A model generated the notes under the pieces. The model was given only the letters and a program-made list of their open reading frames with translations. It ran no database searches and was not told the DNA's origin. This document shows, one piece after another, positions 1 through 64,000 of a stretch of DNA of 64,000 nt. Source of the DNA: Candidatus Harrisonbacteria bacterium. Its GTDB lineage: Bacteria > Patescibacteriota > Minisyncoccia > UBA6257 > 02-FULL-45-10c. The stretch spans positions 33,412 through 97,411 of the forward strand of contig JACPTS010000001.1 in NCBI GenBank assembly GCA_016192685.1, in the 5' to 3' direction. The stretch's first letter is position 1, and each line of letters starts with the position of its first letter. Position numbers and translations under genes: made by a program.

Positions 1-157
1 CCCTCGCCGTTCACGGTAAAACTCCGAAAAGTTGACGGCTCAACTGACCGCGAATAAATACGGACGTAAGAAAGAACCGACAATGCCAAAGCCGACATTA
101 AAACTAATCCCGCCCAACCCAAATAATTTTTAATTTTTGAATCCATTTTCCTTAACC

Positions 158-403
158 TTAAGCTGCGAATTTATTATAAACCGAAGCCAACAACCAACCG
201 CCCACAAAACCGCCAACCAGATGCATCGCCGTTATCCAAATAGCGCCGTTCCAAGTGTAAGAAAATCCCGGATGCAGGCCGCCGACGGCTTGCACGGTCT
301 GATCTAAAACTCCGGTAGTAAGCGAAAGAGCCATTAATAAAAGCCAAGCGCCGCTCGCAAGAAGGCCGAAAGTAAGTCCCAATGCCTTAGAATTTAATTG
401 CAT
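158..403 (-). CDS. hypothetical small membrane protein (81 aa)
   Basis: ORF with 2-3 hydrophobic helices; no recognisable motif. Confidence 0.35.
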   Translation of the reverse strand: MQLNSKALGLTFGLLASGAWLLLMALSLTTGVLDQTVQAVGGLHPGFSYTWNGAIWITAMHLVGGFVGGWLLASVYNKFAA

Positions 404-457
404 AAAAAATATCAGAATCTATAATTTAAAACGACCTTTTTCTTATTTTTTATTTAA

Positions 458-598
458 ATGTTTCCAAAGAAGGGCGATGACTAAAACCAGTATTGTCCAA
501 ACTAAAAGCGTAGTAATCAAACCCGCGCCCCCGCCAGCCAGCCCATATCCTCTCCAATAGCCGCCGTCCCAGCCCATCATATTGTACATATAACGCAT
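458..598 (-). CDS. possible ~46-aa Gly/Trp/Tyr-rich membrane micro-protein (MRYMYNMMGWDGGYWRGYGLAGGG followed by one TM helix)
   Basis: read by eye in a frame different from the 450..698 track ORF; compact, ends before the next gene. Confidence 0.25.
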
Positions 599-628
599 CA
601 TAAATTTTTATATTTATAATTTTCGACT

Positions 629-1012
629 TTAAGAAAACCATTCCTTCCAATTTCGCGGCCAGCCAATCAGCAATAGAAGCGCAAGCGGCGCGCCCCAATT
701 AGCCCAGCGCTCCACAAAATCCAGCCAGCCTACGCCGACTAAAGGCCTGATCAACGCAGTCCAAAATCCCCAAAAAGCCATCCAAAGCAGCGCCAACCGA
801 ACTGGCCTGGCTAAAACTAAAATTGCTAAAAGCACATCCATTACTCCAATCCAAAAAAGAAGCGTGGTCGCGGTATTCGGGTCAGAAATTCCAAAATTCG
901 CAAACCAGCCGACCCAATCCTTTTTTCCCTGAAGCGCCAGCATTCCATGCCCAATAAACTCTCCGGCCACCGCCACCCGTAAAACCCACCCTATTACTTT
1001 TTTATTTTCCAT
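629..1012 (-). CDS. DoxX-like polytopic membrane protein (127 aa)
   Basis: four hydrophobic helices and overall pattern reminiscent of DoxX family. Confidence 0.4.
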   Translation of the reverse strand: MENKKVIGWVLRVAVAGEFIGHGMLALQGKKDWVGWFANFGISDPNTATTLLFWIGVMDVLLAILVLARPVRLALLWMAFWGFWTALIRPLVGVGWLDFVERWANWGAPLALLLLIGWPRNWKEWFS

Positions 1013-1035
1013 ATATATTCATTATACTCTTTTTA

Positions 1036-1172
1036 TTCTCCGTCGCCAAAAACCACGGACTTTAGTCCGTGAATGAAGGCGCGGAGAACCCTCCGAAGCC
1101 TTGGCGAAGGAGGGTTGAGGCTTTGGAGAATTCCGCTAGAAACCCCGGCCTTTAAGGCCGGGGAGCTTCATT
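1036..1172 (-). repeat. structured intergenic repeat, family 2, copy A (reverse orientation of copy at 39854..39987)
   Basis: reverse complement aligns along its whole length with 39854..39987; nested stems (ccgaagc/gcttcgg, ccctcc/ggaggg) and hairpins with compensatory substitutions. Confidence 0.6.
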
Positions 1173-1566
1173 ACTGAAACCTAATCTGGAAATTATACAT
1201 CCCCATAGAACAAAGTCCCCGCATCGTGCCTCGCGCCTGTTCCGGGGTAATGGCAATTTCTTCAATTCCTGATGGCTGAAGAAATTTTTGGTATGAAAGT
1301 TTTGGAATAACTAAACTGGCTGAACAATCAAAAGTCCCATTTGTCTTTACCCGCAAGGTAGTTGGCAGACCGGCTTTCGCGGAAATTAAGCGCGGCGAAT
1401 AACCGCCTTTGGCGGATACATCAATAATTTGTTTGCCGCCCGCGGCAGAAACAGAAGCTGTATCTCCGGCATTAATGCCCTCGCCAGATTTACCGGAAAC
1501 AAACCAGAGCGCTCCTCCTATCAGGAGTCCGCTTATTATAATAGAAATGATAATTGGCTTATCCAT
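1171..1566 (-). CDS. membrane-anchored secreted protein, possibly cupredoxin-like/metal-binding (Cys/Met-rich C-terminus GLCSMGMY)
   Basis: likely start at internal MDKPIII (track ORF 1171..1647 over-extended into the neighbouring gene); N-terminal TM helix; position next to copA and HMA genes. Confidence 0.4.
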   Translation of the reverse strand: MDKPIIISIIISGLLIGGALWFVSGKSGEGINAGDTASVSAAGGKQIIDVSAKGGYSPRLISAKAGLPTTLRVKTNGTFDCSASLVIPKLSYQKFLQPSGIEEIAITPEQARGTMRGLCSMGMYNFQIRFQ

Positions 1567-1573
1567 CCCTTTT

Positions 1574-2590
1574 TTATAAATTAAATAACGGATTAATAAT
1601 TCCAGCCGCGGCAAGCGTGTTAGCAAGATTGAATAAAGCCAGCGCAATCACAATAATTCCGGCGGTTTTAAAAAATATTCCCTTCCACGATTTATGCGCA
1701 ATGTTAAGCGCGCCAAACGAAAGAAGCGCGAGCATTGGTAAGGTGCCAAGCGCGAAGACAGCCATCGTAAGAGCGCCTTTTATAAAACTTCCAGTGGCGA
1801 GCGTGTAAAGTTGTATGGATTGCGTAAATCCGCAGGGCAGAAAGAAGGTTCCTATTCCAACCAACACCGGCGCTAAGTAATGATCGTGCTTGCTCCCGCG
1901 AACAATATGCTTTGATAGCCGCGCAGGAAGCGTAAATTGTAACCTCTTGGCAAAATGAAATATATCAAGCAAATTAATGCCGAGAATCAACATCGCCAAA
2001 GCAACCATAATACCAAGTACAATATTTGCGTTAAGCCCAAGCTGAAAAGCACTTCCGATTGTTCCGATAGCGCCTCCGAGTACAAAAAATCCACCTAATC
2101 TGCCCGCGTGAAAAAGTGTCTGCGTTCGCCAGGTGCCTCCTTCTTTCGCGGAACTTGCGGAAAGGGATAGAACCAATCCTCCAACAACCGCAAGGCAAGT
2201 AGATACCGAAGCGATAAGCCCGATGATAAATGCTGTTCCGTAACTCACATCGGAAGTAGTAATGAAATTAACCAATCCGGCTTTTTGAAGCGCAAGAAAA
2301 CCCGCAATAAACAATAAAGCGATTGGAAAGGCGTAAGCGAAATCTTCCCACCGAGCGTCTTTTCTGAATTGCTCTAATGAAATAGTATAGCCGTAACTTT
2401 TTACCGACTTCGTTAAATCTTCTGCCAGGGCTTCGGGCAGGCCGGTAAAATCTCCGGTTATCGTTACCTGATTATTCGCAAGCGATGCTTTAACCTGACT
2501 GATATTGGGGAATTCTTTAAAAGTTTCTTCAATCAAAAGAGTGCAGGAGGCGCAGTGCATGCCGTTCACATGAAAAATATATGTTTTCAT
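1574..2590 (-). CDS. HMA-domain protein fused to DsbD_2/CcdA-like permease (heavy-metal transport)
   Basis: N-terminal GMHCASC metal-binding motif; membrane domain with TCLAVVGG and FFLPCGF Cys motifs typical of CcdA/DsbD-type transmembrane domains. Confidence 0.55.
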
Positions 2591-4905
2591 AACTTCTTTA
2601 ATCTTAAAGAATTTAATACTACGGAAAGCGAACTAAAAGCCATTGCCGCTCCGGCAAAAATAGGATTAAGCAAAATCCCCCATACCGGCCAAAAAACTCC
2701 GGCGGCTATCGGAATTAAAAGTATATTATAAAAGAAAGCCCAAAAGAGATTTTGTTTTATATTAGCCAAAGTTTTTCTGCTGATTACGACCGCATTGGCG
2801 ATTCCCAGCGGATCACCGGATACCAGCGTAATATCCGCGGATTCAATAGCAATATCCGTACCAGTGCCGATGGCAATTCCGACATCCGCCTGCGTTAACG
2901 CCGGCGCGTCATTAATCCCGTCACCAACCATTGCCACCATTTTCCCCGAAACTTGCAATTCCTTTATTTTCTCGGCTTTGTCTTGAGGCAAAACTCGCGC
3001 CATTACTTTGTCAATGCCGACAATCTGCGCAATCGCGCGCGCCGTCCGCTCATTATCGCCGGTAATAAGCCACACCTCTAAACCAAGCGAGCGCAATCGC
3101 TGAACAGCTTCTTTAGCGGTTGGTTTAATAGTATCCGCCACGGCAATAATTCCGAGAAGCGTTTGGGCATCGGCAAGAAGTAAAAGAGTTTTTCCGTCAC
3201 TTTCCAATCTTTCAATCAATTCCTGCCTGGCGGAAATATCAATTTTTTTTGATTGCATCAAAGCCGCGTTTCCGAAATAAAGTTTTTTATTGCCCTTCTC
3301 CGCCGCGACATCTCCTTCAATGCCCTGTCCGGGAATAGCTTTAAAATTCGTCACCGCGTAAAGCCGCGCTTTTTCCACGGCGGCTTTCACTGCCCTATCC
3401 AAAGGATGAGACGAAAAAGAACCCAAACTGGCCGCGTAAGCCACAATTGATTGCGCGATCGGATGTTCTGATAATTTTTCCAGAGACGCGGCGTATCGCA
3501 CGACTTTATTTTCACCATTCTCTAAAAATGCGATGACATCAGTTACCGACGGTTCACCCTTGGTAATAGTGCCAGTTTTATCCAAAACAACGGCATTTAC
3601 TTTACCGGCTAATTCCAGCGCTTCCGCGTCGCGGATAATTACTCCGTGTTCCGCCGCCTTGCCAGTGCCAACCATAATGGAAGTCGGAGTAGCCAATCCC
3701 ATAGCGCAAGGGCAAGCCACCACTAAAACCGCGATAGAATTTACTAAAGCAAACGAAAAAGCTGAATCGGTTCCTAATACCATCCAGGCCGCAAAAGTTG
3801 CAACGGAAATGAATAATACAATCGGCACAAAATAAGAAACTACTAAATCCGCCATTTTTTGAATCGGCGCGCGGCTGGCTTGAGCCGCTTCCACCATGGC
3901 GACTATTTGCGACAAAAAAGAATCTTGGCCGACCTTAGTCGCTTTCATTTTAAAGCTGGAAGTTTTATTGATAGTCGCTCCGATTACCGCGCCGCCTTCT
4001 TTTTTATCAACCGGAAGCGATTCGCCGGTAACCATTGATTCATCTAAAGTCGCCACGCCCTCAATAATAATTCCGTCCACCGGAATTTTTTCTCCCGGCT
4101 TCACAAGAAGAACATCGCCAGACACAACTTTTTCAATCGGAACTTCCATTTCGTGCCTGCCTTCATGCAAAAGATGGGCGGTTTTTGCCTGAAGTTTGAG
4201 CAATTTCTTGATTGCTTCTGATGCCGATCCCTTAGCTTTAGCTTCCAAATATTTCCCTAAAATCACTAAAGTAGTAACTACTGCCGCAACATCAAAATAC
4301 ACATCCAATTTTATCTGCGACTTAATTTGGGCAATCTCCAGAAAAGTCACCGCTAATCCGGAAAAATAAGCTACTCCGGTTCCTAAAACCACCAAAGTAT
4401 CCATACTGACATTGAAACGCTTTAATGAAGCCCAAGAACTTACCCAAAACTGCCTGCCAACTATAAATTCAACCGGAGTCGCCAAAACCATCAATAAGAA
4501 AAATCTGGCGCTTTTAGGCAAAAAATCCGATATAAACGGAAAATAATCCGGCAGACTTAAAATTATAATCGCCGCGGATAAAACCGCTCCGGCAAAAAAT
4601 TTCTTCCAAAGCTTTTTAATTTCTTCCTCTTTTAACATTTTGGCATGATCATGCTCGCCCATATCGCCAGACATCCGCATATTTACCATTTGCTCTTCCA
4701 CTAATTCATAACCGGTTTTTTCCTTAACAAAACTTTGAATTTTTTGGCTATCAATATCAGTCTTACTTTCAACCACCGCTTTTTCAGTCGCATAATTCAC
4801 ATTAGCGGATTCTAATTCCGGCATTCCTTTTAATGCCCTCTCAATCGTTAGGGCGCAAGACGCGCAATCCATTCCTCTTACTATGAATGTCTTTTTTTGT
4901 TTCAT
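2587..4905 (-). CDS. copA: copper-translocating P1B-type ATPase
   Basis: N-terminal MDCASC HMA domain; CPC transmembrane motif ([11 protein letters not shown]); DKTGT phosphorylation site; GDGINDAP hinge; 772 aa. Confidence 0.9.
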
Positions 4906-4921
4906 ATTATTTTTCTTTTTA

Positions 4922-5350
4922 TTATACTCCTTTTTTAAAACTTAAAATTAAAAATAACAAAAAAATCGCCGTAGCAGTAAGGGCAGAAACCATGCAATAT
5001 AAGCAAATCGCTTTAATCACAAAAACCTGCAGATAAACAAACCAAAGCGAAGCCAAAAATCCAACAATCGAAATTCGCATTAAGCCACTAAAATGTTTTT
5101 TATTTCCATTCCATAAATACCAAATCACTAAAAACAAAATCAGAAAATAATAAAACACTCCCAAAAGCGCTACCGGGATTCCCCCCAAAGTTGAATAAAT
5201 ACTGGCCGTAACCTTATCGCAGCCTTCTATTATTGAACAAATTACCGGCGCTCCCTGATAATGCTTAATTGCGAGATAAGATGCGTCTAAAAGACCGACT
5301 AAGCTAAGTGCCAGAATAATCCAAGCTAAATTTTTATTATTCTTAAACAT
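4922..5350 (-). CDS. VKOR (vitamin K epoxide reductase) family membrane protein
   Basis: 142 aa, 4 TM helices, loop Cys pair (CSIIEGC) and C-terminal CLYC redox motif. Confidence 0.5.
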
Positions 5351-5428
5351 AATTACTAATAATTCAGAAAACTAAAAAGCCCCCTAAGGAGCAAAATGGC
5401 GAATCTAAAATCAGCTAATAATAGCCGT

Positions 5429-5896
5429 TTAGAAACGCCCCATAAATAAAGCCGGGCTATTTTCCAAAAGCGAAAGCCAGGTTTGTATCGGAATAAGAAG
5501 TAAGCCGTTAGAAAACTGATTTGCTAAAAGATTTAACGGATAAAAATAGCGGTTTTCTTTCCGATTATGCGGAATAATGGAGGGGGTAAGAAAAGCGAGT
5601 AAGACGAGGCTAATAATTATTAGTAAATTTTGCGAGGCCGTAAAATTGGAAAGTACTTTTGCGGCATTAAGATGAAAATTCGCTTCGCTAAAAGGATTAC
5701 TGCCGGCCGGGCATTTTGCTCCCATCATCAAAGCAGCAATGCAACCGGAAAAATGACCTGTTCCCATATCCATTGCCAGCGCCCCCAAAACCGAAAGGCT
5801 CGCAAAACTTATAACCGCCATTAATAAAATCCATCTCATAACGCTTTTATTATAGCTCATAATATACTTAAAATAAAAGAGGCGTTGACGCCTCAA
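5429..5896 (-). CDS. hypothetical membrane protein
   Basis: hydrophobic N- and C-terminal helices; real start probably at internal Met (MSYNK or MRWIL). Confidence 0.35.
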   Translation of the reverse strand: MRRQRLFYFKYIMSYNKSVMRWILLMAVISFASLSVLGALAMDMGTGHFSGCIAALMMGAKCPAGSNPFSEANFHLNAAKVLSNFTASQNLLIIISLVLLAFLTPSIIPHNRKENRYFYPLNLLANQFSNGLLLIPIQTWLSLLENSPALFMGRF

Positions 5897-5900
5897 ACTT

Positions 5901-6317
5901 TTAATTGCTTTTCGGCAATTTAGGCAAAAGGAAACTGACGATGCTTCTGCCGGTCTTAAGATTTTTTTTCATTTCTTCCTGGTCAGGATTTAAGATTAAA
6001 GCCGGCATTTCTAAATTGGTCGTAATGGGTTCTCTTTCGTTATTTAAGGGGATAACCTGAAATTTAAGGCCTTTCGGATTTAATTTTATAAGTTCCACCC
6101 GCATTAAAATAACATCAATACCCTCTTTATCCGCCATTCGCAACTTAGCAATGCTCATGGCATCAATAACGGAACAAATTAACTGGTAAAAAATATCGGC
6201 TAAAGCTTTCGGCTCCTCTACTCCAAGGCATTCAGCCACGTCTTTTGCGAACATTTCCACAAAATCATGCTGAAATTTCCCCGGGTCTTCGCGGTATCCG
6301 GCTTCAACAAATTTCAT
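5901..6317 (-). CDS. hypothetical protein (138 aa)
   Basis: clean ORF, no motif recognised. Confidence 0.35.
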   Translation of the reverse strand: MKFVEAGYREDPGKFQHDFVEMFAKDVAECLGVEEPKALADIFYQLICSVIDAMSIAKLRMADKEGIDVILMRVELIKLNPKGLKFQVIPLNNEREPITTNLEMPALILNPDQEEMKKNLKTGRSIVSFLLPKLPKSN

Positions 6318-6343
6318 TCCCTAATTTTGTTAAGGGACGCTAA

Positions 6344-7066
6344 TTAAAGAGTAACAAAATTATTGCTAAATTTCCAGTTTATTTTATACCAATTCAAGTG
6401 TTCATAGACGCTCGCCCAATATAAACCAAAAAAGAAGGCGAATAGCAGCTCTTCCAGCGGTATTCCAAAAATTAGTTTCCCCGAAATATTAGAAAAATTC
6501 CAAACCGCTTCAACATATCCCGGATACAATAGAATTAAAATCTGAAAATAAATAAAATAGATGCCGAGAAAAATCAAGCCGCTGGCCGCCATCTTTCCTT
6601 TTAAATCCGGCCGGCAATACCAAGCCGCGAAAAAACCGAATATCAATGAAAAAATTGCGCTATAAATCGGATTCATTACATTAGCAAAAATCAAAAATAC
6701 AAAAAGAAATGGCGGTAAAACTACTGCCAGCCAATGAAACCGGTGTTGTTTTCCATTCATTTCTTCAACGCTCATTTTTTCATGCCGCAATGGGAAAATC
6801 AATTCGTAAATTGCGGTCGCAATTCCGCCGATGGCAAAAGAAAAAATAAAGCTCTCCAAATCAAATCCGGTTCTTTGCGCCAAATCAAACAAGGTCGGCG
6901 GATTCCAATATTCCGGAACAAAAAGCGGTTCGGTTAAACCAAGCAAAGAAGTCCAAAAACTCATTTTCAGCATTTCTGACCGGCTCTCTTTTTCTTTGGT
7001 CAAAAAATAAACGATTACCCAGACCGCTAAAAGAATTAAACTCCAAAAAAACCAAGCATAATGCAT
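6344..7066 (-). CDS. hypothetical polytopic membrane protein (240 aa)
   Basis: at least 6 hydrophobic helices. Confidence 0.4.
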   Translation of the reverse strand: MHYAWFFWSLILLAVWVIVYFLTKEKESRSEMLKMSFWTSLLGLTEPLFVPEYWNPPTLFDLAQRTGFDLESFIFSFAIGGIATAIYELIFPLRHEKMSVEEMNGKQHRFHWLAVVLPPFLFVFLIFANVMNPIYSAIFSLIFGFFAAWYCRPDLKGKMAASGLIFLGIYFIYFQILILLYPGYVEAVWNFSNISGKLIFGIPLEELLFAFFFGLYWASVYEHLNWYKINWKFSNNFVTL

Positions 7067-7081
7067 ATTTAATTTCTCAAA

Positions 7082-7858
7082 TCACTTTATTGCCTCTAAA
7101 AACAAAAACAAAGGAATTTCTTTGCGGACGCGATCCTCCGCTTTGGCGCGCGGTCCAGATTCGCTTTTTTTATGGGAACTCCATTCTTCCAGGCGGCTCA
7201 CACAAAACCCGGATTTTTCCAGCGCCTTGAAATAAAACTGAAGCGGCCGATGAAAAGAAATCGTGTATTCGCTCCGCCGACCGCGAATTTGAGCCGAAGG
7301 ATGCATTTCAATTTTTGACCGCGATTCGGAAAGATAGCTGTCAATCCTCCGATACTGGATTTTATTTTTGGCATCCCATTCCCAACCGGAATATTTGGGG
7401 ACCCGAAAAGCCGGGTGGTTTAACACTAAAAATAATTTTCCTTCCGGCTTTAAAACCCGGGCGCATTCCTCAAAAACCCCATTAGCATTCTCTATATTTT
7501 GAATTGTCAGAATTAACACCGCCTTATCCAAGCTTTGGTTTTTTAACATTTTTAAATCATCCGCCGAAGCGGCAAAATAAAGAACCTGGCCCGGCGGATA
7601 GCCGCGGGTATGGCTTTTGGCAGCTTCAACCAGCTCTTTAGAAATATCCACGCCGATTACCTTAGCTCCTTTTTTCAAAAATTCGGCGGCAAAAAATCCC
7701 GGCCCGCAGCCCAAATCCAAAATCACCTCGCCTTTTTTAATGTTTAACAGCCGGAGCAAATTCGGTAAAATCACTTCTTTTTGATAAGTCCTTTCTCCGC
7801 TTAATAAATTTTGGTACCATCCGGCCACTCCTCCCCAGGAGGTTTTTAACTTTTTCAT
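7082..7858 (-). CDS. class I SAM-dependent methyltransferase
   Basis: motif I VILDLGCGPGFFA; motif II-like LKPEGKLFL. Confidence 0.8.
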   Translation of the reverse strand: MKKLKTSWGGVAGWYQNLLSGERTYQKEVILPNLLRLLNIKKGEVILDLGCGPGFFAAEFLKKGAKVIGVDISKELVEAAKSHTRGYPPGQVLYFAASADDLKMLKNQSLDKAVLILTIQNIENANGVFEECARVLKPEGKLFLVLNHPAFRVPKYSGWEWDAKNKIQYRRIDSYLSESRSKIEMHPSAQIRGRRSEYTISFHRPLQFYFKALEKSGFCVSRLEEWSSHKKSESGPRAKAEDRVRKEIPLFLFLEAIK

Positions 7859-7908
7859 AATTTATGCATCCTTTTCATCTCTAACAGTCTTTGCTATTAT
7901 AATATCAT

Positions 7909-7980
7909 TCCGGGATAGCTCAGCGGTAGAGCGGCGCGCTGTTAACGCGACGGTCGCAGGTTCGATCCCTGCTCCCGGAG
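7909..7980 (+). tRNA. tRNA-Asn (anticodon GUU)
   Basis: cloverleaf folded by hand: acceptor TCCGGGA/TCCCGGA, D-stem GCTC/GAGC, anticodon loop CTGTTAA, T-stem GCAGG/CCTGC with TTCGATC loop, discriminator G; CCA not encoded. Confidence 0.8.
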
Positions 7981-9603
7981 CAAAGGGCGTGATTTGGGGT
8001 AGAAATCCCCGAATCGTGCCTTCACTGGGGGCTTTTCCGAGGTTCGAATATTATTTCGAGGTTCGGAGAGCTCCAACGCATGGTTGAAAGGTTCCATGAG
8101 CAATGCACCGCTAAATATGGCGGTGTTTTGCTTTGGTTCGAATTTTTTCCATGCGGGGGTAAACTTTGCGAGTATTTCAAAGGCTTTGCTGTAACCGACG
8201 GTCAGTTCACCGTCTTTTATGGTGAGCGTTGAAAACATCAGGTTCATTAAGAGTCGTTTCTCGTCTATCGTCCGTTTCGGGTTTGAGTAAATCTCTTTGG
8301 CGCGATGCGCGAGATCAATAATACTTGCCCCTAGCTCATAGTATTTGTTACCCGCATTGTCTAGCTTCTTGAGTTCCGAAAGCACTTCCTCTTTTTCTTT
8401 GGTGTATTGATCATATTTCGTTTGATAAAATTCTGGCGTGATTTTGCCGTCAATCTTATCGTCATAAATTGCTTCAAGCCGTTTCTGCACGATCTGATAG
8501 CGGCTATTGAGGTTACTCCTAACGCCTGAACTGTAGGAAATCTCGTCAGCGTGGCTATCATTCAAGGCTTTCTTGATCCACTCAATGAGCCGTTCGTTTT
8601 TAAGGTTTATCTTCTCGAAGTACGGCATCAGGTTTTCCTCTACCTTTTCTTGGCGTATAAATTTGCGCTGGGTGCAATTGCGGTACTTATTGCAATGGCC
8701 GTACCAATGTCCTTTTTGAATTTCCCATGTAACCGATCCGCCACACTCCGAACACTTGATAAGTGCTTTGAAAAGCGGCGTGTGTTTGCGATAACGCGGT
8801 GCGCCATTTCTTTTAATTTTTACCTGTACCGCATTGAATAAGTCCTCGTTGATAAGCGGTTCATGTGCGCCTGCGTGAATTGCGCCGTTGTAGCGAATCT
8901 TGCCGATATAAAAAGGGTCTGTTAGGAGTTCGGCAACGCGGGATTTATAGACCTTGCCGCCACTCGAGCTTTTCAAACCCGCGTCATACAAAACATTCAC
9001 GATGGTCTTGGTTGAGTAATTGCCAGTTGCGTACATCTCAAACATTTTCTTTACGATATGCGCTTTCTCCTCATCGATGACATGAGTCTTGCGCCCTTTT
9101 TCTCCAATGCTCTTGTAGCCAAGCGGCGGTTTTGTCGGCAGCCATCCTTGCCGTAGTTTCTCGCCGAGCCCCTTTTTCACTTCCTCCGAAAGATTATCAA
9201 TATAGTTTTTTGCAAAAAGAATACGAATGCCCCAGTTTAGCTTTTCTTGCGATTTTGAGTTTTTGTGGAGTATCAACGAATCCTTCACGAGGTGTACTTG
9301 TCGTTCCTCATCTTCTTCGAGCCATTCATCAATCGAGACGGCGTCTTTGAAGTTACGGGTGAGACGATCCACTTTCTCGCAGATGATGACTTTGATTCCT
9401 TGCTTAGTTACATACTCCATCATCTGCCCGAAAACCTCTCGTTGTTTCTTGCCGCTTGCAGATTCAGAGATTGAAAAAACCTTGCCGATCTGGAATGTTT
9501 TCCTTTCGGCATATTCTTTGAGGAACTTCTCTTGAGCAGGCAGAGAATAGCCTGTTTCCTCTTGGTCTTTTGATGATACTCTTGCGTAAATTACGGCTTT
9601 CAT
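7942..9603 (-). CDS. large serine recombinase (integrase)
   Basis: N-terminal resolvase domain with catalytic Ser (IYARVSS), recombinase domain, zinc ribbon (CSECGG...CNKYRNC), coiled-coil; 3' end overlaps the tRNA-Asn 3' half. Confidence 0.85.
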   Translation of the reverse strand: MKAVIYARVSSKDQEETGYSLPAQEKFLKEYAERKTFQIGKVFSISESASGKKQREVFGQMMEYVTKQGIKVIICEKVDRLTRNFKDAVSIDEWLEEDEERQVHLVKDSLILHKNSKSQEKLNWGIRILFAKNYIDNLSEEVKKGLGEKLRQGWLPTKPPLGYKSIGEKGRKTHVIDEEKAHIVKKMFEMYATGNYSTKTIVNVLYDAGLKSSSGGKVYKSRVAELLTDPFYIGKIRYNGAIHAGAHEPLINEDLFNAVQVKIKRNGAPRYRKHTPLFKALIKCSECGGSVTWEIQKGHWYGHCNKYRNCTQRKFIRQEKVEENLMPYFEKINLKNERLIEWIKKALNDSHADEISYSSGVRSNLNSRYQIVQKRLEAIYDDKIDGKITPEFYQTKYDQYTKEKEEVLSELKKLDNAGNKYYELGASIIDLAHRAKEIYSNPKRTIDEKRLLMNLMFSTLTIKDGELTVGYSKAFEILAKFTPAWKKFEPKQNTAIFSGALLMEPFNHALELSEPRNNIRTSEKPPVKARFGDFYPKSRPLLREQGSNLRPSR

Positions 9604-9635
9604 TGTGGTTAGTCTGATTATAAATGGTTAACGTT

Positions 9636-9971
9636 TTATATCCAGAAATTTGGGGGAAGCCCCGCCTTGTCTGGGTATTCAAGGATTAGTTGCTTAACTT
9701 TGCGCTTTAATCCCTCAATGTCGTCCAAGACTTCGACGAGACGCCGAAACCAAGCATCGAATTCTGGTTTCTTGTCGATTTTGGCCTTGCTATCAGCGGC
9801 TATCAGATCGCAGGTGCGCCAGAGGAGTTTTGTGGTGTACGCCCTGCTTAAATGATGATCTTTTCTATCGAGTTCTTGCCACAATGCTCGTGCACTAATA
9901 TCAGGACGCTCTTTGAGTATTGTCCTTATTAGTTCTATGTGCAGGTTTTGTTTTTCTTTTGAGTATTTCAT
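9636..9971 (-). CDS. hypothetical protein (111 aa), possible small DNA-binding/directionality factor
   Basis: sits directly upstream of the integrase; basic, helical; no motif recognised. Confidence 0.3.
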   Translation of the reverse strand: MKYSKEKQNLHIELIRTILKERPDISARALWQELDRKDHHLSRAYTTKLLWRTCDLIAADSKAKIDKKPEFDAWFRRLVEVLDDIEGLKRKVKQLILEYPDKAGLPPNFWI

Positions 9972-10192
9972 GGATCGTTATTATTGATTTCACCCTGCTC
10001 CATTCCGCTCTAAGGGAGTTTATATGGTTCGTGATGGATTATTATTTTTGAATCGTTGTGCTGTTTTGCACGGTTTAGGACGGGGGGTGTTGTCGACGAT
10101 GGTTCGTTATGGGTTTTTTTTACAGTTCTTTAATTGTCTTTAAATTTCTTTAGGTTTCTTTACTGCGCGGAGTGTTCAGTCAGTTGAACACC

Positions 10193-10645
10193 TTACTTCG
10201 GAAACCGCTTATCGTAAGCCAATTTTCGCATCTGCCTTTCTAACTCTGTCGGGTCTCGCTGTTTAATTATCTGAACATCTTGTTCAGTCGGCTGAACGCC
10301 CTGTTCAATACGCTGAAGTAGTTGTTCAGCTATGTGAACACGCTCTTGATATATCCACAGATTCTTAACCCTGATTCGCTTCTCTGGCGTCCTCTCAAGA
10401 AGTCCTTTCCGAATCAGGCCACTCGTTCCCATGCTTATTTTCCCGATCGACCAACTTGCTAAATAAAGCCTTTGGATTTCTCGCAGCGATTCTTTTACTG
10501 TGGCAAAACCACTATGTCGTTTATCCCAGTCGGCGAGGCGACGATAAAGCAGCCAAAGTCGAAACTCGGTATCGTTGAGTTGCTTCTCAAGCTCGATTTC
10601 AATTCTGAACAGTTTTATGCAGCCTTTCTTTTTCATGATCGTCAT
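10193..10645 (-). CDS. hypothetical protein (150 aa), possible winged-helix DNA-binding protein
   Basis: contains iteron-like TGTTCAG DNA repeats; followed by a perfect 20-bp palindrome at 10171..10190. Confidence 0.3.
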   Translation of the reverse strand: MTIMKKKGCIKLFRIEIELEKQLNDTEFRLWLLYRRLADWDKRHSGFATVKESLREIQRLYLASWSIGKISMGTSGLIRKGLLERTPEKRIRVKNLWIYQERVHIAEQLLQRIEQGVQPTEQDVQIIKQRDPTELERQMRKLAYDKRFPK

Positions 10646-10812
10646 TGTAATTTTTGTCCTTGAAGTCGAGCCTCATCAGATGGTCAAAGAGTCCTACGAG
10701 TCGTTGGCCAACCTCAAACACTTCCTCGGGCGGCAAATTTTGCCCGAATTCGGCCCGAAGGATTGCAGATAGGTCATTTAGGTGCTCTTTGCTCAACATG
10801 GTGTGACACGGG

Positions 10813-11067
10813 TCAAACAGGCTCGTACAGGCGCGTCTTTAACGCCTTGAGTTGGTCAAAATAAGCGCGAACCTCGACCTTGAGCTCACGATTCCAGAAA
10901 GTCTCAAGGAGCTGGTCGAGCTCTCGAGACTTTCGGAATACAAAGTACGCCCGCCTGCGATCGGTTTTATCTATGGCTTCAATCGGCAAAAACAAAGAGA
11001 CCGCAGCAGCCAGCGCCAGATCTGCGGTTTGATAAAAATCTTTTGATTGCAGTATTTGCGTTGTCAT
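10813..11067 (-). CDS. hypothetical protein (84 aa)
   Basis: ORF only. Confidence 0.25.
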   Translation of the reverse strand: MTTQILQSKDFYQTADLALAAAVSLFLPIEAIDKTDRRRAYFVFRKSRELDQLLETFWNRELKVEVRAYFDQLKALKTRLYEPV

Positions 11068-11150
11068 AGTAATTTTTTTAAACGAAAAAGCAGACTTTTC
11101 TTTAAGTCTGCTCGAAAGGCCGTTGAGTCAATTACGACTCGTATTGTGTT

Positions 11151-11801
11151 TTAGAAATTGCGCTTGATTGTTCTATTTTCCCAAGTAAAAAGCGTATCTT
11201 TGGTGTTGATCACCTCTTTGATTCGGTTGTTTAGAGCATACATGGTGTCCTGAACTGTGCGTTTGTATTTCGCTTCCGCGATATCTTCCTGCCCGCCTGT
11301 CATCTGTCTGTAAACAGCTGACCAGTCAACTGGCTCATTTGGCCTGTATGAAAACATTGCGCGGCAGAAAAAGTGTTCATTCTTGAATGGCGGCAATGAA
11401 CACTTGCGCTTGCCAACGTGAATGGTTGCTTCCTCATCATCAAAATTTATTCTTTCGTCTTTGAGGGATACTGGCTGGTTAGTTTCTAGGGCATCAATTT
11501 TACTAAGATCAAATAAGCGCTGTCGTTCTGCGAGTAATTTTTTCTCTGTAATTCTATCAAGCTTTGGTATCACGTGTTGTGTGCCACCGTTTTGAAATTC
11601 AAAGGTGCGGATAGCGCCCTTCTTTTTCAGGGTTACGAGTAAATCTTCTATCATCTTAATACTGAGCCCATTTTGCGGTAATGATGGTATCTCAAGGATG
11701 TGAAGAGAAATTTCACCACCCCTTTTGGTTGTCTCATTCTTGATAAGAATTGTATCAATTATGTCTATGAGCCGTTGATATGGGCTCTCGGAGATATTCA
11801 T
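11151..11801 (-). CDS. hypothetical protein (216 aa)
   Basis: ORF only. Confidence 0.35.
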   Translation of the reverse strand: MNISESPYQRLIDIIDTILIKNETTKRGGEISLHILEIPSLPQNGLSIKMIEDLLVTLKKKGAIRTFEFQNGGTQHVIPKLDRITEKKLLAERQRLFDLSKIDALETNQPVSLKDERINFDDEEATIHVGKRKCSLPPFKNEHFFCRAMFSYRPNEPVDWSAVYRQMTGGQEDIAEAKYKRTVQDTMYALNNRIKEVINTKDTLFTWENRTIKRNF

Positions 11802-11824
11802 TGTAATTGTAATATCTAGCTTTA

Positions 11825-12148
11825 ATGAACCTCCCCGATTTGCCTCGTTTCTCTAAAAGTTGCACAAAATCCGATAAATGTAAACCAGCCGTGCGTTATT
11901 CACTTTTGCTATCCGGCGATATATTGTGTAAACTGATGTTAAGTCGCATTTTTATGTCGAAACTGAGTAAAAAAGCCAAAGCACTGCCAGAAATCCTAAC
12001 GCTCGCGCAGACGTGTGAAGTTTTAAATTGTCATCCGAATACGCTCCGTAACTGGGATCGCCGCGGAGTTTTAACAGCGATTCGCTTCGGGACACGCAAA
12101 GATCGACGTTACAAGAAGAGCGATGTTTTCAAGTTGATTGAATCTTGA
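11825..12148 (+). CDS. MerR/excisionase-family helix-turn-helix protein (start probably at internal MSKLSKK, about 11954)
   Basis: LTLAQTCEVLNCHPNTLRNWDRRGVLTAIRFGTRKDRRYKKSDV matches the HTH_17/MerR-type excisionase fold. Confidence 0.5.
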   Translation: MNLPDLPRFSKSCTKSDKCKPAVRYSLLLSGDILCKLMLSRIFMSKLSKKAKALPEILTLAQTCEVLNCHPNTLRNWDRRGVLTAIRFGTRKDRRYKKSDVFKLIES

Positions 12149-12163
12149 AATAAAAAGGTTAAA

Positions 12164-13984
12164 ATGACGATGAAAATTAAGGATATACCCAAAATAGAAC
12201 GCCCAAGAGAAAGATTTCTCCAAAAAGGGTCAGAGGCACTTTCAAAAAGTGATCTTTTGGCGATTATACTCGGAAGTGGGATAAAGGGTAAAAATGTTCA
12301 AAAACTCGCCCAGCAAATAATCAAGCAATTCAGCGATAAGTTTTTGGATGTTACTGTGGATGATCTAAAAAATATTTCTGGAATTGGAGAAGCAAAGGCA
12401 CTACAGATTGCAGCAGCTATTTCCTTAGTCAAAAGATTTTATGAAGAAGGCAAAGGAAATGAAGTTGTTATTAAAAATTCGAAAGACGCCCTCTCCCTCG
12501 TTTATGATTTGCGAGATAAAAAAAAGGAGCATCTGATTTGCCTATACTTGAATGCCAGAAATATTCTAATCAAAAAAGAAACAATTAGTATCGGGCTACT
12601 TGATAAAAGTCTTTTACATCCAAGAGAAATATTTTATCCAGCTGTTGAGTCAAATGCAGCAAGTATTATTTTGATTCATAATCATCCCTCAGGAGATCCC
12701 ACTCCAAGCGAAAAAGATATTGCGGTTGTGGAAAAGATAATCCGCGCAGGCGAAATAATGGGAATATCTGTAACAGATTTTCTCATTACTGCAGGTAGCG
12801 GAAATTATAGTTTTTACGAAACCCTAAAGGATAGAGGTACTGATTTTGAGTACGTGTCCGACGGATCACAGGGCGCATTGTTCGATTTATTAGAAACTAA
12901 AAAGGCTGATTATGGAGTAGATGCGGAAAGGATACAAGAAACCTATTTTTATATCCCGCCGATGAAAAAAAATCATCTCCAATTGCAGAATCGTAGATAT
13001 ATTGGGAGTAAACACAAACTGATTGAATGGATTTTTTCTATCATTAATAAAGAATGTAGAGGGGGAAACTCTTTTGCCGACGTTTTTGCTGGGACAGGAG
13101 TTGTATCAGCTGTCGCGGCACGGCATTTTGATGAAATAATACTGAACGATTTTTTATATTCTAATTATGCAATCTACCAAGCCTTTTTTAGTAAAGATGT
13201 GTGGGATAAAAAGAAAATTGATGATGTCATCAAAAACTATAACAACATTAATGGTGAAGATTTAGAAAATAATTACTTTTCTGAGCACTTTGGTGGAAAA
13301 TACTTCAGCCATAATTCCTCAAAGATAATCGGCTTTGTCAGAGAGAATATAGAGGAAAATAAGAATAATTTAACAAATAAAGAATATTACATTCTTATTT
13401 CTTCTTTGCTGTACTCAATCGATAAGATCGCTAATACCGTTGGTCATTATGATGCATATTTTAAGAAAGACCATATTGAAGATGGGTTTTTTATGAGGCC
13501 GATAGACCCCATTGAGGTAAAAAGGGTGACTATTTATAAAGAAGATACAAACTTATTGGCGAAGAAAATTAAAGCGGATGTGGTTTATATTGATCCGCCT
13601 TATAACTCAAGACAATACAGCCGTTTTTACCACGTGCTCGAGACTCTTACCAAATGGGACAAACCAAAGCTATACGGGACAGCACTAAAACCAGAAGAAG
13701 AAAATATGAGCGATTACTGTAAGGTACAAGCCAAAGACAGACTCGCCGAATTAATAAGAGACCTTAATGCTAAATATTTAGTAGTGTCTTACAATAATAC
13801 CTATGATTCAAAAAGCAATTCATCGAAAAATAAAATTACTCTAGAGGAGATAAAAAATATTTTAACAGCAAGGGGCAAGACAAAGATTTTTGAAAAAGAT
13901 TACCGACATTTTAATGCCGGAAATACTGATTTCAAAAATCATAAAGAATACCTTTTTGTAACCACCACTAATAATGCAAAATAA
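12164..13984 (+). CDS. fusion protein: RadC-like JAB domain (N-terminal) + D12-class N6-adenine DNA methyltransferase (C-terminal)
   Basis: N-terminal HhH (ISGIGEAKALQIAAA) and JAB motif ILIHNHPSGDPTPSEKD; C-terminal YIGSKHKL, FAGTGVVS (FxGxG) and VVYIDPPYN (DPPY). Confidence 0.75.
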   Translation: MTMKIKDIPKIERPRERFLQKGSEALSKSDLLAIILGSGIKGKNVQKLAQQIIKQFSDKFLDVTVDDLKNISGIGEAKALQIAAAISLVKRFYEEGKGNEVVIKNSKDALSLVYDLRDKKKEHLICLYLNARNILIKKETISIGLLDKSLLHPREIFYPAVESNAASIILIHNHPSGDPTPSEKDIAVVEKIIRAGEIMGISVTDFLITAGSGNYSFYETLKDRGTDFEYVSDGSQGALFDLLETKKADYGVDAERIQETYFYIPPMKKNHLQLQNRRYIGSKHKLIEWIFSIINKECRGGNSFADVFAGTGVVSAVAARHFDEIILNDFLYSNYAIYQAFFSKDVWDKKKIDDVIKNYNNINGEDLENNYFSEHFGGKYFSHNSSKIIGFVRENIEENKNNLTNKEYYILISSLLYSIDKIANTVGHYDAYFKKDHIEDGFFMRPIDPIEVKRVTIYKEDTNLLAKKIKADVVYIDPPYNSRQYSRFYHVLETLTKWDKPKLYGTALKPEEENMSDYCKVQAKDRLAELIRDLNAKYLVVSYNNTYDSKSNSSKNKITLEEIKNILTARGKTKIFEKDYRHFNAGNTDFKNHKEYLFVTTTNNAK

Positions 13985-14879
13985 AATTAAAAGATCCCCG
14001 TTGTTTTACGTCGGGGATAAATACAAGTTAATGAACCAATTGATTGGTTTATTTCCACGGGAAGTGAGCAATTTTTACGAACCTTTTGTCGGCGGCGGTA
14101 CGGTCTTTTTGAATGTTCAAGCGAACAAATACTATCTGAATGACAATGATAAAAATCTTATTGATATACAGAGATTTTTGATTGGTAGTTCAAGTAACCC
14201 AACCTCATTTTTTAAGAATGTTGAAAAGATAGTAAAAAGATATCATCTATCACGATCTTACAAGGAAGACGTAATCCCTTCTTCGTTAAAAAAGGAGTGG
14301 AAGAAAACCTACTTTGCCAGATTTAATAAAAGGGGTTATGAGAAATTAAGGGCTTGTGTAAATAAAAATATAAAGAATGAACCTTTGATTCTGTATATTT
14401 TGCTGATATACGGATTTAATAGAATGTTAAGATTTAATGGTGGTGGCAAGTTTAATCTGCCGGTTGGTAATGTTGATTTTAACAAAAATGTTGTTAACGC
14501 CTTAAACGGATATTTTGACTTTGTCCAAAATAAAAAAATAATCTTAAGCTCAAAAGATTTTAGAATCTATTTCGTTGGCAGGAAGTATGCAAAAAATGAT
14601 TTTGTCTATCTTGACCCCCCTTATTTAATAACGGCGAGCGAATATAATAAGCGTTGGGACGAAAAAGCTGATGCTGACTTACTGAAAATTATTGATGACC
14701 TGAACGAAAAAGGTGTTAAATTTGCCTTATCAAATGTTACTTATTACAACGGCAATAAAAATAACTTGCTGATCGATTGGATGAAAAAGTATAAGACTCA
14801 TAAGATTGAAAGTAATTATATTAATTACCATGATAACGGCAAAAAGCAGATCAGAGAAGTACTGATCACTAATTATTAA
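13974..14879 (+). CDS. Dam-like (D12 class) N6-adenine DNA methyltransferase
   Basis: YVGDKYKL, EPFVGGGTVFLN (motif I), VYLDPPYL (motif IV); 301 aa. Confidence 0.8.
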   Translation: MQNKIKRSPLFYVGDKYKLMNQLIGLFPREVSNFYEPFVGGGTVFLNVQANKYYLNDNDKNLIDIQRFLIGSSSNPTSFFKNVEKIVKRYHLSRSYKEDVIPSSLKKEWKKTYFARFNKRGYEKLRACVNKNIKNEPLILYILLIYGFNRMLRFNGGGKFNLPVGNVDFNKNVVNALNGYFDFVQNKKIILSSKDFRIYFVGRKYAKNDFVYLDPPYLITASEYNKRWDEKADADLLKIIDDLNEKGVKFALSNVTYYNGNKNNLLIDWMKKYKTHKIESNYINYHDNGKKQIREVLITNY

Positions 14880-14883
14880 GATT

Positions 14884-16410
14884 ATGAAAAAACGCGAATC
14901 AGAATATAAACCATTGTTGTTTACCACAACACTTAGAAATCCAGAACGATTAAAATGGTTTTTAGGTGTGCTTAAAGATTATGACGGACAAGTTCTCAAC
15001 GATACATTGGCTGAAGAAATTGCTGGTGAAATTATTCGAGTAGGCCTTTATAAACCGATCAAAATTAGTTCGACTGTTAAGAAGAAAATAGAAACCAAAG
15101 AGCCTCTGTCTGACAGGGAAGTCCGAATAGTGCTTGCTAATAATCCCCAAAACCATAAAGAAGCCGGTTTTAGTAAGGGCTGGGCTTCTAGATTTGATAC
15201 ATGGTTCAAAATAGCTAAAGAGCTTGGATTCGTTTATTACCAAAATGGCAAAAAAATCAGATTCTCTGAAATAGGGCTCAGGTTGGTTGATAATGAGCAC
15301 CCTGAATTTGAACAGCAGGCCTTTCTCAACGCATTCGTAAAATATCAGAGCAATAGCCCTTTCCGGAGAGTATTAAATGAAAATGCCCCTTTGATTTTAT
15401 TGTTAGGTGTAATTAAGAGAATAAATGCCGATAAGAGGTTTAACGGAACCGGAATTTCAAAGTTAGAATTGCCCTTAGTAATTTTCTGGAAAGATAACAA
15501 CGCAGAAAAGCTATATCAACTTATAAAGAAAATAAGAAAAGAGTACGGCTATAATCCGAGCTGGGAAGTTATCGTAGATATTTGCGTGAATCAAATAATG
15601 GGCGGCGAGTTCAAAAAATTTAACCACAAGTCCATAATGGTGGACTATCCGGATGAATTTATTAGAAAAATGCGATTGACCGGCTTGATCTCTTTAAGAG
15701 GAGCTGGTCGATTTGTTGATATAAATAAAAATGAACAAGCTAAGGTTGATTATGCTTTAGCGAATTATTCTCAATACAAAAAATACGCTTCAGAGGAAGA
15801 ATATTTTGAATACATGTCAATGGTGGATGAGAATCTTCTCTCGTTCGTTGCCAAACCAGTCAGCATTGGAGAACGCGATAAATTCTTGACTAAATGGATA
15901 AGCATTTATTCTTGGCAAAAAATTACTGACGAACTGCTTATTTTAGCTAAAGACAAACTGACAAAAGATGATATTTTGAAGTATTTATCAAGTCCAGTAA
16001 GGTTAGAGTTTCTTGTTGCTTTGGCGGTAAAATCTAAATTCCCCGATGTAAAGGTTATTCCTAACTATCCTTATGACGACGAGGGTTTACCGACGTCAAC
16101 GGCTGGCGGTATCGGTGATAAGGGAGATATTGAATGTTATGAGAGTGTTAATGGAGTACTGATTGAAGTGACTATGTCAGAGGGGAGAATACAAACAGTT
16201 ATGGAGATCTGGCCAATCGCTAGGCATTTAGAGGAGTTCAGTAAAAAAGTTGAACATTCGATGTGTTATTTCGTTGCCCCAAGTATTTTTAGAGATTCTG
16301 TACGGCAGATCGAATTTGTAAAAGAGAAAGACAATCTTTCTATTTTACCCAAGACCATCAAAGACTTTTTGAATCATTTAGAAAGTAGCAAGTCTCTATA
16401 CCCAGCATAA
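14884..16410 (+). CDS. candidate restriction endonuclease partner of the two methyltransferases (508 aa; possibly type IIS, AlwI-like; family not verified)
   Basis: operon position immediately after two adenine MTases; size fits type IIS/nicking enzymes; no unambiguous catalytic motif identified by eye. Confidence 0.35.
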   Translation: MKKRESEYKPLLFTTTLRNPERLKWFLGVLKDYDGQVLNDTLAEEIAGEIIRVGLYKPIKISSTVKKKIETKEPLSDREVRIVLANNPQNHKEAGFSKGWASRFDTWFKIAKELGFVYYQNGKKIRFSEIGLRLVDNEHPEFEQQAFLNAFVKYQSNSPFRRVLNENAPLILLLGVIKRINADKRFNGTGISKLELPLVIFWKDNNAEKLYQLIKKIRKEYGYNPSWEVIVDICVNQIMGGEFKKFNHKSIMVDYPDEFIRKMRLTGLISLRGAGRFVDINKNEQAKVDYALANYSQYKKYASEEEYFEYMSMVDENLLSFVAKPVSIGERDKFLTKWISIYSWQKITDELLILAKDKLTKDDILKYLSSPVRLEFLVALAVKSKFPDVKVIPNYPYDDEGLPTSTAGGIGDKGDIECYESVNGVLIEVTMSEGRIQTVMEIWPIARHLEEFSKKVEHSMCYFVAPSIFRDSVRQIEFVKEKDNLSILPKTIKDFLNHLESSKSLYPA

Positions 16411-16415
16411 ATAAT

Positions 16416-17156
16416 ATGTCTACGCAAAGAGGAAAAATCGTAAGTGCCGTCTTACAGATTCTAAAAGATAAACCAGAGGGCATTAGGTACTCCGAATTAT
16501 TCAGAGCCGTAAAAAATACTCTCCCAGAAGCAAACGACAATACCGTTCACAGCACTATTTGGGATTTGGATAAAAAAGTTGCAGAGATAACTAAACCAGA
16601 AAGGGGAATTTTCATATTGAGGCAATATATCAAGGAGGGGGCTGAAATAAAATTACGAGAGGAAAAAATAAGTAAGGGCATAAGCGAGAGCGCTTTTTAT
16701 GCTTCATTTGCGGATTATTTGGTTAAAGACTTAGGAGAGTGTACCAAGGCCGTTCCGCTTGGGGGCAATAGGTTTGGCGATAGATGGGGAACTCCTGATG
16801 TTTTTGGTGTATATAAATTTTCTGAAACTGACCGAATACGACCGCAACCAGAAATCGTGAGCGCAGAGATTAAGACTGATACAAGTCAAATTATAACAGC
16901 ATTTGGGCAGGCATGTGCCTATAAACTTTTTAGCCACAAGGTCTATCTGGTTATCCCTGAAGATGCCGAACGAGATATAGAAAGGGTAGAATCGCTTTGT
17001 ATGCGTTTCGGTATAGGTTTGATTTTATTTGATAAAAATAATGCTGAAAATCCTAATTGGGCTATCCGTGCTCGCGCCAATAAAAGTGAGCCTGATTTCT
17101 TCTATGTAAATAAATACCTTGAACAGCTCGGAGATGACTTGAAAAATTTATTTTAG
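16416..17156 (+). CDS. Mrr-like nuclease: N-terminal winged helix + PD-(D/E)xK catalytic core
   Basis: N-terminal IVSAVLQILKD...GIRYSELF (Mrr_N-like); TPDVFGV ... VSAEIKTD fits a PD..ExK motif. Confidence 0.5.
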   Translation: MSTQRGKIVSAVLQILKDKPEGIRYSELFRAVKNTLPEANDNTVHSTIWDLDKKVAEITKPERGIFILRQYIKEGAEIKLREEKISKGISESAFYASFADYLVKDLGECTKAVPLGGNRFGDRWGTPDVFGVYKFSETDRIRPQPEIVSAEIKTDTSQIITAFGQACAYKLFSHKVYLVIPEDAERDIERVESLCMRFGIGLILFDKNNAENPNWAIRARANKSEPDFFYVNKYLEQLGDDLKNLF

Positions 17157-17158
17157 AA

Positions 17159-18058
17159 ATGAAAGACGTTAAAGATTTAATAAAACTCGACGACGTAAAA
17201 AAATTAAAGGTTATGAATATTTTTCAAAAAATCATTGAGGTATTAACGGAAATTTTCTTTCGAAAGGACACAGCTCCGCCAAGCGTACCAACGCAGCCGC
17301 ATCAAGTTATTTCGACACCGCCGTCCCCAGATCAATCGCCAGCTCCAGTTCCTCCCTCAGTCGAACCAACAGTGACAGAATCCGCAACGCCCCTAACTCA
17401 AAATCAGGAACAGCCAGTTATTCTTAAAAATGCGGGGTTCTCCATTACTGCTGAACAATTAAAACAAATAGTACCCACGTTGTCAGATAGTAAATGCAAG
17501 GAATACTTGCCACATTTGTTTCAAACAATGACAGAGTTTGAAATAAATACGCCCATTCGTTTAGCTGCATTTATTGCTCAAACCGCACATGAATCAGCCG
17601 GATATTCCGCATTTCTTGAAAATCTAAATTATTCTGCACAAGCCCTTCTCAATACATGGCCAAACCGCTTTACGCCAGAAAGTGCTGCGATTTATGCACG
17701 ACAACCAGAAAAAATCGCAAACCATGTTTATATTAATCGTTTGGGGAATGGAGATGAGGCGAGTGGTGATGGATGGCGATACCGAGGACGAGGAGTAATT
17801 CAGACCACTGGACGCATTAACTACAAAGCATGTGGAGCTGGCCTAGGACTTGATTTGATCACATCTCCAGAATTACTTGAGCAGCCCTTAAACGCTTTTC
17901 GTTCAGCTGGATTGTACTGGAAGAGTCGCAATTGTAATTCTTTTGCCGACAGCGATAATTTCACTGGGCTTACAAAGGCAATTAACGGTGGTCTAAACGG
18001 ATTAGATGATCGAAAAGCTTATTATGCACGTGCAAAATCTGTGCTGGGCATTGTATAG
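17159..18058 (+). CDS. glycoside hydrolase family 19 (phage endolysin/chitinase-like) with Pro-rich N-terminal linker
   Basis: FIAQTAHESAGYS core motif typical of GH19; Pro/Ser/Thr-rich linker PPSVPTQPHQVISTPPSPDQSPAPVPPSVEP. Confidence 0.65.
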   Translation: MKDVKDLIKLDDVKKLKVMNIFQKIIEVLTEIFFRKDTAPPSVPTQPHQVISTPPSPDQSPAPVPPSVEPTVTESATPLTQNQEQPVILKNAGFSITAEQLKQIVPTLSDSKCKEYLPHLFQTMTEFEINTPIRLAAFIAQTAHESAGYSAFLENLNYSAQALLNTWPNRFTPESAAIYARQPEKIANHVYINRLGNGDEASGDGWRYRGRGVIQTTGRINYKACGAGLGLDLITSPELLEQPLNAFRSAGLYWKSRNCNSFADSDNFTGLTKAINGGLNGLDDRKAYYARAKSVLGIV

Positions 18059-18068
18059 TTAAAAAACT

Positions 18069-18611
18069 ATGTTCAATAAAACTGATTTTGAAAACATAGT
18101 TTGGGACTTCCTGTTCACGTACAGGCAGTTTCTGCTCAACGGATATTTACATAAAAGAGTAAACCATGATGTGTATGAAGCAAATACTGCTACTTGGAAT
18201 ACCTTACTTCTCAGCTTAGAATCGGGCGCTTTACTTGGTCTGGCAAAATTACTCGAACGAAAAGACGATTTAGGAAGACCATTTAATGGTGGCTTAGGAA
18301 AGACATTCAATAATGAAGAATTTAATAACGAAGAATTAAATGGAATTTCCGAGAAGATAATAAATCTGAGACATGCCTATATAGCGCATGCTGATTTATC
18401 AAAGATGCGCGATATAAACTCTTTTCTTACCAAAAATCGCTTGACTGGCACCGATATTGTTAAAATGTTTGATGCCCTTAAAAGTAGATTGATACAATAC
18501 CAGAAAAGCTTGAAGCTCGATGTCGATGTGCAAAAATTATTTACGGAAAGTCAAAATAGCGCACTTCACGATCTGAATAGCTGGCTAAAATCTTTTAACG
18601 CAGAGTCATAG
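18069..18611 (+). CDS. hypothetical protein with Rx5H motif (LRHAYIAH), possible HEPN/Abi-like
   Basis: 180 aa, alpha-helical composition, a single R-x5-H motif; weak. Confidence 0.3.
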   Translation: MFNKTDFENIVWDFLFTYRQFLLNGYLHKRVNHDVYEANTATWNTLLLSLESGALLGLAKLLERKDDLGRPFNGGLGKTFNNEEFNNEELNGISEKIINLRHAYIAHADLSKMRDINSFLTKNRLTGTDIVKMFDALKSRLIQYQKSLKLDVDVQKLFTESQNSALHDLNSWLKSFNAES

Positions 18612-18832
18612 TAGCTATTAAGAGCGTGGGGCTAACAGTCCTTGCATCTGATGCAGTGAAGTCTCGGGAAACTCAAATAATTCTTCCCAGCGGATGGTTC
18701 GAAACTCGTTGAAACGTGGGAGCTCAGAGATTATTATTCTTTTAACGAGACAGCCTGTCTACCGGCAGGCAGGTCTCAAGTTTCCTGCCCCCCTTGGAGG
18801 GAATCCCCGCTCCCGGAGCAAAAACAAAACAA

Positions 18833-18857
18833 AAAACGGCTCACTGGGAGCCGCTGG
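18833..18857 (-). terminator. intrinsic terminator for gene 18860..19045
   Basis: minus-strand hairpin cggctc-ccagt-gagccg followed by TTTTTT. Confidence 0.7.
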
Positions 18858-18859
18858 AT

Positions 18860-19045
18860 TTAAACAACATCGGGACCAAGATCAATTACGATGCCGCAAT
18901 GCGGACATTTAAAAAATCTTCCCTCTCCGTCCTCATCTAATGGATAGGCATCCACATGGGTCCAAACTTCATCTTCCTTTCTTTCTCCCGGAAAAGGCCG
19001 ATCTTTCGTGCATTCTTTTCTTATAATAGACTTACCTTTATCCAT
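18860..19045 (-). CDS. hypothetical small protein (61 aa)
   Basis: ORF followed by terminator. Confidence 0.3.
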   Translation of the reverse strand: MDKGKSIIRKECTKDRPFPGERKEDEVWTHVDAYPLDEDGEGRFFKCPHCGIVIDLGPDVV

Positions 19046-19265
19046 CTTTTTTCACCTTCTTTTTAGATCGCGGCGTAGAATATGATTCAACTCGGTCAAA
19101 CACATAAACCAAAAATTCTAAGGTTTCTGGAGCACGATCGCCAAAATTAACCGAGTCATACTTACAGGTTATCACGCAACCCATATCATCTATTTGAGCT
19201 CCACACTCTTTGCATACTAATATTTTCATCTCTTTTATCGGAGGCTTGTTCTTAGCTTCGGGCAT
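19038..19265 (-). CDS. hypothetical zinc-ribbon-like small protein (75 aa)
   Basis: CKECGAQIDDMGCVITCKY Cys cluster. Confidence 0.35.
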   Translation of the reverse strand: MPEAKNKPPIKEMKILVCKECGAQIDDMGCVITCKYDSVNFGDRAPETLEFLVYVFDRVESYSTPRSKKKVKKDG

Positions 19266-19337
19266 CCTATTTATTTTTTAAAAAACTTCTATAAAAATAT
19301 TAACAAAATTATAAAGGCCGCGCAAGCCCGAGGAAAT

Positions 19338-19369
19338 TAAAACAACTATACCCCTAATTCGTACGAATT
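19338..19369. promoter_or_regulatory. 32-bp perfect palindrome tatacccctaattcgtacgaattaggggtata (paralogue of 39485..39522)
   Basis: perfect dyad symmetry; lies between a terminator and the upstream region of gene 19038..19265. Confidence 0.4.
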
Positions 19370-19388
19370 AGGGGTATAAGGAAAAGAA

Positions 19389-19412
19389 AAAACGGCTCAC
19401 TGAGAGCCGCTT
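19389..19412 (-). terminator. intrinsic terminator overlapping stop of 19397..19861 (near-identical to 18833..18857)
   Basis: hairpin ggctc-tcagt-gagcc + TTTTTT on minus strand. Confidence 0.7.
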
Positions 19413-19861
19413 GGCAAATTTTTCTTCGCCTCTTCCTCTTCGAGCACTCTCAAGATCTTTTCCGCATTGGGATGGCGACTGTATTCCTCCATACCCTCAA
19501 TAAATTTTTTAAATTCCTTTGAAGTCAATCCGAGAGACAAAACACGACTTCGAAGTTCATCGCTATTCTCTGGCTCAAACTCAATTATCTCTACTATTTC
19601 TCCAAGATTTTTATATTTATAGCATTGTATAAGACGTTTTAATTGCCTAATTGGACGCCTTAAAAAATGAAAGGTATGCAATAAAGGAGCAAACAAAGCT
19701 AAAAGCACCAAATACCACCATGGAAATTTATTTTGCCTTAAAAATGGTAAATCGTTAATCATTAAATACCACATAGTGACATAATGAAAAACGATAACTA
19801 ATGCAACAAATGCAACAAAAATCCCAATCACGCTTGAAACCACCCAAATCAAGATTCCCAT
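19397..19861 (-). CDS. hypothetical membrane protein (154 aa)
   Basis: two N-terminal TM helices, charged C-terminal tail. Confidence 0.4.
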   Translation of the reverse strand: MGILIWVVSSVIGIFVAFVALVIVFHYVTMWYLMINDLPFLRQNKFPWWYLVLLALFAPLLHTFHFLRRPIRQLKRLIQCYKYKNLGEIVEIIEFEPENSDELRSRVLSLGLTSKEFKKFIEGMEEYSRHPNAEKILRVLEEEEAKKNLPSGSQ

Positions 19862-20007
19862 TCTAAACCCTCTCTAAACGAACTAAATATATTATAGTCT
19901 TTAAAAAATAAATAAGCAAATAAAGTAAAAAGGTCGCAAAGCGACCCACATTATTCCACAACCAACATCTCCAAAAAGAAAACTTTAAAAGGTGGTTTGC
20001 TTGTTTG

Positions 20008-20221
20008 TCGTACGGCAACTACGGAGCTTCATCACTCCCAACCAACAACAATATAAAGAAAAACTCGGATAAAAAAGAAGTCGGCATGCTTCATAGAGCA
20101 ACTACGGAGGCGCTAAAAGCTTGTTCTTTTGCGAAGCAAAAGTTTTAGCGCCGAGGCGTAGATGCGCTCCGCAGCTAGAGCGGAGCGACATCGGTGCTCA
20201 TAGAAGTATGCTGACTTCTTA
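20008..20221 (+). repeat. structured intergenic repeat family 1, copy 1 (complete unit about 20079..20221 plus partial upstream duplication)
   Basis: shares gcaactacggag...tttcgcgaagcaaaag...cgaggcgtag core with 37804..37952 and 63517..63667; copy-specific terminal inverted repeat aagaagtc(g/a)gcat(g/a)cttcatagagc. Confidence 0.6.
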
Positions 20222-20227
20222 AAAAAT

Positions 20228-20668
20228 CTATCCGAGTTTTTCGCGAACCACCCCACTGATCATTTTCCCATCCGCTTTCCCCTTCAACTCTGCCATCACT
20301 GCTTTCATAACAAGTCCCTGATTGCTTTTATCCGCAAGCCCAGCTAAAACTTTTTCCACTGCCGCCACCACTTCTCCCCGAGACATTTGTTTGGGCAAAT
20401 AAACTTCCAAAAGCGCCAGTTCGGATTTTTCTTTCTCCGCCAGCTCCGGACGGCCGCCTTTTTCAAAGGCTTCTACTGACTCTTTGCGTTTTTTTGCTTC
20501 CCGCAATAAAACTTGCATCACTTCCTCATCAGTCAAAACTGCGTCTTTCCCTTTAGCAATGGCTTGATTTTGCAACGCGGCATTAAGCATCCGCAAAACG
20601 CCGACTTTATCGGCATTCCCAGCTTTCATTGCGTCTTTTAAATCTTGAATAAGCTTCTGCTGAAGCAT
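20228..20668 (-). CDS. GatB/YqeY domain protein
   Basis: characteristic LTDEEVMQVLLREAKKRKESVEAFEKGGRPELAEKEKSELALLEVYLP. Confidence 0.7.
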   Translation of the reverse strand: MLQQKLIQDLKDAMKAGNADKVGVLRMLNAALQNQAIAKGKDAVLTDEEVMQVLLREAKKRKESVEAFEKGGRPELAEKEKSELALLEVYLPKQMSRGEVVAAVEKVLAGLADKSNQGLVMKAVMAELKGKADGKMISGVVREKLG

Positions 20669-20679
20669 AAAATAATAAT

Positions 20680-20889
20680 CTACAAAAGCCCAAGCTTTTT
20701 CGCTTTCTCCACTTCTTTTTGCTTTTCCACGCGATAAAGAGCCGCGATTTTTCTTTTTAATCGGTTTTTCGGACGGGCGCGAAATCGCCGCTTTTTTGCT
20801 TCTTTTAAAACTCCGCTTTGCTGAATTTTTTTAGAAAAGCGATACAAAAGCGAACCAGTTGTTTCTCCTTCTTTTTTTCGTACAAACAT
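20680..20889 (-). CDS. rpsU: 30S ribosomal protein S21
   Basis: VRKKEGE...LYRFSKK...GVLKEAKKRRFRARPKNRLKRK pattern. Confidence 0.6.
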   Translation of the reverse strand: MFVRKKEGETTGSLLYRFSKKIQQSGVLKEAKKRRFRARPKNRLKRKIAALYRVEKQKEVEKAKKLGLL

Positions 20890-20914
20890 GTTTTATATAA
20901 TAACAATTAAAAAA

Positions 20915-21274
20915 TTATTTATCAAGACTGGGGTGCGGCAAATGATTCCCTTCATTTTTAGACCAACCGCCAAGCAAATGCAAATGCAAATGGTCAATTA
21001 TCTGTCCGCCTTCCCGGCCGACATTAAAAACCAATTTATAGCCTTTTAATCCCCGCTTTTCCGCCAAGTCTTTAGCAATATAAATAAGAGCGGCCAAAAT
21101 ATCCCGATGATTGCCCTCTAAATGAGCAATGGACTGGATATGTTCTTTTGGCACCACTAAAATATGGACCGGAGCTGAAGGGCGGATATCCTTAAAAGCC
21201 AAGACTTGGCTATCTTCATACAAAAATTCAGTCGGCAATTCTTTTTTAGAAATTTTACAAAAAACGCACTCCAT
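20915..21274 (-). CDS. HIT-family (histidine triad) nucleotide hydrolase
   Basis: HLHLHLLGG histidine triad. Confidence 0.85.
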   Translation of the reverse strand: MECVFCKISKKELPTEFLYEDSQVLAFKDIRPSAPVHILVVPKEHIQSIAHLEGNHRDILAALIYIAKDLAEKRGLKGYKLVFNVGREGGQIIDHLHLHLLGGWSKNEGNHLPHPSLDK

Positions 21275-22599
21275 TATTTTAATCTTTTCTTCACTTCACT
21301 CACCAATTTCCTTAATGGCACAGTTTCTTGAACGCCATTTTTCAAATCCCGGATAATGATTGATTCTTCAAAAGCTTCTTTTTGGCCGAAAATAAGGGTG
21401 TAATCCGAACCCTCCTTGTTAGCGGAACGAAGCTGGGCCCCCAATGAATCTTTGCCAAGCGATTCCTTAACCGGCACTCCTTCGTCCCGCAAAGATTCAA
21501 TGAGTTTCAGGCTTCTTTTTTTGGCCAGTTCACCGATATGGATAAAAAATACTCCCGGCTTTTTACGAAGGCTTAAATTAACTTTGGCCGCTTTCATTAC
21601 CTCTATTAATCTTTCCAGCCCCACTGCTCCGCCTACGCCCGCGTTGGTTCTCGCTCCGAAAAGCTCCATCAGATAATCGTAGCGGCCGCCGCTAGCCAGG
21701 GCAAAATCAAATTTCCGGCCATCCTCCGAAACGGTATTGGTAAAAAATTCAAAAACGGTTTTATTGTAATAATCCAACCCCCGAACCAGCTGATTATCCA
21801 ATACATAAGATAAATCCAATTCCTCCAAAAATTCCAAAACATGCTTCAGGTGCCGGCTGCAGCTGACGCAAAGATTATCCAGAATAATCGGCGCTTCGCT
21901 TTTAAACTTCTGGCAATCTTCATTTTTGCAATCAAGGAGACGAAGCGGATTTTGCTTAAGGCGGTTCCGACAATCCCGGCATAACTTAGCCGCCAGCGGC
22001 CGATAATAAGCAATCAATTTTTTCCGATAATTCGGCCGGCAAATGCGGCAGCCGATGCTGTTGATGTGGAGAGAAATATCTTTAATTTTTAAATTTTCCA
22101 GCAGCCGGAAAATCGCAAGAATGACCTGGGCATCATAGACCGCATCGCTGTCGCCGCCCATAATTTCAAATCCCGCCTGATGGAATTGCCGAAAACGTCC
22201 GGCTTGCGGCTGTTCTTTGCGGAACATCGGGCCCAAATAAAAAAGTTTTAGCGGCTGGCCAAGATGGCTTAACCCATGCTGGACATAAGCCCGGACGATT
22301 CCGGCCGTTCCCTCCGGTCGGAGCACAAACCTATCGCCGGAAGTGCTTTTTAACACAAACATCTCTTTCTCCACGATATCAGAAGTTTCGCCCAAAGATT
22401 TTTCAAAAATCTCCGCTCTTTCCATCAGCACCGTGTCAATCCTATGGAAATTGTAATAATCGGCAATATAATCAATTTCCTGGCGGATTTTATCCCACCA
22501 CGGCTGATCTTGAGGCAAGATATCATGCATTCCCTTTGGGGAATGTAAATTTTGTAATTTAGATTTACTCATAAACTTTATGGACTTTATGACTTTCAA
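21274..22599 (-). CDS. hisS: histidine--tRNA ligase
   Basis: class II aaRS motifs (RPEGTAGIVRAY), HisS-like N-terminus GMHDILP, anticodon-binding C-terminus; 441 aa. Confidence 0.85.
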   Translation of the reverse strand: MKVIKSIKFMSKSKLQNLHSPKGMHDILPQDQPWWDKIRQEIDYIADYYNFHRIDTVLMERAEIFEKSLGETSDIVEKEMFVLKSTSGDRFVLRPEGTAGIVRAYVQHGLSHLGQPLKLFYLGPMFRKEQPQAGRFRQFHQAGFEIMGGDSDAVYDAQVILAIFRLLENLKIKDISLHINSIGCRICRPNYRKKLIAYYRPLAAKLCRDCRNRLKQNPLRLLDCKNEDCQKFKSEAPIILDNLCVSCSRHLKHVLEFLEELDLSYVLDNQLVRGLDYYNKTVFEFFTNTVSEDGRKFDFALASGGRYDYLMELFGARTNAGVGGAVGLERLIEVMKAAKVNLSLRKKPGVFFIHIGELAKKRSLKLIESLRDEGVPVKESLGKDSLGAQLRSANKEGSDYTLIFGQKEAFEESIIIRDLKNGVQETVPLRKLVSEVKKRLK

Positions 22600-23139
22600 C
22601 TAATACGAGAACGCTTGCGCTTTATTAATCGGCAATAGCCTTAATCTGGCTATGCCAATTATATATTTTTTATCCAGCGGCCCCCAGCTTCTTGAATCAT
22701 AACTATAATTACGATTATCTCCTAACACAAAATATTCGTTATCGCTTAAAATCTTAGTAAGATTGCCGGAAGTAAGCCGCCCCGGCGACAAATAATCTTC
22801 TGGCAACGCCAAGCCGTCAGGAAATTCTTGATTAGAAATAGTAACCTTGCCCTGCTGAATAACTACTTTTTCTCCGGGCAATCCGACAATTCTCTTAATA
22901 TAATAAGTAGAAGGGTTATTCGGGTACCTGAAAACTATCACCTCTCCTCTTTTCGGCTCGCGAAACTGATAAGTAACCTCATCAATAATCAGATAATTGC
23001 CGGTGCTGAAAGTCGGATCCATGCTGGCGCCGCTGACCAGAAACGGCTGGATTAAAAAAGTTCTAATCACAAAAACCGTTGCCACCGCAACTATGACTAC
23101 TTCCAATACTTCCCAAACGGCTAATAAAAAAGATTTCAT
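22600..23139 (-). CDS. lepB: signal peptidase I
   Basis: GASMDPTF (Ser box), KRIVGLPGE (Lys box), VLGDNRNYSYDSRSWG. Confidence 0.85.
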   Translation of the reverse strand: MKSFLLAVWEVLEVVIVAVATVFVIRTFLIQPFLVSGASMDPTFSTGNYLIIDEVTYQFREPKRGEVIVFRYPNNPSTYYIKRIVGLPGEKVVIQQGKVTISNQEFPDGLALPEDYLSPGRLTSGNLTKILSDNEYFVLGDNRNYSYDSRSWGPLDKKYIIGIARLRLLPINKAQAFSY

Positions 23140-23173
23140 GGCTGAATAGCATTTATTTTACTATAATAAAAAG

Positions 23174-23671
23174 ATGGATACAAGCAAACCGAATTTTGAG
23201 CTAATCATTGGCCTAGGAAATCCTGATAAAAAATATGAAAATACCTACCATAATGTCGGGCATCTTTTTGCAGACTACTTAAGCAGTCACATGTCACATG
23301 TCACGTGTCACATGTTAAAATCGGATGTCTACATGAACGAATCCGGAGCTTTTGTTAAAAAAATGCTTAAAAAATATGGCGCCAAACCAGAAGAGCTGCT
23401 GATTGCCCACGATGATAGTGACATTACTCTTGGAGACTATAAATTTTCTTTCGGCCGCGGAGCCGCCGGCCATCATGGCATAGAGAATATCCAAGCCGTC
23501 CTCAAAACAAAAAACTTCTGGCGGCTTCGCATTGGCATAAGACCTATAAGTCCAATAGGACTTATAAAATTAAAACGCCTCAAAGCGGGAAAATTCGTGC
23601 TTAAAAAAATCACCGCTGCCGATAAAAAAATCCTGGGAGAAATTTTTAAGCAGATAGATAGTAAACTATAA
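23174..23671 (+). CDS. pth: peptidyl-tRNA hydrolase
   Basis: LIIGLGNPDKKYENTYHNVG N-terminal signature; contains heptamer tandem repeat at 23287..23314. Confidence 0.85.
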   Translation: MDTSKPNFELIIGLGNPDKKYENTYHNVGHLFADYLSSHMSHVTCHMLKSDVYMNESGAFVKKMLKKYGAKPEELLIAHDDSDITLGDYKFSFGRGAAGHHGIENIQAVLKTKNFWRLRIGIRPISPIGLIKLKRLKAGKFVLKKITAADKKILGEIFKQIDSKL

Positions 23672-25171
23672 CTTGAAGGTAATCGTGAAGGAGACGCTCT
23701 TATCTAAATTAGCAACAATATTGGAAAGCGGCAGAGTAACGCCCCGAAAGCCTTCTTTAATCAAGGCATTTTTAAAAGCGAGAGCCGCCGCTTCGTTGTC
23801 CGCCCGGCCGCTCAATAGCGCGCTGGCCTGCTGAGAATCCATCAAAATCCGCTCCAGCGAAATGCCGCGGCCCGCCAAAACGATAATTTTAGAAAACAAC
23901 GGAGAGCGGCCAACGCTTTGTTCTTTAGCAACGGAAGCTTTATCCACTAATTGATTAAATTGCCTGGCTTTCGCCTGAAGCTCCGCCACTTCCGCTCCTC
24001 CCGGTTCTCGGACTACTACCCGCAATTGCTTCCCCAAATTAACGGAGGTTTGATAAATAACGCTGTCCGCCAAAATAAAAAGTAAAACTAAAAATCCCAG
24101 AGTGGCAATAAAAACATTACGCCAAATTTTGATAAAAAATTGAATCTGTGAATACCAGTATTCTTTTTCCGTGCCCACTGCCGTTAAACTGATTAATTTA
24201 TCCTCGGAACGCGGAATTTTTCCGCGAAGCGCGCTGCCAATAACCCCAAACCAGCCAGCCTCCAAATTCGGCAGCCCCTCCAATTTAAGATCTGCCACCT
24301 CAAATTGAAAATTTTCTTTGATAAAATTGGAAATTTCGGCATTTAAAGCCTGGGTAATTAAAATTAGCCTCCCCAGCCTCCCCTCCCAATGGCTGCCGTA
24401 AAAAGTAACCACCTTTTTAATTTCTCGGATAACGGTATCTTTAAATTCCGAAAATGGTATTTCCGAACTAAGTTCTCCGTCTGCCGGAATCAGCTTCCAG
24501 GGACTAAAGTAATGGAAATATAAATTGCCGCGGCGAAGAACCATAAAATCAATGCCGTCGCTGGCAACATTAAAAACCACCTGCGGCTTTTCAATGTCAA
24601 TTCCAACCGCCAGCGCTTGGATTGCCCGGCTGATTGCCAAAGCCGGAAACTCCACCGCTACGGCCGCGAATCCGGCCGATTCCAAACATTGCTGGTAATC
24701 ATCAATGGCGGCGCGATCGGCAAAAGCCGCCAAAACTTCCAGTTTCCCGTCTTTTTCCTGAAGGCCGATCTCCTGCCAATCGGCATATCCAGCCCCAAGA
24801 TCAATCGGAGAAATGCTTTTTAAATTCAAATTTGCCGCCTCCTCCAGGCTTTGCCCGGATAAAAGCGGCGTATTAAACACTTGAGTATAAACATTAGCCG
24901 AAGGAACGCTTAAAATAGCCAGCACTTTTTCTTTAGAACCGGCAAATTCAGCCTGCAAACGTTTTAAGCCGGCAATTAAACGGGCTTTGTCTTTAACCCG
25001 GCCGCCCCCAATAACGCCCGGCTCCAAAGTAACGGCTGCCTTTTTTAATAAGCCGTCCTGAAATTGGGCGATTCTCAAAACGGTATCTTTAATCTCCAAA
25101 CCGGCAATATTAGTTTTCGGAAAAAGCAATCCCTTGCTAAATTCTAAAAATTTTTTAAATGAAAAGACCAT
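23666..25171 (-). CDS. type IV pilus assembly PilM (actin-like ATPase) fused to PilN-like membrane/periplasmic domain
   Basis: N-terminal PilM-like domain (IAGLEIKDTVLRIAQF...), central TM helix, C-terminal PilN-like region; sits in the pilus locus. Confidence 0.55.
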   Translation of the reverse strand: MVFSFKKFLEFSKGLLFPKTNIAGLEIKDTVLRIAQFQDGLLKKAAVTLEPGVIGGGRVKDKARLIAGLKRLQAEFAGSKEKVLAILSVPSANVYTQVFNTPLLSGQSLEEAANLNLKSISPIDLGAGYADWQEIGLQEKDGKLEVLAAFADRAAIDDYQQCLESAGFAAVAVEFPALAISRAIQALAVGIDIEKPQVVFNVASDGIDFMVLRRGNLYFHYFSPWKLIPADGELSSEIPFSEFKDTVIREIKKVVTFYGSHWEGRLGRLILITQALNAEISNFIKENFQFEVADLKLEGLPNLEAGWFGVIGSALRGKIPRSEDKLISLTAVGTEKEYWYSQIQFFIKIWRNVFIATLGFLVLLFILADSVIYQTSVNLGKQLRVVVREPGGAEVAELQAKARQFNQLVDKASVAKEQSVGRSPLFSKIIVLAGRGISLERILMDSQQASALLSGRADNEAAALAFKNALIKEGFRGVTLPLSNIVANLDKSVSFTITFKL

Positions 25172-25178
25172 GAATATC

Positions 25179-25616
25179 TTATAATGATACCTCTTTTAAA
25201 GACTCTAATCTAACTTCACCGGTAGTAGAATCAACATTTAAAATTACCTCTAAACTGCGCCTTCTGGTCTGCGCCTTACCGACAGAAATTATCTTATGCT
25301 TCCCAATCGCAATACAGGGTAATTCCCGGCAGACCGAAACATCAGCGGAATAATTCCCTACCGCCAAAGTAGTGGTAGCGCTGGTATAAGTTTTATCCCT
25401 AACCAACTTCAGGATGGCATCTGCCGCGCCGGCTTTGGCCGCCAGCATCGCATCCGCGGATAATTTATTGCCAAACTCCGATTCAATAAAAATATACGAA
25501 GTAGCTGTAATCGCAATAATGATTTCCGCCACTAAACCGCCAAGAATTAAAATCGTCGGCAAAGCCGCTACTCCCTTATTTTGACACTTGATACTTGACA
25601 CTTGACACTTAAACAT
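25179..25616 (-). CDS. pilus-associated single-TM protein (PilO/minor-pilin-like?), 145 aa
   Basis: N-terminal TM helix, context between pilM/N and pilin-like genes; N-terminus encoded by heptamer repeat 25581..25608. Confidence 0.3.
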   Translation of the reverse strand: MFKCQVSSIKCQNKGVAALPTILILGGLVAEIIIAITATSYIFIESEFGNKLSADAMLAAKAGAADAILKLVRDKTYTSATTTLAVGNYSADVSVCRELPCIAIGKHKIISVGKAQTRRRSLEVILNVDSTTGEVRLESLKEVSL

Positions 25617-25618
25617 AA

Positions 25619-27445
25619 TTAACGGGACCAGTTAATAATTACGTCATCAACCCGCGGCAAACTCGCGCCAGCCGCGTCAAAAAACGCCTTATACCTGAAA
25701 TAACGCTTGTTATTATGGTCAGCCGAACGGACTTTCGCCTGAACATTCGGGCCAGCCGGCGCGTAATAACCTGCGCCAGAGCCATCGGAACCCAAATAAT
25801 TCCACGGGCCGGAACTGCTGTTGGAAGAAGCAATCTGGAATTTCACCGCCGTTCCGGACGGCTGGTTGCCCTGCCACATAATGCTATTTAAAGCCGCGCC
25901 GCCGGAAACGCCGGTATCAAACACGCTGGAAATCAAAATACAATTGCTATCGCAACTGGCCGGGATATATTCCAACCCCTGAGGATGCTTAAACTGCCCG
26001 TTACCGGTGCCGTTAGTCCCCCACTTGGTAACAAAAATCCCGAAACCGTCAAATTTCTGGACACGGTCATTATCGCCGTCGGAAACATAAATATTATTTG
26101 CCTGATCGGCAGTCACGCTTTGCGGTTTATTAAACTGCCCGTTACCGGTGCCGTTGGTTCCCCATTTCAGAAGAAAATTACCATTGGAGTCAAATTTCTG
26201 GATTCTGTCATTCCCAAGATCGGCAACAAAAATATTGTTTAAATTATCAACGCCAACGCCTTGCGGGAATTTAAACTGCCCGTTCCCGGTGCCGTTAGTT
26301 CCCCACTTCAAAAGAAAATTCCCGCTGGAGTCAAATTTCTGGACGCGGTCATTATCACGGTCAGCGACATAAACATTATTGGCGCTATCCACTGCCACAT
26401 CCTGCGGCTTTTTGAATTTTCCGTCACTGGAACCGTTAGAACCCCACTCCAGAAGAAAATTGCCGCTGGAATTGAATTTTTGAATCCGGTCATTATCTAA
26501 ATCAGCGATATAAATATTATTAGCGCTGTCTATCGCAATCCCCTGGGGATGCCCAAATTCTCCGGGGTCATTTCCGCTGGTACCCCACTTCAAAAGAAAA
26601 TTCCCGCTGGAGTCAAATTTCTGGACGCGGTCATTGTCTTTATCCGTAACATAAACATTATTCAGGCTGTCAATCGCCACTCCATACGGTTTTTTAAACT
26701 GCCCGTTACCGGTGCCGTTAGTCCCCCACTTGGTAACAAAAATCCCGAAACCGTCAAATTTCTGGACACGGTCATTATCGCGGTCAGCGACATAAATATT
26801 GACTAAATTATTAGTAACCGGCGTAATAGAGCCGGACGTGGTGGTAAAATCAACATTGGTCTGGGAAGTAAATTTATTATTTACTGAAGTTATCGGGCCT
26901 TCCTGTCCGGCGCCGCCGGACCAATCGGTCTGGCGGAAAACTTCATTTGGCCAGCGAGTTAAATAAACTTCTGACGTAACAATTGGCGAAGAACCGCTGA
27001 TTGACCAACTCGCCGCTCCGGTAATTTTTTGGGTGGAAGGGTCATCATTTAAAGCATTATAAACCGATTCAATATTGCCGCTGGCATTCCGGGAAACATT
27101 TTCAATATAAAAATAAACCGTATAAACATTGTTATTGACGTTCGTCTGCTGGTCACCGCTCTCAATCGCCAGCTGACCGGTAGAAGTGGCGACATAATAA
27201 TGATTAGCTGAACCTTTATTCAAGCCATAAAGATTTTGCCAATTCTTTCCTCCTAAAGCAGCGACATTATCAGCCATGGAATTAATCAAAGACGAAGCAA
27301 TTTCATATTGCTGGGACAGCTGGCTGGAACGGAGCACTAAAAATAAAGCTCCGGAAGCAACTCCAAGCATGGTTACGCCAACGCCTAAAGCAACGACTAG
27401 CTCAATTAAAGATTGGCCGCGAACCGAATTTCTGTCCCAAGACAT
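25619..27445 (-). CDS. pilin-like (type IV prepilin N-terminus) protein with six-bladed NHL-repeat beta-propeller
   Basis: N-terminal GQSLIELVVALGVGV prepilin-type helix; six ~47-aa NHL repeats (DRDNDRVQKFD..G.F...WGT.GTGNGQF..P.GV.VD..NN.YV.D). Confidence 0.6.
   Translation of the reverse strand: MSWDRNSVRGQSLIELVVALGVGVTMLGVASGALFLVLRSSQLSQQYEIASSLINSMADNVAALGGKNWQNLYGLNKGSANHYYVATSTGQLAIESGDQQTNVNNNVYTVYFYIENVSRNASGNIESVYNALNDDPSTQKITGAASWSISGSSPIVTSEVYLTRWPNEVFRQTDWSGGAGQEGPITSVNNKFTSQTNVDFTTTSGSITPVTNNLVNIYVADRDNDRVQKFDGFGIFVTKWGTNGTGNGQFKKPYGVAIDSLNNVYVTDKDNDRVQKFDSSGNFLLKWGTSGNDPGEFGHPQGIAIDSANNIYIADLDNDRIQKFNSSGNFLLEWGSNGSSDGKFKKPQDVAVDSANNVYVADRDNDRVQKFDSSGNFLLKWGTNGTGNGQFKFPQGVGVDNLNNIFVADLGNDRIQKFDSNGNFLLKWGTNGTGNGQFNKPQSVTADQANNIYVSDGDNDRVQKFDGFGIFVTKWGTNGTGNGQFKHPQGLEYIPASCDSNCILISSVFDTGVSGGAALNSIMWQGNQPSGTAVKFQIASSNSSSGPWNYLGSDGSGAGYYAPAGPNVQAKVRSADHNNKRYFRYKAFFDAAGASLPRVDDVIINWSR
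25960..26815. repeat. six near-identical ~141-bp tandem coding repeats (NHL units)
   Basis: first and last units nearly identical at DNA level; explains spurious plus-strand ORFs 25985..26806. Confidence 0.8.
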
Positions 27446-27462
27446 ATTTTAATTTTATCACA

Positions 27463-27705
27463 CTAAAAAGGGGCAGTCAGACTATTAAGAATTTTAGTTT
27501 TTTGCTGGGGAGTTAAAGTTTCTTTATGCTTGGCATTTAAAGTGGATAAAATCCGTGCTTTTTCCTCCGCGCTTAAAGCCGGCGGCGAAAAAACCGGACT
27601 GGTCCCGGCTGGACTTAAAAATCGGCCGCTGTTAAGCGAACTATACCAAATCAAAAACGCCAAAACCGCCACGGAAAAAATTATGATTAAATATTTATTA
27701 TTCAT
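27463..27705 (-). CDS. small membrane-anchored protein (80 aa)
   Basis: N-terminal TM helix. Confidence 0.3.
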   Translation of the reverse strand: MNNKYLIIIFSVAVLAFLIWYSSLNSGRFLSPAGTSPVFSPPALSAEEKARILSTLNAKHKETLTPQQKTKILNSLTAPF

Positions 27706-27713
27706 AATTCAAG

Positions 27714-28316
27714 TTATCGAAAGCAGGAGAACGTGCAAGAACTGAAACTTTGGGCCCGACCCTGAACCGACGCGGAATTTTGGTTCTCCACACTGCAAAC
27801 TTGGCCTGCAAAAGAGCTTGGTAGCATGATTCGCTCTCCGGCATTGCACTTGCATGTCGGATTATTATAAGGAAAATCTTCAGCCACCACTCCGCAAGTA
27901 CCGACATAAGAGCTGCTCAGCGTGGTAAGTGCCCAGGCCGCGTTGCCGTTCACGTCCGAGGCAGTCAGCACCTTGTTTGCCTCCGGGCTTCCGCCGCGGA
28001 TGCGAAGCTGGCCGTTAACGTCAAGTTTTTGCGAAGGGTCAGCCGCGCCAATGCCGACGTTGCCTGTCATCAGCAAAATAGGAGACGCATCCATCCTCAA
28101 CTTTACATACCCGCCTTGATACGCTGACAGCGAGGCATCATTTGCAACTGAATCCCATGTCAGCGAGACGCGGCCATCCACGTCTGAAGCCGTCCCTTCA
28201 CCCGAAGCAAATCCGCCTATGACAGATAACGTCCGATTTGGATTCGCCGTCCCAATGCCAACATTGCCGCTGGAAACAATTAAGCCGTTAACAGCGCCGC
28301 CGGTGTTTAAAATCAA
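27714..28316 (-). CDS. fibre-like secreted protein, paralogue A (TTG start; GNVGIGT(A/T)NP motif; Cys-rich C-terminus)
   Basis: first 23 codons and ~120 bp upstream identical to paralogue B; upstream ATG-initiated signal peptide lies in the +1 frame. Confidence 0.4.
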   Translation of the reverse strand: MILNTGGAVNGLIVSSGNVGIGTANPNRTLSVIGGFASGEGTASDVDGRVSLTWDSVANDASLSAYQGGYVKLRMDASPILLMTGNVGIGAADPSQKLDVNGQLRIRGGSPEANKVLTASDVNGNAAWALTTLSSSYVGTCGVVAEDFPYNNPTCKCNAGERIMLPSSFAGQVCSVENQNSASVQGRAQSFSSCTFSCFR

Positions 28317-28488
28317 GCCGCCAGTTTTAGACTGGCCGGTAGAGCCGGTATTAAGAGGCGCGGCCGCGTTGCCGCCGGGCGGAGCAACTATAAACCGATA
28401 GCAAAACCACTATGCTAAGAATGATGACTTTTAAGGAATCTTTAATTATGTAGGTCATAAATATCTTAATTATATCATATATTATTTC

Positions 28489-28989
28489 TCATTGGTTGCC
28501 GATCGCCATAACCGTTACCACGCCCGAGTCTAACGGATTGCCGTCATAATTGCCACAGCCGACATAGGCCTTGTCACTAGTAAAAGGATAGAAAATTGTA
28601 CCTCTACCCAGCTGAAACATGATCGAAGCTGCTGCTGTATCAGTTCTCTGGCAGGCACCCGTGACAGCGTAGTTTACATTCCCGAATGGTGTCTTCCAAT
28701 AGACCGAGTAGGAACCTGTACCCTCACGTATGACCCTGAGGACATTGAAAGATTCCCGGATGGCGCAATTAGTGCTTGGGCAGCCAGCGGACGTTCCGTC
28801 AAAGTTCACCCACGCCTTAAAGATATTCTCTTTTGTGATTGTATTCGCGGCAGGCGTAGCGGGCGCAGAGCCCGTGACCTTAACCGCGCCTGAAACCTCT
28901 AAGGCCTGAGTAGGATTTGTTGTCCCAATGCCAACATTGCCGCTGGAAACAATTAAGCCGTTAACAGCGCCGCCGGTGTTTAAAATCAA
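28489..28989 (-). CDS. fibre-like secreted protein, paralogue B (same N-terminal module, different C-terminal domain)
   Basis: as above. Confidence 0.4.
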   Translation of the reverse strand: MILNTGGAVNGLIVSSGNVGIGTTNPTQALEVSGAVKVTGSAPATPAANTITKENIFKAWVNFDGTSAGCPSTNCAIRESFNVLRVIREGTGSYSVYWKTPFGNVNYAVTGACQRTDTAAASIMFQLGRGTIFYPFTSDKAYVGCGNYDGNPLDSGVVTVMAIGNQ

Positions 28990-29165
28990 GCCGCCAGTTT
29001 TAGACTGGCCGGTAGAGCCGGTATTAAGAGGCGCGGCCGCGTTGCCGCCGGGCGGAGCAACTTGTCGGCTCTACCCAGCCGCCTTGCGCCAGCACTAAAT
29101 AAACCGATAGCAAAACCACTATGCTAAGAATGATGACTTTTAAGGAATCTTTGATAAGGTGGAAC
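28990..29165. repeat. duplicated 5' module (copy 2; copy 1 at 28317..28440) with 36-nt indel
   Basis: direct comparison of the two upstream regions. Confidence 0.8.
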
Positions 29166-29186
29166 ATAAATTTAAATAATTACTAA

Positions 29187-30695
29187 CTACCAATTCCCCT
29201 GAACACCGTACAAAACATCTTTCCAATGGACCCAGCCGACCGCCTCGGGTTCCCATGACCATCCGGAAAAATTTTTATCCGACCCAAGCTGGACGCCATA
29301 AGCATTGCTGTCTTGCGTAGTGCCATTTAAACGCAGCCATCCGCCGGACGACAAAACTTTTGCCCACCCGGTGACATTTTTCGGAAAACTGCCGGATAAT
29401 CCGCCGCTGACTCTAGCCTCGCAAGTTCCCGACGGGCAACCGCTCAAATCAGAGCTGTTAAAACTGAGCCAGCCGATATTTTCCGACCAGGCATATCCGG
29501 ACATTAAGCCGGAACCAAAATCCACACTCACCCCATAACTAACCGCGCCGCAACTGGAAGTATTGCCGCAATTAAAACTGAGCCAGCCGATATTTTCCGA
29601 CCAAGCCCAGCCGGAAACATTATAAGCAGATGGAATAACGCTTATTTCATTGCTTAAAGCACCCACCCCGACTGCATTTTCAGCCGCTACCTTATAATAG
29701 TAAGTTGTGCCATTAGTAAGTCCGCTATTAGTATAAGTCAAAACATTTCCGGCATTGGTATAAAAAGTTTCTCCGCCGGAAGATAAACCGCGATAAACTT
29801 TATAATTGGTTATTGGGGAGCCGCCACTAAAAGCCGGCGCTTGCCAGTTTAAAGTCGCTTGATTATTGCCGGCAGCGGCAGTTAAATTAACCGGCGCGTC
29901 CGGAACCGCCAGCGCGTTAACCGTTAAATTAAAATTAGCGGTTTTCACTAAAGTGCCGCTGGTAGCCGAAACAGAAATAGCGCTGGTCCCGGCCGGCGTA
30001 GAACCGGAAGTGGCAATCGTCATTTGAGAAGAGCAAGTCGGAGTGCAGCTTACCGGACTAAACAAAGCGCCCGTTCCGGCCGGTAAATTAGATACCGAAA
30101 AATCGGACGGTTGGGAAACGCCGGACAAAAGAGAAACATTTACCGCGGCATTCACTGAACCGCCCTGATAAACCGTACCCGAATTGGGCGAAAGGGAAAT
30201 AAAAAGATCCAGCGGCGGAGGCGCCACAGCCAACGATACCACCCCTTGGTTATTCAAAGTAAAATATTGCGCCGATGCTGAACCGGTTAATCCCAGAACC
30301 AGGCTATTGGCCGATGTTTCCCCGGTAACCTTAGCGAAATAAATATTCTCGGCAGTTCCCGGCGCCGGATCGGTAAATTGGATATTCGGCGGCAAGACAA
30401 TAGTTTTTACGATCGTTCCGGAAGAATAATCGGCGCCGTAAAATAGCTGATAAAAATCATTGCCGGCCGCGGAAGCATCAATATGAATTCCCCATTGCTC
30501 TCCCGATTCTTGAGTAATGGATTTTTGCTGGGCATCGCGAAGATTATTCACCAATTCTTTAGCAAAAAGATCTAATTCTTTTTCGGATTTAAATCCATAA
30601 ATATTTAAAGTCCCCACGCTCCCGAGAATGGCTAAGATTCCCATAATGACCATTGTTTCTAATAAGGTAAACCCGCGCATATTAAAATTATACAC
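29187..30695 (-). CDS. large pilin-like protein (prepilin N-terminus MRGFTLLE) with fibronectin-III domain and GW.WSENIGWLSFN repeats
   Basis: class III signal peptide-like GFTLLETMVIMGILA; FN3-like NYKVYRG...YYYKV; likely start at second Met (about 30680). Confidence 0.6.
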   Translation of the reverse strand: MYNFNMRGFTLLETMVIMGILAILGSVGTLNIYGFKSEKELDLFAKELVNNLRDAQQKSITQESGEQWGIHIDASAAGNDFYQLFYGADYSSGTIVKTIVLPPNIQFTDPAPGTAENIYFAKVTGETSANSLVLGLTGSASAQYFTLNNQGVVSLAVAPPPLDLFISLSPNSGTVYQGGSVNAAVNVSLLSGVSQPSDFSVSNLPAGTGALFSPVSCTPTCSSQMTIATSGSTPAGTSAISVSATSGTLVKTANFNLTVNALAVPDAPVNLTAAAGNNQATLNWQAPAFSGGSPITNYKVYRGLSSGGETFYTNAGNVLTYTNSGLTNGTTYYYKVAAENAVGVGALSNEISVIPSAYNVSGWAWSENIGWLSFNCGNTSSCGAVSYGVSVDFGSGLMSGYAWSENIGWLSFNSSDLSGCPSGTCEARVSGGLSGSFPKNVTGWAKVLSSGGWLRLNGTTQDSNAYGVQLGSDKNFSGWSWEPEAVGWVHWKDVLYGVQGNW

Positions 30696-30698
30696 AAT

Positions 30699-31904
30699 TT
30701 AAATTCCTCCAACTAATTGGTAAATCGGTACAATCACGGAAACCGCGATGGTGCCAATCATAACTCCGATAAAAAGAAGCAGTATCGGCTCTATGAAAGC
30801 CACCAGTACTTTTAAGGCTGAATCAACTTCTGATTCATAAAAAAGCGAAAGGGTTTTTAAAATTTCCTCAATATGGCCGGCTCTTTCGGAAACCGCGATT
30901 AAATTAGTCACCACCAGAGGAAATTCCGGCTCCCTGCGGAAAGCTTCACCGATAGTCAAACCCTTGGCAATTCCCTCCCGCGCGATTCGACGGAGACTAT
31001 CCCGCATTTTTTCCGAACCAACGGCATCAGCGGTAATTTCCAAAGACTCAATAATCGGCAGGCCGGATTTCATTAAAGAAGCAAGGGTGCTCGTAAAACG
31101 CTGGAGCGCCAATTGCTTGGAAACATTCTTAATTACCGGCAAACGGGCGCTTAAAAAGGAAAGAGTTTTTTTCCCCAAGTAAGAATTTATAAAATACCAC
31201 CCGCCTACCGCGACTGCCGCCAATAAAGGAAAAATTATCAGCGCATTGGCATTTAAAAATAAGCCGACGCCGAAAACAATCCGGGAAAAAATCGGCGGCC
31301 GGATGCCGCTGGAAATAAAAATATTGGCGATTTTCGGCAAAGCAAAAGTCACCAAAAGAATCAGCATCAAAAATGACATTACCAGCAAAATAATCGGATA
31401 GATTAACGCTCCCTGAACTTTATTCTTCAATTCTTGCTCCTTGCCGAGGGAAACGCTTAAATTATCCAGCACTTCGGTTAAATTCCCGGAGGCTTCTCCG
31501 GCCTTGATTAAATTCACAAAAGTTACGGAAAAATATTTTGGGTATTTGGCAAAAGTAGTGTAAAAAGGATTGCCCTTTTCCAGATTAGTCTTAATTTCTA
31601 TCAGCAAAGCTTTTAGAATGGGCTTGTCAAAATCATTGATTAAAATATCAATCGCCCGGAAAAGGTCGGTGCCGGCTTTCAGCATTAGCGCTAAATACCG
31701 GGATAAAAAAACTTTGTCGGAAATGGAAATAGTCTGGCCAAAAACTTTAGTGCCGCCGATATCATAAGCTTTAAGGACTTTAATAGAAACCGGCCGCCAG
31801 CCTTTACCGGCTAAAAATTGCAAGACTTCCGCCGAACCCCGCGCTTCTAGCTCTCCTTCGGTTACTCTGCCGTCTGCTTGCGATGCGATGTAGTGAAATT
31901 TCAT
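30699..31904 (-). CDS. pilC: type IV pilus assembly platform protein PilC (GspF family)
   Basis: two GspF-type repeats, 3 TM segments, 401 aa. Confidence 0.85.
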   Translation of the reverse strand: MKFHYIASQADGRVTEGELEARGSAEVLQFLAGKGWRPVSIKVLKAYDIGGTKVFGQTISISDKVFLSRYLALMLKAGTDLFRAIDILINDFDKPILKALLIEIKTNLEKGNPFYTTFAKYPKYFSVTFVNLIKAGEASGNLTEVLDNLSVSLGKEQELKNKVQGALIYPIILLVMSFLMLILLVTFALPKIANIFISSGIRPPIFSRIVFGVGLFLNANALIIFPLLAAVAVGGWYFINSYLGKKTLSFLSARLPVIKNVSKQLALQRFTSTLASLMKSGLPIIESLEITADAVGSEKMRDSLRRIAREGIAKGLTIGEAFRREPEFPLVVTNLIAVSERAGHIEEILKTLSLFYESEVDSALKVLVAFIEPILLLFIGVMIGTIAVSVIVPIYQLVGGI

Positions 31905-31905
31905 A

Positions 31906-33654
31906 TTATTCCCTGATAACTCTTAATACTTCCTCAATGGTCGTCATTCCACGCTCTACTTTCCGAAGGCCGTCTTCAAACATGGCCAGCATGCCTTTTT
32001 GGCGGGCTGATTTTCGCAATTCATCCAAAGAAAAATCAGGAGCGGCGATATATTTTCCGATTTCCTCATCAACCGAAAGCATCTCAAAAATCCCAATCCG
32101 GCCCTTTAATCCGCTCTGGCCGCAGGAACTGCAGCCTTTGCCGCGATAAAAAATTTTCGCCGGTTTGTAAACTTCTTCCAAGCCCAATTCCTTCATTTGC
32201 TTCTTAACTAATTCTAACAAATGGCTGTCCGGTTTGTAAGACTCAATGCAATGAACGCAAATTTTTCCGACTAATCTTTGAGCAATCACCAAATTCAATA
32301 CGGCAGAAATTAAAAAAGGAGGAACTTTCATATCAATAAGCCGGGGAATCGCGGTCGGGGCGTCATTAGTATGCACGGTGGAGAGGACTAAATGGCCGGT
32401 TAAAGCGGCATTAACCGAAATTTCCGCGGTCTCTTCATCTCTGATTTCTCCCACCAAAATAATATTCGGGTCCTGCCGAAGGAGCGACCGGAGAGCGCTC
32501 GCGAAAGTAATTCCCGCGGCCGGATTAATCTGGGTTTGATTTACATATTTAATGTTGTATTCCACCGGGTCCTCAACCGTCACAATGTTCACTTCCGGCT
32601 TATTTAAAGTATTCAAAACTGAATATAGCGTGGTGGTTTTGCCGGAACCGGTCGGCCCGGAAACCAGCACCATTCCAAAAGTTTTTTTGATATTGTCCTG
32701 CAAAATTTTTACGTGGTCTTCCAGCATTCCGATTTCTTCAAAAGAAGGCGGGGTTTGGCTGGCGGAAAGCAAACGCATTTCGGATTTTTCTCCGTAAAAC
32801 GTCGGGATAATAGAAACCCGGATATCAATATAATCCTTGCCTAACCGCTGGCGGAAGCGGCCGTCCTGCGGGCGATTATGTTCGTCCAGCTTAAGGCCGG
32901 CCAGCAGCTTGATGCGGGCGGTAATCGCCGGATGGACTTCTTTCGGCAAACGCATAATTTCTCTTAATACTCCGTCAATCCGATACCTTGCCAAAATTCC
33001 GTCTTCTAAAATCTCCAGATGAATATCCGAAGCCCGCAAAGAACTCGCGTAAGCGACCAAATTGTCCACTACCGCCACGATCGGCAATTCCTCCGCCGCT
33101 TCTTTTTCTCCCGAAACCCGCGAACGAAGAGACGCGGAAACATTTTCTTCAATGATGCGGCGAAAATCTTCCACTTCTCCCTTGGAATAAAGCGACAATC
33201 CAACATTTAAATCTTCTTTAGAGGCCAGATAAGGCTTGATTTCCGCGCCCAAATATCTGTGCAAAAATTCAATAATTTCCAGATTGCTCGGGTCCTCCAT
33301 TGCCACCCCGAAAGAGCCGTCTTCTTCTTTCTTAAAAACTACCGCCCTTTTTTCTTTTGATATTTCTTCCGGCAAAAGATGAAGAATCTTCTCATCCGCG
33401 GATTGAGAAAATAAATTGGCTTTGCCGACCCCGAAATACCTCGCCAGCAGCTCGTCAAGATAAGATTTGGTGATAATGCCTCGGGAAATTAAAGTTTGGG
33501 GCAAATCATGCCCTAAACGGGCCGCTTCCGCCACGACGACGTCAAAAGCTTCCGGCGCGATTAAGCCGTCACTGATTAAAGCTTCTTTTAATTTTTCGTT
33601 GGGAATCTGCATTAAAATTTTAAAGTTTGCCACCACGGCAATGCTGCCAGCCAC
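31906..33654 (-). CDS. pilB: type IV pilus assembly ATPase PilB (GspE family)
   Basis: Walker A GPTGSGKTTT, Asp box, His box, tetracysteine CVHC...CSSC. Confidence 0.9.
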   Translation of the reverse strand: MAGSIAVVANFKILMQIPNEKLKEALISDGLIAPEAFDVVVAEAARLGHDLPQTLISRGIITKSYLDELLARYFGVGKANLFSQSADEKILHLLPEEISKEKRAVVFKKEEDGSFGVAMEDPSNLEIIEFLHRYLGAEIKPYLASKEDLNVGLSLYSKGEVEDFRRIIEENVSASLRSRVSGEKEAAEELPIVAVVDNLVAYASSLRASDIHLEILEDGILARYRIDGVLREIMRLPKEVHPAITARIKLLAGLKLDEHNRPQDGRFRQRLGKDYIDIRVSIIPTFYGEKSEMRLLSASQTPPSFEEIGMLEDHVKILQDNIKKTFGMVLVSGPTGSGKTTTLYSVLNTLNKPEVNIVTVEDPVEYNIKYVNQTQINPAAGITFASALRSLLRQDPNIILVGEIRDEETAEISVNAALTGHLVLSTVHTNDAPTAIPRLIDMKVPPFLISAVLNLVIAQRLVGKICVHCIESYKPDSHLLELVKKQMKELGLEEVYKPAKIFYRGKGCSSCGQSGLKGRIGIFEMLSVDEEIGKYIAAPDFSLDELRKSARQKGMLAMFEDGLRKVERGMTTIEEVLRVIRE

Positions 33655-34205
33655 TTACTTATAAGTATAGTGGAAATCGCCGCAGGCAGCCAAAAGTAAT
33701 AGAATGAAATCCTATAGGACTTATCAGACTTATTGGTCCTATAAAATTTATATGTCAAATAAGAATTCCCGGCCAAAGCCGCGATTAAAAAAATAATTAA
33801 ATAAAATAGCCACAGCGGGTGGCCGACAACAAAAAATGCCGTAGCCAGAAGATACGGCTCAATCGGCTCAAAAAACCGCTCTTGGTATTTTTTATTGAAA
33901 TATTTCGCGGCCGCCAAAAAAACTAAAGCAGCGGCTAAAGACAAAAAATAGGGATTAAAAAACCGGGTGCGCGCGAAAAAAACAAAATAATCCCAATTCT
34001 GATAAGGCGGCAAAAATAACTTGCCTAAATCATTGCTCTTCCAAGTCAGATATTGCTGCCAAGATTGATAAACGGAAAAACCAAAAATAGCTAAAATGGG
34101 CAGGACAAGGACAAGCATACCAAAAAGCCCCCGCCTGGCAGGGGTTTTGGGGATAATCAATTGAACCGCGAAAGTAATCGCTAAAATAATTAGCGGCGCG
34201 CTCAT
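33612..34205 (-). CDS. hypothetical polytopic membrane protein (197 aa)
   Basis: hydrophobic; contains 9-bp gacttat-type DNA repeats at 33700..33745. Confidence 0.3.
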   Translation of the reverse strand: MSAPLIILAITFAVQLIIPKTPARRGLFGMLVLVLPILAIFGFSVYQSWQQYLTWKSNDLGKLFLPPYQNWDYFVFFARTRFFNPYFLSLAAALVFLAAAKYFNKKYQERFFEPIEPYLLATAFFVVGHPLWLFYLIIFLIAALAGNSYLTYKFYRTNKSDKSYRISFYYFWLPAAISTILISKWLAALPWWQTLKF

Positions 34206-34214
34206 TCTTAAAAA

Positions 34215-34802
34215 TTAAAGGTCTAAGCCGGCATCGGTGCCAACTTCATAAATACTATCGGCATTGCCGCCATCTTTCGTATTAGTTTCTTTATCATCAG
34301 CGCCGCCAGAGGCATAGCGAGTGCTCTCCATATTGGCATTTAATTCATAGGTCTTGGCAGTATTGTCGCAAGCATAAGAATAGAAATAATTGGTATCATT
34401 AGTCGGGTCAATCGGCAAAACTGAAAGTGCCGGACCGCCTGGAACTGCTCCAAAGTTGACCGGCACCCAGCCAGTGCCGTCCACTACTCTAGCGGCAGTA
34501 GCATCAGTAACCCTAGCCGCCGCGTGGCGGCCGGCGCAGTTAGCTGACATTCCGCCGGTCTGCACAAAACACATAGTCGCGCAAGCTTTAACGCCCGGAC
34601 CATCCAAGTCCGGGGAAGATAAAGTGGAAACATAAAGCGCCAGCGCGTTCCTTAACACGCCCATATCCTCAATTCTGGTGGTATCCCGAGCTTGGGCAAA
34701 AAGCTGGGCCGGATTTAATACTAAAACCGACACCGCGCCTAATACCGCGAGAATGCCGATAACAATGACTAATTCTAATAAGGTAAAACCTTTGGTTTTC
34801 AT
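34215..34802 (-). CDS. type IV pilin (major pilin candidate)
   Basis: MKTKGFTLLELVIVIGILAVLGAV prepilin cleavage/methylation motif; 195 aa. Confidence 0.85.
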   Translation of the reverse strand: MKTKGFTLLELVIVIGILAVLGAVSVLVLNPAQLFAQARDTTRIEDMGVLRNALALYVSTLSSPDLDGPGVKACATMCFVQTGGMSANCAGRHAAARVTDATAARVVDGTGWVPVNFGAVPGGPALSVLPIDPTNDTNYFYSYACDNTAKTYELNANMESTRYASGGADDKETNTKDGGNADSIYEVGTDAGLDL

Positions 34803-34886
34803 ATATATAATTTTAGACCTGTTGCGACTTATTAAAATTAATTATAATACAATAACGCTTAAGCGTAAAAATACGGCTGTGGATAA

Positions 34887-35255
34887 CTATTTTAGATATT
34901 CTTTAATCTTTTTCACCAAATCATCAATGGAAACCTGGGCTTTGACAATATATTCCACCACTCCCAGTTCCCGCCCCTTTTCAATATCAAGAGCCTGCCC
35001 CAAGTTGGAAATAATCATTACTGGAATTTTAGCTACTTGCGGGTCTGATTTTATTTCTTCCAGCACTTCAAAACCGGATTTGCCCGGCAGAATAATATCC
35101 AAAAGCACTAAATCCGGATTGCTGGCTTTTAAAAGCTTATTGGCCTCACTGCCGCTTTTTATGCCCACCAATTCAAAGCCTTCTTTTTTCAGCCGGTTCC
35201 CCAAAAGCGAAGACAAAAACGGGTCGTCTTCAATAAGTAAAATTTTCTTTGTCAT
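34887..35255 (-). CDS. single-domain response regulator (CheY-like receiver)
   Basis: KKILLIEDDP ... LVLLDIILPGKSG ... conserved Asp/Lys positions. Confidence 0.85.
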   Translation of the reverse strand: MTKKILLIEDDPFLSSLLGNRLKKEGFELVGIKSGSEANKLLKASNPDLVLLDIILPGKSGFEVLEEIKSDPQVAKIPVMIISNLGQALDIEKGRELGVVEYIVKAQVSIDDLVKKIKEYLK

Positions 35256-35348
35256 GTTTTTTAAATTATATAACAGAAAAGATTTTCAGACAATTAAAAA
35301 ATCCCGAATGGTCGGGATAATGATTATTAAATATTTTTCTCATTCTAA

Positions 35349-35522
35349 AATTTTTCCATTGCGTTTCTAAAGTCGTCCCCCACTTTTTTCCAGTCGGAAG
35401 CAAGGCGCTCTTCATCAGTTCCAAACTGTTCCTCATAAGTCTTATAGCTTGGAAAAAGGTTAAATATATTTCCCATTCCCTTAAGAAATGCCTGCCAATT
35501 AATTTTCATCTCCATTTCTTAT
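35349..35522 (-). CDS. possible 57-aa small protein (MEMKINWQAFLKGMGNIF...)
   Basis: found by eye; below the track length cut-off. Confidence 0.2.
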
Positions 35523-35591
35523 AGCCATTAAAATACTACTTATACATTAATATAAAATATCAAAATCTTCAACTATTCAATTTTTGAGCTA

Positions 35592-35619
35592 TTGACAAAC
35601 TTTAATTGATTGGTATAAT
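35592..35619 (+). promoter_or_regulatory. consensus sigma70-type promoter (TTGACA-16 nt-TATAAT)
   Basis: exact hexamers at 35592..35597 and 35614..35619. Confidence 0.55.
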
Positions 35620-35625
35620 GTAATT

Positions 35626-35713
35626 AATGCGGTTGGGCAACGCAGGGTGTTACCCCCATCTATCCCTGAATTATTCTAGAGTAATTCAGGATCATAGATG
35701 GGGGTCTTTTTTT
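35626..35713 (+). ncRNA. candidate ~85-nt small RNA ending in an intrinsic terminator (nested palindrome cccccatctat...atagatggggg + T8)
   Basis: promoter immediately upstream; strong hairpin 35653..35704 followed by tcttttttt; no ORF. Confidence 0.35.
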
Positions 35714-35754
35714 ATTTCAAAATCCAACTCCCGCTCCACCAAAATAAAAATAAA

Positions 35755-35950
35755 CTGATATATTTCGTAGAAAAAATAAGCGAAGATTGTTTCTTGTGCG
35801 GAAACTGTCGCAGGCAAATCGGCTTGGTGTCCCGCGAAGCGGGACCGATTTGCCGAGACAGTAGCGGTGCTTGCGAGCCGCCGGAGCGAGCGGACAACCC
35901 GGTTCCGCAAAGAAATAATCTGAGCAATTTCGTAGAAATATATCAGTTCA
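35755..35950 (-). terminator. large compound hairpin followed by U-rich tract on the minus strand: probable 16S rRNA transcription terminator/processing structure
   Basis: inverted repeats 35755..35773 / 35928..35946, inner GC-rich palindromes (caaatcgg...ccgatttg, gtcccgcgaagcgggac); on minus strand followed by TTTATTTTTATTTT. Confidence 0.4.
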
Positions 35951-36265
35951 TTTTTAAAGAAAACTTTCTAGTTATCCCAACCTTATGCGGCCCGAATTTA
36001 ATCGGACAAGCAAATCGAGACTTGAGGCTCCTCGATCAAAACCTTTGCCTGCATTTTTCAATGCAGTATCGTACTCCATCAAATATAAATATTTGATTTT
36101 TGTTTAATTGATCCACGCACAGCTTCCGCTACGCGTGCCTTGTTACGACTTCTTCCATGTCACCGAATCTACCTTTATCCCGCCGAAGCGGAATTTCAGA
36201 TATCCCCGGCTCCCCTGAAGTGACGGGCGGTGAGTACAGGACTCGAGAACGTATTCACCGCGGCG

Positions 36266-36304
<39 letters not shown>

Positions 36305-36701
36305 GCGAGTTTCAGCCTCCAATCTGAACTGGGGCCATTTTTGATGGGATTAGCTCCGCCTTGCGGCTTGGCAACCCATTGTAATGGCCATTGTAGCACG
36401 AGTGTAGCCCAGGGCATCAGAGGGCCATGCGGATTTGACGTCATCCTCTCCTTCCTCCCCCAAAAAGAGGGCAGTCCCCGATGACACATATAACATCAGG
36501 TAAGGGTTGCGCTCGTTACCCCACTTAAGGGAACGTTTCAAAATACGAGCTGACGACAACCATGCAGCACCTGTCCAGCCGTTCCTTGAGAGAACATCCC
36601 ACGTTTCTGCGGGATTTCGTCTGGATTTCAAGCCCTGGTAAGGTTTCTCGCTTACTGTCGAATTGAACCTCATGCTCCACCGCTTGTGCGAGTCCCCGTC
36701 T

Positions 36702-36733
<32 letters not shown>

Positions 36734-37195
36734 TCCCAGGCGGCCTACTTAACGCGTTAGCTTCGCCACCCCGAGGGTCGATACTCGAGATAGCCAGTAG
36801 GCATCGTTTAGGGCGTGGACTACAAGGGTATCTACAATTTTGTTGCTTCGCAAAACTTTTATACTCGCTATGCTATTCTCGCTCATACTGCTGCGCGCTG
36901 GACAAAACTAATTCGCTCATAGCGGAAATTTATCACCCTAGTCGCATTCGCTCCTGGGTATCCCGATAAATTTCCTATTCGCTCAAAGTTTTGTAACCAT
37001 CGCTCCGCAACATTCGCTCAAACAGCATAACTCGTTTAATAATAGTTTTGCGTGACACAGACATTTCTGCTGTGTTCTCTGTGTTGCCATAGAGTTCGGA
37101 CTATATCATTCTCGCGCTTTGAAAAACGAATATCAATCATCTTGATACTCGTAGATCAAAGAGCGAGAATCGGCGTATAGTCTCTGAGGGGTTAA

Positions 37196-37450
37196 TTATT
37201 TTCCTTTTAATTTTTTGAGGTGTTTTTTCACGGTACGATCAACTAATTTAAACTCCGGTTCTTCCAAAATATCATGCGTTGTATATCCATATCTCTTACG
37301 GTCATTGGTTTTCCAAATTGCTTCAATAGACGGCAATCCTCTGCTTTTCAGTTCTTCATTCACGGTTTCTAGAACAGCTTTTAATTTCTTATTTGATTTG
37401 CTTGTGCAAACGATTTCTACAAACCTAAATTTTGAGTCAGGCCTTGACAT
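37196..37450 (-). CDS. intron-encoded small basic protein (84 aa from MSRPDSK), function unknown (no LAGLIDADG/GIY-YIG motif seen)
   Basis: preceded by a perfect Shine-Dalgarno AAGGAGGTG 7 nt upstream of ATG; embedded in the rRNA insertion. Confidence 0.35.
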   Translation of the reverse strand: MSRPDSKFRFVEIVCTSKSNKKLKAVLETVNEELKSRGLPSIEAIWKTNDRKRYGYTTHDILEEPEFKLVDRTVKKHLKKLKGK

Positions 37451-37803
37451 CGTCCACCTCCTTTTTAAATTAACTTCCCTGCTGGTTGTCCGCACCGACG
37501 CGTTTTCACCAGCGATTTGTTTTTGAAATTTCAAAAACAAATCGCTGGTAGCGTCGGATACGCCGGATTTTCCAGCATATAGCCGATTTTACATTCCAGT
37601 GTTGCCACTGAAAGGGACCATATGCGTCTCCGGAAAATTCCGGAGTCACTTCTTTATACCCTAAAGAGAGTGAGATTATTTTTGCGAACCAATAAAATTA
37701 TATTTGCTTCACTTATTTATCTATTTATCGTGCGGCAACATTTATTTTAATTTCTTGCCGAACTGCCGAGTTATCATAGAGAAACTTTATACAATCTAAA
37801 CGA

Positions 37804-37952
37804 GCTCTGCCTGTGTTTCGTGCGGCAACTACGGAGCTCCGAAATGCTTGGCTTTCGCGAAGCGAAAATTTCGGAGCGAGGCGTAGACGCGTTTCGCCGC
37901 AGGAGCGAAACGACGCCGGTGCCGTCAGAAATACAGGCGGAGCGAGTAAAAC
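37804..37952 (+). repeat. structured repeat family 1, copy 2 (inside the rRNA insertion)
   Basis: core identical to copies at 20079..20221 and 63517..63667; own terminal inverted repeat c(t/c)gcctgt(g/a)tttc. Confidence 0.6.
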
Positions 37953-38170
37953 TCATAGACAATTCGGCGGAGCGGCATTTTCAAAATGAATGCCGATGCC
38001 GGTAGACAAATAAGTGAAGCAAATGAGTTCGTAAAAATAACCGAACGATCCTTTTTGCTCCCCACGCTTTCGTGCAATGAGAGTCAGTAATGCGCCAGCC
38101 AAATGCTTTCGCCTTTGGTATTCCCCACGATATCAACGGATTTCACCCCTACACCGTGAGTTCTATTGGC

Positions 38171-38459
38171 CTCTCGCACACTCTAGACAAGTCCCCTCTG
38201 TACAAATGTTTCCACTAAATTGAAATCATTGATTTTGTATCAAGTTCAAGGCGCGAGGAGGAAATCGTAGGGTTACCTACCTTTCCGACTCGCAACGCAG
38301 AAATTGATCAAAATCAAGATTCCCGAAGGGTAAGGAAATTTTTGTCAGCTTCTTCGTTAGTCGTCGCTAGTGTATCTAAAGATACACTTCGCTCCTCCTG
38401 CCTTGAATTTAACTCAAAATTTCCTTATCAATTAGTGAAAATATTTGTACAGAGGGGAC
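38171..38459 (-). other. ~290-nt intervening sequence (IVS) in 16S helix region ~E. coli 650, bounded by a perfect 33-bp inverted repeat
   Basis: gtcccctctgtacaaatgtttccactaaattga ... tcaattagtgaaaatatttgtacagaggggac; flanks align to 16S; core homologous to 61408..61678. Confidence 0.7.
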
Positions 38460-38989
38460 AGCAGTTTTTGCTGCAGCCTCGAAGTTGAGCCCCGAGATTT
38501 AACAGCAAACTTGCTGGTCCTCCTACGCACTCTTTACGCCCAATAAATCCGGATAACGCTTGGAGCCCTCGTATTACCGCGGCTGCTGGCACGAGGTTAG
38601 CAGCTCCTTATTCCTCTGGTACTATCAGCCTTGCGGCTTTCTCCCAGAGAAAAGCAGTTTACAATCCTTAGACCTTCATCCTGCACGCGGCGTCGCTCGA
38701 TCAGGCTTTCGCCCATTGTCGAATATTCTCGACTGCTGCCACCCGTAGGTGTACGAGCCGTGTCTCAGTCTCGTCGTTGGGGAACACCCTCTCAGGCCCC
38801 CTACTGGTCATAGCCTTGGTAGGCCATTACCCTACCAACTAGCTGATCAGACCTAGGCCGCTCCCAAAGCCCCTTGCGGGTTTTAATCCGAATGTTGCAT
38901 CGGATGCTATCGGGCATTACCCCGCCTTTCGGCGAGCTGTGCCCGTCTTTAGGGTACGTACCAAGGTGTTACTAACTCGTTCGCCGCTC

Positions 38990-39075
38990 GCCTTCGGCTC
39001 GGACAAATAACTTTTAACAAATAACTAATAACGAAATTGTTAATAGTTATAAGTTATTTAGTTATTAGTCCGAGC
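38990..39075 (-). other. expanded V1 helix of 16S (~60-nt AT-rich palindromic extension)
   Basis: ggactaataactaaataacttataactattaacaatttcgttattagttatttgttaaaagttatttgtccgag between conserved GCAAGTCG and GGCGAACG. Confidence 0.5.
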
Positions 39076-39448
39076 TAAAAGCTCGCACGACTTGCATGCC
39101 TTATCCACGCCGCCAGCGTTCATCCTGGACCAGGATCAAATCCTCTAAATAAAAGTCAGTTGCACAGAACCCTCGAACGAGTTCCTAGCAACTAACCTTC
39201 GTATTGGGACAACTAGAAAATTTTCTTTTTTACTTGTAATTTTACTAAATTACTAAATTTTATATATTTAGTTATCAAGCCAGCATGTATTATCTTTAAT
39301 TAGTAAAAATAATACACCTATCTTGCGGTTCGTGGTTTTCACCGAGTCAAACTCGGCTTCACACCAGCGGCAAGATAGATGCATTTAGAACCTATCTAGT
39401 AATCTATGAAATTTTTAAATAAAAACTTATTTCATTAAGGTAGTTCTA

Positions 39449-39476
39449 ATTATATTCATAAACAAAATCATGTCAA
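39449..39476 (-). promoter_or_regulatory. consensus promoter for the 16S rRNA gene (TTGACA-16-TATAAT on minus strand)
   Basis: minus-strand TTGACA at 39476..39471, TATAAT at 39454..39449, ~310 nt upstream of mature 5' end. Confidence 0.55.
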
Positions 39477-39484
39477 GAGCCTAT

Positions 39485-39522
39485 CCCCATACCCCTTATT
39501 CGTACGAATAAGGGGTATGGGG
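39485..39522. promoter_or_regulatory. 38-bp perfect palindrome ccccataccccttattcgtacgaataaggggtatgggg just upstream of the rRNA promoter
   Basis: perfect dyad; paralogue with compensatory changes at 19338..19369. Confidence 0.4.
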
Positions 39523-39525
39523 CAA

Positions 39526-39558
39526 ACAAAAAACTGACAAATGTCAGTTTTTTGTTTT
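39526..39558. terminator. bidirectional intrinsic terminator (A8-ctgacaaatgtcag-T7)
   Basis: hairpin flanked by A-run and T-run; downstream of 39584..39805. Confidence 0.65.
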
Positions 39559-39583
39559 GATGAAAATTCTCGAGAATTTTCTT

Positions 39584-39805
39584 TTAAGCTGCGTTACAAG
39601 TACCGCAGTCCTTGCAGTCAAGTTTAACCGGCACTGAAAGCGTAGCTAAGACTAAAGCGTTCCAATACCAGGCCAGCGGTTCAAGGCCTAATACTAAATT
39701 CTTCAGATAAACCGCTGTCCAGGCCATTACCAAAGACAATGCTCCGGCAGTCCAAAGCGCTTTCCAAAGCAAACATTTCGCAGAATGACTAAGTAAACTT
39801 TTCAT
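39584..39805 (-). CDS. small 2-TM membrane protein with C-terminal CxxCGxC motif (paralogue of 61681..61929)
   Basis: shared block LGLEPLAWYWNALVL and C-terminal C(K/G)(D/N)CG(T/M)C with the paralogue. Confidence 0.45.
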   Translation of the reverse strand: MKSLLSHSAKCLLWKALWTAGALSLVMAWTAVYLKNLVLGLEPLAWYWNALVLATLSVPVKLDCKDCGTCNAA

Positions 39806-39853
39806 ATTTTAATAAAAATAATTTCCGACCTTTTGTTAATTTTATTATAGCAT

Positions 39854-39987
39854 ATGAAGCTCCACGGCCTTACGGCCGTGGTTTCTCAGCGGAATTCTCC
39901 GAAGCCAACCCTCCTTCGCATAAAGCTTCGGAGGGTTCTCCTCGCCTTCATCCAACGGCCTTACGGCCGTGGTTTTCGGCGAAGGAG
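39854..39987 (+). repeat. structured repeat family 2, copy B
   Basis: see 1036..1172. Confidence 0.6.
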
Positions 39988-40315
39988 AATAAAAAATAAA
40001 AACCTGACCGAAGTCAGGGCAAGCAAATCTCGCGAATTTCTAAAAGTTTCGGATTTTCAATTGTCTTGTCATCCGCGTTATTTTTCTTCCATTGCTCAAA
40101 TTCTTGTTTAGCTTCTGCTAAACTTTGCGCCGATAAACGCTGTTCTTCCCCAAATACCACTCCTCCTCCGCCCGAAAGCAATTTTAATCTGCCAAAATGA
40201 ACCCGGTAAGAAAGAATCATGGCGCTTATCCGCGGTTTACAAACATCACTATCAAAATAGTAATCCGGCTAATCCAACTTGTCAAACAAAAAAATATCCT
40301 ATATAATATCTAAAT

Positions 40316-40573
40316 ATGAAAACCGATATTCACCCGCAATATTTTCCAAAAGCAAAAGTAAAATGCGCCTGCGGCACGATTTTTGAGGTTGGCTCAACCA
40401 AAGCCGAACTTCAGGTAGAAATCTGTTCTAACTGCCATCCGTTCTTTACCGGTAAAGAAAAGCTGATTGACACCGCCGGAAAAGTGGAGAAGTTCAAAGC
40501 ACGCCGCGCCAAAGCCGCGGAAAAACCAAAAGCGCAGAAAAAGCCGAGAGTGAAGAAACAGAAAAAATCTTAA
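40316..40573 (+). CDS. rpmE: 50S ribosomal protein L31
   Basis: MKTDIHPQY...CACG...[11 protein letters not shown] signature; Lys-rich tail. Confidence 0.9.
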
Positions 40574-40653
40574 TTTTTTCAAATAACGAATCATGAATAA
40601 TGAATCATGGGAAATTTTTTATCCCTAATTCATAATTCCTAATTCATAATTCC

Positions 40654-41376
40654 ATGATCCAGAAGATTATCTTAGAAATCCGTGCCGGCGCCGGGGGCGA
40701 TGAAGCCTCAATTTTTGCCGGCGACCTGGCCAGAATGTACCAGCGCTACGCCGCCACTCGCGGCTGGAAATTTTCTATTTTAGATACCAGTCCCGGAACC
40801 ATCGGCGGCTATAAAACTTTTATAAGCCGGGCGGAAGGTGAAGGAATTTATGATGCCTTAAAACAAGAATCCGGAGTGCATCGGGTGCAAAGAATTCCAG
40901 CGACCGAAAAAGCCGGCCGGGTTCACACTTCCACCGCCACCGTAGCCATTCTGCCGGTGGTAGAGCCAAAAGAAGTAAATATTAACCAGGGCGACTTGGA
41001 AATTACTTTTTCCCGCGCCGGCGGCCCGGGCGGACAGAATGTAAATAAAATTGAATCCGCAGTGCGGATTTTACATAAACCCACCGGCATTGTCGTTTCC
41101 TGCCGGCAAGAGCGAAATCAGCACGCCAACCGCGAACGGGCAATGGAAGTTCTCCGCGCGAAACTTTATGAAATCCAGCAATCAAAAGAGGTTGGCGATA
41201 TTACCGCCGCCCGCCGCGAACAAGTCGGCAGTGCCGACCGCTCGGAAAAAATCCGGACTTATAATTTCCCAGACGACCGCATAACCGACCACCGATTTAA
41301 CGTTAAAGTGCATAACATAGAAAAGGTTTTGGAAGGAGATCTGGACGCGCTTTTAAAGAAAATAAATAAAATCTAG
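40654..41376 (+). CDS. class I peptide chain release factor, RF1-type (PAT motif), lacking N-terminal domain 1 (240 aa)
   Basis: GGQ motif (AGGPGGQNVNK), PAT tripeptide (RIPATEKAG), starts at the domain-2 block EIRAGAGGDEA. Confidence 0.75.
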   Translation: MIQKIILEIRAGAGGDEASIFAGDLARMYQRYAATRGWKFSILDTSPGTIGGYKTFISRAEGEGIYDALKQESGVHRVQRIPATEKAGRVHTSTATVAILPVVEPKEVNINQGDLEITFSRAGGPGGQNVNKIESAVRILHKPTGIVVSCRQERNQHANRERAMEVLRAKLYEIQQSKEVGDITAARREQVGSADRSEKIRTYNFPDDRITDHRFNVKVHNIEKVLEGDLDALLKKINKI

Positions 41377-42797
41377 CTATTAAGTATGTCTATATCTTTC
41401 TGAAATCTCTCCGCTTGCGTTACTACCCGGTCGCCGTAAGTCCACAAATAAGTCCGCCAGCGGCCGCCGGCATAATACCGCGCCGCGGCAATTCGTTCAT
41501 TGGCAAGCGAAGCATTGGCCGCTCCGGAATCTTTAAGATATAAAGCTGTTCCCATAAAAGCGTCAGAATTCCGCCAGGGAGAAGGTGGGTTGCTTCCGGT
41601 CACTTCCGCGATTTTAGGCGAATAAAGTTTCCAGGTAGACGGAATAAATTGCGCCGGGCCCATGGCGCCGCCATAAAGGCCGTCGCGGTTCGGACAGGAA
41701 ACTGTTACTGTTTCCGGTTTAATGCCTAATTCGCTAATTAATGCCAAAAATATTGGCACATCTCGCGTCGGGTGCATAGCTTTTTGATAGGTGCAACGGC
41801 CAACATTCTGGCCAAGCGCCGATTCTTTGTCCAATACCGCCAAAGTCAAAGCTGCCCGCACGCCGGTTGCCTGCTCGGCGAATTTGGCAAATTCATAGGC
41901 CTCCTCAAAAGTAAGTTCGCCGCCGCCTAAAAATTCAAAAATCCGGCTGCGAATTTGAGCGGCGGTTTTCTGAGTTTCTTTCAAAAGCGCTTGATATTTT
42001 TGCTCATTGCCCTTAGTGGTTTTTAGCACTTCCGCCTTATCGCCTTTGACGGAATTTAAAGCCGCGCGCTGGGAATCCTGGTAAGCTTTCAACTGTTCGG
42101 TGTCATTCTTTTTAATTGCCAGCGTTTCTTTTTTGTCCAGCAAATCCTCACGCAGCCGAACCACTTTCTCCAAAGTTACCCGCAAACTTTCCTGAATATT
42201 GATTAAATCATTAACATTGGCGAAAAAATCGGAAAGCCGCGGCTGGCGAAGCAAAATTTCCGCCATACTGATACTTTCATTTTCATAAATATTTTGAAGC
42301 GAGCGGGTGAGAACGGCTTTATTTTGTTCAATTTTTTGCTCGGTGGTTAAAATTTGACTTTTATTAACCGTGATTTCTTTATCTAATTTTTGAAGCGATA
42401 AATTAACCGCCTTAATCTGCAAGGTTAATTTATTAATTTGGGCGTTCAATCGGTTAATTTCCGATTGCAAACTTTTCCCTTGAGTTTTGTATTTATCTAC
42501 CGTAGCTTGATATTCATCAATTTGTTTTTCCAGCTCCTCCAGCTGCTTTTCCAATTGCTGGCGTTCTTCATCGCTTTGAGCGGCCAGCGATAACTGATTC
42601 TGGCTGACCGGCGCCAGCGCCGAACCGAATACCAAATAAGAAAAAACGCCGAAAATAACCAGCGCTTTTGAAATAGTAATAAAAGGCAGCCGCAAAATCC
42701 GGTTTTGGTTAAGATTAACTATTTTGTTCAAATTTAAAAGCCGGCCCCGGCTCCCTATTGAATACAAATCCCGCAAAACTTTAGGCTTTGGTCTCAT
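41373..42797 (-). CDS. coiled-coil protein with C-terminal MltB-like lytic transglycosylase domain (likely start at MRPKPK)
   Basis: long heptad-rich region; C-terminal LDKESALGQN ... GPAQFIPSTW similar to MltB/SLT_2; the first 29 codons of track ORF lie in a repeat element. Confidence 0.5.
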   Translation of the reverse strand: MRPKPKVLRDLYSIGSRGRLLNLNKIVNLNQNRILRLPFITISKALVIFGVFSYLVFGSALAPVSQNQLSLAAQSDEERQQLEKQLEELEKQIDEYQATVDKYKTQGKSLQSEINRLNAQINKLTLQIKAVNLSLQKLDKEITVNKSQILTTEQKIEQNKAVLTRSLQNIYENESISMAEILLRQPRLSDFFANVNDLINIQESLRVTLEKVVRLREDLLDKKETLAIKKNDTEQLKAYQDSQRAALNSVKGDKAEVLKTTKGNEQKYQALLKETQKTAAQIRSRIFEFLGGGELTFEEAYEFAKFAEQATGVRAALTLAVLDKESALGQNVGRCTYQKAMHPTRDVPIFLALISELGIKPETVTVSCPNRDGLYGGAMGPAQFIPSTWKLYSPKIAEVTGSNPPSPWRNSDAFMGTALYLKDSGAANASLANERIAAARYYAGGRWRTYLWTYGDRVVTQAERFQKDIDILNS

Positions 42798-42824
42798 ATA
42801 ATAATTATAACTTAAAGCTCTGCC

Positions 42825-42905
42825 TCTCTGCCTACCGGCATCGGAGTCCGCTTGCCGCTGGAGCGAGCGAACCGCGGTTCTCATAGAAATATACTGGCTG
42901 GTTTT
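42825..42905. repeat. partial copy of repeat family 1 (3' stem module ggagtccgcttgccgctggagcgagcg)
   Basis: matches the 63600..63650 module. Confidence 0.45.
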
Positions 42906-42910
42906 CTAAA

Positions 42911-43654
42911 TTATTTTTTAGATTGTTCTTTAGCAGTAGTCTTGGAAGCTTCTTTTGCTGGCGCGGATTTTGCTTCGGCGGCCGGAGTGGCTGCTTCGCC
43001 AGTGGCCGCTTTCCCAGCTTCCCTTTCAGCTTTCTTTTCTTCCGTCTCCACTTTCAAACCTTCCACTCCGGCGGTAGCGGCTTGCTGCATCGCCAGCTCT
43101 TCTTCTTCAGTAACTTTCGCAGTCGCAGTCACAACCACGGTTTCCGGATTAACCAAAACTTTCACGCCAGCCGGCACGGCTAAATCTTTTACATAAATAC
43201 TCTGGCCGATATCCGCCAATTTAGAAATATCCACGGTGAGATGGTGCGGCAAATCAACGGGTAAAGCTTCCACTTCTAATTCCTGAAGCGCTTTTACCAA
43301 AAGCCCGTTTTTTTCTTTCACTGCCGGCGCCACGCCGACAAATTCCATCGGCACTTTCACTTTTAATTTTTCGTCCATCCGCACCTGATATAAATCCACG
43401 CTCTGCATTTCATCGGTAACCGGATCATAAGAAACATCCTGTATTAAAACCGGATGTTTTTTGCCTTCCAATAAAACTTGCACCACGGTATTTTCTCCGG
43501 CAGCTTTAAAAACTTTCCGGAATTCTTTTAATGGCACGCTTAAATGAAGATTTTCCAATCCCCTGCCATAAAGCTCCGCCGGCACTAAACCATCATTCCG
43601 AAGCGCTTTCACGCCGCGGCCCAATTTTCCCCGTTTTTGTACACTAAGTTCCAT
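42911..43654 (-). CDS. rplY: 50S ribosomal protein L25 / general stress protein Ctc form
   Basis: MELSVQKRGKLGRGVKALRNDGLVPAELYG... N-terminal L25 domain + C-terminal extension and Ala/Lys/Glu-rich tail. Confidence 0.85.
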   Translation of the reverse strand: MELSVQKRGKLGRGVKALRNDGLVPAELYGRGLENLHLSVPLKEFRKVFKAAGENTVVQVLLEGKKHPVLIQDVSYDPVTDEMQSVDLYQVRMDEKLKVKVPMEFVGVAPAVKEKNGLLVKALQELEVEALPVDLPHHLTVDISKLADIGQSIYVKDLAVPAGVKVLVNPETVVVTATAKVTEEEELAMQQAATAGVEGLKVETEEKKAEREAGKAATGEAATPAAEAKSAPAKEASKTTAKEQSKK

Positions 43655-43700
43655 AAAGAATATTGAATAATAATAACAAATCTGCCCGATAAGTCAATAA

Positions 43701-44225
43701 TTAGTAAGTAATTAAAGAACGGATGGGATAATCTCTCAGCTGTTTCCGGCCGCCCAATCCGCCAATTTCCAGCAAAAATCCCAGGCCGACTATCTCACCG
43801 CCAAGCTGATTTACCATCCGGACTGCCGCGCCAGCAGTGCCGCCGGTTGCCAAAACATCATCAATAATAATAACCCGCTCTCCCTTTTTAATAGCGTCAA
43901 TATGTATTTCCATTTTGGTTCTTCCGTATTCTAAATCAAATTCTTCAACAATAGTTTGGTGAGGCAATTTCCCTTTTTTTCTCATAATTGCTTGTCCGGC
44001 TCCCAGAAGATAAGCTACCGGCGCCGCCAGCAAAAAACCCCTGGCATCAATGCCCACTACTTTATCAACTTTTTCATCTTTAAAAAAAGCCGTTAACTCG
44101 TCAATAATTTCTCTGAATGCCTTCTGGTCTTCCAGCAATGGCGTGATATCCCTGAATTTCACCCCTGGGATAGGAAAATTATCCACCTCTCGGATTTTAG
44201 CTTTGTATTTATTTAAATCCATCAC
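43701..44225 (-). CDS. apt: adenine phosphoribosyltransferase
   Basis: VVGIDARGF ... VIIIDDVLATGGTAGA PRPP-binding motif. Confidence 0.85.
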   Translation of the reverse strand: MMDLNKYKAKIREVDNFPIPGVKFRDITPLLEDQKAFREIIDELTAFFKDEKVDKVVGIDARGFLLAAPVAYLLGAGQAIMRKKGKLPHQTIVEEFDLEYGRTKMEIHIDAIKKGERVIIIDDVLATGGTAGAAVRMVNQLGGEIVGLGFLLEIGGLGGRKQLRDYPIRSLITY

Positions 44226-44228
44226 CTT

Positions 44229-45095
44229 TTATTTCTTATTAAAAAGCTTCAATCTAGTTTTTACTGCCTCTTTAACGTCTAAAACCGATTTTGCCAATAA
44301 TCTATACGGCGCAATTTCTTCGGGATTTTCTTTTAATTCTTGCTCTAAACCATTTCTCCAAGCCACCCGAAGTTCAGTGCTGATATGAATAATACTCACC
44401 CCGGCATCAATCGCCGCCAGAAAATCTTCATCAGTATTTCCGGAGCCGCCGTGTAAAACTAATGGCACGCCAGCCGCTTTCCGGATGGCACGGATTCTTT
44501 CAATATCTAATCGCGGCTCTGGAGCATCTTTAAACATACCATGCAGGTTCCCTACTGCCGGCGCCAGCATATCCACGCCGGTTTCTTTCACGAACCACGC
44601 CGCATCTTCCGGCTTAGTTAAGTCCTCGGGTTTAATTGCCGCGCCTTTTGGCAATTCTTTTCTAATTATTGAACCACTGCCGATATTGCCAAGCTCGCCC
44701 TCAACTAAAATTTTCGGGTTTTTAGATTTTACGTACTGAACCACCTTTTTAGTCTGTTTGATATTTTCTGCAAGCGGCAAAGTACCGCCGTCAAAAAGAA
44801 TAGCGTCATAGCCGGTAGCCACGGCTTTTTTTATTTCCTCAAAAGATTTGGTATGGTCAGAATTCAAAAAAATCGGAAATTTATATTCCTCCCGCAGACT
44901 TTTCACCAACGCTACCGCTTGTTTCCGGCCTAAAAATCCAGCCTCGCCTTCCGAAGTACCAATAATTACCGGTACACCTAAATCTTTGGCCACCTCAAAA
45001 ATCGCCTTTAATTGCGATGTCTCGGCAACATTAAAATGCCCGATTGCTACTTTCTTTTTTTCTGTTTCTTTTAAAAGTTTTTTCAAAGTTTTCAT
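44229..45095 (-). CDS. fba: class II fructose-bisphosphate (ketose-bisphosphate) aldolase
   Basis: FNVAETSQLKAIFEVA..., SDHTKS, LVLHGGSGNTDEDF motifs. Confidence 0.8.
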   Translation of the reverse strand: MKTLKKLLKETEKKKVAIGHFNVAETSQLKAIFEVAKDLGVPVIIGTSEGEAGFLGRKQAVALVKSLREEYKFPIFLNSDHTKSFEEIKKAVATGYDAILFDGGTLPLAENIKQTKKVVQYVKSKNPKILVEGELGNIGSGSIIRKELPKGAAIKPEDLTKPEDAAWFVKETGVDMLAPAVGNLHGMFKDAPEPRLDIERIRAIRKAAGVPLVLHGGSGNTDEDFLAAIDAGVSIIHISTELRVAWRNGLEQELKENPEEIAPYRLLAKSVLDVKEAVKTRLKLFNKK

Positions 45096-45139
45096 ATCGT
45101 TAATAATAACAAAATTATCCGCATTATTAAAATAAGTAA

Positions 45140-46525
45140 TTATTTTTTATTTCTATCAGAAATATCTTTTATAATTTTTCGTAAAGATTTTTCCGCGGCT
45201 TCCAATTCTTTCATAATTTTCCTCAACAAATCCCTTTCTTCATCAACCAGCATGCGGTTAAGAGTTAATTCTTCCAATCTTTCAAATTGCTTTTCAAAAG
45301 TTTCGCTTAAATCATCGAAAATTTTATCCGCCTGCTTTTCCGCTTCTAAAACTTTATGCTGGATTTTTCTCCTTGTTTGATTCCAAATTATAAACGCAAA
45401 AAGGATTAAAATTACAGCCATCGCTATTGCGATTCTTAAGTAATTCCAGTGCCGGGATTTTATAATCAAAAGATCGCTTACTTCAATTGAATTACCAGCC
45501 CTATCAAAAACTTTTACGATAATTTGATGCTCTCCGGTCGGCTGCGGCGGCAAGACATAAAAACCTTTATTCTGTTTTAATTTTTGGGCATTAAAGAAAT
45601 TTCCTTCGTCTATTTTTATTTCATAGCGGTCAACTCCGCAAAGAGCGTCCGTAGTTGAAAAACCGATGCGCGGCTCTGATTCAAAAGTTTCCCGGCCATC
45701 CGGAAATTGAATTATAAAAGATTCCGGCGGTACCGTATCAATTTGAACGCGATAATGCCCCGCCTTCCCCCAGCCTCGCGCGTTTCTAAACTGAACGTGA
45801 AAATACCATACGCCGTCCTGGACGCCGCCAAGCTCTCTTTCAAAAATCGGAGGTTCATAAACTAAAATCGGCTGGGTATCTGAAAACTGGTCATAAAGCA
45901 CCTTTACCGCAGTCACGTCTTTGGGAAGTTCCCAGATGAATTTCGGATTATTATTTGAATACCAAGAATTTTGATCCGGATGAGTTAAGGAAGTAATGGC
46001 TGGCTTGATTGGCAAAGCCAGCGGCGCCAGTGCCGGTTTTGACGGTAAAATAGGCGGAATAAATCTCCAATTGGCGCCTAAAGCGCCGCCAAAAATATTG
46101 GTTCCCAAACCATCGGCAAGAAGAATTCTCGCGCTGCTGAAATTTAAAGCTCCCTCCCCTGCCTGTTTTACGTGAAAAGTAACAGATAAAACTTCGCCTT
46201 GCGAGCCGGAAAAAGGAGTGGTGTTGCCGCCGGCAAAAGTAATAAGGCCCTTTGAATTATCAAAAGCCGGCTCTACCGGCCAAAGCGAAAATATGGAACC
46301 GGACCTCGCAATGGAAGCCACCCGCAAATAGGATGCCGGAAAATTAATGGTCGCTTCCGCCGCGTTAATGGCATTGCCTCCGGAATGGACATAAACCGAA
46401 GTTTTAATAGTTTGTCCCACGCTGAATTCGCCGCTAGCCGGCGATATGCTATAGGTGCCGCCGGCGGCCAAAACCATTTCAAAAATTAAAAGGAAGGATG
46501 TTGCTGAAAAAATCAATTTTTTCAT
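45140..46525 (-). CDS. cohesin-like domain surface protein with TM anchor and cytoplasmic coiled-coil tail
   Basis: signal peptide; cohesin-like INAAEATINFPASYLRVASI...GEVLSVTFHVKQAGEGALNF; TM VILILFAFII; 461 aa. Confidence 0.45.
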   Translation of the reverse strand: MKKLIFSATSFLLIFEMVLAAGGTYSISPASGEFSVGQTIKTSVYVHSGGNAINAAEATINFPASYLRVASIARSGSIFSLWPVEPAFDNSKGLITFAGGNTTPFSGSQGEVLSVTFHVKQAGEGALNFSSARILLADGLGTNIFGGALGANWRFIPPILPSKPALAPLALPIKPAITSLTHPDQNSWYSNNNPKFIWELPKDVTAVKVLYDQFSDTQPILVYEPPIFERELGGVQDGVWYFHVQFRNARGWGKAGHYRVQIDTVPPESFIIQFPDGRETFESEPRIGFSTTDALCGVDRYEIKIDEGNFFNAQKLKQNKGFYVLPPQPTGEHQIIVKVFDRAGNSIEVSDLLIIKSRHWNYLRIAIAMAVILILFAFIIWNQTRRKIQHKVLEAEKQADKIFDDLSETFEKQFERLEELTLNRMLVDEERDLLRKIMKELEAAEKSLRKIIKDISDRNKK

Positions 46526-47391
46526 AATTTGCGGACAATAAAAATTGCTGCCAAAATAACTAAGAAAATAATCAAGTAAAATAAGTATGGGCTTTCAATT
46601 TGCACCGCGGCTTCTCCAATGGTTTCATTACCGGCCTTATCTATTGCTTTTACTTGTATTAAAATATCGCCTTTTTGATTTTCCAATACATAAGGACTGG
46701 TAACAATTTTCCAGCCCCCCGCCTTCCCATCTGCTATTTCCCGCAATTCATAACGCTCCAACCCCGATTCGCGGTCTTCAGTTAAAAAAGACACGAAATA
46801 TTTTCCGTCAAAAGCCAACGGGGTCCGGCTGATAATGGGTGAAAAGGCGTCCGGCGGGGCAACATCTTTCGGAAGCGCGAAAATTTTTGGTTTTGTTCCA
46901 ACTGGCGCCAAATTTATTTTAAAAGTAAGAGCTTTCAAACTAAGCTCCGCTTCGTCTCCAGACCCATTATTTAAAAGCATTTTTGAAGTGGAAAGAAATT
47001 TTAAAGTCGCTTCGCCGATATTTTTTGCCCTAAAATATATTTTAGTAATAAGGCCGTTTTGACCCTGAAATCCTGGATTAGGCAGTCCTCCTGCCATAGA
47101 AATAGTTCCCAAGACATTGGAAAATGACGGTTCTTTCGGCCACAAACTTAAAATTGAACCGACTTTATCAAATGTGACAACCTCCAATAAATTAGCTGGG
47201 AAATTAAGGTCCGCTTGAACCGCGTTAATTGCTTCGCCGAAACTTCTAATTCGGATTTCCGCTGGGAAAACATCATTTTGGTAAATTGGCTGGCTGGGCA
47301 ACTGAATATAAAGCTCCGCGGCTTGAACTAAATTTAAACCAAAAGCGGCAGAGAAAAACATAATTAAAAATTGTATTTTCATATTTTTCAT
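46522..47391 (-). CDS. cohesin-like domain surface protein with C-terminal TM anchor
   Basis: signal peptide; INAVQADLNFPANLLEVVTF...GLITKIYFRAKNIGEATLKF; C-terminal TM. Confidence 0.45.
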   Translation of the reverse strand: MKNMKIQFLIMFFSAAFGLNLVQAAELYIQLPSQPIYQNDVFPAEIRIRSFGEAINAVQADLNFPANLLEVVTFDKVGSILSLWPKEPSFSNVLGTISMAGGLPNPGFQGQNGLITKIYFRAKNIGEATLKFLSTSKMLLNNGSGDEAELSLKALTFKINLAPVGTKPKIFALPKDVAPPDAFSPIISRTPLAFDGKYFVSFLTEDRESGLERYELREIADGKAGGWKIVTSPYVLENQKGDILIQVKAIDKAGNETIGEAAVQIESPYLFYLIIFLVILAAIFIVRKL

Positions 47392-47395
47392 GATT

Positions 47396-48241
47396 TTAAC
47401 CGGTCCACCAATAAAGCATTATGCTGAAATCTATTAAATCCACCTTTCCGTCTTTATTAAAATCTGTCGCCGGATTTTTTGGAATCCCCCAGTTAAATAA
47501 TAAAATACTAAAATCTGTAAGGTCCACGCGACCATCCGAATTTAAATTACCAACTCTTCTTGAAATTGCTGGCGATGGCACTATCGGAAAAAGCCCGCCA
47601 TCTCCTCCACCACCACCTCCTCCGCCAGATGGCGCTGGAGCCGGCGCGGGAGCAGGGGCCGGCGCGGTCGGAGCTGGTTTTTTCGCGGAAACCTCTATCG
47701 GCGCAATGATTGCCACCATAGCATCATCTTCGTCTAAAGTTGCGTTAGAACTATTTTTTGTAGTAACGCGAATTTTGTAAGACCCCGCGGAAGCTGAATT
47801 GGTAATTTGCTTATCGCCGGTTACTCCAAATACAGCGTTAGTTCCGATTCGCACAATAATGGAACTGCCTCCGGAAATCGCATCACTGTCGTTTAAGACA
47901 TAGGTCAACGAACCGCTGGTTCCGGAAACCGCCGTAAATCCAATGGCACTGCCGGCGCCTGACCCGGCGGACGCGGCAAGAGTTTTTTGAGAATTATTAA
48001 TGAGCAAATCAACATCAGTAAAATCAAGGCCAGGAGGAATATTGAAAGCTCCGGATTGCGGAGTAATAATTATTTTTCCGGAAACCGGAACAACTGTTAT
48101 GGTTGTAAATTTAATAGTGTGATTGGCGGCGATTCCCGGTCCGGAATCAAACAATGTATCACTGACTAAATTAAGAGTAGCGGCTTTTACCGCGGCAGTT
48201 AAAAATAATAACGCTATTATTAAAATTTTTTTAAGATTCAT
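47396..48241 (-). CDS. secreted protein with (PA)n/Gly linker and C-terminal dockerin-like duplicated Ca-binding repeat
   Basis: NSDGRVDLTDFSILLFNW and NKDGKVDLIDFSIMLYWW (DxDGxVDxxDxxxL x2); PAPTAPAPAPAPAPAPSGGGGGGGG linker; signal peptide. Confidence 0.55.
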   Translation of the reverse strand: MNLKKILIIALLFLTAAVKAATLNLVSDTLFDSGPGIAANHTIKFTTITVVPVSGKIIITPQSGAFNIPPGLDFTDVDLLINNSQKTLAASAGSGAGSAIGFTAVSGTSGSLTYVLNDSDAISGGSSIIVRIGTNAVFGVTGDKQITNSASAGSYKIRVTTKNSSNATLDEDDAMVAIIAPIEVSAKKPAPTAPAPAPAPAPAPSGGGGGGGGDGGLFPIVPSPAISRRVGNLNSDGRVDLTDFSILLFNWGIPKNPATDFNKDGKVDLIDFSIMLYWWTG

Positions 48242-48488
48242 CCTTTATTCTATGCCGATAATCCAAATAAAAGTTTAAAAGAACCAGCGCCAATATAATT
48301 CCCCCGCCGATAAAAATTTGCTTATCCATTTCCGCTTCTTTTTTAAGAAGCTTAGTTTCTTTTTCCTGCAGTTGCTTATTAAGCGTATTGATTGGGTTTG
48401 GGGGTATATCAGTATTTACCCCCACAGCGCTTGCCTTAGAAAATAAAATTAATAAACCGGCTAATATCAGCAATAAATAATTTTTCAT
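48231..48488 (-). CDS. small bitopic membrane protein (85 aa)
   Basis: signal peptide + C-terminal TM. Confidence 0.3.
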   Translation of the reverse strand: MKNYLLLILAGLLILFSKASAVGVNTDIPPNPINTLNKQLQEKETKLLKKEAEMDKQIFIGGGIILALVLLNFYLDYRHRIKDES

Positions 48489-49582
48489 GCAAAAAGTAAA
48501 AATAACAGCGTCAATAAAAGCAAAATCAGCATAAGAAGCGTTATTAAAGCGAACGCCGGCAATAAAGCGGATGATTTTTTATCGCGATTTACCGGAATGC
48601 TGCCGGTATTTTTAATAATTTGCCGAACTCTTTTTCTCACTTGAAAACGGATAAATAAGATTACGCCGATAATCATCGCCAGCAGGGCTCCAAAAACCGG
48701 CAAAATAATATTTAAAGGAACAATCCAAAAAGTTGTCTCATCAGAAAGGCTCTGCCGGCCTTCTTCGCCGTAAGTCAAGCTAAGAATAGCTTTATAATTC
48801 CCAAACAGCAATTTATCGCTTTCCCAAAGAATTCTAAATTCCCGGATAGTTTTAGGGAATACTGAAGCGGATTCTTCATTAACATTTAATGCCGCTTCTT
48901 GCCGGCCAAGAGGGTCAATGATTTCCAAAATACCGTGCGGCCTGACTAAAACATTCCCAAGATTTTCTATTTTGGCGGAAAAATTCACTTTCGGCCGGAT
49001 ATAAATTAATTTATCCAGAGAAAAACCTCTTAACTGCGCTTCTTCAAAAATTTCTCCGGAAACTCTAAAATTAATAATGGTGCCAACTTGATAACCAATG
49101 CCGATGCCGGTTGTTTCCGGACGCTTAGGCGCGAGAGCCACAAAAATTCCTCCGAAATGGCCTCCGGGAGGAGCATTGGGCGGAACAACAATCGCAAAAG
49201 GAATTTCTTTGGTCTGGCCGGCGCCAAGATTTATAGATTTATCAGTTATTTTAATCCAGGAACTTATTTCAAAACCAGTCGGTTCGCCTTCTACGGCAAA
49301 TATCGGGGATCCTTGCTCGGAAAGGGACTTGATATCACGGGTAATTACGTAAAAAGTTTTATTCTCCGAACTTAAATTAGTTACTTTAATTTTAGAATTA
49401 AAAGTTTGGCCCGGGTCAATTCTCTGTTCAATTATTGCCGGCTGGATTTTTACGCCCGAAACCTCTTGCGCCTTTACAAATGAAAATTCTGGCAGGTGAA
49501 AACCTGCCAGAATTAACGCCGCCAGAAAGAAAATCTTAGAAGGTCGGCGTAGCAATATAATTAAGCGCTTGAGTATAATCAT
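48485..49582 (-). CDS. cell-surface protein with signal peptide and C-terminal TM anchor (DUF916-like architecture)
   Basis: 365 aa; WIVPLNIILPVFGALLAMIIGVILFI anchor followed by basic tail. Confidence 0.4.
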   Translation of the reverse strand: MIILKRLIILLRRPSKIFFLAALILAGFHLPEFSFVKAQEVSGVKIQPAIIEQRIDPGQTFNSKIKVTNLSSENKTFYVITRDIKSLSEQGSPIFAVEGEPTGFEISSWIKITDKSINLGAGQTKEIPFAIVVPPNAPPGGHFGGIFVALAPKRPETTGIGIGYQVGTIINFRVSGEIFEEAQLRGFSLDKLIYIRPKVNFSAKIENLGNVLVRPHGILEIIDPLGRQEAALNVNEESASVFPKTIREFRILWESDKLLFGNYKAILSLTYGEEGRQSLSDETTFWIVPLNIILPVFGALLAMIIGVILFIRFQVRKRVRQIIKNTGSIPVNRDKKSSALLPAFALITLLMLILLLLTLLFLLFA

Positions 49583-50705
49583 CGGCTGCTTCTTGTAAGG
49601 TGGAAATTTCTATCTTAAAGCCAATCTTAGTTCTGCCTTTATCAATAGTAGTGCCGTTAGCCGGTCCGGTATGAGCGAATATCTCAATCGGGGCGGACTG
49701 GCTGCCGATTCCGCTGTATAAAGCGGTGCCGAAAGTATCCCCGGCGGTTAAAGTGCTGTCCTCGCTGGTAATACCTTGCCAGCCCCAAGTGTTCTCATCA
49801 TCAATATCAGCTGTCGGCGAAGACCAGGCAACCGCGGTGGAAGTGGCGGTTTGCTGGAAATTATCAATATCCGAACCGTCACCGCTGGTCAAATTCTGGT
49901 CTTTCCAGATAGTTACGGAGAAGCCGTTTTTGGCATTAGTGCTGACGGTCAAATCTTGACGCGCCCGTTTAGCAGTATCAATAGTTAATTCTCCCCAGGG
50001 AATAGCGGTAGCGGTGGTAGTGACATCAGTTGTTCCACCTTCGCCGTTAGCTGTCGTTGTTGCCGAAGCAACACCAGCCACAGTAAAGGTGAAGTTGGTT
50101 GCGACCGTGGCAGTTACCGTAACATCAGGAACAATGGCAACTCGGGTACTCGCGGAATCAGCAGCCGGGGCAGTAATGCTGATAACATAAGAACCGGAAC
50201 TAGGAGGATTTACCAATTGGCTGTCGCCGGTCCCGCCAATTGTGGCATTAGTGCCGATTTTTACCGTAATCGGGGCGCTGGCCGCGACTGCCGCCGTGCC
50301 ATTGCAATGGGTAAAAGTGAAAACATTGCTAGTAGAAGTGGAGGTAATTTCAAAACCGGCGGTAGCGCCTGTTCCCGGACAAGCTCCAGCGGCAAAAAGA
50401 TTGAGGTCAGTGGTGGAAGATGCTATATCATAATCAGTCGCGTCAGTTGTGGAAAAAACCGGGGTGCTGGTCCCCTGAAATTGGTCAGCAAAATCAATTA
50501 CTATCGTTGAGCTCGCGGTAATCGGACTTTTAAGAGTAAATTTAATCGTGTGATTGGCTTTGACTGCCGGCTCAGAATCGCTTAAAGTATCAGAAACTGA
50601 CGTTAATTTGGCCGCCAAAGCGTAATTAACCAATAAAACTAAAGTTAAAGTTACTAAGATAAACAGCCAGTTTTTAGAATATCCCGATACCTTAAACTTA
50701 AACAT
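49536..50705 (-). CDS. secreted Thr/Ser-rich surface protein with WxL-like C-terminal tail
   Basis: N-terminal VSDTLSDSEPAVKANHTIKFT shared with 47396..48241; C-terminal ...DDYTQALNYIATPTF similar to the 53288..54610 C-terminus. Confidence 0.4.
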   Translation of the reverse strand: MFKFKVSGYSKNWLFILVTLTLVLLVNYALAAKLTSVSDTLSDSEPAVKANHTIKFTLKSPITASSTIVIDFADQFQGTSTPVFSTTDATDYDIASSTTDLNLFAAGACPGTGATAGFEITSTSTSNVFTFTHCNGTAAVAASAPITVKIGTNATIGGTGDSQLVNPPSSGSYVISITAPAADSASTRVAIVPDVTVTATVATNFTFTVAGVASATTTANGEGGTTDVTTTATAIPWGELTIDTAKRARQDLTVSTNAKNGFSVTIWKDQNLTSGDGSDIDNFQQTATSTAVAWSSPTADIDDENTWGWQGITSEDSTLTAGDTFGTALYSGIGSQSAPIEIFAHTGPANGTTIDKGRTKIGFKIEISTLQEAADDYTQALNYIATPTF

Positions 50706-50764
50706 ACTTTTATTATAGCAGGTTAAGTTTTAGTCCTAAGAGACGGCTGTGGATAACTTTTTTA

Positions 50765-52390
50765 TTAAGGAATTGCTCCCAACGATTTTAATGCCAATTT
50801 AAAACCATCAAAACTCGCGCTTATTACCAAATATTCATTAAAGAGACCATAATTAAAAGCTGAACCGGGACGGGAACCAATGGCATATCGAGTTTTTATG
50901 CCCAAAACCGATCCGTCTTTAAATTCGCCGAGGGTTTCCGGCGAAATGTAAAATCTTGCGGCATAATTTTCTAAAATCGGCGCGATAACCGGAGCCAAAA
51001 CCTGGGAATCTTTGATTTTCGCGACATAACCGGGCCAAGAGCCGTTGGCGTCATAATATCGGAAAGCGGTAAAATCATCATTAAAAGTTTGGCTCAAAAA
51101 ATCTTTATCAAAAACCGGCAAAAACCGCCGGAATAATTCCGGTAAAGACATTTGCCCGCCGTCTTCTTTTAAAATTTCCACTTCATTAAAACGATTGTCA
51201 GTTTCCGACGCGGAAAGGAAATAAGTTTGGTGGATTATTGAAGCGGTTTGTTTTAGCGCCAATTCCGGAGCGCCAACAAATAATGATTTGCGCGATTCTA
51301 CCGCGTATCTTACTCCTGCGCCGGCGCTGACCGACAATAAGCCAATTACCATTATTATCATTAATGGATTCCAAGCGGAAATCACGGGAACTGGCTGATA
51401 ATTTTTCACCGGAGGCAAATCGGAAACAGGAAATTCTCCTTCCATAACTTTATGGACATAAGCCCTAATGGTTTTTCCGGCAAAAAATAAGAAAAGCGGC
51501 AATAAAAATAAAAGGCTTATAATTCCAAAAATAAAATTAATCGGCATTATCCAAAAATAAGTTTCCTTAACGATATTTTGAGCCGGATTCCCAAAAGTTA
51601 AAACTGCCGCCGCTTTGTATCTTCCCATTCCGCTTCCGGATTTTTCCCTCTCCCAATTAAAAATAAATTCACGGCTTTTACCCGGTAAAACCGCTAACGC
51701 TTCAGCCGATAAAATAATATCCCCTTTTTCTTCGCCTTGATAATTAAAAATTTTAATTTTACCCGATGGATTTAAATTTACATTGCCGGTATTTTCAAAA
51801 TTAAGCGAAAATTTGACTTTCAACTCACGGTAAAAATTATTTTCCGCGATAAAAGATTTAATGGCGCCGCCAACCCGTTTTTCTCCGCTGACCCGCACCG
51901 ATAAAATTGAAGAAATAAATCCGGCGGATTTTAATTCTTGAGTTTTTCCGCTTAACGGCTGGGTGCCGATAAGAATCGCGGCCGCGTGGCTACCCGGCGG
52001 AGCGTCAGCCGGCAATTGCAAAGAAAATGGCAGAAATACGCTTTGCTTCCCCAATATCGTTACTGCGTTATCCTTGAATTTTACCCATTTAGCCAGCGAA
52101 TGTCCGTAAATTTCCGAATCCTCATTTAAAATCGGAACCGATTTATCGCTTAAATTAACGGCTGAAACATAAACCGTCAGGTCAGTTGAATTATTGTTGA
52201 AGATTTTTAACCCGCTGTTCCAATTTTCTCCGGGACTAAGATTAATTTCCAATAAAGAAGGCGTAACCGTAAAAGCAATCGATTCGCTTCCAAGAGTTAA
52301 AGAGACGGAAAAAATTCCAAGCAAAGCTGCGAAAATAACTATTTCATTTATTTTAAAAATAAATAGATTGTTAAAATTGTCATGGCGCAT
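50765..52390 (-). CDS. surface/membrane protein (541 aa) with extracellular domain, central TM and C-terminal domain
   Basis: signal peptide; WIMPINFIFGIISLLFLLPLFLFFAG TM. Confidence 0.4.
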   Translation of the reverse strand: MRHDNFNNLFIFKINEIVIFAALLGIFSVSLTLGSESIAFTVTPSLLEINLSPGENWNSGLKIFNNNSTDLTVYVSAVNLSDKSVPILNEDSEIYGHSLAKWVKFKDNAVTILGKQSVFLPFSLQLPADAPPGSHAAAILIGTQPLSGKTQELKSAGFISSILSVRVSGEKRVGGAIKSFIAENNFYRELKVKFSLNFENTGNVNLNPSGKIKIFNYQGEEKGDIILSAEALAVLPGKSREFIFNWEREKSGSGMGRYKAAAVLTFGNPAQNIVKETYFWIMPINFIFGIISLLFLLPLFLFFAGKTIRAYVHKVMEGEFPVSDLPPVKNYQPVPVISAWNPLMIIMVIGLLSVSAGAGVRYAVESRKSLFVGAPELALKQTASIIHQTYFLSASETDNRFNEVEILKEDGGQMSLPELFRRFLPVFDKDFLSQTFNDDFTAFRYYDANGSWPGYVAKIKDSQVLAPVIAPILENYAARFYISPETLGEFKDGSVLGIKTRYAIGSRPGSAFNYGLFNEYLVISASFDGFKLALKSLGAIP

Positions 52391-53355
52391 ATAATTAAAA
52401 TTAATCCCGCCAAGATCGGCCGGGAAATTACCCAGAAAAAAGCCGTATCTTGAACCACTTGTCCGTTTTCGGATTTCAAAGATAAAATCGCTTTATATCT
52501 TCCGAAATCTTTATTAAATTCCGACAAATTTGCCAGAGCGCCAGCCAAGTCTGACTTGGCGCCGCCGAAATTCCTTGATTCCCGATGGGGAGAAACCGCC
52601 AACTGACCGCTGAATTTTTCCGCGTTTATTTCGCTAATCGGCACCAATCCCGCTTCTTCGCCTCTCCGATTAAAAATCATCAGCTCTCCCTTGAGTTTTA
52701 TCGGCTTAACTCCGCTATTTTCCAATTCATAAGTAAAAGAAACCGGAAATCCCAATGAAAAAGTTTTATCGGCCGCGAACTTTTTTAAACGCAAAAATTC
52801 ATCATTCTTTTCCGCGATTTCCACATTGACCAAAACCTCCGGCCCGGCCATTCTTTTTTCCGCTTCTATTCTATCCGATCCTTCATAAAAAGCAATGCTG
52901 GCGTGATAAATTCCCGGCACTGCTCTTGGCCCCGCTTTAATCAAAAAATCAATGCTTTTTTTCTCTCCCGGCAGAAGCTGAATCACTCCCCTGTTAATTT
53001 CAATCCAATTTGCTAGTGATTTGGTGAGGTCCGCCTGCGCCGGGCCGTAAAATTCCTGCTCTCCTTCTTTTGTGTCTAAATTATGCACGGTGGCATAAAT
53101 ATTTGTTTTATAATTTGCATCGTTAGTTAAAATTATGGTTTCCTCAAAAATTTCTCTTGGATTTCCTTTCTCGTCTATAATTGCCGGTTCAATTTTTAAA
53201 TAGCCGGCATGAATATTGGCAAAAACTAAAAACAATCCGGCAACAATAAGAACCAATCTTAAATTAATTTTTAATGGATTAAACATTTTAAAAAACCGGA
53301 ACAATAATATACCCGACACTGCTTTGATAATCCTCCGGCGGCTGTTCCGGCCCAA
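52348..53355 (-). CDS. cell-surface protein with C-terminal TM anchor (paralogous architecture to 48485..49582)
   Basis: 335 aa; WVISRPILAGLILIICAMTILTIYLFLK. Confidence 0.4.
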   Translation of the reverse strand: MGRNSRRRIIKAVSGILLFRFFKMFNPLKINLRLVLIVAGLFLVFANIHAGYLKIEPAIIDEKGNPREIFEETIILTNDANYKTNIYATVHNLDTKEGEQEFYGPAQADLTKSLANWIEINRGVIQLLPGEKKSIDFLIKAGPRAVPGIYHASIAFYEGSDRIEAEKRMAGPEVLVNVEIAEKNDEFLRLKKFAADKTFSLGFPVSFTYELENSGVKPIKLKGELMIFNRRGEEAGLVPISEINAEKFSGQLAVSPHRESRNFGGAKSDLAGALANLSEFNKDFGRYKAILSLKSENGQVVQDTAFFWVISRPILAGLILIICAMTILTIYLFLK

Positions 53356-54610
53356 TCTGGGCTTTAAAAATTATATCCACTGATTCATTGGCTACCGGGG
53401 TAGGGCTAAAAGCCGTTTCTTTTGGGGAATTTTCCAGCTTGGCATAAGTATCATTGGCGGCAAAACGGCCGGCATTTCCAGAAAGGGTGTCGTCTCCGGA
53501 ATGATAACCATAACATCCCATATCCAATACCGGACAAGCAGCCGACCAATTTAAAGGAGTTTCATTAGTGCTATTAATCGGCGCGATTTCCGAACCACCG
53601 TCTCCTAATAATCCTTGTCTTTGAAATATAAAAATCCGGTAGCCATCCGTCCCATTAGTGGTAACGGTTAATCTTTGCGCCACTTCCGTCTCTAATCCTG
53701 GATTTAATGAACTAAAAGAAATATTTAACGGCGTGGTTGCCGCGTCGGTAATTATGCCTTCAGTCGCAGTTCCGGAAGGCAAACCGCTGATTGAAAAAGT
53801 TAGTTTTGCCGCTTCTGTTGCCAGACTGGGATAAGATGCGCCGGGCTTAAGTACAACCGGTTTATTATTTCCAAGATCAAAAACCCGGAAAAAATACACG
53901 GCATTGGCCCTTGCTCCGGCATGTTTAACGGTAAATTCATATTCCGAAGCCGCATTCCTGATATATATAAAGGTAGAAGTACTGGACCCAAATTCATTAT
54001 GAGTGCCGCAGCCATTTCCTATTCCGCTAAGACAAGAATCGGCATCAGATAAAGTTTTATTTTGAATTAAAGCATTATCTGATCCGGCGCCGTCCGCGTA
54101 ACACCAAAGCGAATTATCCGCGCAATCCGACGTTTCCACCACATCCTGGACATCGCGGGAAAAATCCGAATACTCGGAAAACTGAAGTCGGAATTTAGTA
54201 TTTTTATTTCCTATGCCGCCTAATTCCTTAATAGTTAAACGGAGTTTTATAATATTTTGATTTACGATATTAATAGGCGCGGCATTTTCATTCGCGAGCG
54301 CGACACCGGGAGTTTCATTGGTTTCATCGTCATACCAGCGCCAGTTTTGGCTGGCCGGAGTAAAATCGTTGAAATATAAAAATCCGGATAATACTACGAA
54401 ATTTGTGCTGGTTGATTCTCCGAGAGCGTTTTGGCCGCCGACAATTCCCTGCTGAAAACTGCTGGAGGTGGCAACTCCGCCAAATACGTCAATAACCGGA
54501 TCCCGAAAAATAAAATTCGGGCTGGTAAAATCCGCGGCAAAAACTAAAGCCGCGGAAAATAAAATCGCCGGTAAAATTAGATTAATTAGAATTTTGAGTC
54601 GTAGTTGCAT
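53288..54610 (-). CDS. secreted surface protein with WxL-like C-terminal tail
   Basis: signal peptide; C-terminal ...DYQSSVGYIIVPVF. Confidence 0.4.
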   Translation of the reverse strand: MQLRLKILINLILPAILFSAALVFAADFTSPNFIFRDPVIDVFGGVATSSSFQQGIVGGQNALGESTSTNFVVLSGFLYFNDFTPASQNWRWYDDETNETPGVALANENAAPINIVNQNIIKLRLTIKELGGIGNKNTKFRLQFSEYSDFSRDVQDVVETSDCADNSLWCYADGAGSDNALIQNKTLSDADSCLSGIGNGCGTHNEFGSSTSTFIYIRNAASEYEFTVKHAGARANAVYFFRVFDLGNNKPVVLKPGASYPSLATEAAKLTFSISGLPSGTATEGIITDAATTPLNISFSSLNPGLETEVAQRLTVTTNGTDGYRIFIFQRQGLLGDGGSEIAPINSTNETPLNWSAACPVLDMGCYGYHSGDDTLSGNAGRFAANDTYAKLENSPKETAFSPTPVANESVDIIFKAQIGPEQPPEDYQSSVGYIIVPVF

Positions 54611-56969
54611 TTTTATTAATTACAAAATTCGTTGTTGTTGAATTACTGACTGAAATATTTTCGCAGGTTCCCAAAACTTTTTTCCATTCTCCATTTTCCA
54701 GCCAAGTGCAATAAAATTCATTGGTAGCTTGGTCACGCAATTGAATTTTTTCTGAAATATCCAAATTCTGGATTCGCGCTGATTTGATAATCGCTTTTTC
54801 CGCGATAAATTCCTGAAACTTAGCAATTCCATTTTCAATAAATAAACCGAGTGAATTTAATGTCTGTCTTATTATGTCGCCTAGACCGCTGTCTGGCACT
54901 TCCGCGGTTTGAATTTCGCTAATAGGATTATCTTCGCTTGTCGTTGCCATTTCTCCGCTTGTTCCCTCCGGCGGGTCGTCAATCCAAACCTTAATAGATT
55001 CTACGTCCAGATTTTTTACCGCATCGGCGGTTGTTATTAAAGCGTTACCGACTGAAAATCCTAAATCGGCAGTAGGAATATTTAAACTGATTGTAGCAAC
55101 TAAAACGCCGCCAATAAAAAAGCGGGTGTTAACGCTGCCATTTATTTCAACGCGAAGTTCCTGAAAATTCGCGGTAGAAATCGCAACACCGGTATCAACA
55201 ACTGAACCAACTTCTGAACCGCCGGCGCGGTTTACCGCTATCCAATTTGACGAAGCAGGTGTGGCGCGAAAATATACTCCGTTGGTATCGGCCGCTATAT
55301 CGCCGTTTAACGCCCTGACAGCAAACCCCGCTTCAATTCGGTGATTGGTCAAAGTTAGCGGCATTACCCTTGCTTCCATTACCGGATTATTATCCCTGTT
55401 CATCGGCAACGGGCCGCCAGACCCCAAAATCGCCCCCTCCCCAACCGCTAAACTTCCGGCAGTGCTTGCCCGGAGCCGAATCGCGGAACTACCGGCAACT
55501 TTTGCTATAACTGCTCCGTCAGCGTCTTCGTCAAAAACTAATCCGCAAATATCGGCTGTATCAGCGACTATAACGGCTAATGGAGCGCAGGTTGCCAGCC
55601 ATTCTCTTTGATAACCCCGCCAGGAACTGTTAATCCGGCCATAAACATAAAGCTGGTCCTCCTTAGTTGGCCCGCCGACTGTTACTCTGGAAAAATCAAG
55701 ATTGCCGATTCCGCTTTGCGTAATTGAAAAAAGAGTGGCGGTTGAAGAACCAACCACAAAAGCCGGCCCGTTTATTCCGTCAGGATTCACCGAAAGAAGC
55801 CCCAGAGGGGAAGTGGTGCCAATGCCCACGTTGCCATTATTAAAAATAATCTTATCATCTTGGAACTCGGCAGCTGTTACTTCCCCGGATGGACCGGCAG
55901 TGCCGGTGTTAGCCCGAATTTGAACAACGCCATTTGATGTCCTGTTGGCCAATGCTACAATGTCACTTCCCGGGAAGATAAGGCCGAACCTTCTCTTGCT
56001 GGCTGAATCAAGATATTGTATTCCCTCGCTTGCGCCGCCAGCAGTGCCAATAAAGGATATGATAGACCCTGCCCCGCCAATACCGACTTTCGTCCCCGGA
56101 TCCGCCGTCCCGATGCCGATGTCGCCGCTTCCCTGCTGAACCACAAACTGCGACGCTCCAACCGTAAACCCCTGGCCGCTGGCGATAGTAGAAGTTCCGG
56201 AAGCGCCGATTAAAGATAAATTACCGGTAGCCGTGATATCCGCCACCGAAGTGATATTTCCCAAAAACAAAGCATTTCCATGCACGGAAAGCAATTGAGA
56301 AGGAGAAGTGGTGCCAATACCGACAAATCCGCTTAAAGGATTTAAAAGCAGATTTCCGCTAAGAGCATTTCCCTGAATCGTTAACGAATTTGAGGAAGTG
56401 GCGTTAATCTGCGGCGTCAATGCTCCTAAAAACAAATTTCCGCCGGTTAAAACCGGAATCTGATTTCCGCTTGCCGACGGCGCGGCATGAAAACCATCCA
56501 AAGTATCGGAATTAATTGAATAGCCGGACGAAACAACGCGCTGCCGTGGAGATAAATTTTCAAAAACTTCCGCCCCGTCGCCCGGCGCGCAAGTCACGCC
56601 GACTTTTTGGGCAACTTCCGTATTTACGTATATTTCATCCTGCGATTGGAAATCAAAATCTAAAATATCTCCTCCGCTTAAAGTATCGCCTATTCCGGCA
56701 TCAAAAACGCCATTTTTAACTAAAACTGTCATTGTTGATGGAGCGCCAGCCGGCCAAAGTTTATTATCCGGAGCCCCGACTGCCGCGTCATCATAAAAAG
56801 AAAATTTAAAACAAAATTCTGTTCCGGATTCGCCCAGCAAAATCCCAGAAGCGTCCAGCAATCTTCCTTGGTAATTTAAAATTCTGGGGACGCCGGCTGC
56901 GGCAAAAATTTTAGTACCGGCAATTAATCCCAGCGCCACCATTAAAATTTTTAGAAACGTCTTCTTCAT
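54582..56969 (-). CDS. large secreted fibre-like protein (795 aa) with repeated G(N/D)(V/I)GIGT(T/A)xP motifs
   Basis: signal peptide; GFVGIGTTSPSQLL, GDIGIGTADPGTKV, GNVGIGTTSPLGLL; same motif as in paralogues 27714..28316 / 28489..28989. Confidence 0.5.
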   Translation of the reverse strand: MKKTFLKILMVALGLIAGTKIFAAAGVPRILNYQGRLLDASGILLGESGTEFCFKFSFYDDAAVGAPDNKLWPAGAPSTMTVLVKNGVFDAGIGDTLSGGDILDFDFQSQDEIYVNTEVAQKVGVTCAPGDGAEVFENLSPRQRVVSSGYSINSDTLDGFHAAPSASGNQIPVLTGGNLFLGALTPQINATSSNSLTIQGNALSGNLLLNPLSGFVGIGTTSPSQLLSVHGNALFLGNITSVADITATGNLSLIGASGTSTIASGQGFTVGASQFVVQQGSGDIGIGTADPGTKVGIGGAGSIISFIGTAGGASEGIQYLDSASKRRFGLIFPGSDIVALANRTSNGVVQIRANTGTAGPSGEVTAAEFQDDKIIFNNGNVGIGTTSPLGLLSVNPDGINGPAFVVGSSTATLFSITQSGIGNLDFSRVTVGGPTKEDQLYVYGRINSSWRGYQREWLATCAPLAVIVADTADICGLVFDEDADGAVIAKVAGSSAIRLRASTAGSLAVGEGAILGSGGPLPMNRDNNPVMEARVMPLTLTNHRIEAGFAVRALNGDIAADTNGVYFRATPASSNWIAVNRAGGSEVGSVVDTGVAISTANFQELRVEINGSVNTRFFIGGVLVATISLNIPTADLGFSVGNALITTADAVKNLDVESIKVWIDDPPEGTSGEMATTSEDNPISEIQTAEVPDSGLGDIIRQTLNSLGLFIENGIAKFQEFIAEKAIIKSARIQNLDISEKIQLRDQATNEFYCTWLENGEWKKVLGTCENISVSNSTTTNFVINKNATTTQNSN

Positions 56970-57087
56970 AAAAATTGAACATAAAAAAAATCCCCCCGAA
57001 TCCGGTAGGCCGTAGAACTACCTAAATCTCCTTATTATATTTAATATAACGAAAAATTCATTGGAATAAAATGATTGTAAAAAAAAT

Positions 57088-57300
57088 CTAAAATTTATAA
57101 TTTTCAACTAATATCTCGGGCACTTTTTCTCCGGATTTTAAAATTATTTTTATTAAAAGAAGTTTTTTGCAATGCTGGCAATACATTACAAAAGAAATGC
57201 CCGAACCTTCTTGACTGGGCTCCAAACTTTTTATAATAACTCCTCTGCAATTCGGGCAATGAACTATCGCCCCATCGCCTTTGTGAACATATTTATCCAT
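57088..57300 (-). CDS. zinc-ribbon small protein (70 aa)
   Basis: CPNC ... CQHC. Confidence 0.35.
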   Translation of the reverse strand: MDKYVHKGDGAIVHCPNCRGVIIKSLEPSQEGSGISFVMYCQHCKKLLLIKIILKSGEKVPEILVENYKF

Positions 57301-57331
57301 ACAATTTTATCCATACAATTTAATATACCAT

Positions 57332-58591
57332 TTAAATTTCAAAATATCCCTGAAGCAAATACTCTTTAGAAAATTTTTCCAGTTCTTCGCGATTGAAATA
57401 TTCCGTAAAAATTTTGTTCCAAAGCGCTTCCTGATGGTGATAAAGATATTTAATAAGCTCTTTTTGCTTCACCAAGCTCATAACCGTATCCACTAAATCA
57501 AAACTAACCAATATGTCGTTCCCGACCTCATCCTTAAAATAATCGCCTACCCAGCCTAAATTATGCCAAAACTCCAATTCCTTATTTAATTGGGGATATA
57601 AGCCGCTTAATTTAATTAAATCTTCTTCGGCTTTTAACCAATGCAGGGCTTCCGGATTGATCCGGGGGACAAAAAGCCGCCAATCATTTTCATCATCTTT
57701 GGCAAGGTAACGCTGGACCACCAAAAAAAGCGCCCGTTCATTTTCCGGCAGATGCCGCTCCATCACATCGCCGCGCAAAAGAGAGATTAAATTTTCCGAA
57801 AAAGTTTCCGGCACTTCCGCGATTTTCTTAAAAATATCGGAATAAAACGGCACCTCGTGCAAGTAATGCGCCACCAAACTCATCATCCGCAAAAGTTCTC
57901 CGGATATTCCAAGCGAAATCGGAATAACAAAGACCACTCCCAATTCCTTAAGGTGGCTGATATTATGCCACTTTTTCATCACGAATTTCTTCGTTATCTC
58001 ATTCCATTTTTCACTCAAAGCATGGACTACAATCTTCCTTTTTTCAAAATCATCCGGCGTCAAATCTTCATATTGCTTAAAAAACACGTCATTTAACCAC
58101 TCATTTCCCTCAAGAAAACGGAGAGCGCTATAAACTTCCAAAAGATTTTCTTTCGCAAGCATCTCATCAATAGAGCTATATCCTAAAAATTCCATCACTT
58201 TTTTCGGCGGTTCTTTTTTTAATAATTGCTTCGCGACTTCCTGTTTTAAAAAGAAACCGTGATTTATTTCCGCAACTTTTTTTATCGTTTCCAGAATATT
58301 ACGGCAGTCCTTTTGGCTATTGCAGACTCTGCCGCCAAGGGCATTAAAAATTAAATTATCATCGGCTTCTATCTTAGAAATTAAGGCGTCATATACCTCC
58401 TTAGCGGTGGCAGCGCGGGAAATTCCGAGAGTCAACAAAACTTCTTTAACCTTAGTTTCGTTTTCTTCGGCTATTTTTTCAAAAATGCCGCTTTTTCCGG
58501 TTACATGATTTAATCGGTCTTCAATTTTATAAAGAGCGTTTTTGTCTGCCCTCAATATTTTTGCCAATTTATCGGTTGCCAGTCTTTCCAT
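57332..58591 (-). CDS. hypothetical protein (419 aa)
   Basis: long clean ORF, no motif recognised. Confidence 0.45.
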   Translation of the reverse strand: MERLATDKLAKILRADKNALYKIEDRLNHVTGKSGIFEKIAEENETKVKEVLLTLGISRAATAKEVYDALISKIEADDNLIFNALGGRVCNSQKDCRNILETIKKVAEINHGFFLKQEVAKQLLKKEPPKKVMEFLGYSSIDEMLAKENLLEVYSALRFLEGNEWLNDVFFKQYEDLTPDDFEKRKIVVHALSEKWNEITKKFVMKKWHNISHLKELGVVFVIPISLGISGELLRMMSLVAHYLHEVPFYSDIFKKIAEVPETFSENLISLLRGDVMERHLPENERALFLVVQRYLAKDDENDWRLFVPRINPEALHWLKAEEDLIKLSGLYPQLNKELEFWHNLGWVGDYFKDEVGNDILVSFDLVDTVMSLVKQKELIKYLYHHQEALWNKIFTEYFNREELEKFSKEYLLQGYFEI

Positions 58592-58593
58592 AT

Positions 58594-59631
58594 TTATAAT
58601 TTTTTAATTTCTATTTTAAATTTATGCCATCTCGGATTTTCAAATTCACGCTTAGTTAAAATGCCCTCCGTGGCGCCGATATGTTCCACTACTGAAGTCG
58701 CATTGGCGCTGGCCAATCTTATCGCGTATTTAATCGCCTCAGACGAATAAGTCCTATCAGTCCTATCAGACTTATCTGTCCTATTGGGCTTATCCGCCCG
58801 ACTCATCAAGCCAGCCACAAATCCGGAGCCGAAAGAATCACCGGCGCCGGTGCGGTCCGCAACTCGTCTTTCTTTAAAAATTCCGGCTTTATATAAATAT
58901 TTTCCGTCAGAAACCGTAACGCCATTCGGGCCGTCGGTCACCGCCACAATGCCGGGAGTTAATTTATCCAGTTTTTTAAAAACTTCTTTTTCTTTATTAA
59001 ATGGAATCCCGACCAAATCCGCGGCTTCACCGGCGTTTAAAACCAAAAAAGCCAGATCTTTTAAATGAGCAAGAATTTCTTTTCTTTTATGCTGAATATG
59101 ATGCCCGCTCGGGTTAAAAGCCACCTTAATTTTATTTTTTCGCGCAAAAGCAAGGAGGATTCCTAAAAGTTTATCCGACTCGCCGGCCAGCGATAAATAC
59201 CACCAGCTAGCTTTTAATTTGCTCCAGGGAATATCTTCTTTAATCAGAGTATCGGAAGCGCCATGGTGCCCCAAAATCGTCCGTTCGCCTTTTTCCAATA
59301 AAAGAACCGAATAGGCAGTGGACTTTTCTTTTGACTTAGAAAATAACGACTGGACTTTTTCTTTTTTTAATCTTTCCGCGATTTCCCTGCCGGCCAAATC
59401 CTCTCCAACTTTTCCAAAACAAGCGGTTCGCAAATCTTGCCTCGCAAAAGTAACGCTGGCATTGGCAGAATTGCCGCCGATAGTTGAATAAACTTTTTTT
59501 ACTTCCAGCTTTTCACCGAATGGCAAAGCTATGGCTTTTCCGGAAGGCGCGCCGGAGTCATTGATAATCGGAAAATCCGATTCTAAAAAATTATCTCTGG
59601 TTACTGAACCAATAGTTATTACATCAAACAT
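58594..59631 (-). CDS. PfkB-family carbohydrate/nucleoside kinase
   Basis: GG motif (STIGGNSANA), DRTGAGDSFGSGFVAGL; contains 9-bp tandem repeats encoding DKPNRTDKSDRTDRT. Confidence 0.8.
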   Translation of the reverse strand: MFDVITIGSVTRDNFLESDFPIINDSGAPSGKAIALPFGEKLEVKKVYSTIGGNSANASVTFARQDLRTACFGKVGEDLAGREIAERLKKEKVQSLFSKSKEKSTAYSVLLLEKGERTILGHHGASDTLIKEDIPWSKLKASWWYLSLAGESDKLLGILLAFARKNKIKVAFNPSGHHIQHKRKEILAHLKDLAFLVLNAGEAADLVGIPFNKEKEVFKKLDKLTPGIVAVTDGPNGVTVSDGKYLYKAGIFKERRVADRTGAGDSFGSGFVAGLMSRADKPNRTDKSDRTDRTYSSEAIKYAIRLASANATSVVEHIGATEGILTKREFENPRWHKFKIEIKKL

Positions 59632-59666
59632 AGTCTAATAATAACACAAATAAAAAATCCGCTTTA

Positions 59667-60251
59667 TTATAAGCGGACGCCAGTTAAGGCAAAAAACAGC
59701 ATTCTAACTAAAGGAATAATCGGCAGGAGCGGTAAAATTATAAAGAGCAGCGCCATATAAAGCAGCGCGTTCGCCTCAATCTGCCAACGGACATTTTCCG
59801 GCAGCCATATGCCCCAAATCCTCCAGCCATCAAGCGGCGGAACCGGCAATAAGTTAAATACCCCAAGCATAAGATTAATAAAAACAATGTAGGTAATCAC
59901 TGCCGGAAGATATCCGCTCCCTAACGGCAAAAGCCTGAGCGCCAAACCGGCAGCCGTCGCCATCAGAAAATTAACCGCCACTCCCGCCAAGCTTACATAA
60001 ATAGTTTCTTTTTCATTCAATCTATCAAAATCCACCGGCACCGGCTTTGCCCAGCCGATAATCATTCCTCCCAGCAACATTCCCATTACCGGAATTAAAA
60101 TTGAACCGATAAGGTCAATGTGCGGAAGAGGATTTAAAGTCAAACGGCCGGCTCTTTGCGCGGTATCGTCGCCGAATTTCAAAGCCATCAATCCATGCGC
60201 CACCTCATGAAGAACAATTGAGAAAATAAAAATCGGAAGCAGAACCAGCAT
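59667..60251 (-). CDS. site-2 protease family (peptidase M50) membrane metalloprotease
   Basis: HEVAHG zinc motif, NLLPVPPLDG motif; 194 aa. Confidence 0.8.
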   Translation of the reverse strand: MLVLLPIFIFSIVLHEVAHGLMALKFGDDTAQRAGRLTLNPLPHIDLIGSILIPVMGMLLGGMIIGWAKPVPVDFDRLNEKETIYVSLAGVAVNFLMATAAGLALRLLPLGSGYLPAVITYIVFINLMLGVFNLLPVPPLDGWRIWGIWLPENVRWQIEANALLYMALLFIILPLLPIIPLVRMLFFALTGVRL

Positions 60252-60327
60252 TCTGGCCCCTTATTCAATTTTGCAATAGCTATAAAAAGCTTAAATTTTT
60301 AACCGCCGATTGTCAAACCCCGTCAAA

Positions 60328-61359
60328 CTACTTCTTTCTTTTTAAAACTTTTTTTACCGCGGCTTTTATATCTTTCACTCCCATGCCGTATTTTTCTATC
60401 AAATCCTTCGGCGGCCCGGATTCGCCAAAAATATTCTGCAGGCCGATAAATTCCATCGGCACGGGTAAATTTTTCGCCAGCAGCTCGGCAACGGCGCCGC
60501 CAAGCCCTCCCAAAACCTGATGCTCCTCCACCGTAACTGCCGCGCCGCAAGTTTCCGCAACTTCCAAAATAGTTTTTTCGTCTAAAGGTTTAATCGTATG
60601 GCAATTAACCACATAAGCGCCGATTCCTTCTTCATCCAGTTCTTTTGCGGCCAGAAGCGCGTAATGCACTAACGAACCGCAGCCGATTATCGCCACTTGC
60701 GGATTTTTCTTACGGCTGCCCTTTCCGGCCGACTCCCAAAAAATTTCCGCTTTTCCCGGCGTAAAAGGCGTTTCTTCCGTAGTAAGTACCGGCATTTTCT
60801 CGCGGCCGAATCGCAGATAAACCGGACCCCAAATTTTAGCGGCGGCCATAGTGGCTTTTTTCGCTTCAATCGCGTCGCAAGGAACAATTACTTTCATATT
60901 CGCCATCACCCGCATCGTGGCAATATCCTCAATCGCCTGATGAGTGGCTCCATCCGGGCCAACGGAAATTCCGGCATGGGCGCCGGCAATTTTCACATTA
61001 GAATCGTTGTAGGAAATAGTAGTCCGAATCTGTTCCCAGTTCCGGCCAGGGGAAAAAGTCGCGTAAGAAGAAATAAACGGAATTTTCCCGCTTACTCCCA
61101 AACCAGAAGCAATCGTCGCCAAATTTTGTTCCGCGACTCCGACTTCAAAAAACCGTTCGGGAAATTTTTTAGAAAAAGCTTCCGAACGGGTAGATTCAGT
61201 TAAATCTGCGCAAAGCACTACTACATTAGAATTTTGGTCTCCGGCAATTACTAAACCTTCGCCATAACCGTCACGAGTCGCCCGCTGTTCAATATCTTTA
61301 TCAAAAATTTTAGAACTTAACTTTACTTTAGAATTAAGCATGCTCAAAAATTTACTCAT
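60328..61359 (-). CDS. transketolase, C-terminal (pyrimidine-binding) subunit
   Basis: FEVGVAEQNLATIASGL, HAGISVGPDGATHQAIEDIA. Confidence 0.85.
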   Translation of the reverse strand: MSKFLSMLNSKVKLSSKIFDKDIEQRATRDGYGEGLVIAGDQNSNVVVLCADLTESTRSEAFSKKFPERFFEVGVAEQNLATIASGLGVSGKIPFISSYATFSPGRNWEQIRTTISYNDSNVKIAGAHAGISVGPDGATHQAIEDIATMRVMANMKVIVPCDAIEAKKATMAAAKIWGPVYLRFGREKMPVLTTEETPFTPGKAEIFWESAGKGSRKKNPQVAIIGCGSLVHYALLAAKELDEEGIGAYVVNCHTIKPLDEKTILEVAETCGAAVTVEEHQVLGGLGGAVAELLAKNLPVPMEFIGLQNIFGESGPPKDLIEKYGMGVKDIKAAVKKVLKRKK

Positions 61360-61407
61360 AGGTCCAATAAGACTTATCAGACCTATTATGAAAATTCTCG
61401 AGAATTA

Positions 61408-61678
61408 GGAATCTATTTTAATAATAATTCCCTAACGCGATACTAGCCAATTTTGGCTAGGACAAGGCGCAAGGAGGAAATCGCAGCTTAAGCTGCCTTT
61501 CCGACGAGCAACGCAGTCATAGACAAAATTGGCTGTATCCCTTTGGGTTGTCGCTAAAATGAATTATCTCTGTGTCGTTCCTCCTCGAGGTAGCTATGGC
61601 TACGATCTCGTCGTCACTCCTTGAGCTAATTCATTTTAGCTGACAACGCGTTGGTGAATTTTTATTAAAATAGATTCC
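61408..61678. repeat. ~270-bp TIR-bounded structured element, paralogue of the 16S IVS (38171..38459)
   Basis: terminal inverted repeats ggaatctattttaataa / ttattaaaatagattcc; core caaggcgcaaggaggaaatcgcag...cctttccgacgagcaacgcag matches the IVS core with compensatory hairpin changes. Confidence 0.6.
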
Positions 61679-61680
61679 CC

Positions 61681-61929
61681 CTACATTCCTCCTTTTTCTT
61701 CTGCCGAACACATTCCGCAGTTGCCGCAATGGGATTTTTTACCTAAAGCAAGGACGCCCAAAACTAAAGCGTTCCAATACCAGGCAAGCGGCTCAAGGCC
61801 CCAAACTAAATTTTTCTGCCATACTGCTAACCAAGCCAGCGCAAGTGATGCCGCCGCCGCCAGCCATAAAACATGGCCAAGAAGCGGCCGCCAGCAGCAA
61901 TGCCAGTGCCATTTTCCGTGATTCATCAT
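61681..61929 (-). CDS. small membrane protein with C-terminal CGNCGMC motif (paralogue of 39584..39805)
   Basis: LVWGLEPLAWYWNALVLGVL block; stop codon abuts the TIR element. Confidence 0.45.
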   Translation of the reverse strand: MMNHGKWHWHCCWRPLLGHVLWLAAAASLALAWLAVWQKNLVWGLEPLAWYWNALVLGVLALGKKSHCGNCGMCSAEEKGGM

Positions 61930-62006
61930 AAAAAAATTATAAAATCTTAATTTTTACGACCTTTTTCGTCAACAAAATAACTAATTATTATTATAACAAA
62001 TCTGCT

Positions 62007-62870
62007 TTATTGATGCTCGCTTTTAATCTGCCCGCCAAGCGTCCGCAATTCCACCAGCGCCTTTTTTGCCTCATCTGGTGTTGGCGGTTTGCCATGCCAT
62101 TCAAAACGATTTTCCATAAAACTGACTCCTTTCCCGGGAACTGTATGCGCGATAATCACGGTTGGTTTTTCATAAATGGCTTTTGCTTCATTCACTGCGG
62201 AAATAAAAGCGGCAATGTCATGACCGCCAACTTCAATCACGTGCCAATTAAAAGATTCATATTTTTCCCGCAATGGCTCAAGCGGCATTACTTCTTCGGT
62301 AAAACCGTCAATCTGGATATTATTCCGGTCCATAATTACGGTAAGATTATTTAATTTGGATTTTTGCTTGCCGGCAAACATAATCGCTTCCCAAGTATTA
62401 CCCTCTTCATGTTCACCGTCAGAAGTAAGGCAATACACGCGGGATTTTTTCTTATCCAGCCGAGCGGCGAGCGCCATACCGATAGCTTGCGAAATCCCGG
62501 AGCCGAGCGGCCCGGAAGTAGTTTCCAAACCTGGTAGAGAATTTCGGTGGGGGTGCCCCTGCAGCCGAGAATTTATTTTCCGAAGCGTAAAAAGTTCTTC
62601 CATCGGAAAATATCCGGCATTGGCAAGCGCCGCGTAAAGCACCGGGCAAATATGGCCGTTGGAAACCACTACTCTGTCCCTATCCGGCCAGCCGGGGTTT
62701 TTCGGGTCGTGATTTAAAATATGAAAGTAAAGCGCGGTAAAAATATCCGCCATCCCAAGCGGTCCGGCTGAATGCCCGGATTTTGCCTCAACCAGCATCT
62801 CAATAATATCTTGTCTAATCTTGTTAGACATCTCCTCTAAAAACTGCAATTTTTTCTCGTGAAGCTCCAT
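62007..62870 (-). CDS. transketolase, N-terminal (TPP-binding) subunit
   Basis: GHSAGPLGMADIFTALYF, TSDGEHEEGNTWEA. Confidence 0.85.
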   Translation of the reverse strand: MELHEKKLQFLEEMSNKIRQDIIEMLVEAKSGHSAGPLGMADIFTALYFHILNHDPKNPGWPDRDRVVVSNGHICPVLYAALANAGYFPMEELFTLRKINSRLQGHPHRNSLPGLETTSGPLGSGISQAIGMALAARLDKKKSRVYCLTSDGEHEEGNTWEAIMFAGKQKSKLNNLTVIMDRNNIQIDGFTEEVMPLEPLREKYESFNWHVIEVGGHDIAAFISAVNEAKAIYEKPTVIIAHTVPGKGVSFMENRFEWHGKPPTPDEAKKALVELRTLGGQIKSEHQ

Positions 62871-63499
62871 TAAATATTTTTTAATTTAAGATACGCCTCT
62901 TTTGGATTTTTACTCCCCCAAATATACGACGCTGAAACTAATATATCCGCACCCACTTCTTTTATCTTTAAAGCATTTTCTAAATTCACTCCGCCGTCTA
63001 CTTCTATTTTAACATCTGGGAATTTTTGCCGCAAAGCTCTTATTTTTTCCAACTGATTTTCCTTAAATTTTTGGCCGGCCAGTCCCGGATTCACCGCTAA
63101 AATTAAAAAGCCGCTGGCATCGCCGGCATAACTAAACAAGCGCTCCACCGGCGTGTCCGGCTTAATCGCAAGAAAAAGTTCCGTGCCAAAAGCCACGCAT
63201 TTCATTTTCATAACATCTAAATCTCTCACTGATTCCAAATGAACAATAGCTCGTTTAACTTTAGCATCCAGCCACGCATCCAAAACCTCATCCGGATTTT
63301 GAACCATTAAATGAACTTCAAAATTTAGCTTGTAGCTTGAAGCTTGTAGCTCTTTAGAGTTATTCCACAGCTGATTTCGCGTAAATTGGCCGTTGGAAAC
63401 ATCAAGATGAGCCCATTCCGCGCCAAAATCCTGCGCAGTTTTTATTCTTTTCTCCACTTCTTTAAAATCGGTTTCGTTGATTGCTGGGATTACTTGCAT
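62870..63499 (-). CDS. rpe: ribulose-phosphate 3-epimerase
   Basis: HLDVSNGQF ... EVHLMV ... GGVN barrel motifs; contains heptamer repeat 63327..63354. Confidence 0.8.
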   Translation of the reverse strand: MQVIPAINETDFKEVEKRIKTAQDFGAEWAHLDVSNGQFTRNQLWNNSKELQASSYKLNFEVHLMVQNPDEVLDAWLDAKVKRAIVHLESVRDLDVMKMKCVAFGTELFLAIKPDTPVERLFSYAGDASGFLILAVNPGLAGQKFKENQLEKIRALRQKFPDVKIEVDGGVNLENALKIKEVGADILVSASYIWGSKNPKEAYLKLKNI

Positions 63500-63516
63500 A
63501 AATAAATTTTAACATA

Positions 63517-63667
63517 AAAGCGGGTAACTATCTTTCGTACGGCAACTACGGAGCTCCGAAAAGATTGGTTTTTCGCGAAGCGAAAATTTTCGGAGCGAGG
63601 CGTAGGAGCCGCTTGCCGCTGGAGCAAGCGGACTCCGGTGCCGATAGGAAGATGGTTACCCGCTTTT
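63517..63667 (+). repeat. structured repeat family 1, copy 3 (complete, with ~21-bp terminal inverted repeats aaagcgggtaac(t/c)atctt)
   Basis: cgtacggcaactacggagctccgaaaag...tttcgcgaagcgaaaattttcggagcgaggcgtag... Confidence 0.65.
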
Positions 63668-63676
63668 TTATAGCAA

Positions 63677-63699
63677 ATAAAAAACCCCGCAATTGCGGG
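63677..63699 (-). terminator. intrinsic terminator after gene 63701..63985
   Basis: cccgcaattgcggg hairpin followed by U-run on minus strand. Confidence 0.6.
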
Positions 63700-63700
63700 A

Positions 63701-63985
63701 TTAATAAAAAACTTTATTTGTAAATTCCAGCTTGGCGTCTCCAAAGCAATTCATCGTATAAACCGTTACCGAAGAATTCCGGGGGTTATTATGTTCAATC
63801 TCGTAATTAGCGCGCTCATAATCCCAACCTTCCAAAAGATACCGCAAGCCAATAATTGCCCGGCCATGGGAAACCACCGCAATTTTCACCGGCCCCAATT
63901 CACAGGGGAGTTCTCGAACTTTTTTTAAAAATAAACTCAATCTCCCTTCGGCTATCTGCAGAATGCTTTCGCCGCCAATCGGCAC
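63701..63985 (-). CDS. histidine-phosphatase (phosphoglycerate-mutase-like) family protein, C-terminal part (start beyond window end)
   Basis: VVSHGRAIIGL motif. Confidence 0.45.
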   Translation of the reverse strand: MPIGGESILQIAEGRLSLFLKKVRELPCELGPVKIAVVSHGRAIIGLRYLLEGWDYERANYEIEHNNPRNSSVTVYTMNCFGDAKLEFTNKVFY

Positions 63986-64000
63986 TCGTTCTAAAATCGG

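Follow-up and report, generated by a model that had tools for sequence, protein, structure and literature searches.

Ten neighbouring genes of Candidatus Harrisonbacteria (Parcubacteria, CPR) appear to encode a surface fibre of a single-membrane bacterium that is assembled with chaperones and without an usher, that is distantly related to the Pam pilus, and whose dockerin-bearing terminal subunit would dock onto cohesins in the membrane. We give this reading a probability of roughly 0.6. Such a fibre would probably serve to fix the bacterium to a host cell or to a surface.

The genes, here g1 to g10, occupy 45140-56969 of the window (the whole stretch of DNA that was analysed, 64,000 nucleotides) and are all encoded on the minus strand. 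Open reading frames lie exactly where the first-pass annotation had placed ten co-oriented genes for signal-peptide proteins, and Kyte-Doolittle windows find a hydrophobic, signal-peptide-like N-terminal segment on every product, with C-terminal membrane helices on g3, g4, g6, g7, g9 and g10. The genes overlap (g1/g2 by 29 nt, g6/g7 by 4 nt, g7/g8 by 11 nt and g9/g10 by 4 nt) or are closely spaced, the widest intergenic gap being 59 nt. The ten proteins are secreted or membrane proteins of one operon, and paralogy among them is far above the chance level in blastp. Comparisons were made with 82 related loci, two of which duplicate the locus in the window. Across this set the cohesin and dockerin genes keep their place beside the remaining cluster genes, which upholds the original idea of a modular, non-covalent surface assembly. 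The features are:

54582..56969, minus strand: g1, secreted tail-fibre-like protein, 795 aa (open reading frame, GIGT motifs)
53288..54610, minus strand: g2, candidate tip-type subunit, 440 aa (C-terminal half paralogous to that of g5)
52348..53355, minus strand: g3, WxLIP/PapD-like two-domain protein, putative membrane-anchored chaperone, 335 aa (paralogy, Pfam)
50765..52390, minus strand: g4, WxLIP/PapD-like protein with a C-terminal extension, 541 aa (paralogy, profile)
49536..50705, minus strand: g5, candidate major pilin, 389 aa (AlphaFold2 model, Pam-pilin-like C-domain)
49485..49514, minus strand: hairpin, perfect 13-bp stem and 4-nt loop (inverted repeat search)
48485..49582, minus strand: g6, WxLIP/PapD-like two-domain protein, putative membrane-anchored chaperone, 365 aa (AlphaFold2, Foldseek)
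48231..48488, minus strand: g7, small membrane protein, 85 aa (open reading frame, hydrophobicity)
47396..48241, minus strand: g8, proposed terminal subunit and adaptor, 281 aa (paralogy, Dockerin_1, phmmer)
46522..47391, minus strand: g9, proposed membrane socket, 289 aa (g10 paralogy, domain profile)
45140..46525, minus strand: g10, membrane cohesin protein, 461 aa (Pfam Cohesin, Big_13)

The candidate pilin, its tip-type relative and a hairpin

The likely major pilin is g5, which comprises an N-terminal beta-sandwich (residues 31-192), a conserved linker (190-205, bases 50091-50138) and a Pam-pilin-like C-terminal domain (199-389). Its AlphaFold2 model (mean pLDDT 88.9) has two beta-sandwich domains, with residues 192-204 placed confidently yet left unpaired in the monomer. 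Conservation alternates along the linker (V195, V197, A199, V201, T203, F205), and the most conserved segment of the family is the C-terminal strand. The Pam pilins PamA and PamB (structure entries given as 25PZ and 25QA) are reported to show the same pattern (Troman et al., bioRxiv 2026, doi 10.64898/2026.03.03.709456, and supplement). A fold search with g5 returned generic Ig-like adhesins and pilins, with no specific match.

The relationship of g5 and g2 to Pam was assessed through NCBIfam models and the preprint's description. The sole NCBIfam model matched by C-terminal domains of the g5/g2 family is CPR_Pam_pilin_C (NF058581), found with 15/50, 28/50 and 10/10 family members (best E 1e-8) in alignments that often span model positions 3-148 of 148; every score is sub-threshold, the best being about 31 bits against a curated cut-off of 55, and g5 itself gives nothing at E<=1. 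These C-terminal domains thus look like remote, sub-threshold relatives of the Pam pilin C-terminal domain, and because all scores fall below the curated cut-off the g5 family, with 2,636 cluster representatives at E<=1e-3, would be a separate and very large subfamily. The first-pass annotation had called the tails WxL-like, an identity that is rejected, since Pfam WxL matches neither g2 nor g5 nor any of 50 relatives and CPR_Pam_pilin_C is matched instead. It had also assigned both shared ends to one Thr/Ser-rich pair of proteins. The shared ends exist, but they join different pairs: the N-terminus (VSDTL..NHTIKFT) is common to g5 and g8, and the tail (Y..YI..P.F) to g5 and g2. Only g5 is strongly Thr/Ser-rich, at 27% versus 17-18% in g2 and g8.

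The g2 protein lacks the pilin N-domain; its N-terminal part is variable, and its C-terminal domain (residues 264-440, bases 53291-53821) is Pam-pilin-like. Its C-terminal half matches that of g5 with E values of 1e-10 to 1e-13 in blastp, and matches an iterated profile of the g5/g2 C-domain at E 1e-53. The N-terminus has a weak match to NCBIfam CPR_pilus_PamT (E 9.5e-4, residues 6-78, signal peptide included). In related loci this position is held by proteins of 850-1840 aa whose end matches g2 residues 83-440. A tip-type subunit is the likely identity of g2.

Upstream lies the 795-aa protein that had been described as a fibre protein with GIGT repeats; three G-x-(V/I)-GIGT motifs are indeed present in g1, at residues 214, 282 and 379. 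It has no match in Pfam, NCBIfam or PHROG. Its homologues are CPR proteins, the distant ones with PF13884 (Peptidase_S74) or the name "tail fiber domain-containing protein". Relatives occur upstream of the tip gene in only three related loci of the 82 (L003, L004 and L054), and a weak partial match to g1 is found at this position in L076.

The hairpin begins 22 nt past the g5 stop codon, within the signal-peptide coding part of g6, and is the sole perfect close inverted repeat of the cluster. A hairpin of <= -15 kcal/mol within 110 nt past the pilin stop codon is found in 88% of the 82 loci versus 22% at random positions. A run of T follows most of these hairpins, and in L004 the stem carries a compensatory change. 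The element is likely a transcription attenuator behind the major pilin gene, and it probably keeps pilin transcripts in excess of those of the downstream genes.

Putative chaperones, the dockerin fusion and the membrane cohesins

Three paralogues (g3, g4 and g6; mutual blastp E 1e-13 to 1e-40) are best read as belonging with the WxLIP (DUF916-DUF3324-TM) proteins found in the WxL clusters of Firmicutes. The AlphaFold2 model of g6 (mean pLDDT 87.0, with a low-confidence loop at 157-162 between two strands) has as its top PDB fold match the E. faecium WxLIP 9i1y/9i25 (Foldseek E 5e-13), followed by the chaperone-usher chaperones CfaA, Caf1M, CsuC, FimC and PapD (E 1e-10 to 1e-7). Against Pfam WxLIP_PGBD, g6 scores 23.5 bits (cut-off 27.3) and g3 a weak 15.2 bits. 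Homologues of g6 carry PF06030 and are named DUF916; together with the fold match and the C-terminal membrane helices, this bears out the three DUF916-like anchors of the first-pass annotation. There are two such helices in g6. In g3, paralogous to g6 (E 1.5e-19) and to g4, a signal peptide is paired with one helix (residues 313-331). In g4, paralogous to g6 (E 6e-40), a WxLIP/PapD-like domain (36-284; E 1e-73 against the domain profile) is followed by helices at 286-304 and 342-360 and by a further C-terminal domain of about 180 aa that has no match in Pfam or PHROG. The small g7, which starts with a signal peptide or a helix and has a membrane helix at its C-terminus, matches no family in Pfam, NCBIfam or PHROG; relatives lie between the chaperone and g8-like genes in 33 related loci (35 with the two copies of the window locus).

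The front of g8 is a pilin N-domain (residues 20-179; blastp E 1e-17 to 1e-19 against the N-terminal half of g5) with the start of the linker, AMVAIIAPIEVSA, from residue 174. Behind it come the (PA)n/Gly8 spacer (188-216) and a dockerin (225-281, bases 47399-47569), and there is no acceptor C-domain. The dockerin repeats NSDGRVDLTDFSILLFNW / NKDGKVDLIDFSIMLYWW are present as originally quoted, and the sequence itself shows two canonical calcium loops, NxNxDGxVDxxD and DxNxDGxVDxxD. Pfam Dockerin_1 gives 22.0 bits (cut-off 22.9); in a phmmer search of the PDB the dockerin of C. perfringens NagH (2jnk/2ozn) is matched at E 6.4e-4, and CelS dockerins less well. Judged from its sequence, the dockerin is real. 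In 25 related loci a pilin N-domain and a dockerin are likewise joined in one protein; in L054 and L076 a membrane helix takes the place of the dockerin, and no cohesin gene is present there. It is uncertain whether g8-like proteins can donate a strand, because conservation of their linkers is confined to the first part (xVxV followed by G/S/A), and in many of them Gly-Pro comes next.

Cohesins and dockerins are plug-and-socket modules otherwise known from cellulose-degrading complexes. In g10 a cohesin (23-147) is followed by a middle domain, an Ig-like Big_13 domain (256-352; Pfam E 1.2e-3), a membrane helix (363-381) and a charged, helix-like tail of about 80 aa, predicted to be cytoplasmic. 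The cohesin of g9 (24-147) precedes an Ig-like domain (173-257), and the protein closes with a membrane helix (268-286). The g10 cohesin exceeds the Pfam cut-off (25.8 against 24.1 bits, E 1.3e-5). That of g9 has no direct Pfam match; it is 36% identical to the g10 region (blastp E 1.5e-21) and fits the cohesin domain profile at E 4.5e-35, and g9 also matches the NCBIfam OmpL47-type domain (E 9e-5). A cohesin-domain profile finds 11 PDB sequences at E<=1, all cellulosomal cohesins, and Pfam Cohesin is matched by 19 of 46 related cohesin-type proteins (g9 and g10 counted; best E 7e-11). The cohesins first reported for g9 and g10 are, on these profile matches, real.

Both mature proteins open directly with cohesin strand 1 and have no spare N-terminal donor strand, which favours an adaptor over direct insertion into the fibre. 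As in the window, a membrane-anchored cohesin gene lies near the pilin-N/dockerin fusion in 20 of the 23 related loci with enough downstream sequence. The swap of dockerin for membrane helix coincides with loss of the cohesin gene (Fisher one-sided p ~0.03, from hand-counted loci that are not phylogenetically independent). A cohesin gene is found with the pilin gene at 60 of the 82 loci (a total that counts both copies of the window locus), and in a more distant pilin class (L083) Dockerin_1 and Cohesin genes lie downstream.

Assembly model and competing readings

All ten proteins would be exported by Sec, as their N-terminal segments suggest. Tethered in the membrane, g3, g4 and g6 may then act as chaperones, a putative role based on fold likeness and on the published WxLIP and Pam models, donating a strand by which the C-terminal Ig-like domains of g2 and g5, incomplete on their own, are held. 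With an acceptor domain behind its variable N-terminal part, g2 would nucleate the distal end, and g5 would polymerise as each incoming subunit places its conserved linker in the groove in the C-domain of the one before it; this step is proposed because of remote homology to the Pam pilins, whose strand-exchange filaments have been solved by cryo-EM (doi 10.64898/2026.03.03.709456). Possessing a pilin N-domain and linker start and no acceptor, g8 would terminate the fibre, and its dockerin would plug, in a calcium-dependent manner, into the cohesin of g9 and/or g10 and fasten the fibre base to the membrane. We infer this binding, like the polymerisation; the anchoring step is proposed because of domain architecture and comparative genomics. 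The split dockerin/cohesin anchor would stand in for PamR, the proposed membrane-anchored terminator of Pam (same preprint).

It is conceivable, though unlikely, that no filament forms and that g3, g4 and g6 permanently hold g2 and g5 at the envelope by strand complementation in a static WxL-type surface complex of the sort proposed for the WxL clusters of Firmicutes, to which the cohesin-dockerin pair adds one further non-covalent tether. The best fold match of g6 is to WxLIP, including a WxLIP-WxL complex entry, and the published WxL model (PMC10599100) makes WxLIP a permanent partner instead of a chaperone that binds for a time; three WxLIP-like genes stand against only two acceptor-domain proteins, and the lineage has no reported filaments. 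Such a complex is difficult to reconcile with the lack of Pfam WxL matches noted above, or with C-domains that resemble one that does polymerise. The alternating, unpaired linker would have no obvious role in a 1:1 complex, and a terminator-like hairpin past the pilin gene suits a subunit needed in large excess.

A further reading, which we regard as quite improbable, has g8-g10 as a separate surface-display module that merely adjoins the pilus operon and shows dockerin proteins on membrane cohesins independently of a fibre. It draws on the second common type of locus (type B), which encodes a pilin, a chaperone, dockerin proteins and cohesin anchors and lacks the pilin-N/dockerin fusion, so that the adaptor model is not the whole story. 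Type B dockerin proteins have DUF4215 cysteine-rich repeats and Big_6 domains and no pilin domain, and a small cohesin-plus-dockerin protein suggests a display network of its own; in addition, three fusion loci (L005, L056 and L082) have no cohesin gene nearby. Yet in g8 and its 25 relatives the dockerin belongs to the same polypeptide as the pilin N-domain and linker, cohesin genes keep company with pilin genes even in the distant class, the dockerin is replaced where the cohesin gene is lost, and genes in the window overlap by 4-11 nt. The "cellulosome-like" label of the first-pass annotation, implying a complex that arranges polysaccharide-degrading enzymes at the cell surface, has the presence of the two module types in its favour and is very improbable, being already contradicted by domain content: Pfam and NCBIfam find no glycoside hydrolase, carbohydrate-binding or other enzyme domain in the ten proteins, there is a single cohesin, together with a membrane helix, per cohesin protein and hence no multi-cohesin scaffoldin, and across 72 related proteins the domains of dockerin carriers are limited to the Ig-like, DUF4215 and pilin kinds.

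Comparison with known systems

The closest comparison for the proposed fibre is the Pam pilus of CPR bacteria, described in Ca. Mycosynbacter amalyticus, with two-domain pilins and membrane-anchored PapD-like chaperones, of which PamC and PamD carry C-terminal membrane helices (doi 10.64898/2026.03.03.709456). Shared with it are a CPR operon of Sec-exported proteins without an usher, pilins built of an N-terminal beta-sandwich, a linker and a C-terminal Ig-like domain, chaperones that resemble PapD/FimC and have a membrane helix towards the C-terminus, a tip-type subunit with only an acceptor domain, and an associated tail-fibre-like gene. Pam occurs mainly in Saccharimonadia and Microgenomatia (same preprint), whereas the present system is in Parcubacteria/Paceibacteria; it has three chaperone paralogues instead of two, no recognised PamR counterpart, and a pilin-N/dockerin protein with membrane cohesins at the operon end, and in the window ATP synthase genes are not adjacent to the cluster. 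The suggestion that such an assembly was undescribed in CPR organisms is overtaken by the Pam preprint in regard to the fibre and stands in regard to its anchor: cohesin, dockerin, WxL, DUF916 and Parcubacteria are not mentioned there.

The WxL/WxLIP clusters of Lactobacillales and Bacillales (Hassan et al. 2023, PMC10599100; PDB 9i1y, 9i25) resemble this locus in that g3, g4 and g6 share the WxLIP layout, in which a signal peptide and two Ig-like domains precede a membrane helix at the C-terminus, and in that a small and a large partner share a C-terminal domain needing a donated strand. They differ in that no WxL domain or motif is found here, Pfam WxLIP scores of the window proteins lie under the cut-off, and the organism is a CPR bacterium, not a Firmicute. 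To our knowledge, cohesin-dockerin genes are not part of described WxL clusters.

With the chaperone-usher pili (Pap, Fim, CFA/I, Caf1, Csu) the locus shares the chaperone fold of g6 and, by inferred logic, strand complementation and exchange, an acceptor-only tip adhesin, and a terminator that donates without accepting, as PapH does. An attenuator hairpin lies behind the major subunit gene in pap and fim, and a hairpin is found at that place here. In contrast, outer membrane and usher are both absent here, the chaperones are tethered to the membrane, and the pilins, which are two-domain proteins, would donate an internal linker rather than an N-terminal extension.

Finally, cellulosomal and non-cellulosomal cohesin-dockerin systems (e.g., C. 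perfringens NagH-family toxin complexes, 2ozn) offer the same duplicated calcium-binding F-hand dockerin and single beta-sandwich cohesin, the latter recognised by Pfam and PDB cohesin sequences. Here the modules sit on a pilin-like protein and on membrane proteins with one cohesin each instead of on enzymes and scaffoldins, and the proposed job is fibre anchoring rather than enzyme assembly. The best reading is that of a fibre anchored by cohesin and dockerin, a variant of the Pam pilus type already described in CPR bacteria and not a cellulosome.

The operon and its genome setting

The ten genes g1 to g10 are carried on the minus strand and are numbered in order of transcription. Neighbouring reading frames overlap or lie no more than 59 nt apart and therefore look like a single operon, which is also present on independent metagenome contigs. 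The genes, with the working roles given to their products, are as follows.

54582-56969, minus strand: g1, 795 aa, tail-fibre-like protein
53288-54610, minus strand: g2, 440 aa, putative tip protein
52348-53355, minus strand: g3, 335 aa, chaperone-like protein
50765-52390, minus strand: g4, 541 aa, chaperone-like protein
49536-50705, minus strand: g5, 389 aa, candidate major pilin
48485-49582, minus strand: g6, 365 aa, chaperone-like protein
48231-48488, minus strand: g7, 85 aa, small membrane protein
47396-48241, minus strand: g8, 281 aa, pilin N-domain with dockerin
46522-47391, minus strand: g9, 289 aa, membrane cohesin protein
45140-46525, minus strand: g10, 461 aa, membrane cohesin protein

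Every one of the ten proteins starts with a hydrophobic, signal-peptide-like segment, and C-terminal membrane helices are present in g3, g4, g6, g7, g9 and g10. All-against-all BLASTP identified four sets of relatives inside the cluster: g3, g4 and g6 form one set of paralogues (E 1e-13 to 1e-40); g9 and g10 form another, with E 1e-21 across the first ~140 residues and 1e-5 across a second domain; the N-terminal half of g5 is related to g8 (E 1e-17 to 1e-19); and the C-terminal half of g5 matches g2 in its C-terminal part (E 1e-10 to 1e-13). The first-pass annotation had placed shared N-termini and shared C-terminal tails in a single pair of secreted proteins; both likenesses are real, but the N-termini belong to g5 and g8 and the tails to g5 and g2. 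Because PHROGs returned no match for g1 (nor for g2, g4 or g7), its "tail fibre" label is drawn from distant homologues, which bear a Peptidase_S74 domain or a "tail fibre" name. Two further segments match no family: a charged, helix-like tail of ~80 residues past the membrane helix of g10, predicted to be cytoplasmic (residues ~382-461; 45140-45434), and an extra domain of ~180 residues past the second membrane helix of g4 (residues ~361-541; 50765-51365). Both could connect the assembly to other components of the cell.

Immediately upstream of the operon is a 419-aa ORF (57332-58591, minus strand) with no Pfam match, whose position is kept on metagenome contig L001. A promoter scan gave 43 sites against 27±6 expected and is uninformative in this AT-rich DNA; the sole candidate that it places upstream of g1 is at 57172-57143.

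A Candidatus Harrisonbacteria genome has on record a protein identical to g5, and NCBI places these bacteria in the Parcubacteria group of Patescibacteria. Interrupted 16S rRNA genes are common in CPR bacteria, and the 16S rRNA gene of the window (36101-39151, minus strand) gives two Rfam matches, 36101-36924 and 37940-39151, separated by an insertion of ~1 kb that contains a 114-aa ORF (37196-37540, minus strand); no 23S rRNA gene was found within the window. A type IV pilus gene set occupies 23666-33654 (minus strand), with a PilM-like gene (23666-25171), a PilB-type ATPase gene (31906-33654) and, adjoining the latter, a 401-aa ORF (30699-31904); the region also encodes an fn3 protein (29187-30695) and an NHL-repeat beta-propeller protein (25619-27445). 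With these genes and g1-g10 in one window, the genome seems to encode two unrelated fibre systems. Elsewhere, a low-GC island (7909-18611; GC 0.34-0.35 at 12-16 kb) adjoins tRNA-Asn (7909-7981). It carries genes for a serine recombinase (7942-9603, minus strand), for a fusion of RadC with a Dam methyltransferase (12164-13984) and for an AlwI-type restriction enzyme (14884-16410). Most likely the island is a mobile element that has become integrated and that carries a restriction-modification system.

Cohesin and dockerin modules in the window and in related loci

Relatives of g5 were found on 296 stretches in species-representative genomes, and a profile search with the g5 family returned 2,636 cluster representatives at E<=1e-3. 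These numbers suggest that a fibre system related to Pam, the CPR pilus of Ca. Mycosynbacter amalyticus, is widespread in Parcubacteria/Paceibacteria. Eighty of the 296 loci were examined (L003-L082), every one of them from a CPR genome of Parcubacteria/Paceibacteria type; adding L001 and L002, two metagenome copies of the locus in the window, gives the set of 82 loci discussed here.

Cohesin and dockerin domains had been proposed from the sequence alone, and both identifications hold. The g10 protein exceeds the gathering cut-off of Pfam Cohesin PF00963 (25.8 bits versus 24.1), and its paralogue g9, which has no direct match to that family, aligns to the cohesin region of g10 at E 1.5e-21. 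When g8, g9, g10 and 69 proteins from related loci (72 in all) were scanned with Pfam, the cohesin-type proteins, which with g9 and g10 number 46, gave 19 matches to PF00963 (best E 7e-11). A search of PDB sequences with g10 as a single sequence gave nothing meaningful; a profile of the cohesin domain retrieved 11 sequences at E<=1, all of them cellulosomal cohesins. For the dockerin, residues 225-281 of g8 hold two tandem, canonical F-hand loops predicted to bind calcium, each followed by a helix (NLNSDGRVDLTD-FSILLFNW and DFNKDGKVDLID-FSIMLYWW). The g8 protein just misses the cut-off of Pfam Dockerin_1 PF00404 (22.0 bits, cut-off 22.9), a family matched at E<=1e-3 by 37 of the 38 dockerin-type proteins, g8 included (best 2.3e-9). 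In phmmer its dockerin matches that of the C. perfringens NagH toxin complex, whose structure is solved (E 6.4e-4), and CelS dockerins more weakly.

The resemblance to cellulosomes, also raised at first pass, extends to the two kinds of module and stops there. Cohesin proteins carry a single cohesin apiece, together with a membrane helix, and no enzyme or carbohydrate-binding domain was found in g1-g10 or in the 72 cohesin/dockerin proteins, whose other Pfam matches are to Ig-like (Big_13, Big_6) and DUF4215 domains. On domain content a cellulosome is therefore out: there is no multi-cohesin scaffoldin, no dockerin-bearing enzyme and no carbohydrate-binding module.

Domain annotation of the 82 loci showed conserved synteny in two recurrent layouts. 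Type A, the layout of the window, begins with an optional large protein, a tip protein ending in the C-domain, two chaperone-like genes and the pilin; these are followed by a chaperone-like gene, a g7-like gene, a protein with a pilin N-domain and a C-terminal dockerin, and a membrane cohesin protein. Type B begins with a chaperone-like gene, a secreted DUF4215 cysteine-rich/Ig (Big_6) protein with a dockerin, and the pilin, after which come two membrane cohesin proteins and a small membrane protein (~250 aa) with both cohesin and dockerin; type B loci have no adaptor in which a pilin N-domain is joined to a dockerin. Type B is represented by:

L008-L014, L016-L021 and many others; for example L011, 6807-15356

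The two types often occur on one contig (L025/L027, L016/L029, L018/L057). Sixty of the 82 loci have cohesin genes as well as the pilin gene, and precomputed Pfam calls also place Dockerin_1 and Cohesin genes downstream of a more distant class of pilins with another N-domain.

The function of the cohesin-dockerin pair is best approached through g8 and its 25 relatives. All retain the conserved N-terminal motif and the pilin N-domain, together with the last strand and the start of the linker, (A/F)(M/L)(I/V)A(I/V)V-x-x-V-x-V, the linker itself being conserved only in part; all are without the acceptor C-domain and have the dockerin at the C-terminal end. A membrane cohesin gene is nearby in 20 of the 23 g8-type loci with enough downstream sequence, and likewise in the window; in three type A loci it is not nearby. 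At L054 (12552-13460) and L076 (11127-12665) the g8-like protein, with pilin N-domain and linker, ends in a membrane helix, not a dockerin. Cohesin genes are absent from both loci, and what appear to be housekeeping genes (PPIase, LexA-like, RarA-like) come directly next. The association of dockerin with cohesin has a one-sided Fisher p of ~0.03, calculated by hand on small numbers of phylogenetically non-independent loci. Because of this swap, it is suggested that a dockerin plus a membrane cohesin is equivalent to a membrane helix, and keeps the g8-type subunit at the membrane.

The candidate pilin, the putative tip protein and the chaperone-like proteins

Cryo-EM of Ca. Mycosynbacter amalyticus has revealed filaments of two-domain pilins, PamA and PamB, joined by a linker strand inserted in the open C-terminal Ig-like domain of the neighbour (doi 10.64898/2026.03.03.709456). 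A Pam pilin consists of an N-terminal beta-sandwich, a single linker strand and the open C-terminal domain; the AlphaFold2 model of g5 (pLDDT 88.9) has two beta-sandwich domains, with residues 192-204 between them modelled confidently yet unpaired. Across 50 homologues every second residue of this linker is conserved (V195, V197, A199, V201, T203, F205), while conservation overall is highest in the C-terminal strand. The same pattern of conservation in linker and C-terminal strand is described for Pam pilins (doi 10.64898/2026.03.03.709456). Fold searches with g5 returned only generic Ig-like adhesins and pilins from a PDB set without PamA and PamB, and single-sequence searches with g2, g5 and g1 of PDB sequences likewise lacking both gave nothing meaningful. 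A sortase-assembled pilus is out on domain content: the C-termini of g5 and g2 read ...YIATPTF and ...YIIVPVF, neither has an LPXTG motif or a membrane tail, no sortase match occurs in the cluster, and the resemblance of the g5 fold to such pilins is of the generic Ig-like kind.

A perfect hairpin follows the candidate pilin gene:

49485-49514, minus strand: 13-bp stem, 22 nt past the g5 stop, within the signal-peptide coding part of g6

Terminator-like hairpins, mostly T-tailed, follow 88% of the pilin genes in the 82 loci, compared with 22% at random positions, and the hairpin of L004 carries a compensatory change in its stem. The element has the look of an attenuator that would set how much pilin is made relative to the downstream proteins, and it fits with a major subunit produced in excess.

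At the position of g2, other species have giant proteins of 850-1840 aa (L024, 80-5581; L041, 99-5621; L049, 3879-7424; L026, 17534-21001; L060, 3-2564), which end in a region equivalent to residues 83-440 of g2; one member matches BNR repeat families. This suggests variable adhesin heads atop a constant, pilus-joining domain at the tip position.

The AlphaFold2 model of g6 (pLDDT 87) shows two beta-sandwiches and C-terminal helices. Among PDB entries it is most similar to 9i1y and 9i25, both E. faecium WxLIP (E 5e-13), and next to the chaperone-usher chaperones CfaA, Caf1M, CsuC, FimC and PapD. The description of g3, g4 and g6 as DUF916-like anchors is borne out by this WxLIP fold of g6 and by the membrane helices of all three, although the Pfam cut-offs are not reached: g6 scores 23.5 bits for WxLIP PGBD (cut-off 27.3) and 12.7 for HBD (28.9), g3 has a sub-threshold WxLIP_PGBD match (15.2 bits), and g4 has no Pfam WxLIP match. 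Some homologues do carry PF06030 and have DUF916 as their NCBI name. In NCBIfam the chaperone family matches no Pam-related model, with scattered weak matches such as choice-of-anchor T. WxLIP proteins consist of DUF916 (PF06030), DUF3324 (PF11797) and a membrane helix, and AlphaFold2 predicts that a WxLIP hairpin becomes the strand completing the WxL beta-sandwich (Hassan et al., PMC10599100). As modelled, this arrangement follows the logic of donor-strand complementation.

The WxLIP likeness gives weight to a serious alternative, namely that the cluster builds a static surface complex of the WxL type in which nothing polymerises. The bearing of g5 and g2 on this choice lies in their C-domains, whose tails had been called WxL-like. 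That name does not survive: Pfam WxL is absent from g2 and g5 at E<=1 and from 50 C-domain relatives at E<=0.01, and the C-domain alignment has no conserved WxL motif, where a WxL domain, itself C-terminal, has two Trp-x-Leu motifs. The C-domains of the family match instead NCBIfam NF058581, CPR_Pam_pilin_C, in 15 of 50, 28 of 50 and 10 of 10 proteins tested, and at E<=0.01 the only other match is a single weak one, of g2 to CPR_pilus_PamT. The NF058581 alignments often cover the full 148-position model, with scores of 17-31 bits (best E 1e-8), none reaching the curated cut-off of 55 bits; g5 and g2 themselves have no match to NF058581 at E<=1. Both models originate from the Pam preprint (doi 10.64898/2026.03.03.709456). 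At the level of sequence, the pattern supports consistent remote homology to the Pam pilin C-domain, not membership of that family, and a pilus is the reading followed here.

A possible assembly route and its relation to known systems

As to how the fibre would polymerise, how the chaperones would act, how dockerin would bind cohesin and in what order the parts would assemble, we infer the following. All ten proteins would be exported by Sec, and the membrane-tethered g3, g4 and g6 would cap the open C-domains of g2 and g5. The distal end of the fibre would be begun by g2, and g5 would polymerise by strand exchange, linker into groove. The g8 subunit would join last and end the fibre, because it could donate a strand but would offer no acceptor site; its dockerin would then plug into the cohesin of g9 and/or g10, fastening the base of the fibre to the membrane. 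In mature g9 and g10 the first cohesin strand lies right at the N-terminus with no strand to spare, which argues against their insertion into a pilin as proposed for PamR.

The most far-reaching reading is tentative, with a probability of roughly 0.4. On this reading the cohesin-dockerin pair, familiar as what glues cellulosomes together, would be the detachable membrane anchor of a strand-exchange pilus of Parcubacteria, with the dockerin on a terminal pilin-like subunit and single-cohesin sockets in the membrane, and CPR Pam pili and Firmicute WxL/WxLIP clusters would be two branches of one ancient, usher-less pathway by which single-membrane bacteria build surface fibres with membrane-tethered chaperones.

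Attachment to other cells is the presumed way of life of CPR bacteria, by means that for most of them are obscure. The locus supplies a concrete parts list and a candidate anchoring mechanism, with cohesin and dockerin in a role undescribed for such modules. The first-pass suggestion that the system was undescribed for CPR holds in part. The kind of pilus is already known from the 2026 preprint, and the chaperone-like proteins are already known as WxLIP; what appears to be new is the coupling of a fibre system to cohesin-dockerin modules, including the pilin-dockerin fusion, together with the Parcubacteria setting and the kinship in type between Pam chaperones and WxLIP. No relevant work on cohesin or dockerin in CPR emerged from a literature search. 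Recognition of the Pam pilus dates only from 2026, in Saccharimonadia, and the preprint names neither Parcubacteria nor cohesin, dockerin, WxL or DUF916 (doi 10.64898/2026.03.03.709456). It also remarks that Pam pili detach easily (doi 10.64898/2026.03.03.709456), for which a non-covalent, calcium-dependent anchor would, as a speculation, offer an explanation.

The operon of the window has the same overall plan as that of Pam, which encodes the PapD/FimC-like PamC and PamD with a C-terminal membrane helix, the tip protein PamT and the membrane-anchored terminator PamR, and has a conserved tail-fibre-like gene as neighbour (doi 10.64898/2026.03.03.709456). PamR is an RbmA-like terminator in which an N-terminal strand is combined with two FnIII domains and a membrane helix (doi 10.64898/2026.03.03.709456). 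Set against that description, no PamR-like protein was recognised among g1-g10; g9 and g10 likewise combine two beta-sandwich domains with a membrane helix, but in both the first domain is a cohesin.

Chaperone-usher pili depend on an outer-membrane usher and a soluble periplasmic chaperone, whereas g3, g4 and g6 are membrane-anchored; CPR cells have no outer membrane, and neither Pfam nor NCBIfam recognised an usher-like protein among g1-g10. The C-terminal membrane helix is common to the Pam chaperones and to g3, g4 and g6, and g6 resembles WxLIP in its two tandem Ig-like domains, its C-terminal membrane helix and its fold. The Pam chaperones and the Firmicute WxLIP proteins appear to be the same kind of protein, and the link of CPR chaperones to Firmicute DUF916/WxLIP could unify two systems that have so far been studied apart.

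Follow-up and report, generated by a model that had tools for sequence, protein, structure and literature searches.

Y-shaped interspersed repeats of about 145 nt between genes and in 16S rRNA insertions of Parcubacteria

The nearest known kinds of sequence to the element described here are the REP/BIME/REPIN repeats, the pneumococcal BOX, RUP and SPRITE repeats, and the Correia, ERIC and bcr1 elements, of which REP/REPIN and BOX/RUP/SPRITE come closest. The bcr1 repeat of the Bacillus cereus group is a ~155-bp, mobile-like sequence in which an RNA-type secondary structure is reported to be kept by compensatory changes; it has a defined TTTAT target duplication and shows evidence of transcription, neither of which is seen in the present element. 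Parvovirus ITRs and Streptomyces telomeres form T- or Y-shaped hairpins of single-stranded DNA (~145 nt, a long stem capped by two small hairpins), with GNA-type triloops closed by sheared G.A and GAGC-rich segments. Unusually frequent insertions in the 16S rRNA gene are reportedly a trait of the CPR, and to our knowledge the tiny genomes of the CPR/Patescibacteria are not known to carry abundant structured repeats. REP families display GTAG tags, G.T pairs and positions downstream of genes, and some of them are embedded in long palindromes of which no empty example is found (PMC3733652); where that paper cites the work on the E. coli RAYT, recognition as single-stranded DNA is given as established. 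The pneumococcal BOX, RUP and SPRITE repeats cluster and insert into one another, and small structured interspersed repeats can be terminator-like (SPRITE) or be cleaved by RNase III or RNase E when transcribed (PMC10969869). Our literature searches recovered no report of a REP family in the CPR and no paper describing the present element. In the window, i.e. the 64,000-nt stretch of DNA from Candidatus Harrisonbacteria analysed here, and in related loci we find an element that is fold-defined, strand-specific, multi-copy, non-coding, gained and lost between relatives, nested and recombining.

Copies in the window and their common fold

The initial annotation of the window had described three full copies and a 3' fragment of a repeat with a shared, near-identical core of several hairpins. 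All three copies (c1, c2 and c3) are present where it had placed them, on the + strand; they align at 80% mean column identity, and each consists of a closing stem and a three-way junction. The fragment, given as 42825..42905, is likewise real, with limits at 42843-42901. The count itself was too low, as it missed a fourth, diverged full copy (c4), further fragments and empty outer "shells". A covariance-model search of the kind it had proposed recovered extra copies both in the window and elsewhere. In all, the window holds 4 full copies, plus several fragments and shells:

20076-20221, + strand: full copy c1, variant subtype with P2 GAGCA/TGCTC and loop AGCTAGA (140.1 bits)
37800-37947, + strand: full copy c2, main subtype with ACGAG...GCGAGT ends (142.9 bits)
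63517-63667, + strand: full copy c3 (153.5 bits with the covariance model)
35780-35926, + strand: diverged full copy c4 (51 bits, E=3e-11 with the covariance model)
37757-37976, + strand: shell c1.5, what is left of a c1-type copy, namely closing stem and loops (..TATCATAGAG / CTCATAGACAA..) around a core filled by c2
37670-38047, + strand: shell c0, a long two-part closing stem with GTGAG...CGAACG ends
19991-20028, + strand: 5' fragment of an older copy, stem arm and GTACGGCAACTACGGAGCT
~37725-37739: 5' fragment, missed by the initial annotation
42843-42901, + strand: 3' fragment, from hairpin 2 through the 3' stem arm
42817-42844, - strand: piece of a copy's 3' end (CCGATGCCGGTAGGCAGAGAGGCAGAGC), meeting the fragment 42843-42901 head-on
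~36860-38066, - strand: insertion in the 16S rRNA gene, ~1.2 kb, near model position ~750 (approximate limits)

The c1 copy has an additional 13-bp outer stem (20059-20071 / 20229-20241), likewise overlooked in the initial annotation, which overlaps the last codons and stop region of yqeY. In c4 the junction stems P2 and P3 have changed sequence yet still pair, and hairpin 2 is degenerate; this copy lies within a hairpin shell (35753-35948) just downstream of the 16S 3' end, and is flanked by a 12-nt direct repeat, ATTTCGTAGAAA (35762-73 and 35927-38), that is the loop region of the shell present on both sides. Shell c0 carries TCGTGCGGCAAC on its 5' side and CGATGCCGGTAGA on its 3' side, with c1.5 and c2 replacing its two hairpins, and intact relatives of shell c1.5 are found in loci L030 (623-776) and L001 (4968-5110). 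At the orthologous site, L052 and L031 have an intact version of the older copy behind the fragment 19991-20028, and the 3' fragment 42843-42901 is of the shell type seen in L006, L023 and L047.

The element is a ~145-nt Y-shaped unit with a fold common to all copies. In c3 its parts are:

63517-63536 paired with 63647-63666, + strand: closing stem P1
63537-39 (GTA) and 63644-46 (ATA), + strand: internal loop
63540-44 (CGGCA) paired with 63639-43 (TGCCG), + strand: P2
63546-50 (CTACG) paired with 63601-05 (CGTAG), + strand: P3, plus the GA/GAGG loop
63553-63596, + strand: hairpin 1, tip GCGAAGC
63606-63635, + strand: hairpin 2, loop CGCTGGA and a bulged A

The closing stem P1, of 15-20 bp in c1, c2 and c3, is followed by a 3x3 internal loop and by the 5-bp stem P2 (CGGCA/TGCCG, or GAGCA/TGCTC in c1), which leads to a three-way junction with two hairpins. 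Hairpin 1 is preceded by the short stem CTACG/CGTAG and the GA/GAGG loop, and is interrupted on one side by the loop (A/U)GCUUGG below its small tip hairpin; hairpin 2 has 12 bp, a bulged A and the loop CGCWGGA. The folding energies of c1, c2 and c3 correspond to z scores of -7 to -9.2 relative to dinucleotide shuffles. A GCGTAG tag precedes hairpin 2, and GAGGCGTAG, immediately 5' of this hairpin, is at least 90% conserved in the consensus of the 67-copy alignment discussed below; GTAG is retained in c4 despite the covariation of P3, with GTAA found instead in L010b and L043. At the tip of hairpin 1 about three quarters of the 67 copies have GNA triloops closed by C-G, a share counted by eye since an automated tally mis-folded some tips, and tetraloops of the GNRA or UNCG type are nearly absent. 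The tip of c3, GCGAAGC, is the classic, very stable DNA mini-hairpin. A pairing of the internal loop of hairpin 1 (GCUUGG) with the loop of hairpin 2 (CGCWGGA) was considered and rejected, as neither complementarity nor covariation was apparent by eye; the case for a pMV158-type nick site (TACTACG) in the junction is weakened because P3 covaries in c4.

The ends of the element had been held to be specific to each copy. This is true of the outer stems of c1, c3, L007, L010 and L060, which are unrelated, but many other copies have homologous closing stems ending in a fixed RCGAG...CGAGY motif. The argument that had been drawn from differing ends rested on three copies of different subtypes and is not supported, since conserved termini are common among copies elsewhere. 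Copies of the main subtype have recognisable homology over their outer ~20 bp (GYGAGCTnTRCCTRTnTGTC with its near-complement), and the half of the stem adjoining the junction is semi-conserved in the wider family (yTATnyTTC). The helix in many copies extends past P1 via the symmetric 5'-RCGAG / CGAGY-3', which we interpret as a tandem G.A between a C-G and a G-C pair. At the outermost position, CGAGTA copies have an A-T pair and CGAGCG copies a G-C pair, a match that may in part represent two subfamilies rather than compensation. Nested units of the c2 type additionally possess ~15-20 nt of conserved sequence, TAAACAATCTAA, upstream of the helix. An origin of the closing stems purely as target-derived terminator halves fits only c3-like copies, with their A-run and T-run flanks, and was rejected because the main-subtype stems are homologous between loci.

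Distribution, covariation and the folding strand

A scan of one genome per species (GTDB) with the exact pattern GCAACTACGGAG-N30-55-GAGGCGTAG gave 11 matches outside the window, all of them in Patescibacteria (Candidatus Harrisonbacteria, Candidatus Paceibacter and one further MAG), which together with the window's three amount to 14 copies. Viral contigs scanned with this pattern contained no copy, and metagenomes yielded 50 matching loci, mostly from groundwater, of which 48 proved to be true copies and the other 2 false positives in GC-rich coding sequence. With a covariance model trained on the 14 copies, 73 copies (67 distinct) were recovered in 405 kb of loci, some of them beyond the exact pattern. 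The copy density is ~1 per 16 kb, with up to three copies in 7-8 kb at some loci, and the largest contig of the genome is ~0.6 Mb. As far as sampled, the family is restricted to Parcubacteria.

Selection on the stems, proposed from the window's copies alone, is supported by the wider set. In the 14 copies, aligned without a model, 36 of the 47 predicted pairs are compensatory, with changes on both sides. In the 67 distinct copies, the alignment of which was fitted to the model so that its pairing figures lean towards the structure (a weakness from which the 14-copy result is free), 97.4% of pair cells are standard pairs, against 72% in the shuffled control and 32-46% when the structure is slid by 1-3 columns; double changes occur in 43 of 48 pairs, and 0 of 500 shuffles reach the observed values. 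The selection is also strand-specific, with 152 G.U against 33 A.C among the non-Watson-Crick cells. This excess of G.U over A.C is found in every context of neighbouring genes, be it antisense (42:6), sense (14:3) or convergent (24:5), and therefore the + strand is the folding strand, independent of host transcription. The same strand folds better than its complement by 9-12 kcal/mol as RNA and by 3-6 kcal/mol as DNA.

Genomic setting and signs of mobility

The copies are all intergenic or within rRNA insertions, and the neighbouring genes examined are unrelated housekeeping genes, namely rpe, yqeY, and those for L25, RNase III, FtsH, sugar(-nucleotide) enzymes and the like. The gene on the 3' side lies on the opposite strand in 33 of 43 cases, and the 5' flank is A-rich, with A at position -1 in 92% of copies and at least 5 A within 8 nt in 18 of 61 copies; therefore, the antisense copy often follows a stop codon and is succeeded by a U-rich tract. 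On the + strand, at least 5 T within 8 nt follow the helix in merely 4 of 61 copies. Terminator-like hairpins within 70 nt occur upstream on the same strand in 13 cases and downstream on the same strand in none, and promoter-like sequences of the form TTGAC(A/G/T)-15-19-TAnnnT within 70 nt occur six times just downstream in sense and in none of the other three positions. Thus, the copies sit in spacers between transcription units or in 3' trailers. At c1 and c3, a scan for consensus terminators picks out just the canonical ones next to the copies.

A discrete transcript is not supported: upstream of 24 anchored copies neither a peak of TANNNT nor TATAAT hexamers matching at 5/6 positions indicate a positioned -10 box, and a scan covering sigma70-type promoters found 0 such sites beside c1 or c3. 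The orientation of copies relative to GC skew shows no bias (21:27, the skew in short contigs being confounded with gene direction), and a lagging-strand preference like that of IS200/IS605 was rejected on this result. With respect to known RNA families, Rfam at gathering thresholds recognised only tRNA and 16S in the window; a search of c3 +/-120 nt on both strands at E<=10 gave only two chance-level partial matches overlapping the core, loci L001-L010 gave tRNAs only, and the L007 composite gave no match at permissive E-values. Hence, the comparison to Rfam that had been suggested matches the element to no family (hammerhead, twister-sister, group I/II introns and Y RNA included), and the suspicion of a ribozyme finds no match at E<=10 on either strand.

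An association with reverse transcriptases (RTs) is not supported either, as no RT adjoins any copy examined. Of the ~60 ORFs scanned in the window and the loci, none has an IS-type transposase domain; Pfam searches for a transposase or RT in ~30 further window ORFs and 10 locus ORFs gave only the large serine recombinase of a tRNA-Asn island, the lone recombinase in the window. A relaxed covariance-model search of the 405 kb of loci and the window found no split 5' and 3' ends enclosing a transposase as an autonomous partner would show. Searches for Y1/HUH enzymes by tblastn in ~470 kb, with approximate IS608, IS200 and E. coli RAYT query sequences, gave no match below E=0.9, which is a weak negative.

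The c2 copy lies, as had been reported, within the insertion of the - strand 16S rRNA gene; it is antisense to the rRNA and is the innermost of three nested layers. The ~1.2-kb insertion is pieced together from interspersed repeats and also holds an orphan ORF. This ORF was tried as a partner of the homing endonuclease or transposase kind and rejected, having no Pfam match and only a sub-threshold NCBIfam match, and a search of 5.8 billion proteins recovered no homologue except itself. Rfam identifies no intron in the rRNA insertion, which is neither an intron nor a homing-endonuclease cassette. Each of the window's three 16S insertions is made up, wholly or in part, of repeats found in the spacers of protein genes as well, and in three organisms (c4 of the window, L017 and L051) a copy lies shortly past the 16S 3' end.

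Comparisons between relatives reveal both filled and empty sites. Locus L015 is syntenic with ~61-64 kb of the window at ~80% identity; where the window has c3, L015 lacks a copy and has a 13-nt terminator hairpin instead, and conversely the site of the L015 copy is empty in the window (61941-62026). The cores of c3 and the L015 copy differ at 4 of ~108 nt, all in two compensating pairs, and are therefore far more alike than the surrounding orthologous genes. The yqeY 3' region exists in three states: 1) with an intact older copy (L052, L031); 2) with this older copy truncated, plus c1 (window, L059); and 3) with a c2-type copy inside a c1-type shell (L005/L040/L043/L045). Nesting takes the form c0 > c1.5 > c2 in the 16S insertion and of c4 in its hairpin shell, and further nested composites are seen in L005, L022/L023/L047 and L043. 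The outer shells retain only stem and loop (RTAGAG ... CTCATAGA), and therefore the inner unit occupies the apex of an older hairpin. Hairpins 1 and 2 occur as discrete variants, and all four combinations were found in six cluster pairs, which implies recombination or template switching between copies. In look-ups by exact protein, short-read contigs that code for the rpe and yqeY proteins of the window break off at the repeat or within it.

The initial annotation had framed the element as a structured RNA and hence not mobile. This either/or does not hold: the presence/absence polymorphism, nesting, fragments and reshuffling of modules indicate a dispersed mobile repeat. Its further contention that the element is not a classical MITE with terminal inverted repeats (TIRs) and target-site duplications (TSDs) stands, as there is no transposase nearby and no target duplication at the two filled/empty sites, nor among the 5' and 3' flanks of the CGAG-type copies. 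The sole candidate duplications are loop-centred repeats in nested shells (TCATAGA, and the 12-nt ATTTCGTAGAAA around c4), and the two filled/empty comparisons do not fix the ends of the element to the base. Across genomes, several copies seem to persist at one locus type or composite with compensatory changes, which is as compatible with a host function as with a selfish element.

Competing explanations and comparison with known systems

We consider it an even chance (a probability of about 0.5) that the family represents non-autonomous, structure-defined interspersed repeats of Parcubacteria/CPR bacteria. The element is probably recognised or handled as a single-stranded nucleic acid: the unit would be copied or moved via a single-stranded intermediate of the + strand, and an enzyme encoded elsewhere in the genome would recognise the junction, including the GCGTAG before hairpin 2. 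Between the two possible nucleic acids, a route through single-stranded DNA resembling that of REP/RAYT (HUH) appears preferable to one through RNA for the following reasons: 1) no promoter or sign of own transcription was found; 2) in co-directional spacers with visible signals the copies sit between the terminator and the next promoter; 3) the hairpin tips are mostly C-GNA-G triloops and not RNA-type tetraloops; and 4) GCGTAG followed by the bulged 12-bp hairpin matches the GTAG-tagged design of REPs. RNA is a serious alternative, as the tolerance of G.U and the tandem G.A pairs fit it at least as well as DNA. By its compact self-folding the insert could be tolerated in terminator-proximal DNA and in rRNA, and the antisense strand, together with the A-rich 5' flank, might serve for termination or as an RNase III-type processing stem; it is plausible that antisense copies have been exapted for either role.

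More tentatively, the element might be an undescribed kind of fold-defined mobile DNA or RNA whose structure-targeting mobility builds the rRNA insertions of the CPR. Insertion may then take place preferentially at hairpin apexes (of terminators, other copies and rRNA helices), giving rise to onion-like nested stems, and the mobiliser may be a new structure-recognising HUH-like enzyme acting on Y-shaped single-stranded DNA, or an RT acting on RNA. If this were true, the element would be a building block of CPR rRNA gene insertions.

A doubtful rival is a multi-copy family of independently expressed small structured RNAs, e.g. a Y RNA-like protein-binding scaffold, in which the closing stem would join the 5' end to the 3' end, and dispersal and nesting would be by-products of gene duplication and recombination. 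It would account for the very strong strand-specific covariation independent of host gene direction, the sheared-G.A-type motifs (terminal CGAG/CGAG, the GUA/GUA loop and the GA/GAGG loop), the purine at the helix end, like a transcript start, and the persistence of copies in the same composite across genomes. The matched outermost R:Y pair (A-T in CGAGTA and G-C in CGAGCG copies) also speaks for it, but may only mirror the two subfamilies. Such RNAs are difficult to reconcile with the lack of a positioned promoter, the rarity of a U-tract after the + strand helix (4/61), the position of copies after a terminator and before a promoter in co-directional spacers with visible signals, the density of ~1 per 16 kb with truncated and nested copies being common, and the near-absence of GNRA/UNCG tetraloops. 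We regard as unlikely a host cis-element, i.e. a modular super-terminator, insulator or RNA-processing stem, maintained by selection where genes end and within the rRNA precursor, with recombination and not dedicated transposition as its main means of spread. The antisense copy does follow a stop codon (33 of the 43 3'-side genes being on the opposite strand), the A-rich 5' flank (A at -1 in 92%) supplies a U-tract after the antisense hairpin, L017, L051 and the window (c4) each have a copy just past the 16S 3' end, and the long stems would suit RNase III. However, it tells against a purely host-function reading that the fold is optimised on the strand usually absent from mRNA, the G.U pairs of the + strand being A.C on the antisense (42:6 in antisense contexts); moreover, canonical terminators often adjoin the copies anyway, termination needs no conserved three-way junction, and the orthologous sites in a relative are empty.

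Mobility mediated by RNA, whether of a retroelement copied by an RT encoded elsewhere or of a ribozyme-bearing element, with template switching as the source of the module reshuffling, is in our estimate quite improbable. CPR genomes carry RTs, and a fold on one strand, mosaic hairpin modules in all four combinations and the lack of target duplication or TIR logic speak in its favour. Yet no RT gene is near the copies examined, no Rfam ribozyme or intron matches at E<=10 on either strand, a promoter and an A-tail or other 3' priming signature are lacking, and the ~15-20 nt conserved upstream of c2-type units (TAAACAATCTAA) would be missing from an RNA copy starting at the helix. An ordinary MITE, with TIRs bound as double-stranded DNA by the DDE transposase of a related IS, is very improbable. 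The recognisably homologous outer ~20 bp of the main subtype and the intergenic, AT-rich insertion sites, which are typical of MITEs (PMC10969869), are in its favour. It is contradicted by the lack of a target-site duplication at the filled/empty sites and among the flanks, and by the other subtypes, in which the outer stems are unrelated and the interior is most conserved, the reverse of the situation in MITEs; further, no IS with these ends occurs in ~470 kb, and recognition of double-stranded DNA leaves the strand-specific G.U bias unexplained.

The element offers a concrete, testable origin for at least some of the CPR 16S rRNA insertions. Its more than 60 variants, with all stems covarying, constitute a natural data set on how a fold-defined repeat is recognised and copied, and the breaking of short-read assemblies at these repeats matters for the reconstruction of CPR genomes.

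Among known systems, the REP/BIME/REPIN sequences and their RAYT (Y1, HUH) enzymes share with the element the nature of high-copy extragenic imperfect palindromes with G.T/G.U pairs in stems, a location downstream of genes, between convergent or co-directional ORFs, and a GTAG tag directly 5' of a 12-13-bp bulged stem-loop, which is here GCGTAG and hairpin 2. A REP, however, is a 20-40-nt hairpin or an inverted pair, whereas the element is a 145-nt three-way junction; a REPIN is an inverted pair of the same hairpin, whereas hairpins 1 and 2 are unrelated and in direct order. Also unlike REPs, the stem sequences of the element vary widely within one genome, and no RAYT gene was found. The BOX, RUP and SPRITE repeats, the Neisseria Correia elements and the enterobacterial ERIC sequences are likewise stably folding intergenic units of ~100-200 nt, but they have sequence-conserved ends, several with TSDs and known IS partners, whereas the present element keeps its junction and fold, displays no TSD and has a clear single folding strand. 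Intervening sequences and other insertions in rRNA genes resemble the present one in being extra helical DNA to be removed or tolerated, with long stems suited to RNase III; the present insertion differs in being built from repeats that also occur between protein genes, with the element antisense to the rRNA. The likeness to parvovirus ITRs and Streptomyces telomeres is one of shape only, the GNA-type triloops and GAGC-rich segments included, with no sequence relationship, and those are the ends of linear replicons bound by Rep or telomere proteins, as opposed to internal chromosomal repeats. Thus, apart from the fact that no duplication or partner is seen, the element is set apart by its three-way-junction unit, by the conservation of its interior and not its ends, and by its role as a component of rRNA insertions.

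The 16S rRNA gene and its insertions

The 16S rRNA gene is interrupted by three insertions, and no intron families were detected in the gene (36101-39151). As the 64-kb window contains no 23S gene, the rRNA genes are unlinked.

Features of the 16S rRNA gene (window positions)
36101-39151, - strand: 16S rRNA gene
~36860-38066: insertion, ~1.2 kb
37196-37452, - strand: orphan 84-aa ORF inside the insertion, with a GGAGG ribosome-binding site
~38186-38497: insertion, ~294 nt
~38995-39074: insertion, ~73 nt

The 294-nt insertion takes the form of a long imperfect palindrome (38191-38459), and it shares a second repeat family (38247-38312) with an intergenic site of the window (61463-61528) and with other CPR loci (L018 7451-7611, L056 600-760 and L022 2152-2203; L numbers denote loci from other Parcubacteria genomes or groundwater metagenomes, with local coordinates). 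The 1.2-kb insertion carries a third repeat, designated family X (...GGAAATTTATCACCCTAGTCGC..CTCCTGGGTATCCCGATAAATTTCC...; 36900-37040), which also occurs in intergenic DNA of other genomes (L043 372-482, where it adjoins a nested copy of family 1, the ~145-nt Y-shaped hairpin repeat, and L021 2963-3088). The orphan ORF of this insertion, which is preceded by a perfect 42-nt palindrome (37508-37549), had no match in a Pfam search, and its sole homologue in the protein collection was itself (Harrisonbacteria MAG, HYY86_00400).

Other genes of the window

The region at 7909-18611 is probably an integrated island, in which a large serine recombinase gene adjoins a tRNA gene; a RadC-Dam methyltransferase fusion and an AlwI-like restriction endonuclease come next.

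Features of the probable island
7909-7981: tRNA-Asn
7942-9603: large serine recombinase gene
12164-13984: RadC-Dam methyltransferase fusion
14884-16410: AlwI-like restriction endonuclease

Elsewhere, a tandem duplication of 673-709 nt with 92% identity (28214-29171) spans a pair of small, paralogous ORFs (27714-28316, 28489-28989), both without a Pfam match. The - strand also carries an unbroken series of ten large ORFs (281-795 aa; 45140-58591), none of which has any Pfam match.

Outer stems and shells around family-1 copies

At five loci a family-1 copy is enclosed by an additional outer stem, which covaries and whose loops are conserved (ATCGCCTCCAC... and ...CTGAATGATCCCACCGCCAGCCCGAAT); this further structured shell, family Y, has no match in Rfam.

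Family Y shells
L007, ~725-945
L014
L002, ~3370-3600
L010, ~6190-6400
L024

Both in the window and in L010, the 5' arm of the outer stem is the reverse complement of a functional host sequence that lies on the 3' side. At 20059-20071 / 20229-20241 of the window this sequence comprises the final codons of yqeY; L010 (~4765-4945) is a weaker case, in which the arm mirrors the ribosome-binding region of an aminotransferase gene downstream. The stem may have grown by copying of the flank, or by selection.

Five tandem 141-nt repeats of 65-76% identity (25989-26803), inside a gene for an NHL-repeat beta-propeller protein (25619-27445), contain CCGGTGCCGTTAG, whose match to the 3' junction of the family-1 element is a coincidence. 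Two perfect 30-nt palindromes, ATACCCCTWATTCGTACGAATWAGGGGTAT (19348-19377 and 39489-39518), have a centre (TTCGTAC) similar to the element's stem-loop junction. They may be empty stems; alternatively, they may form an operator-like site with no relation to the element.
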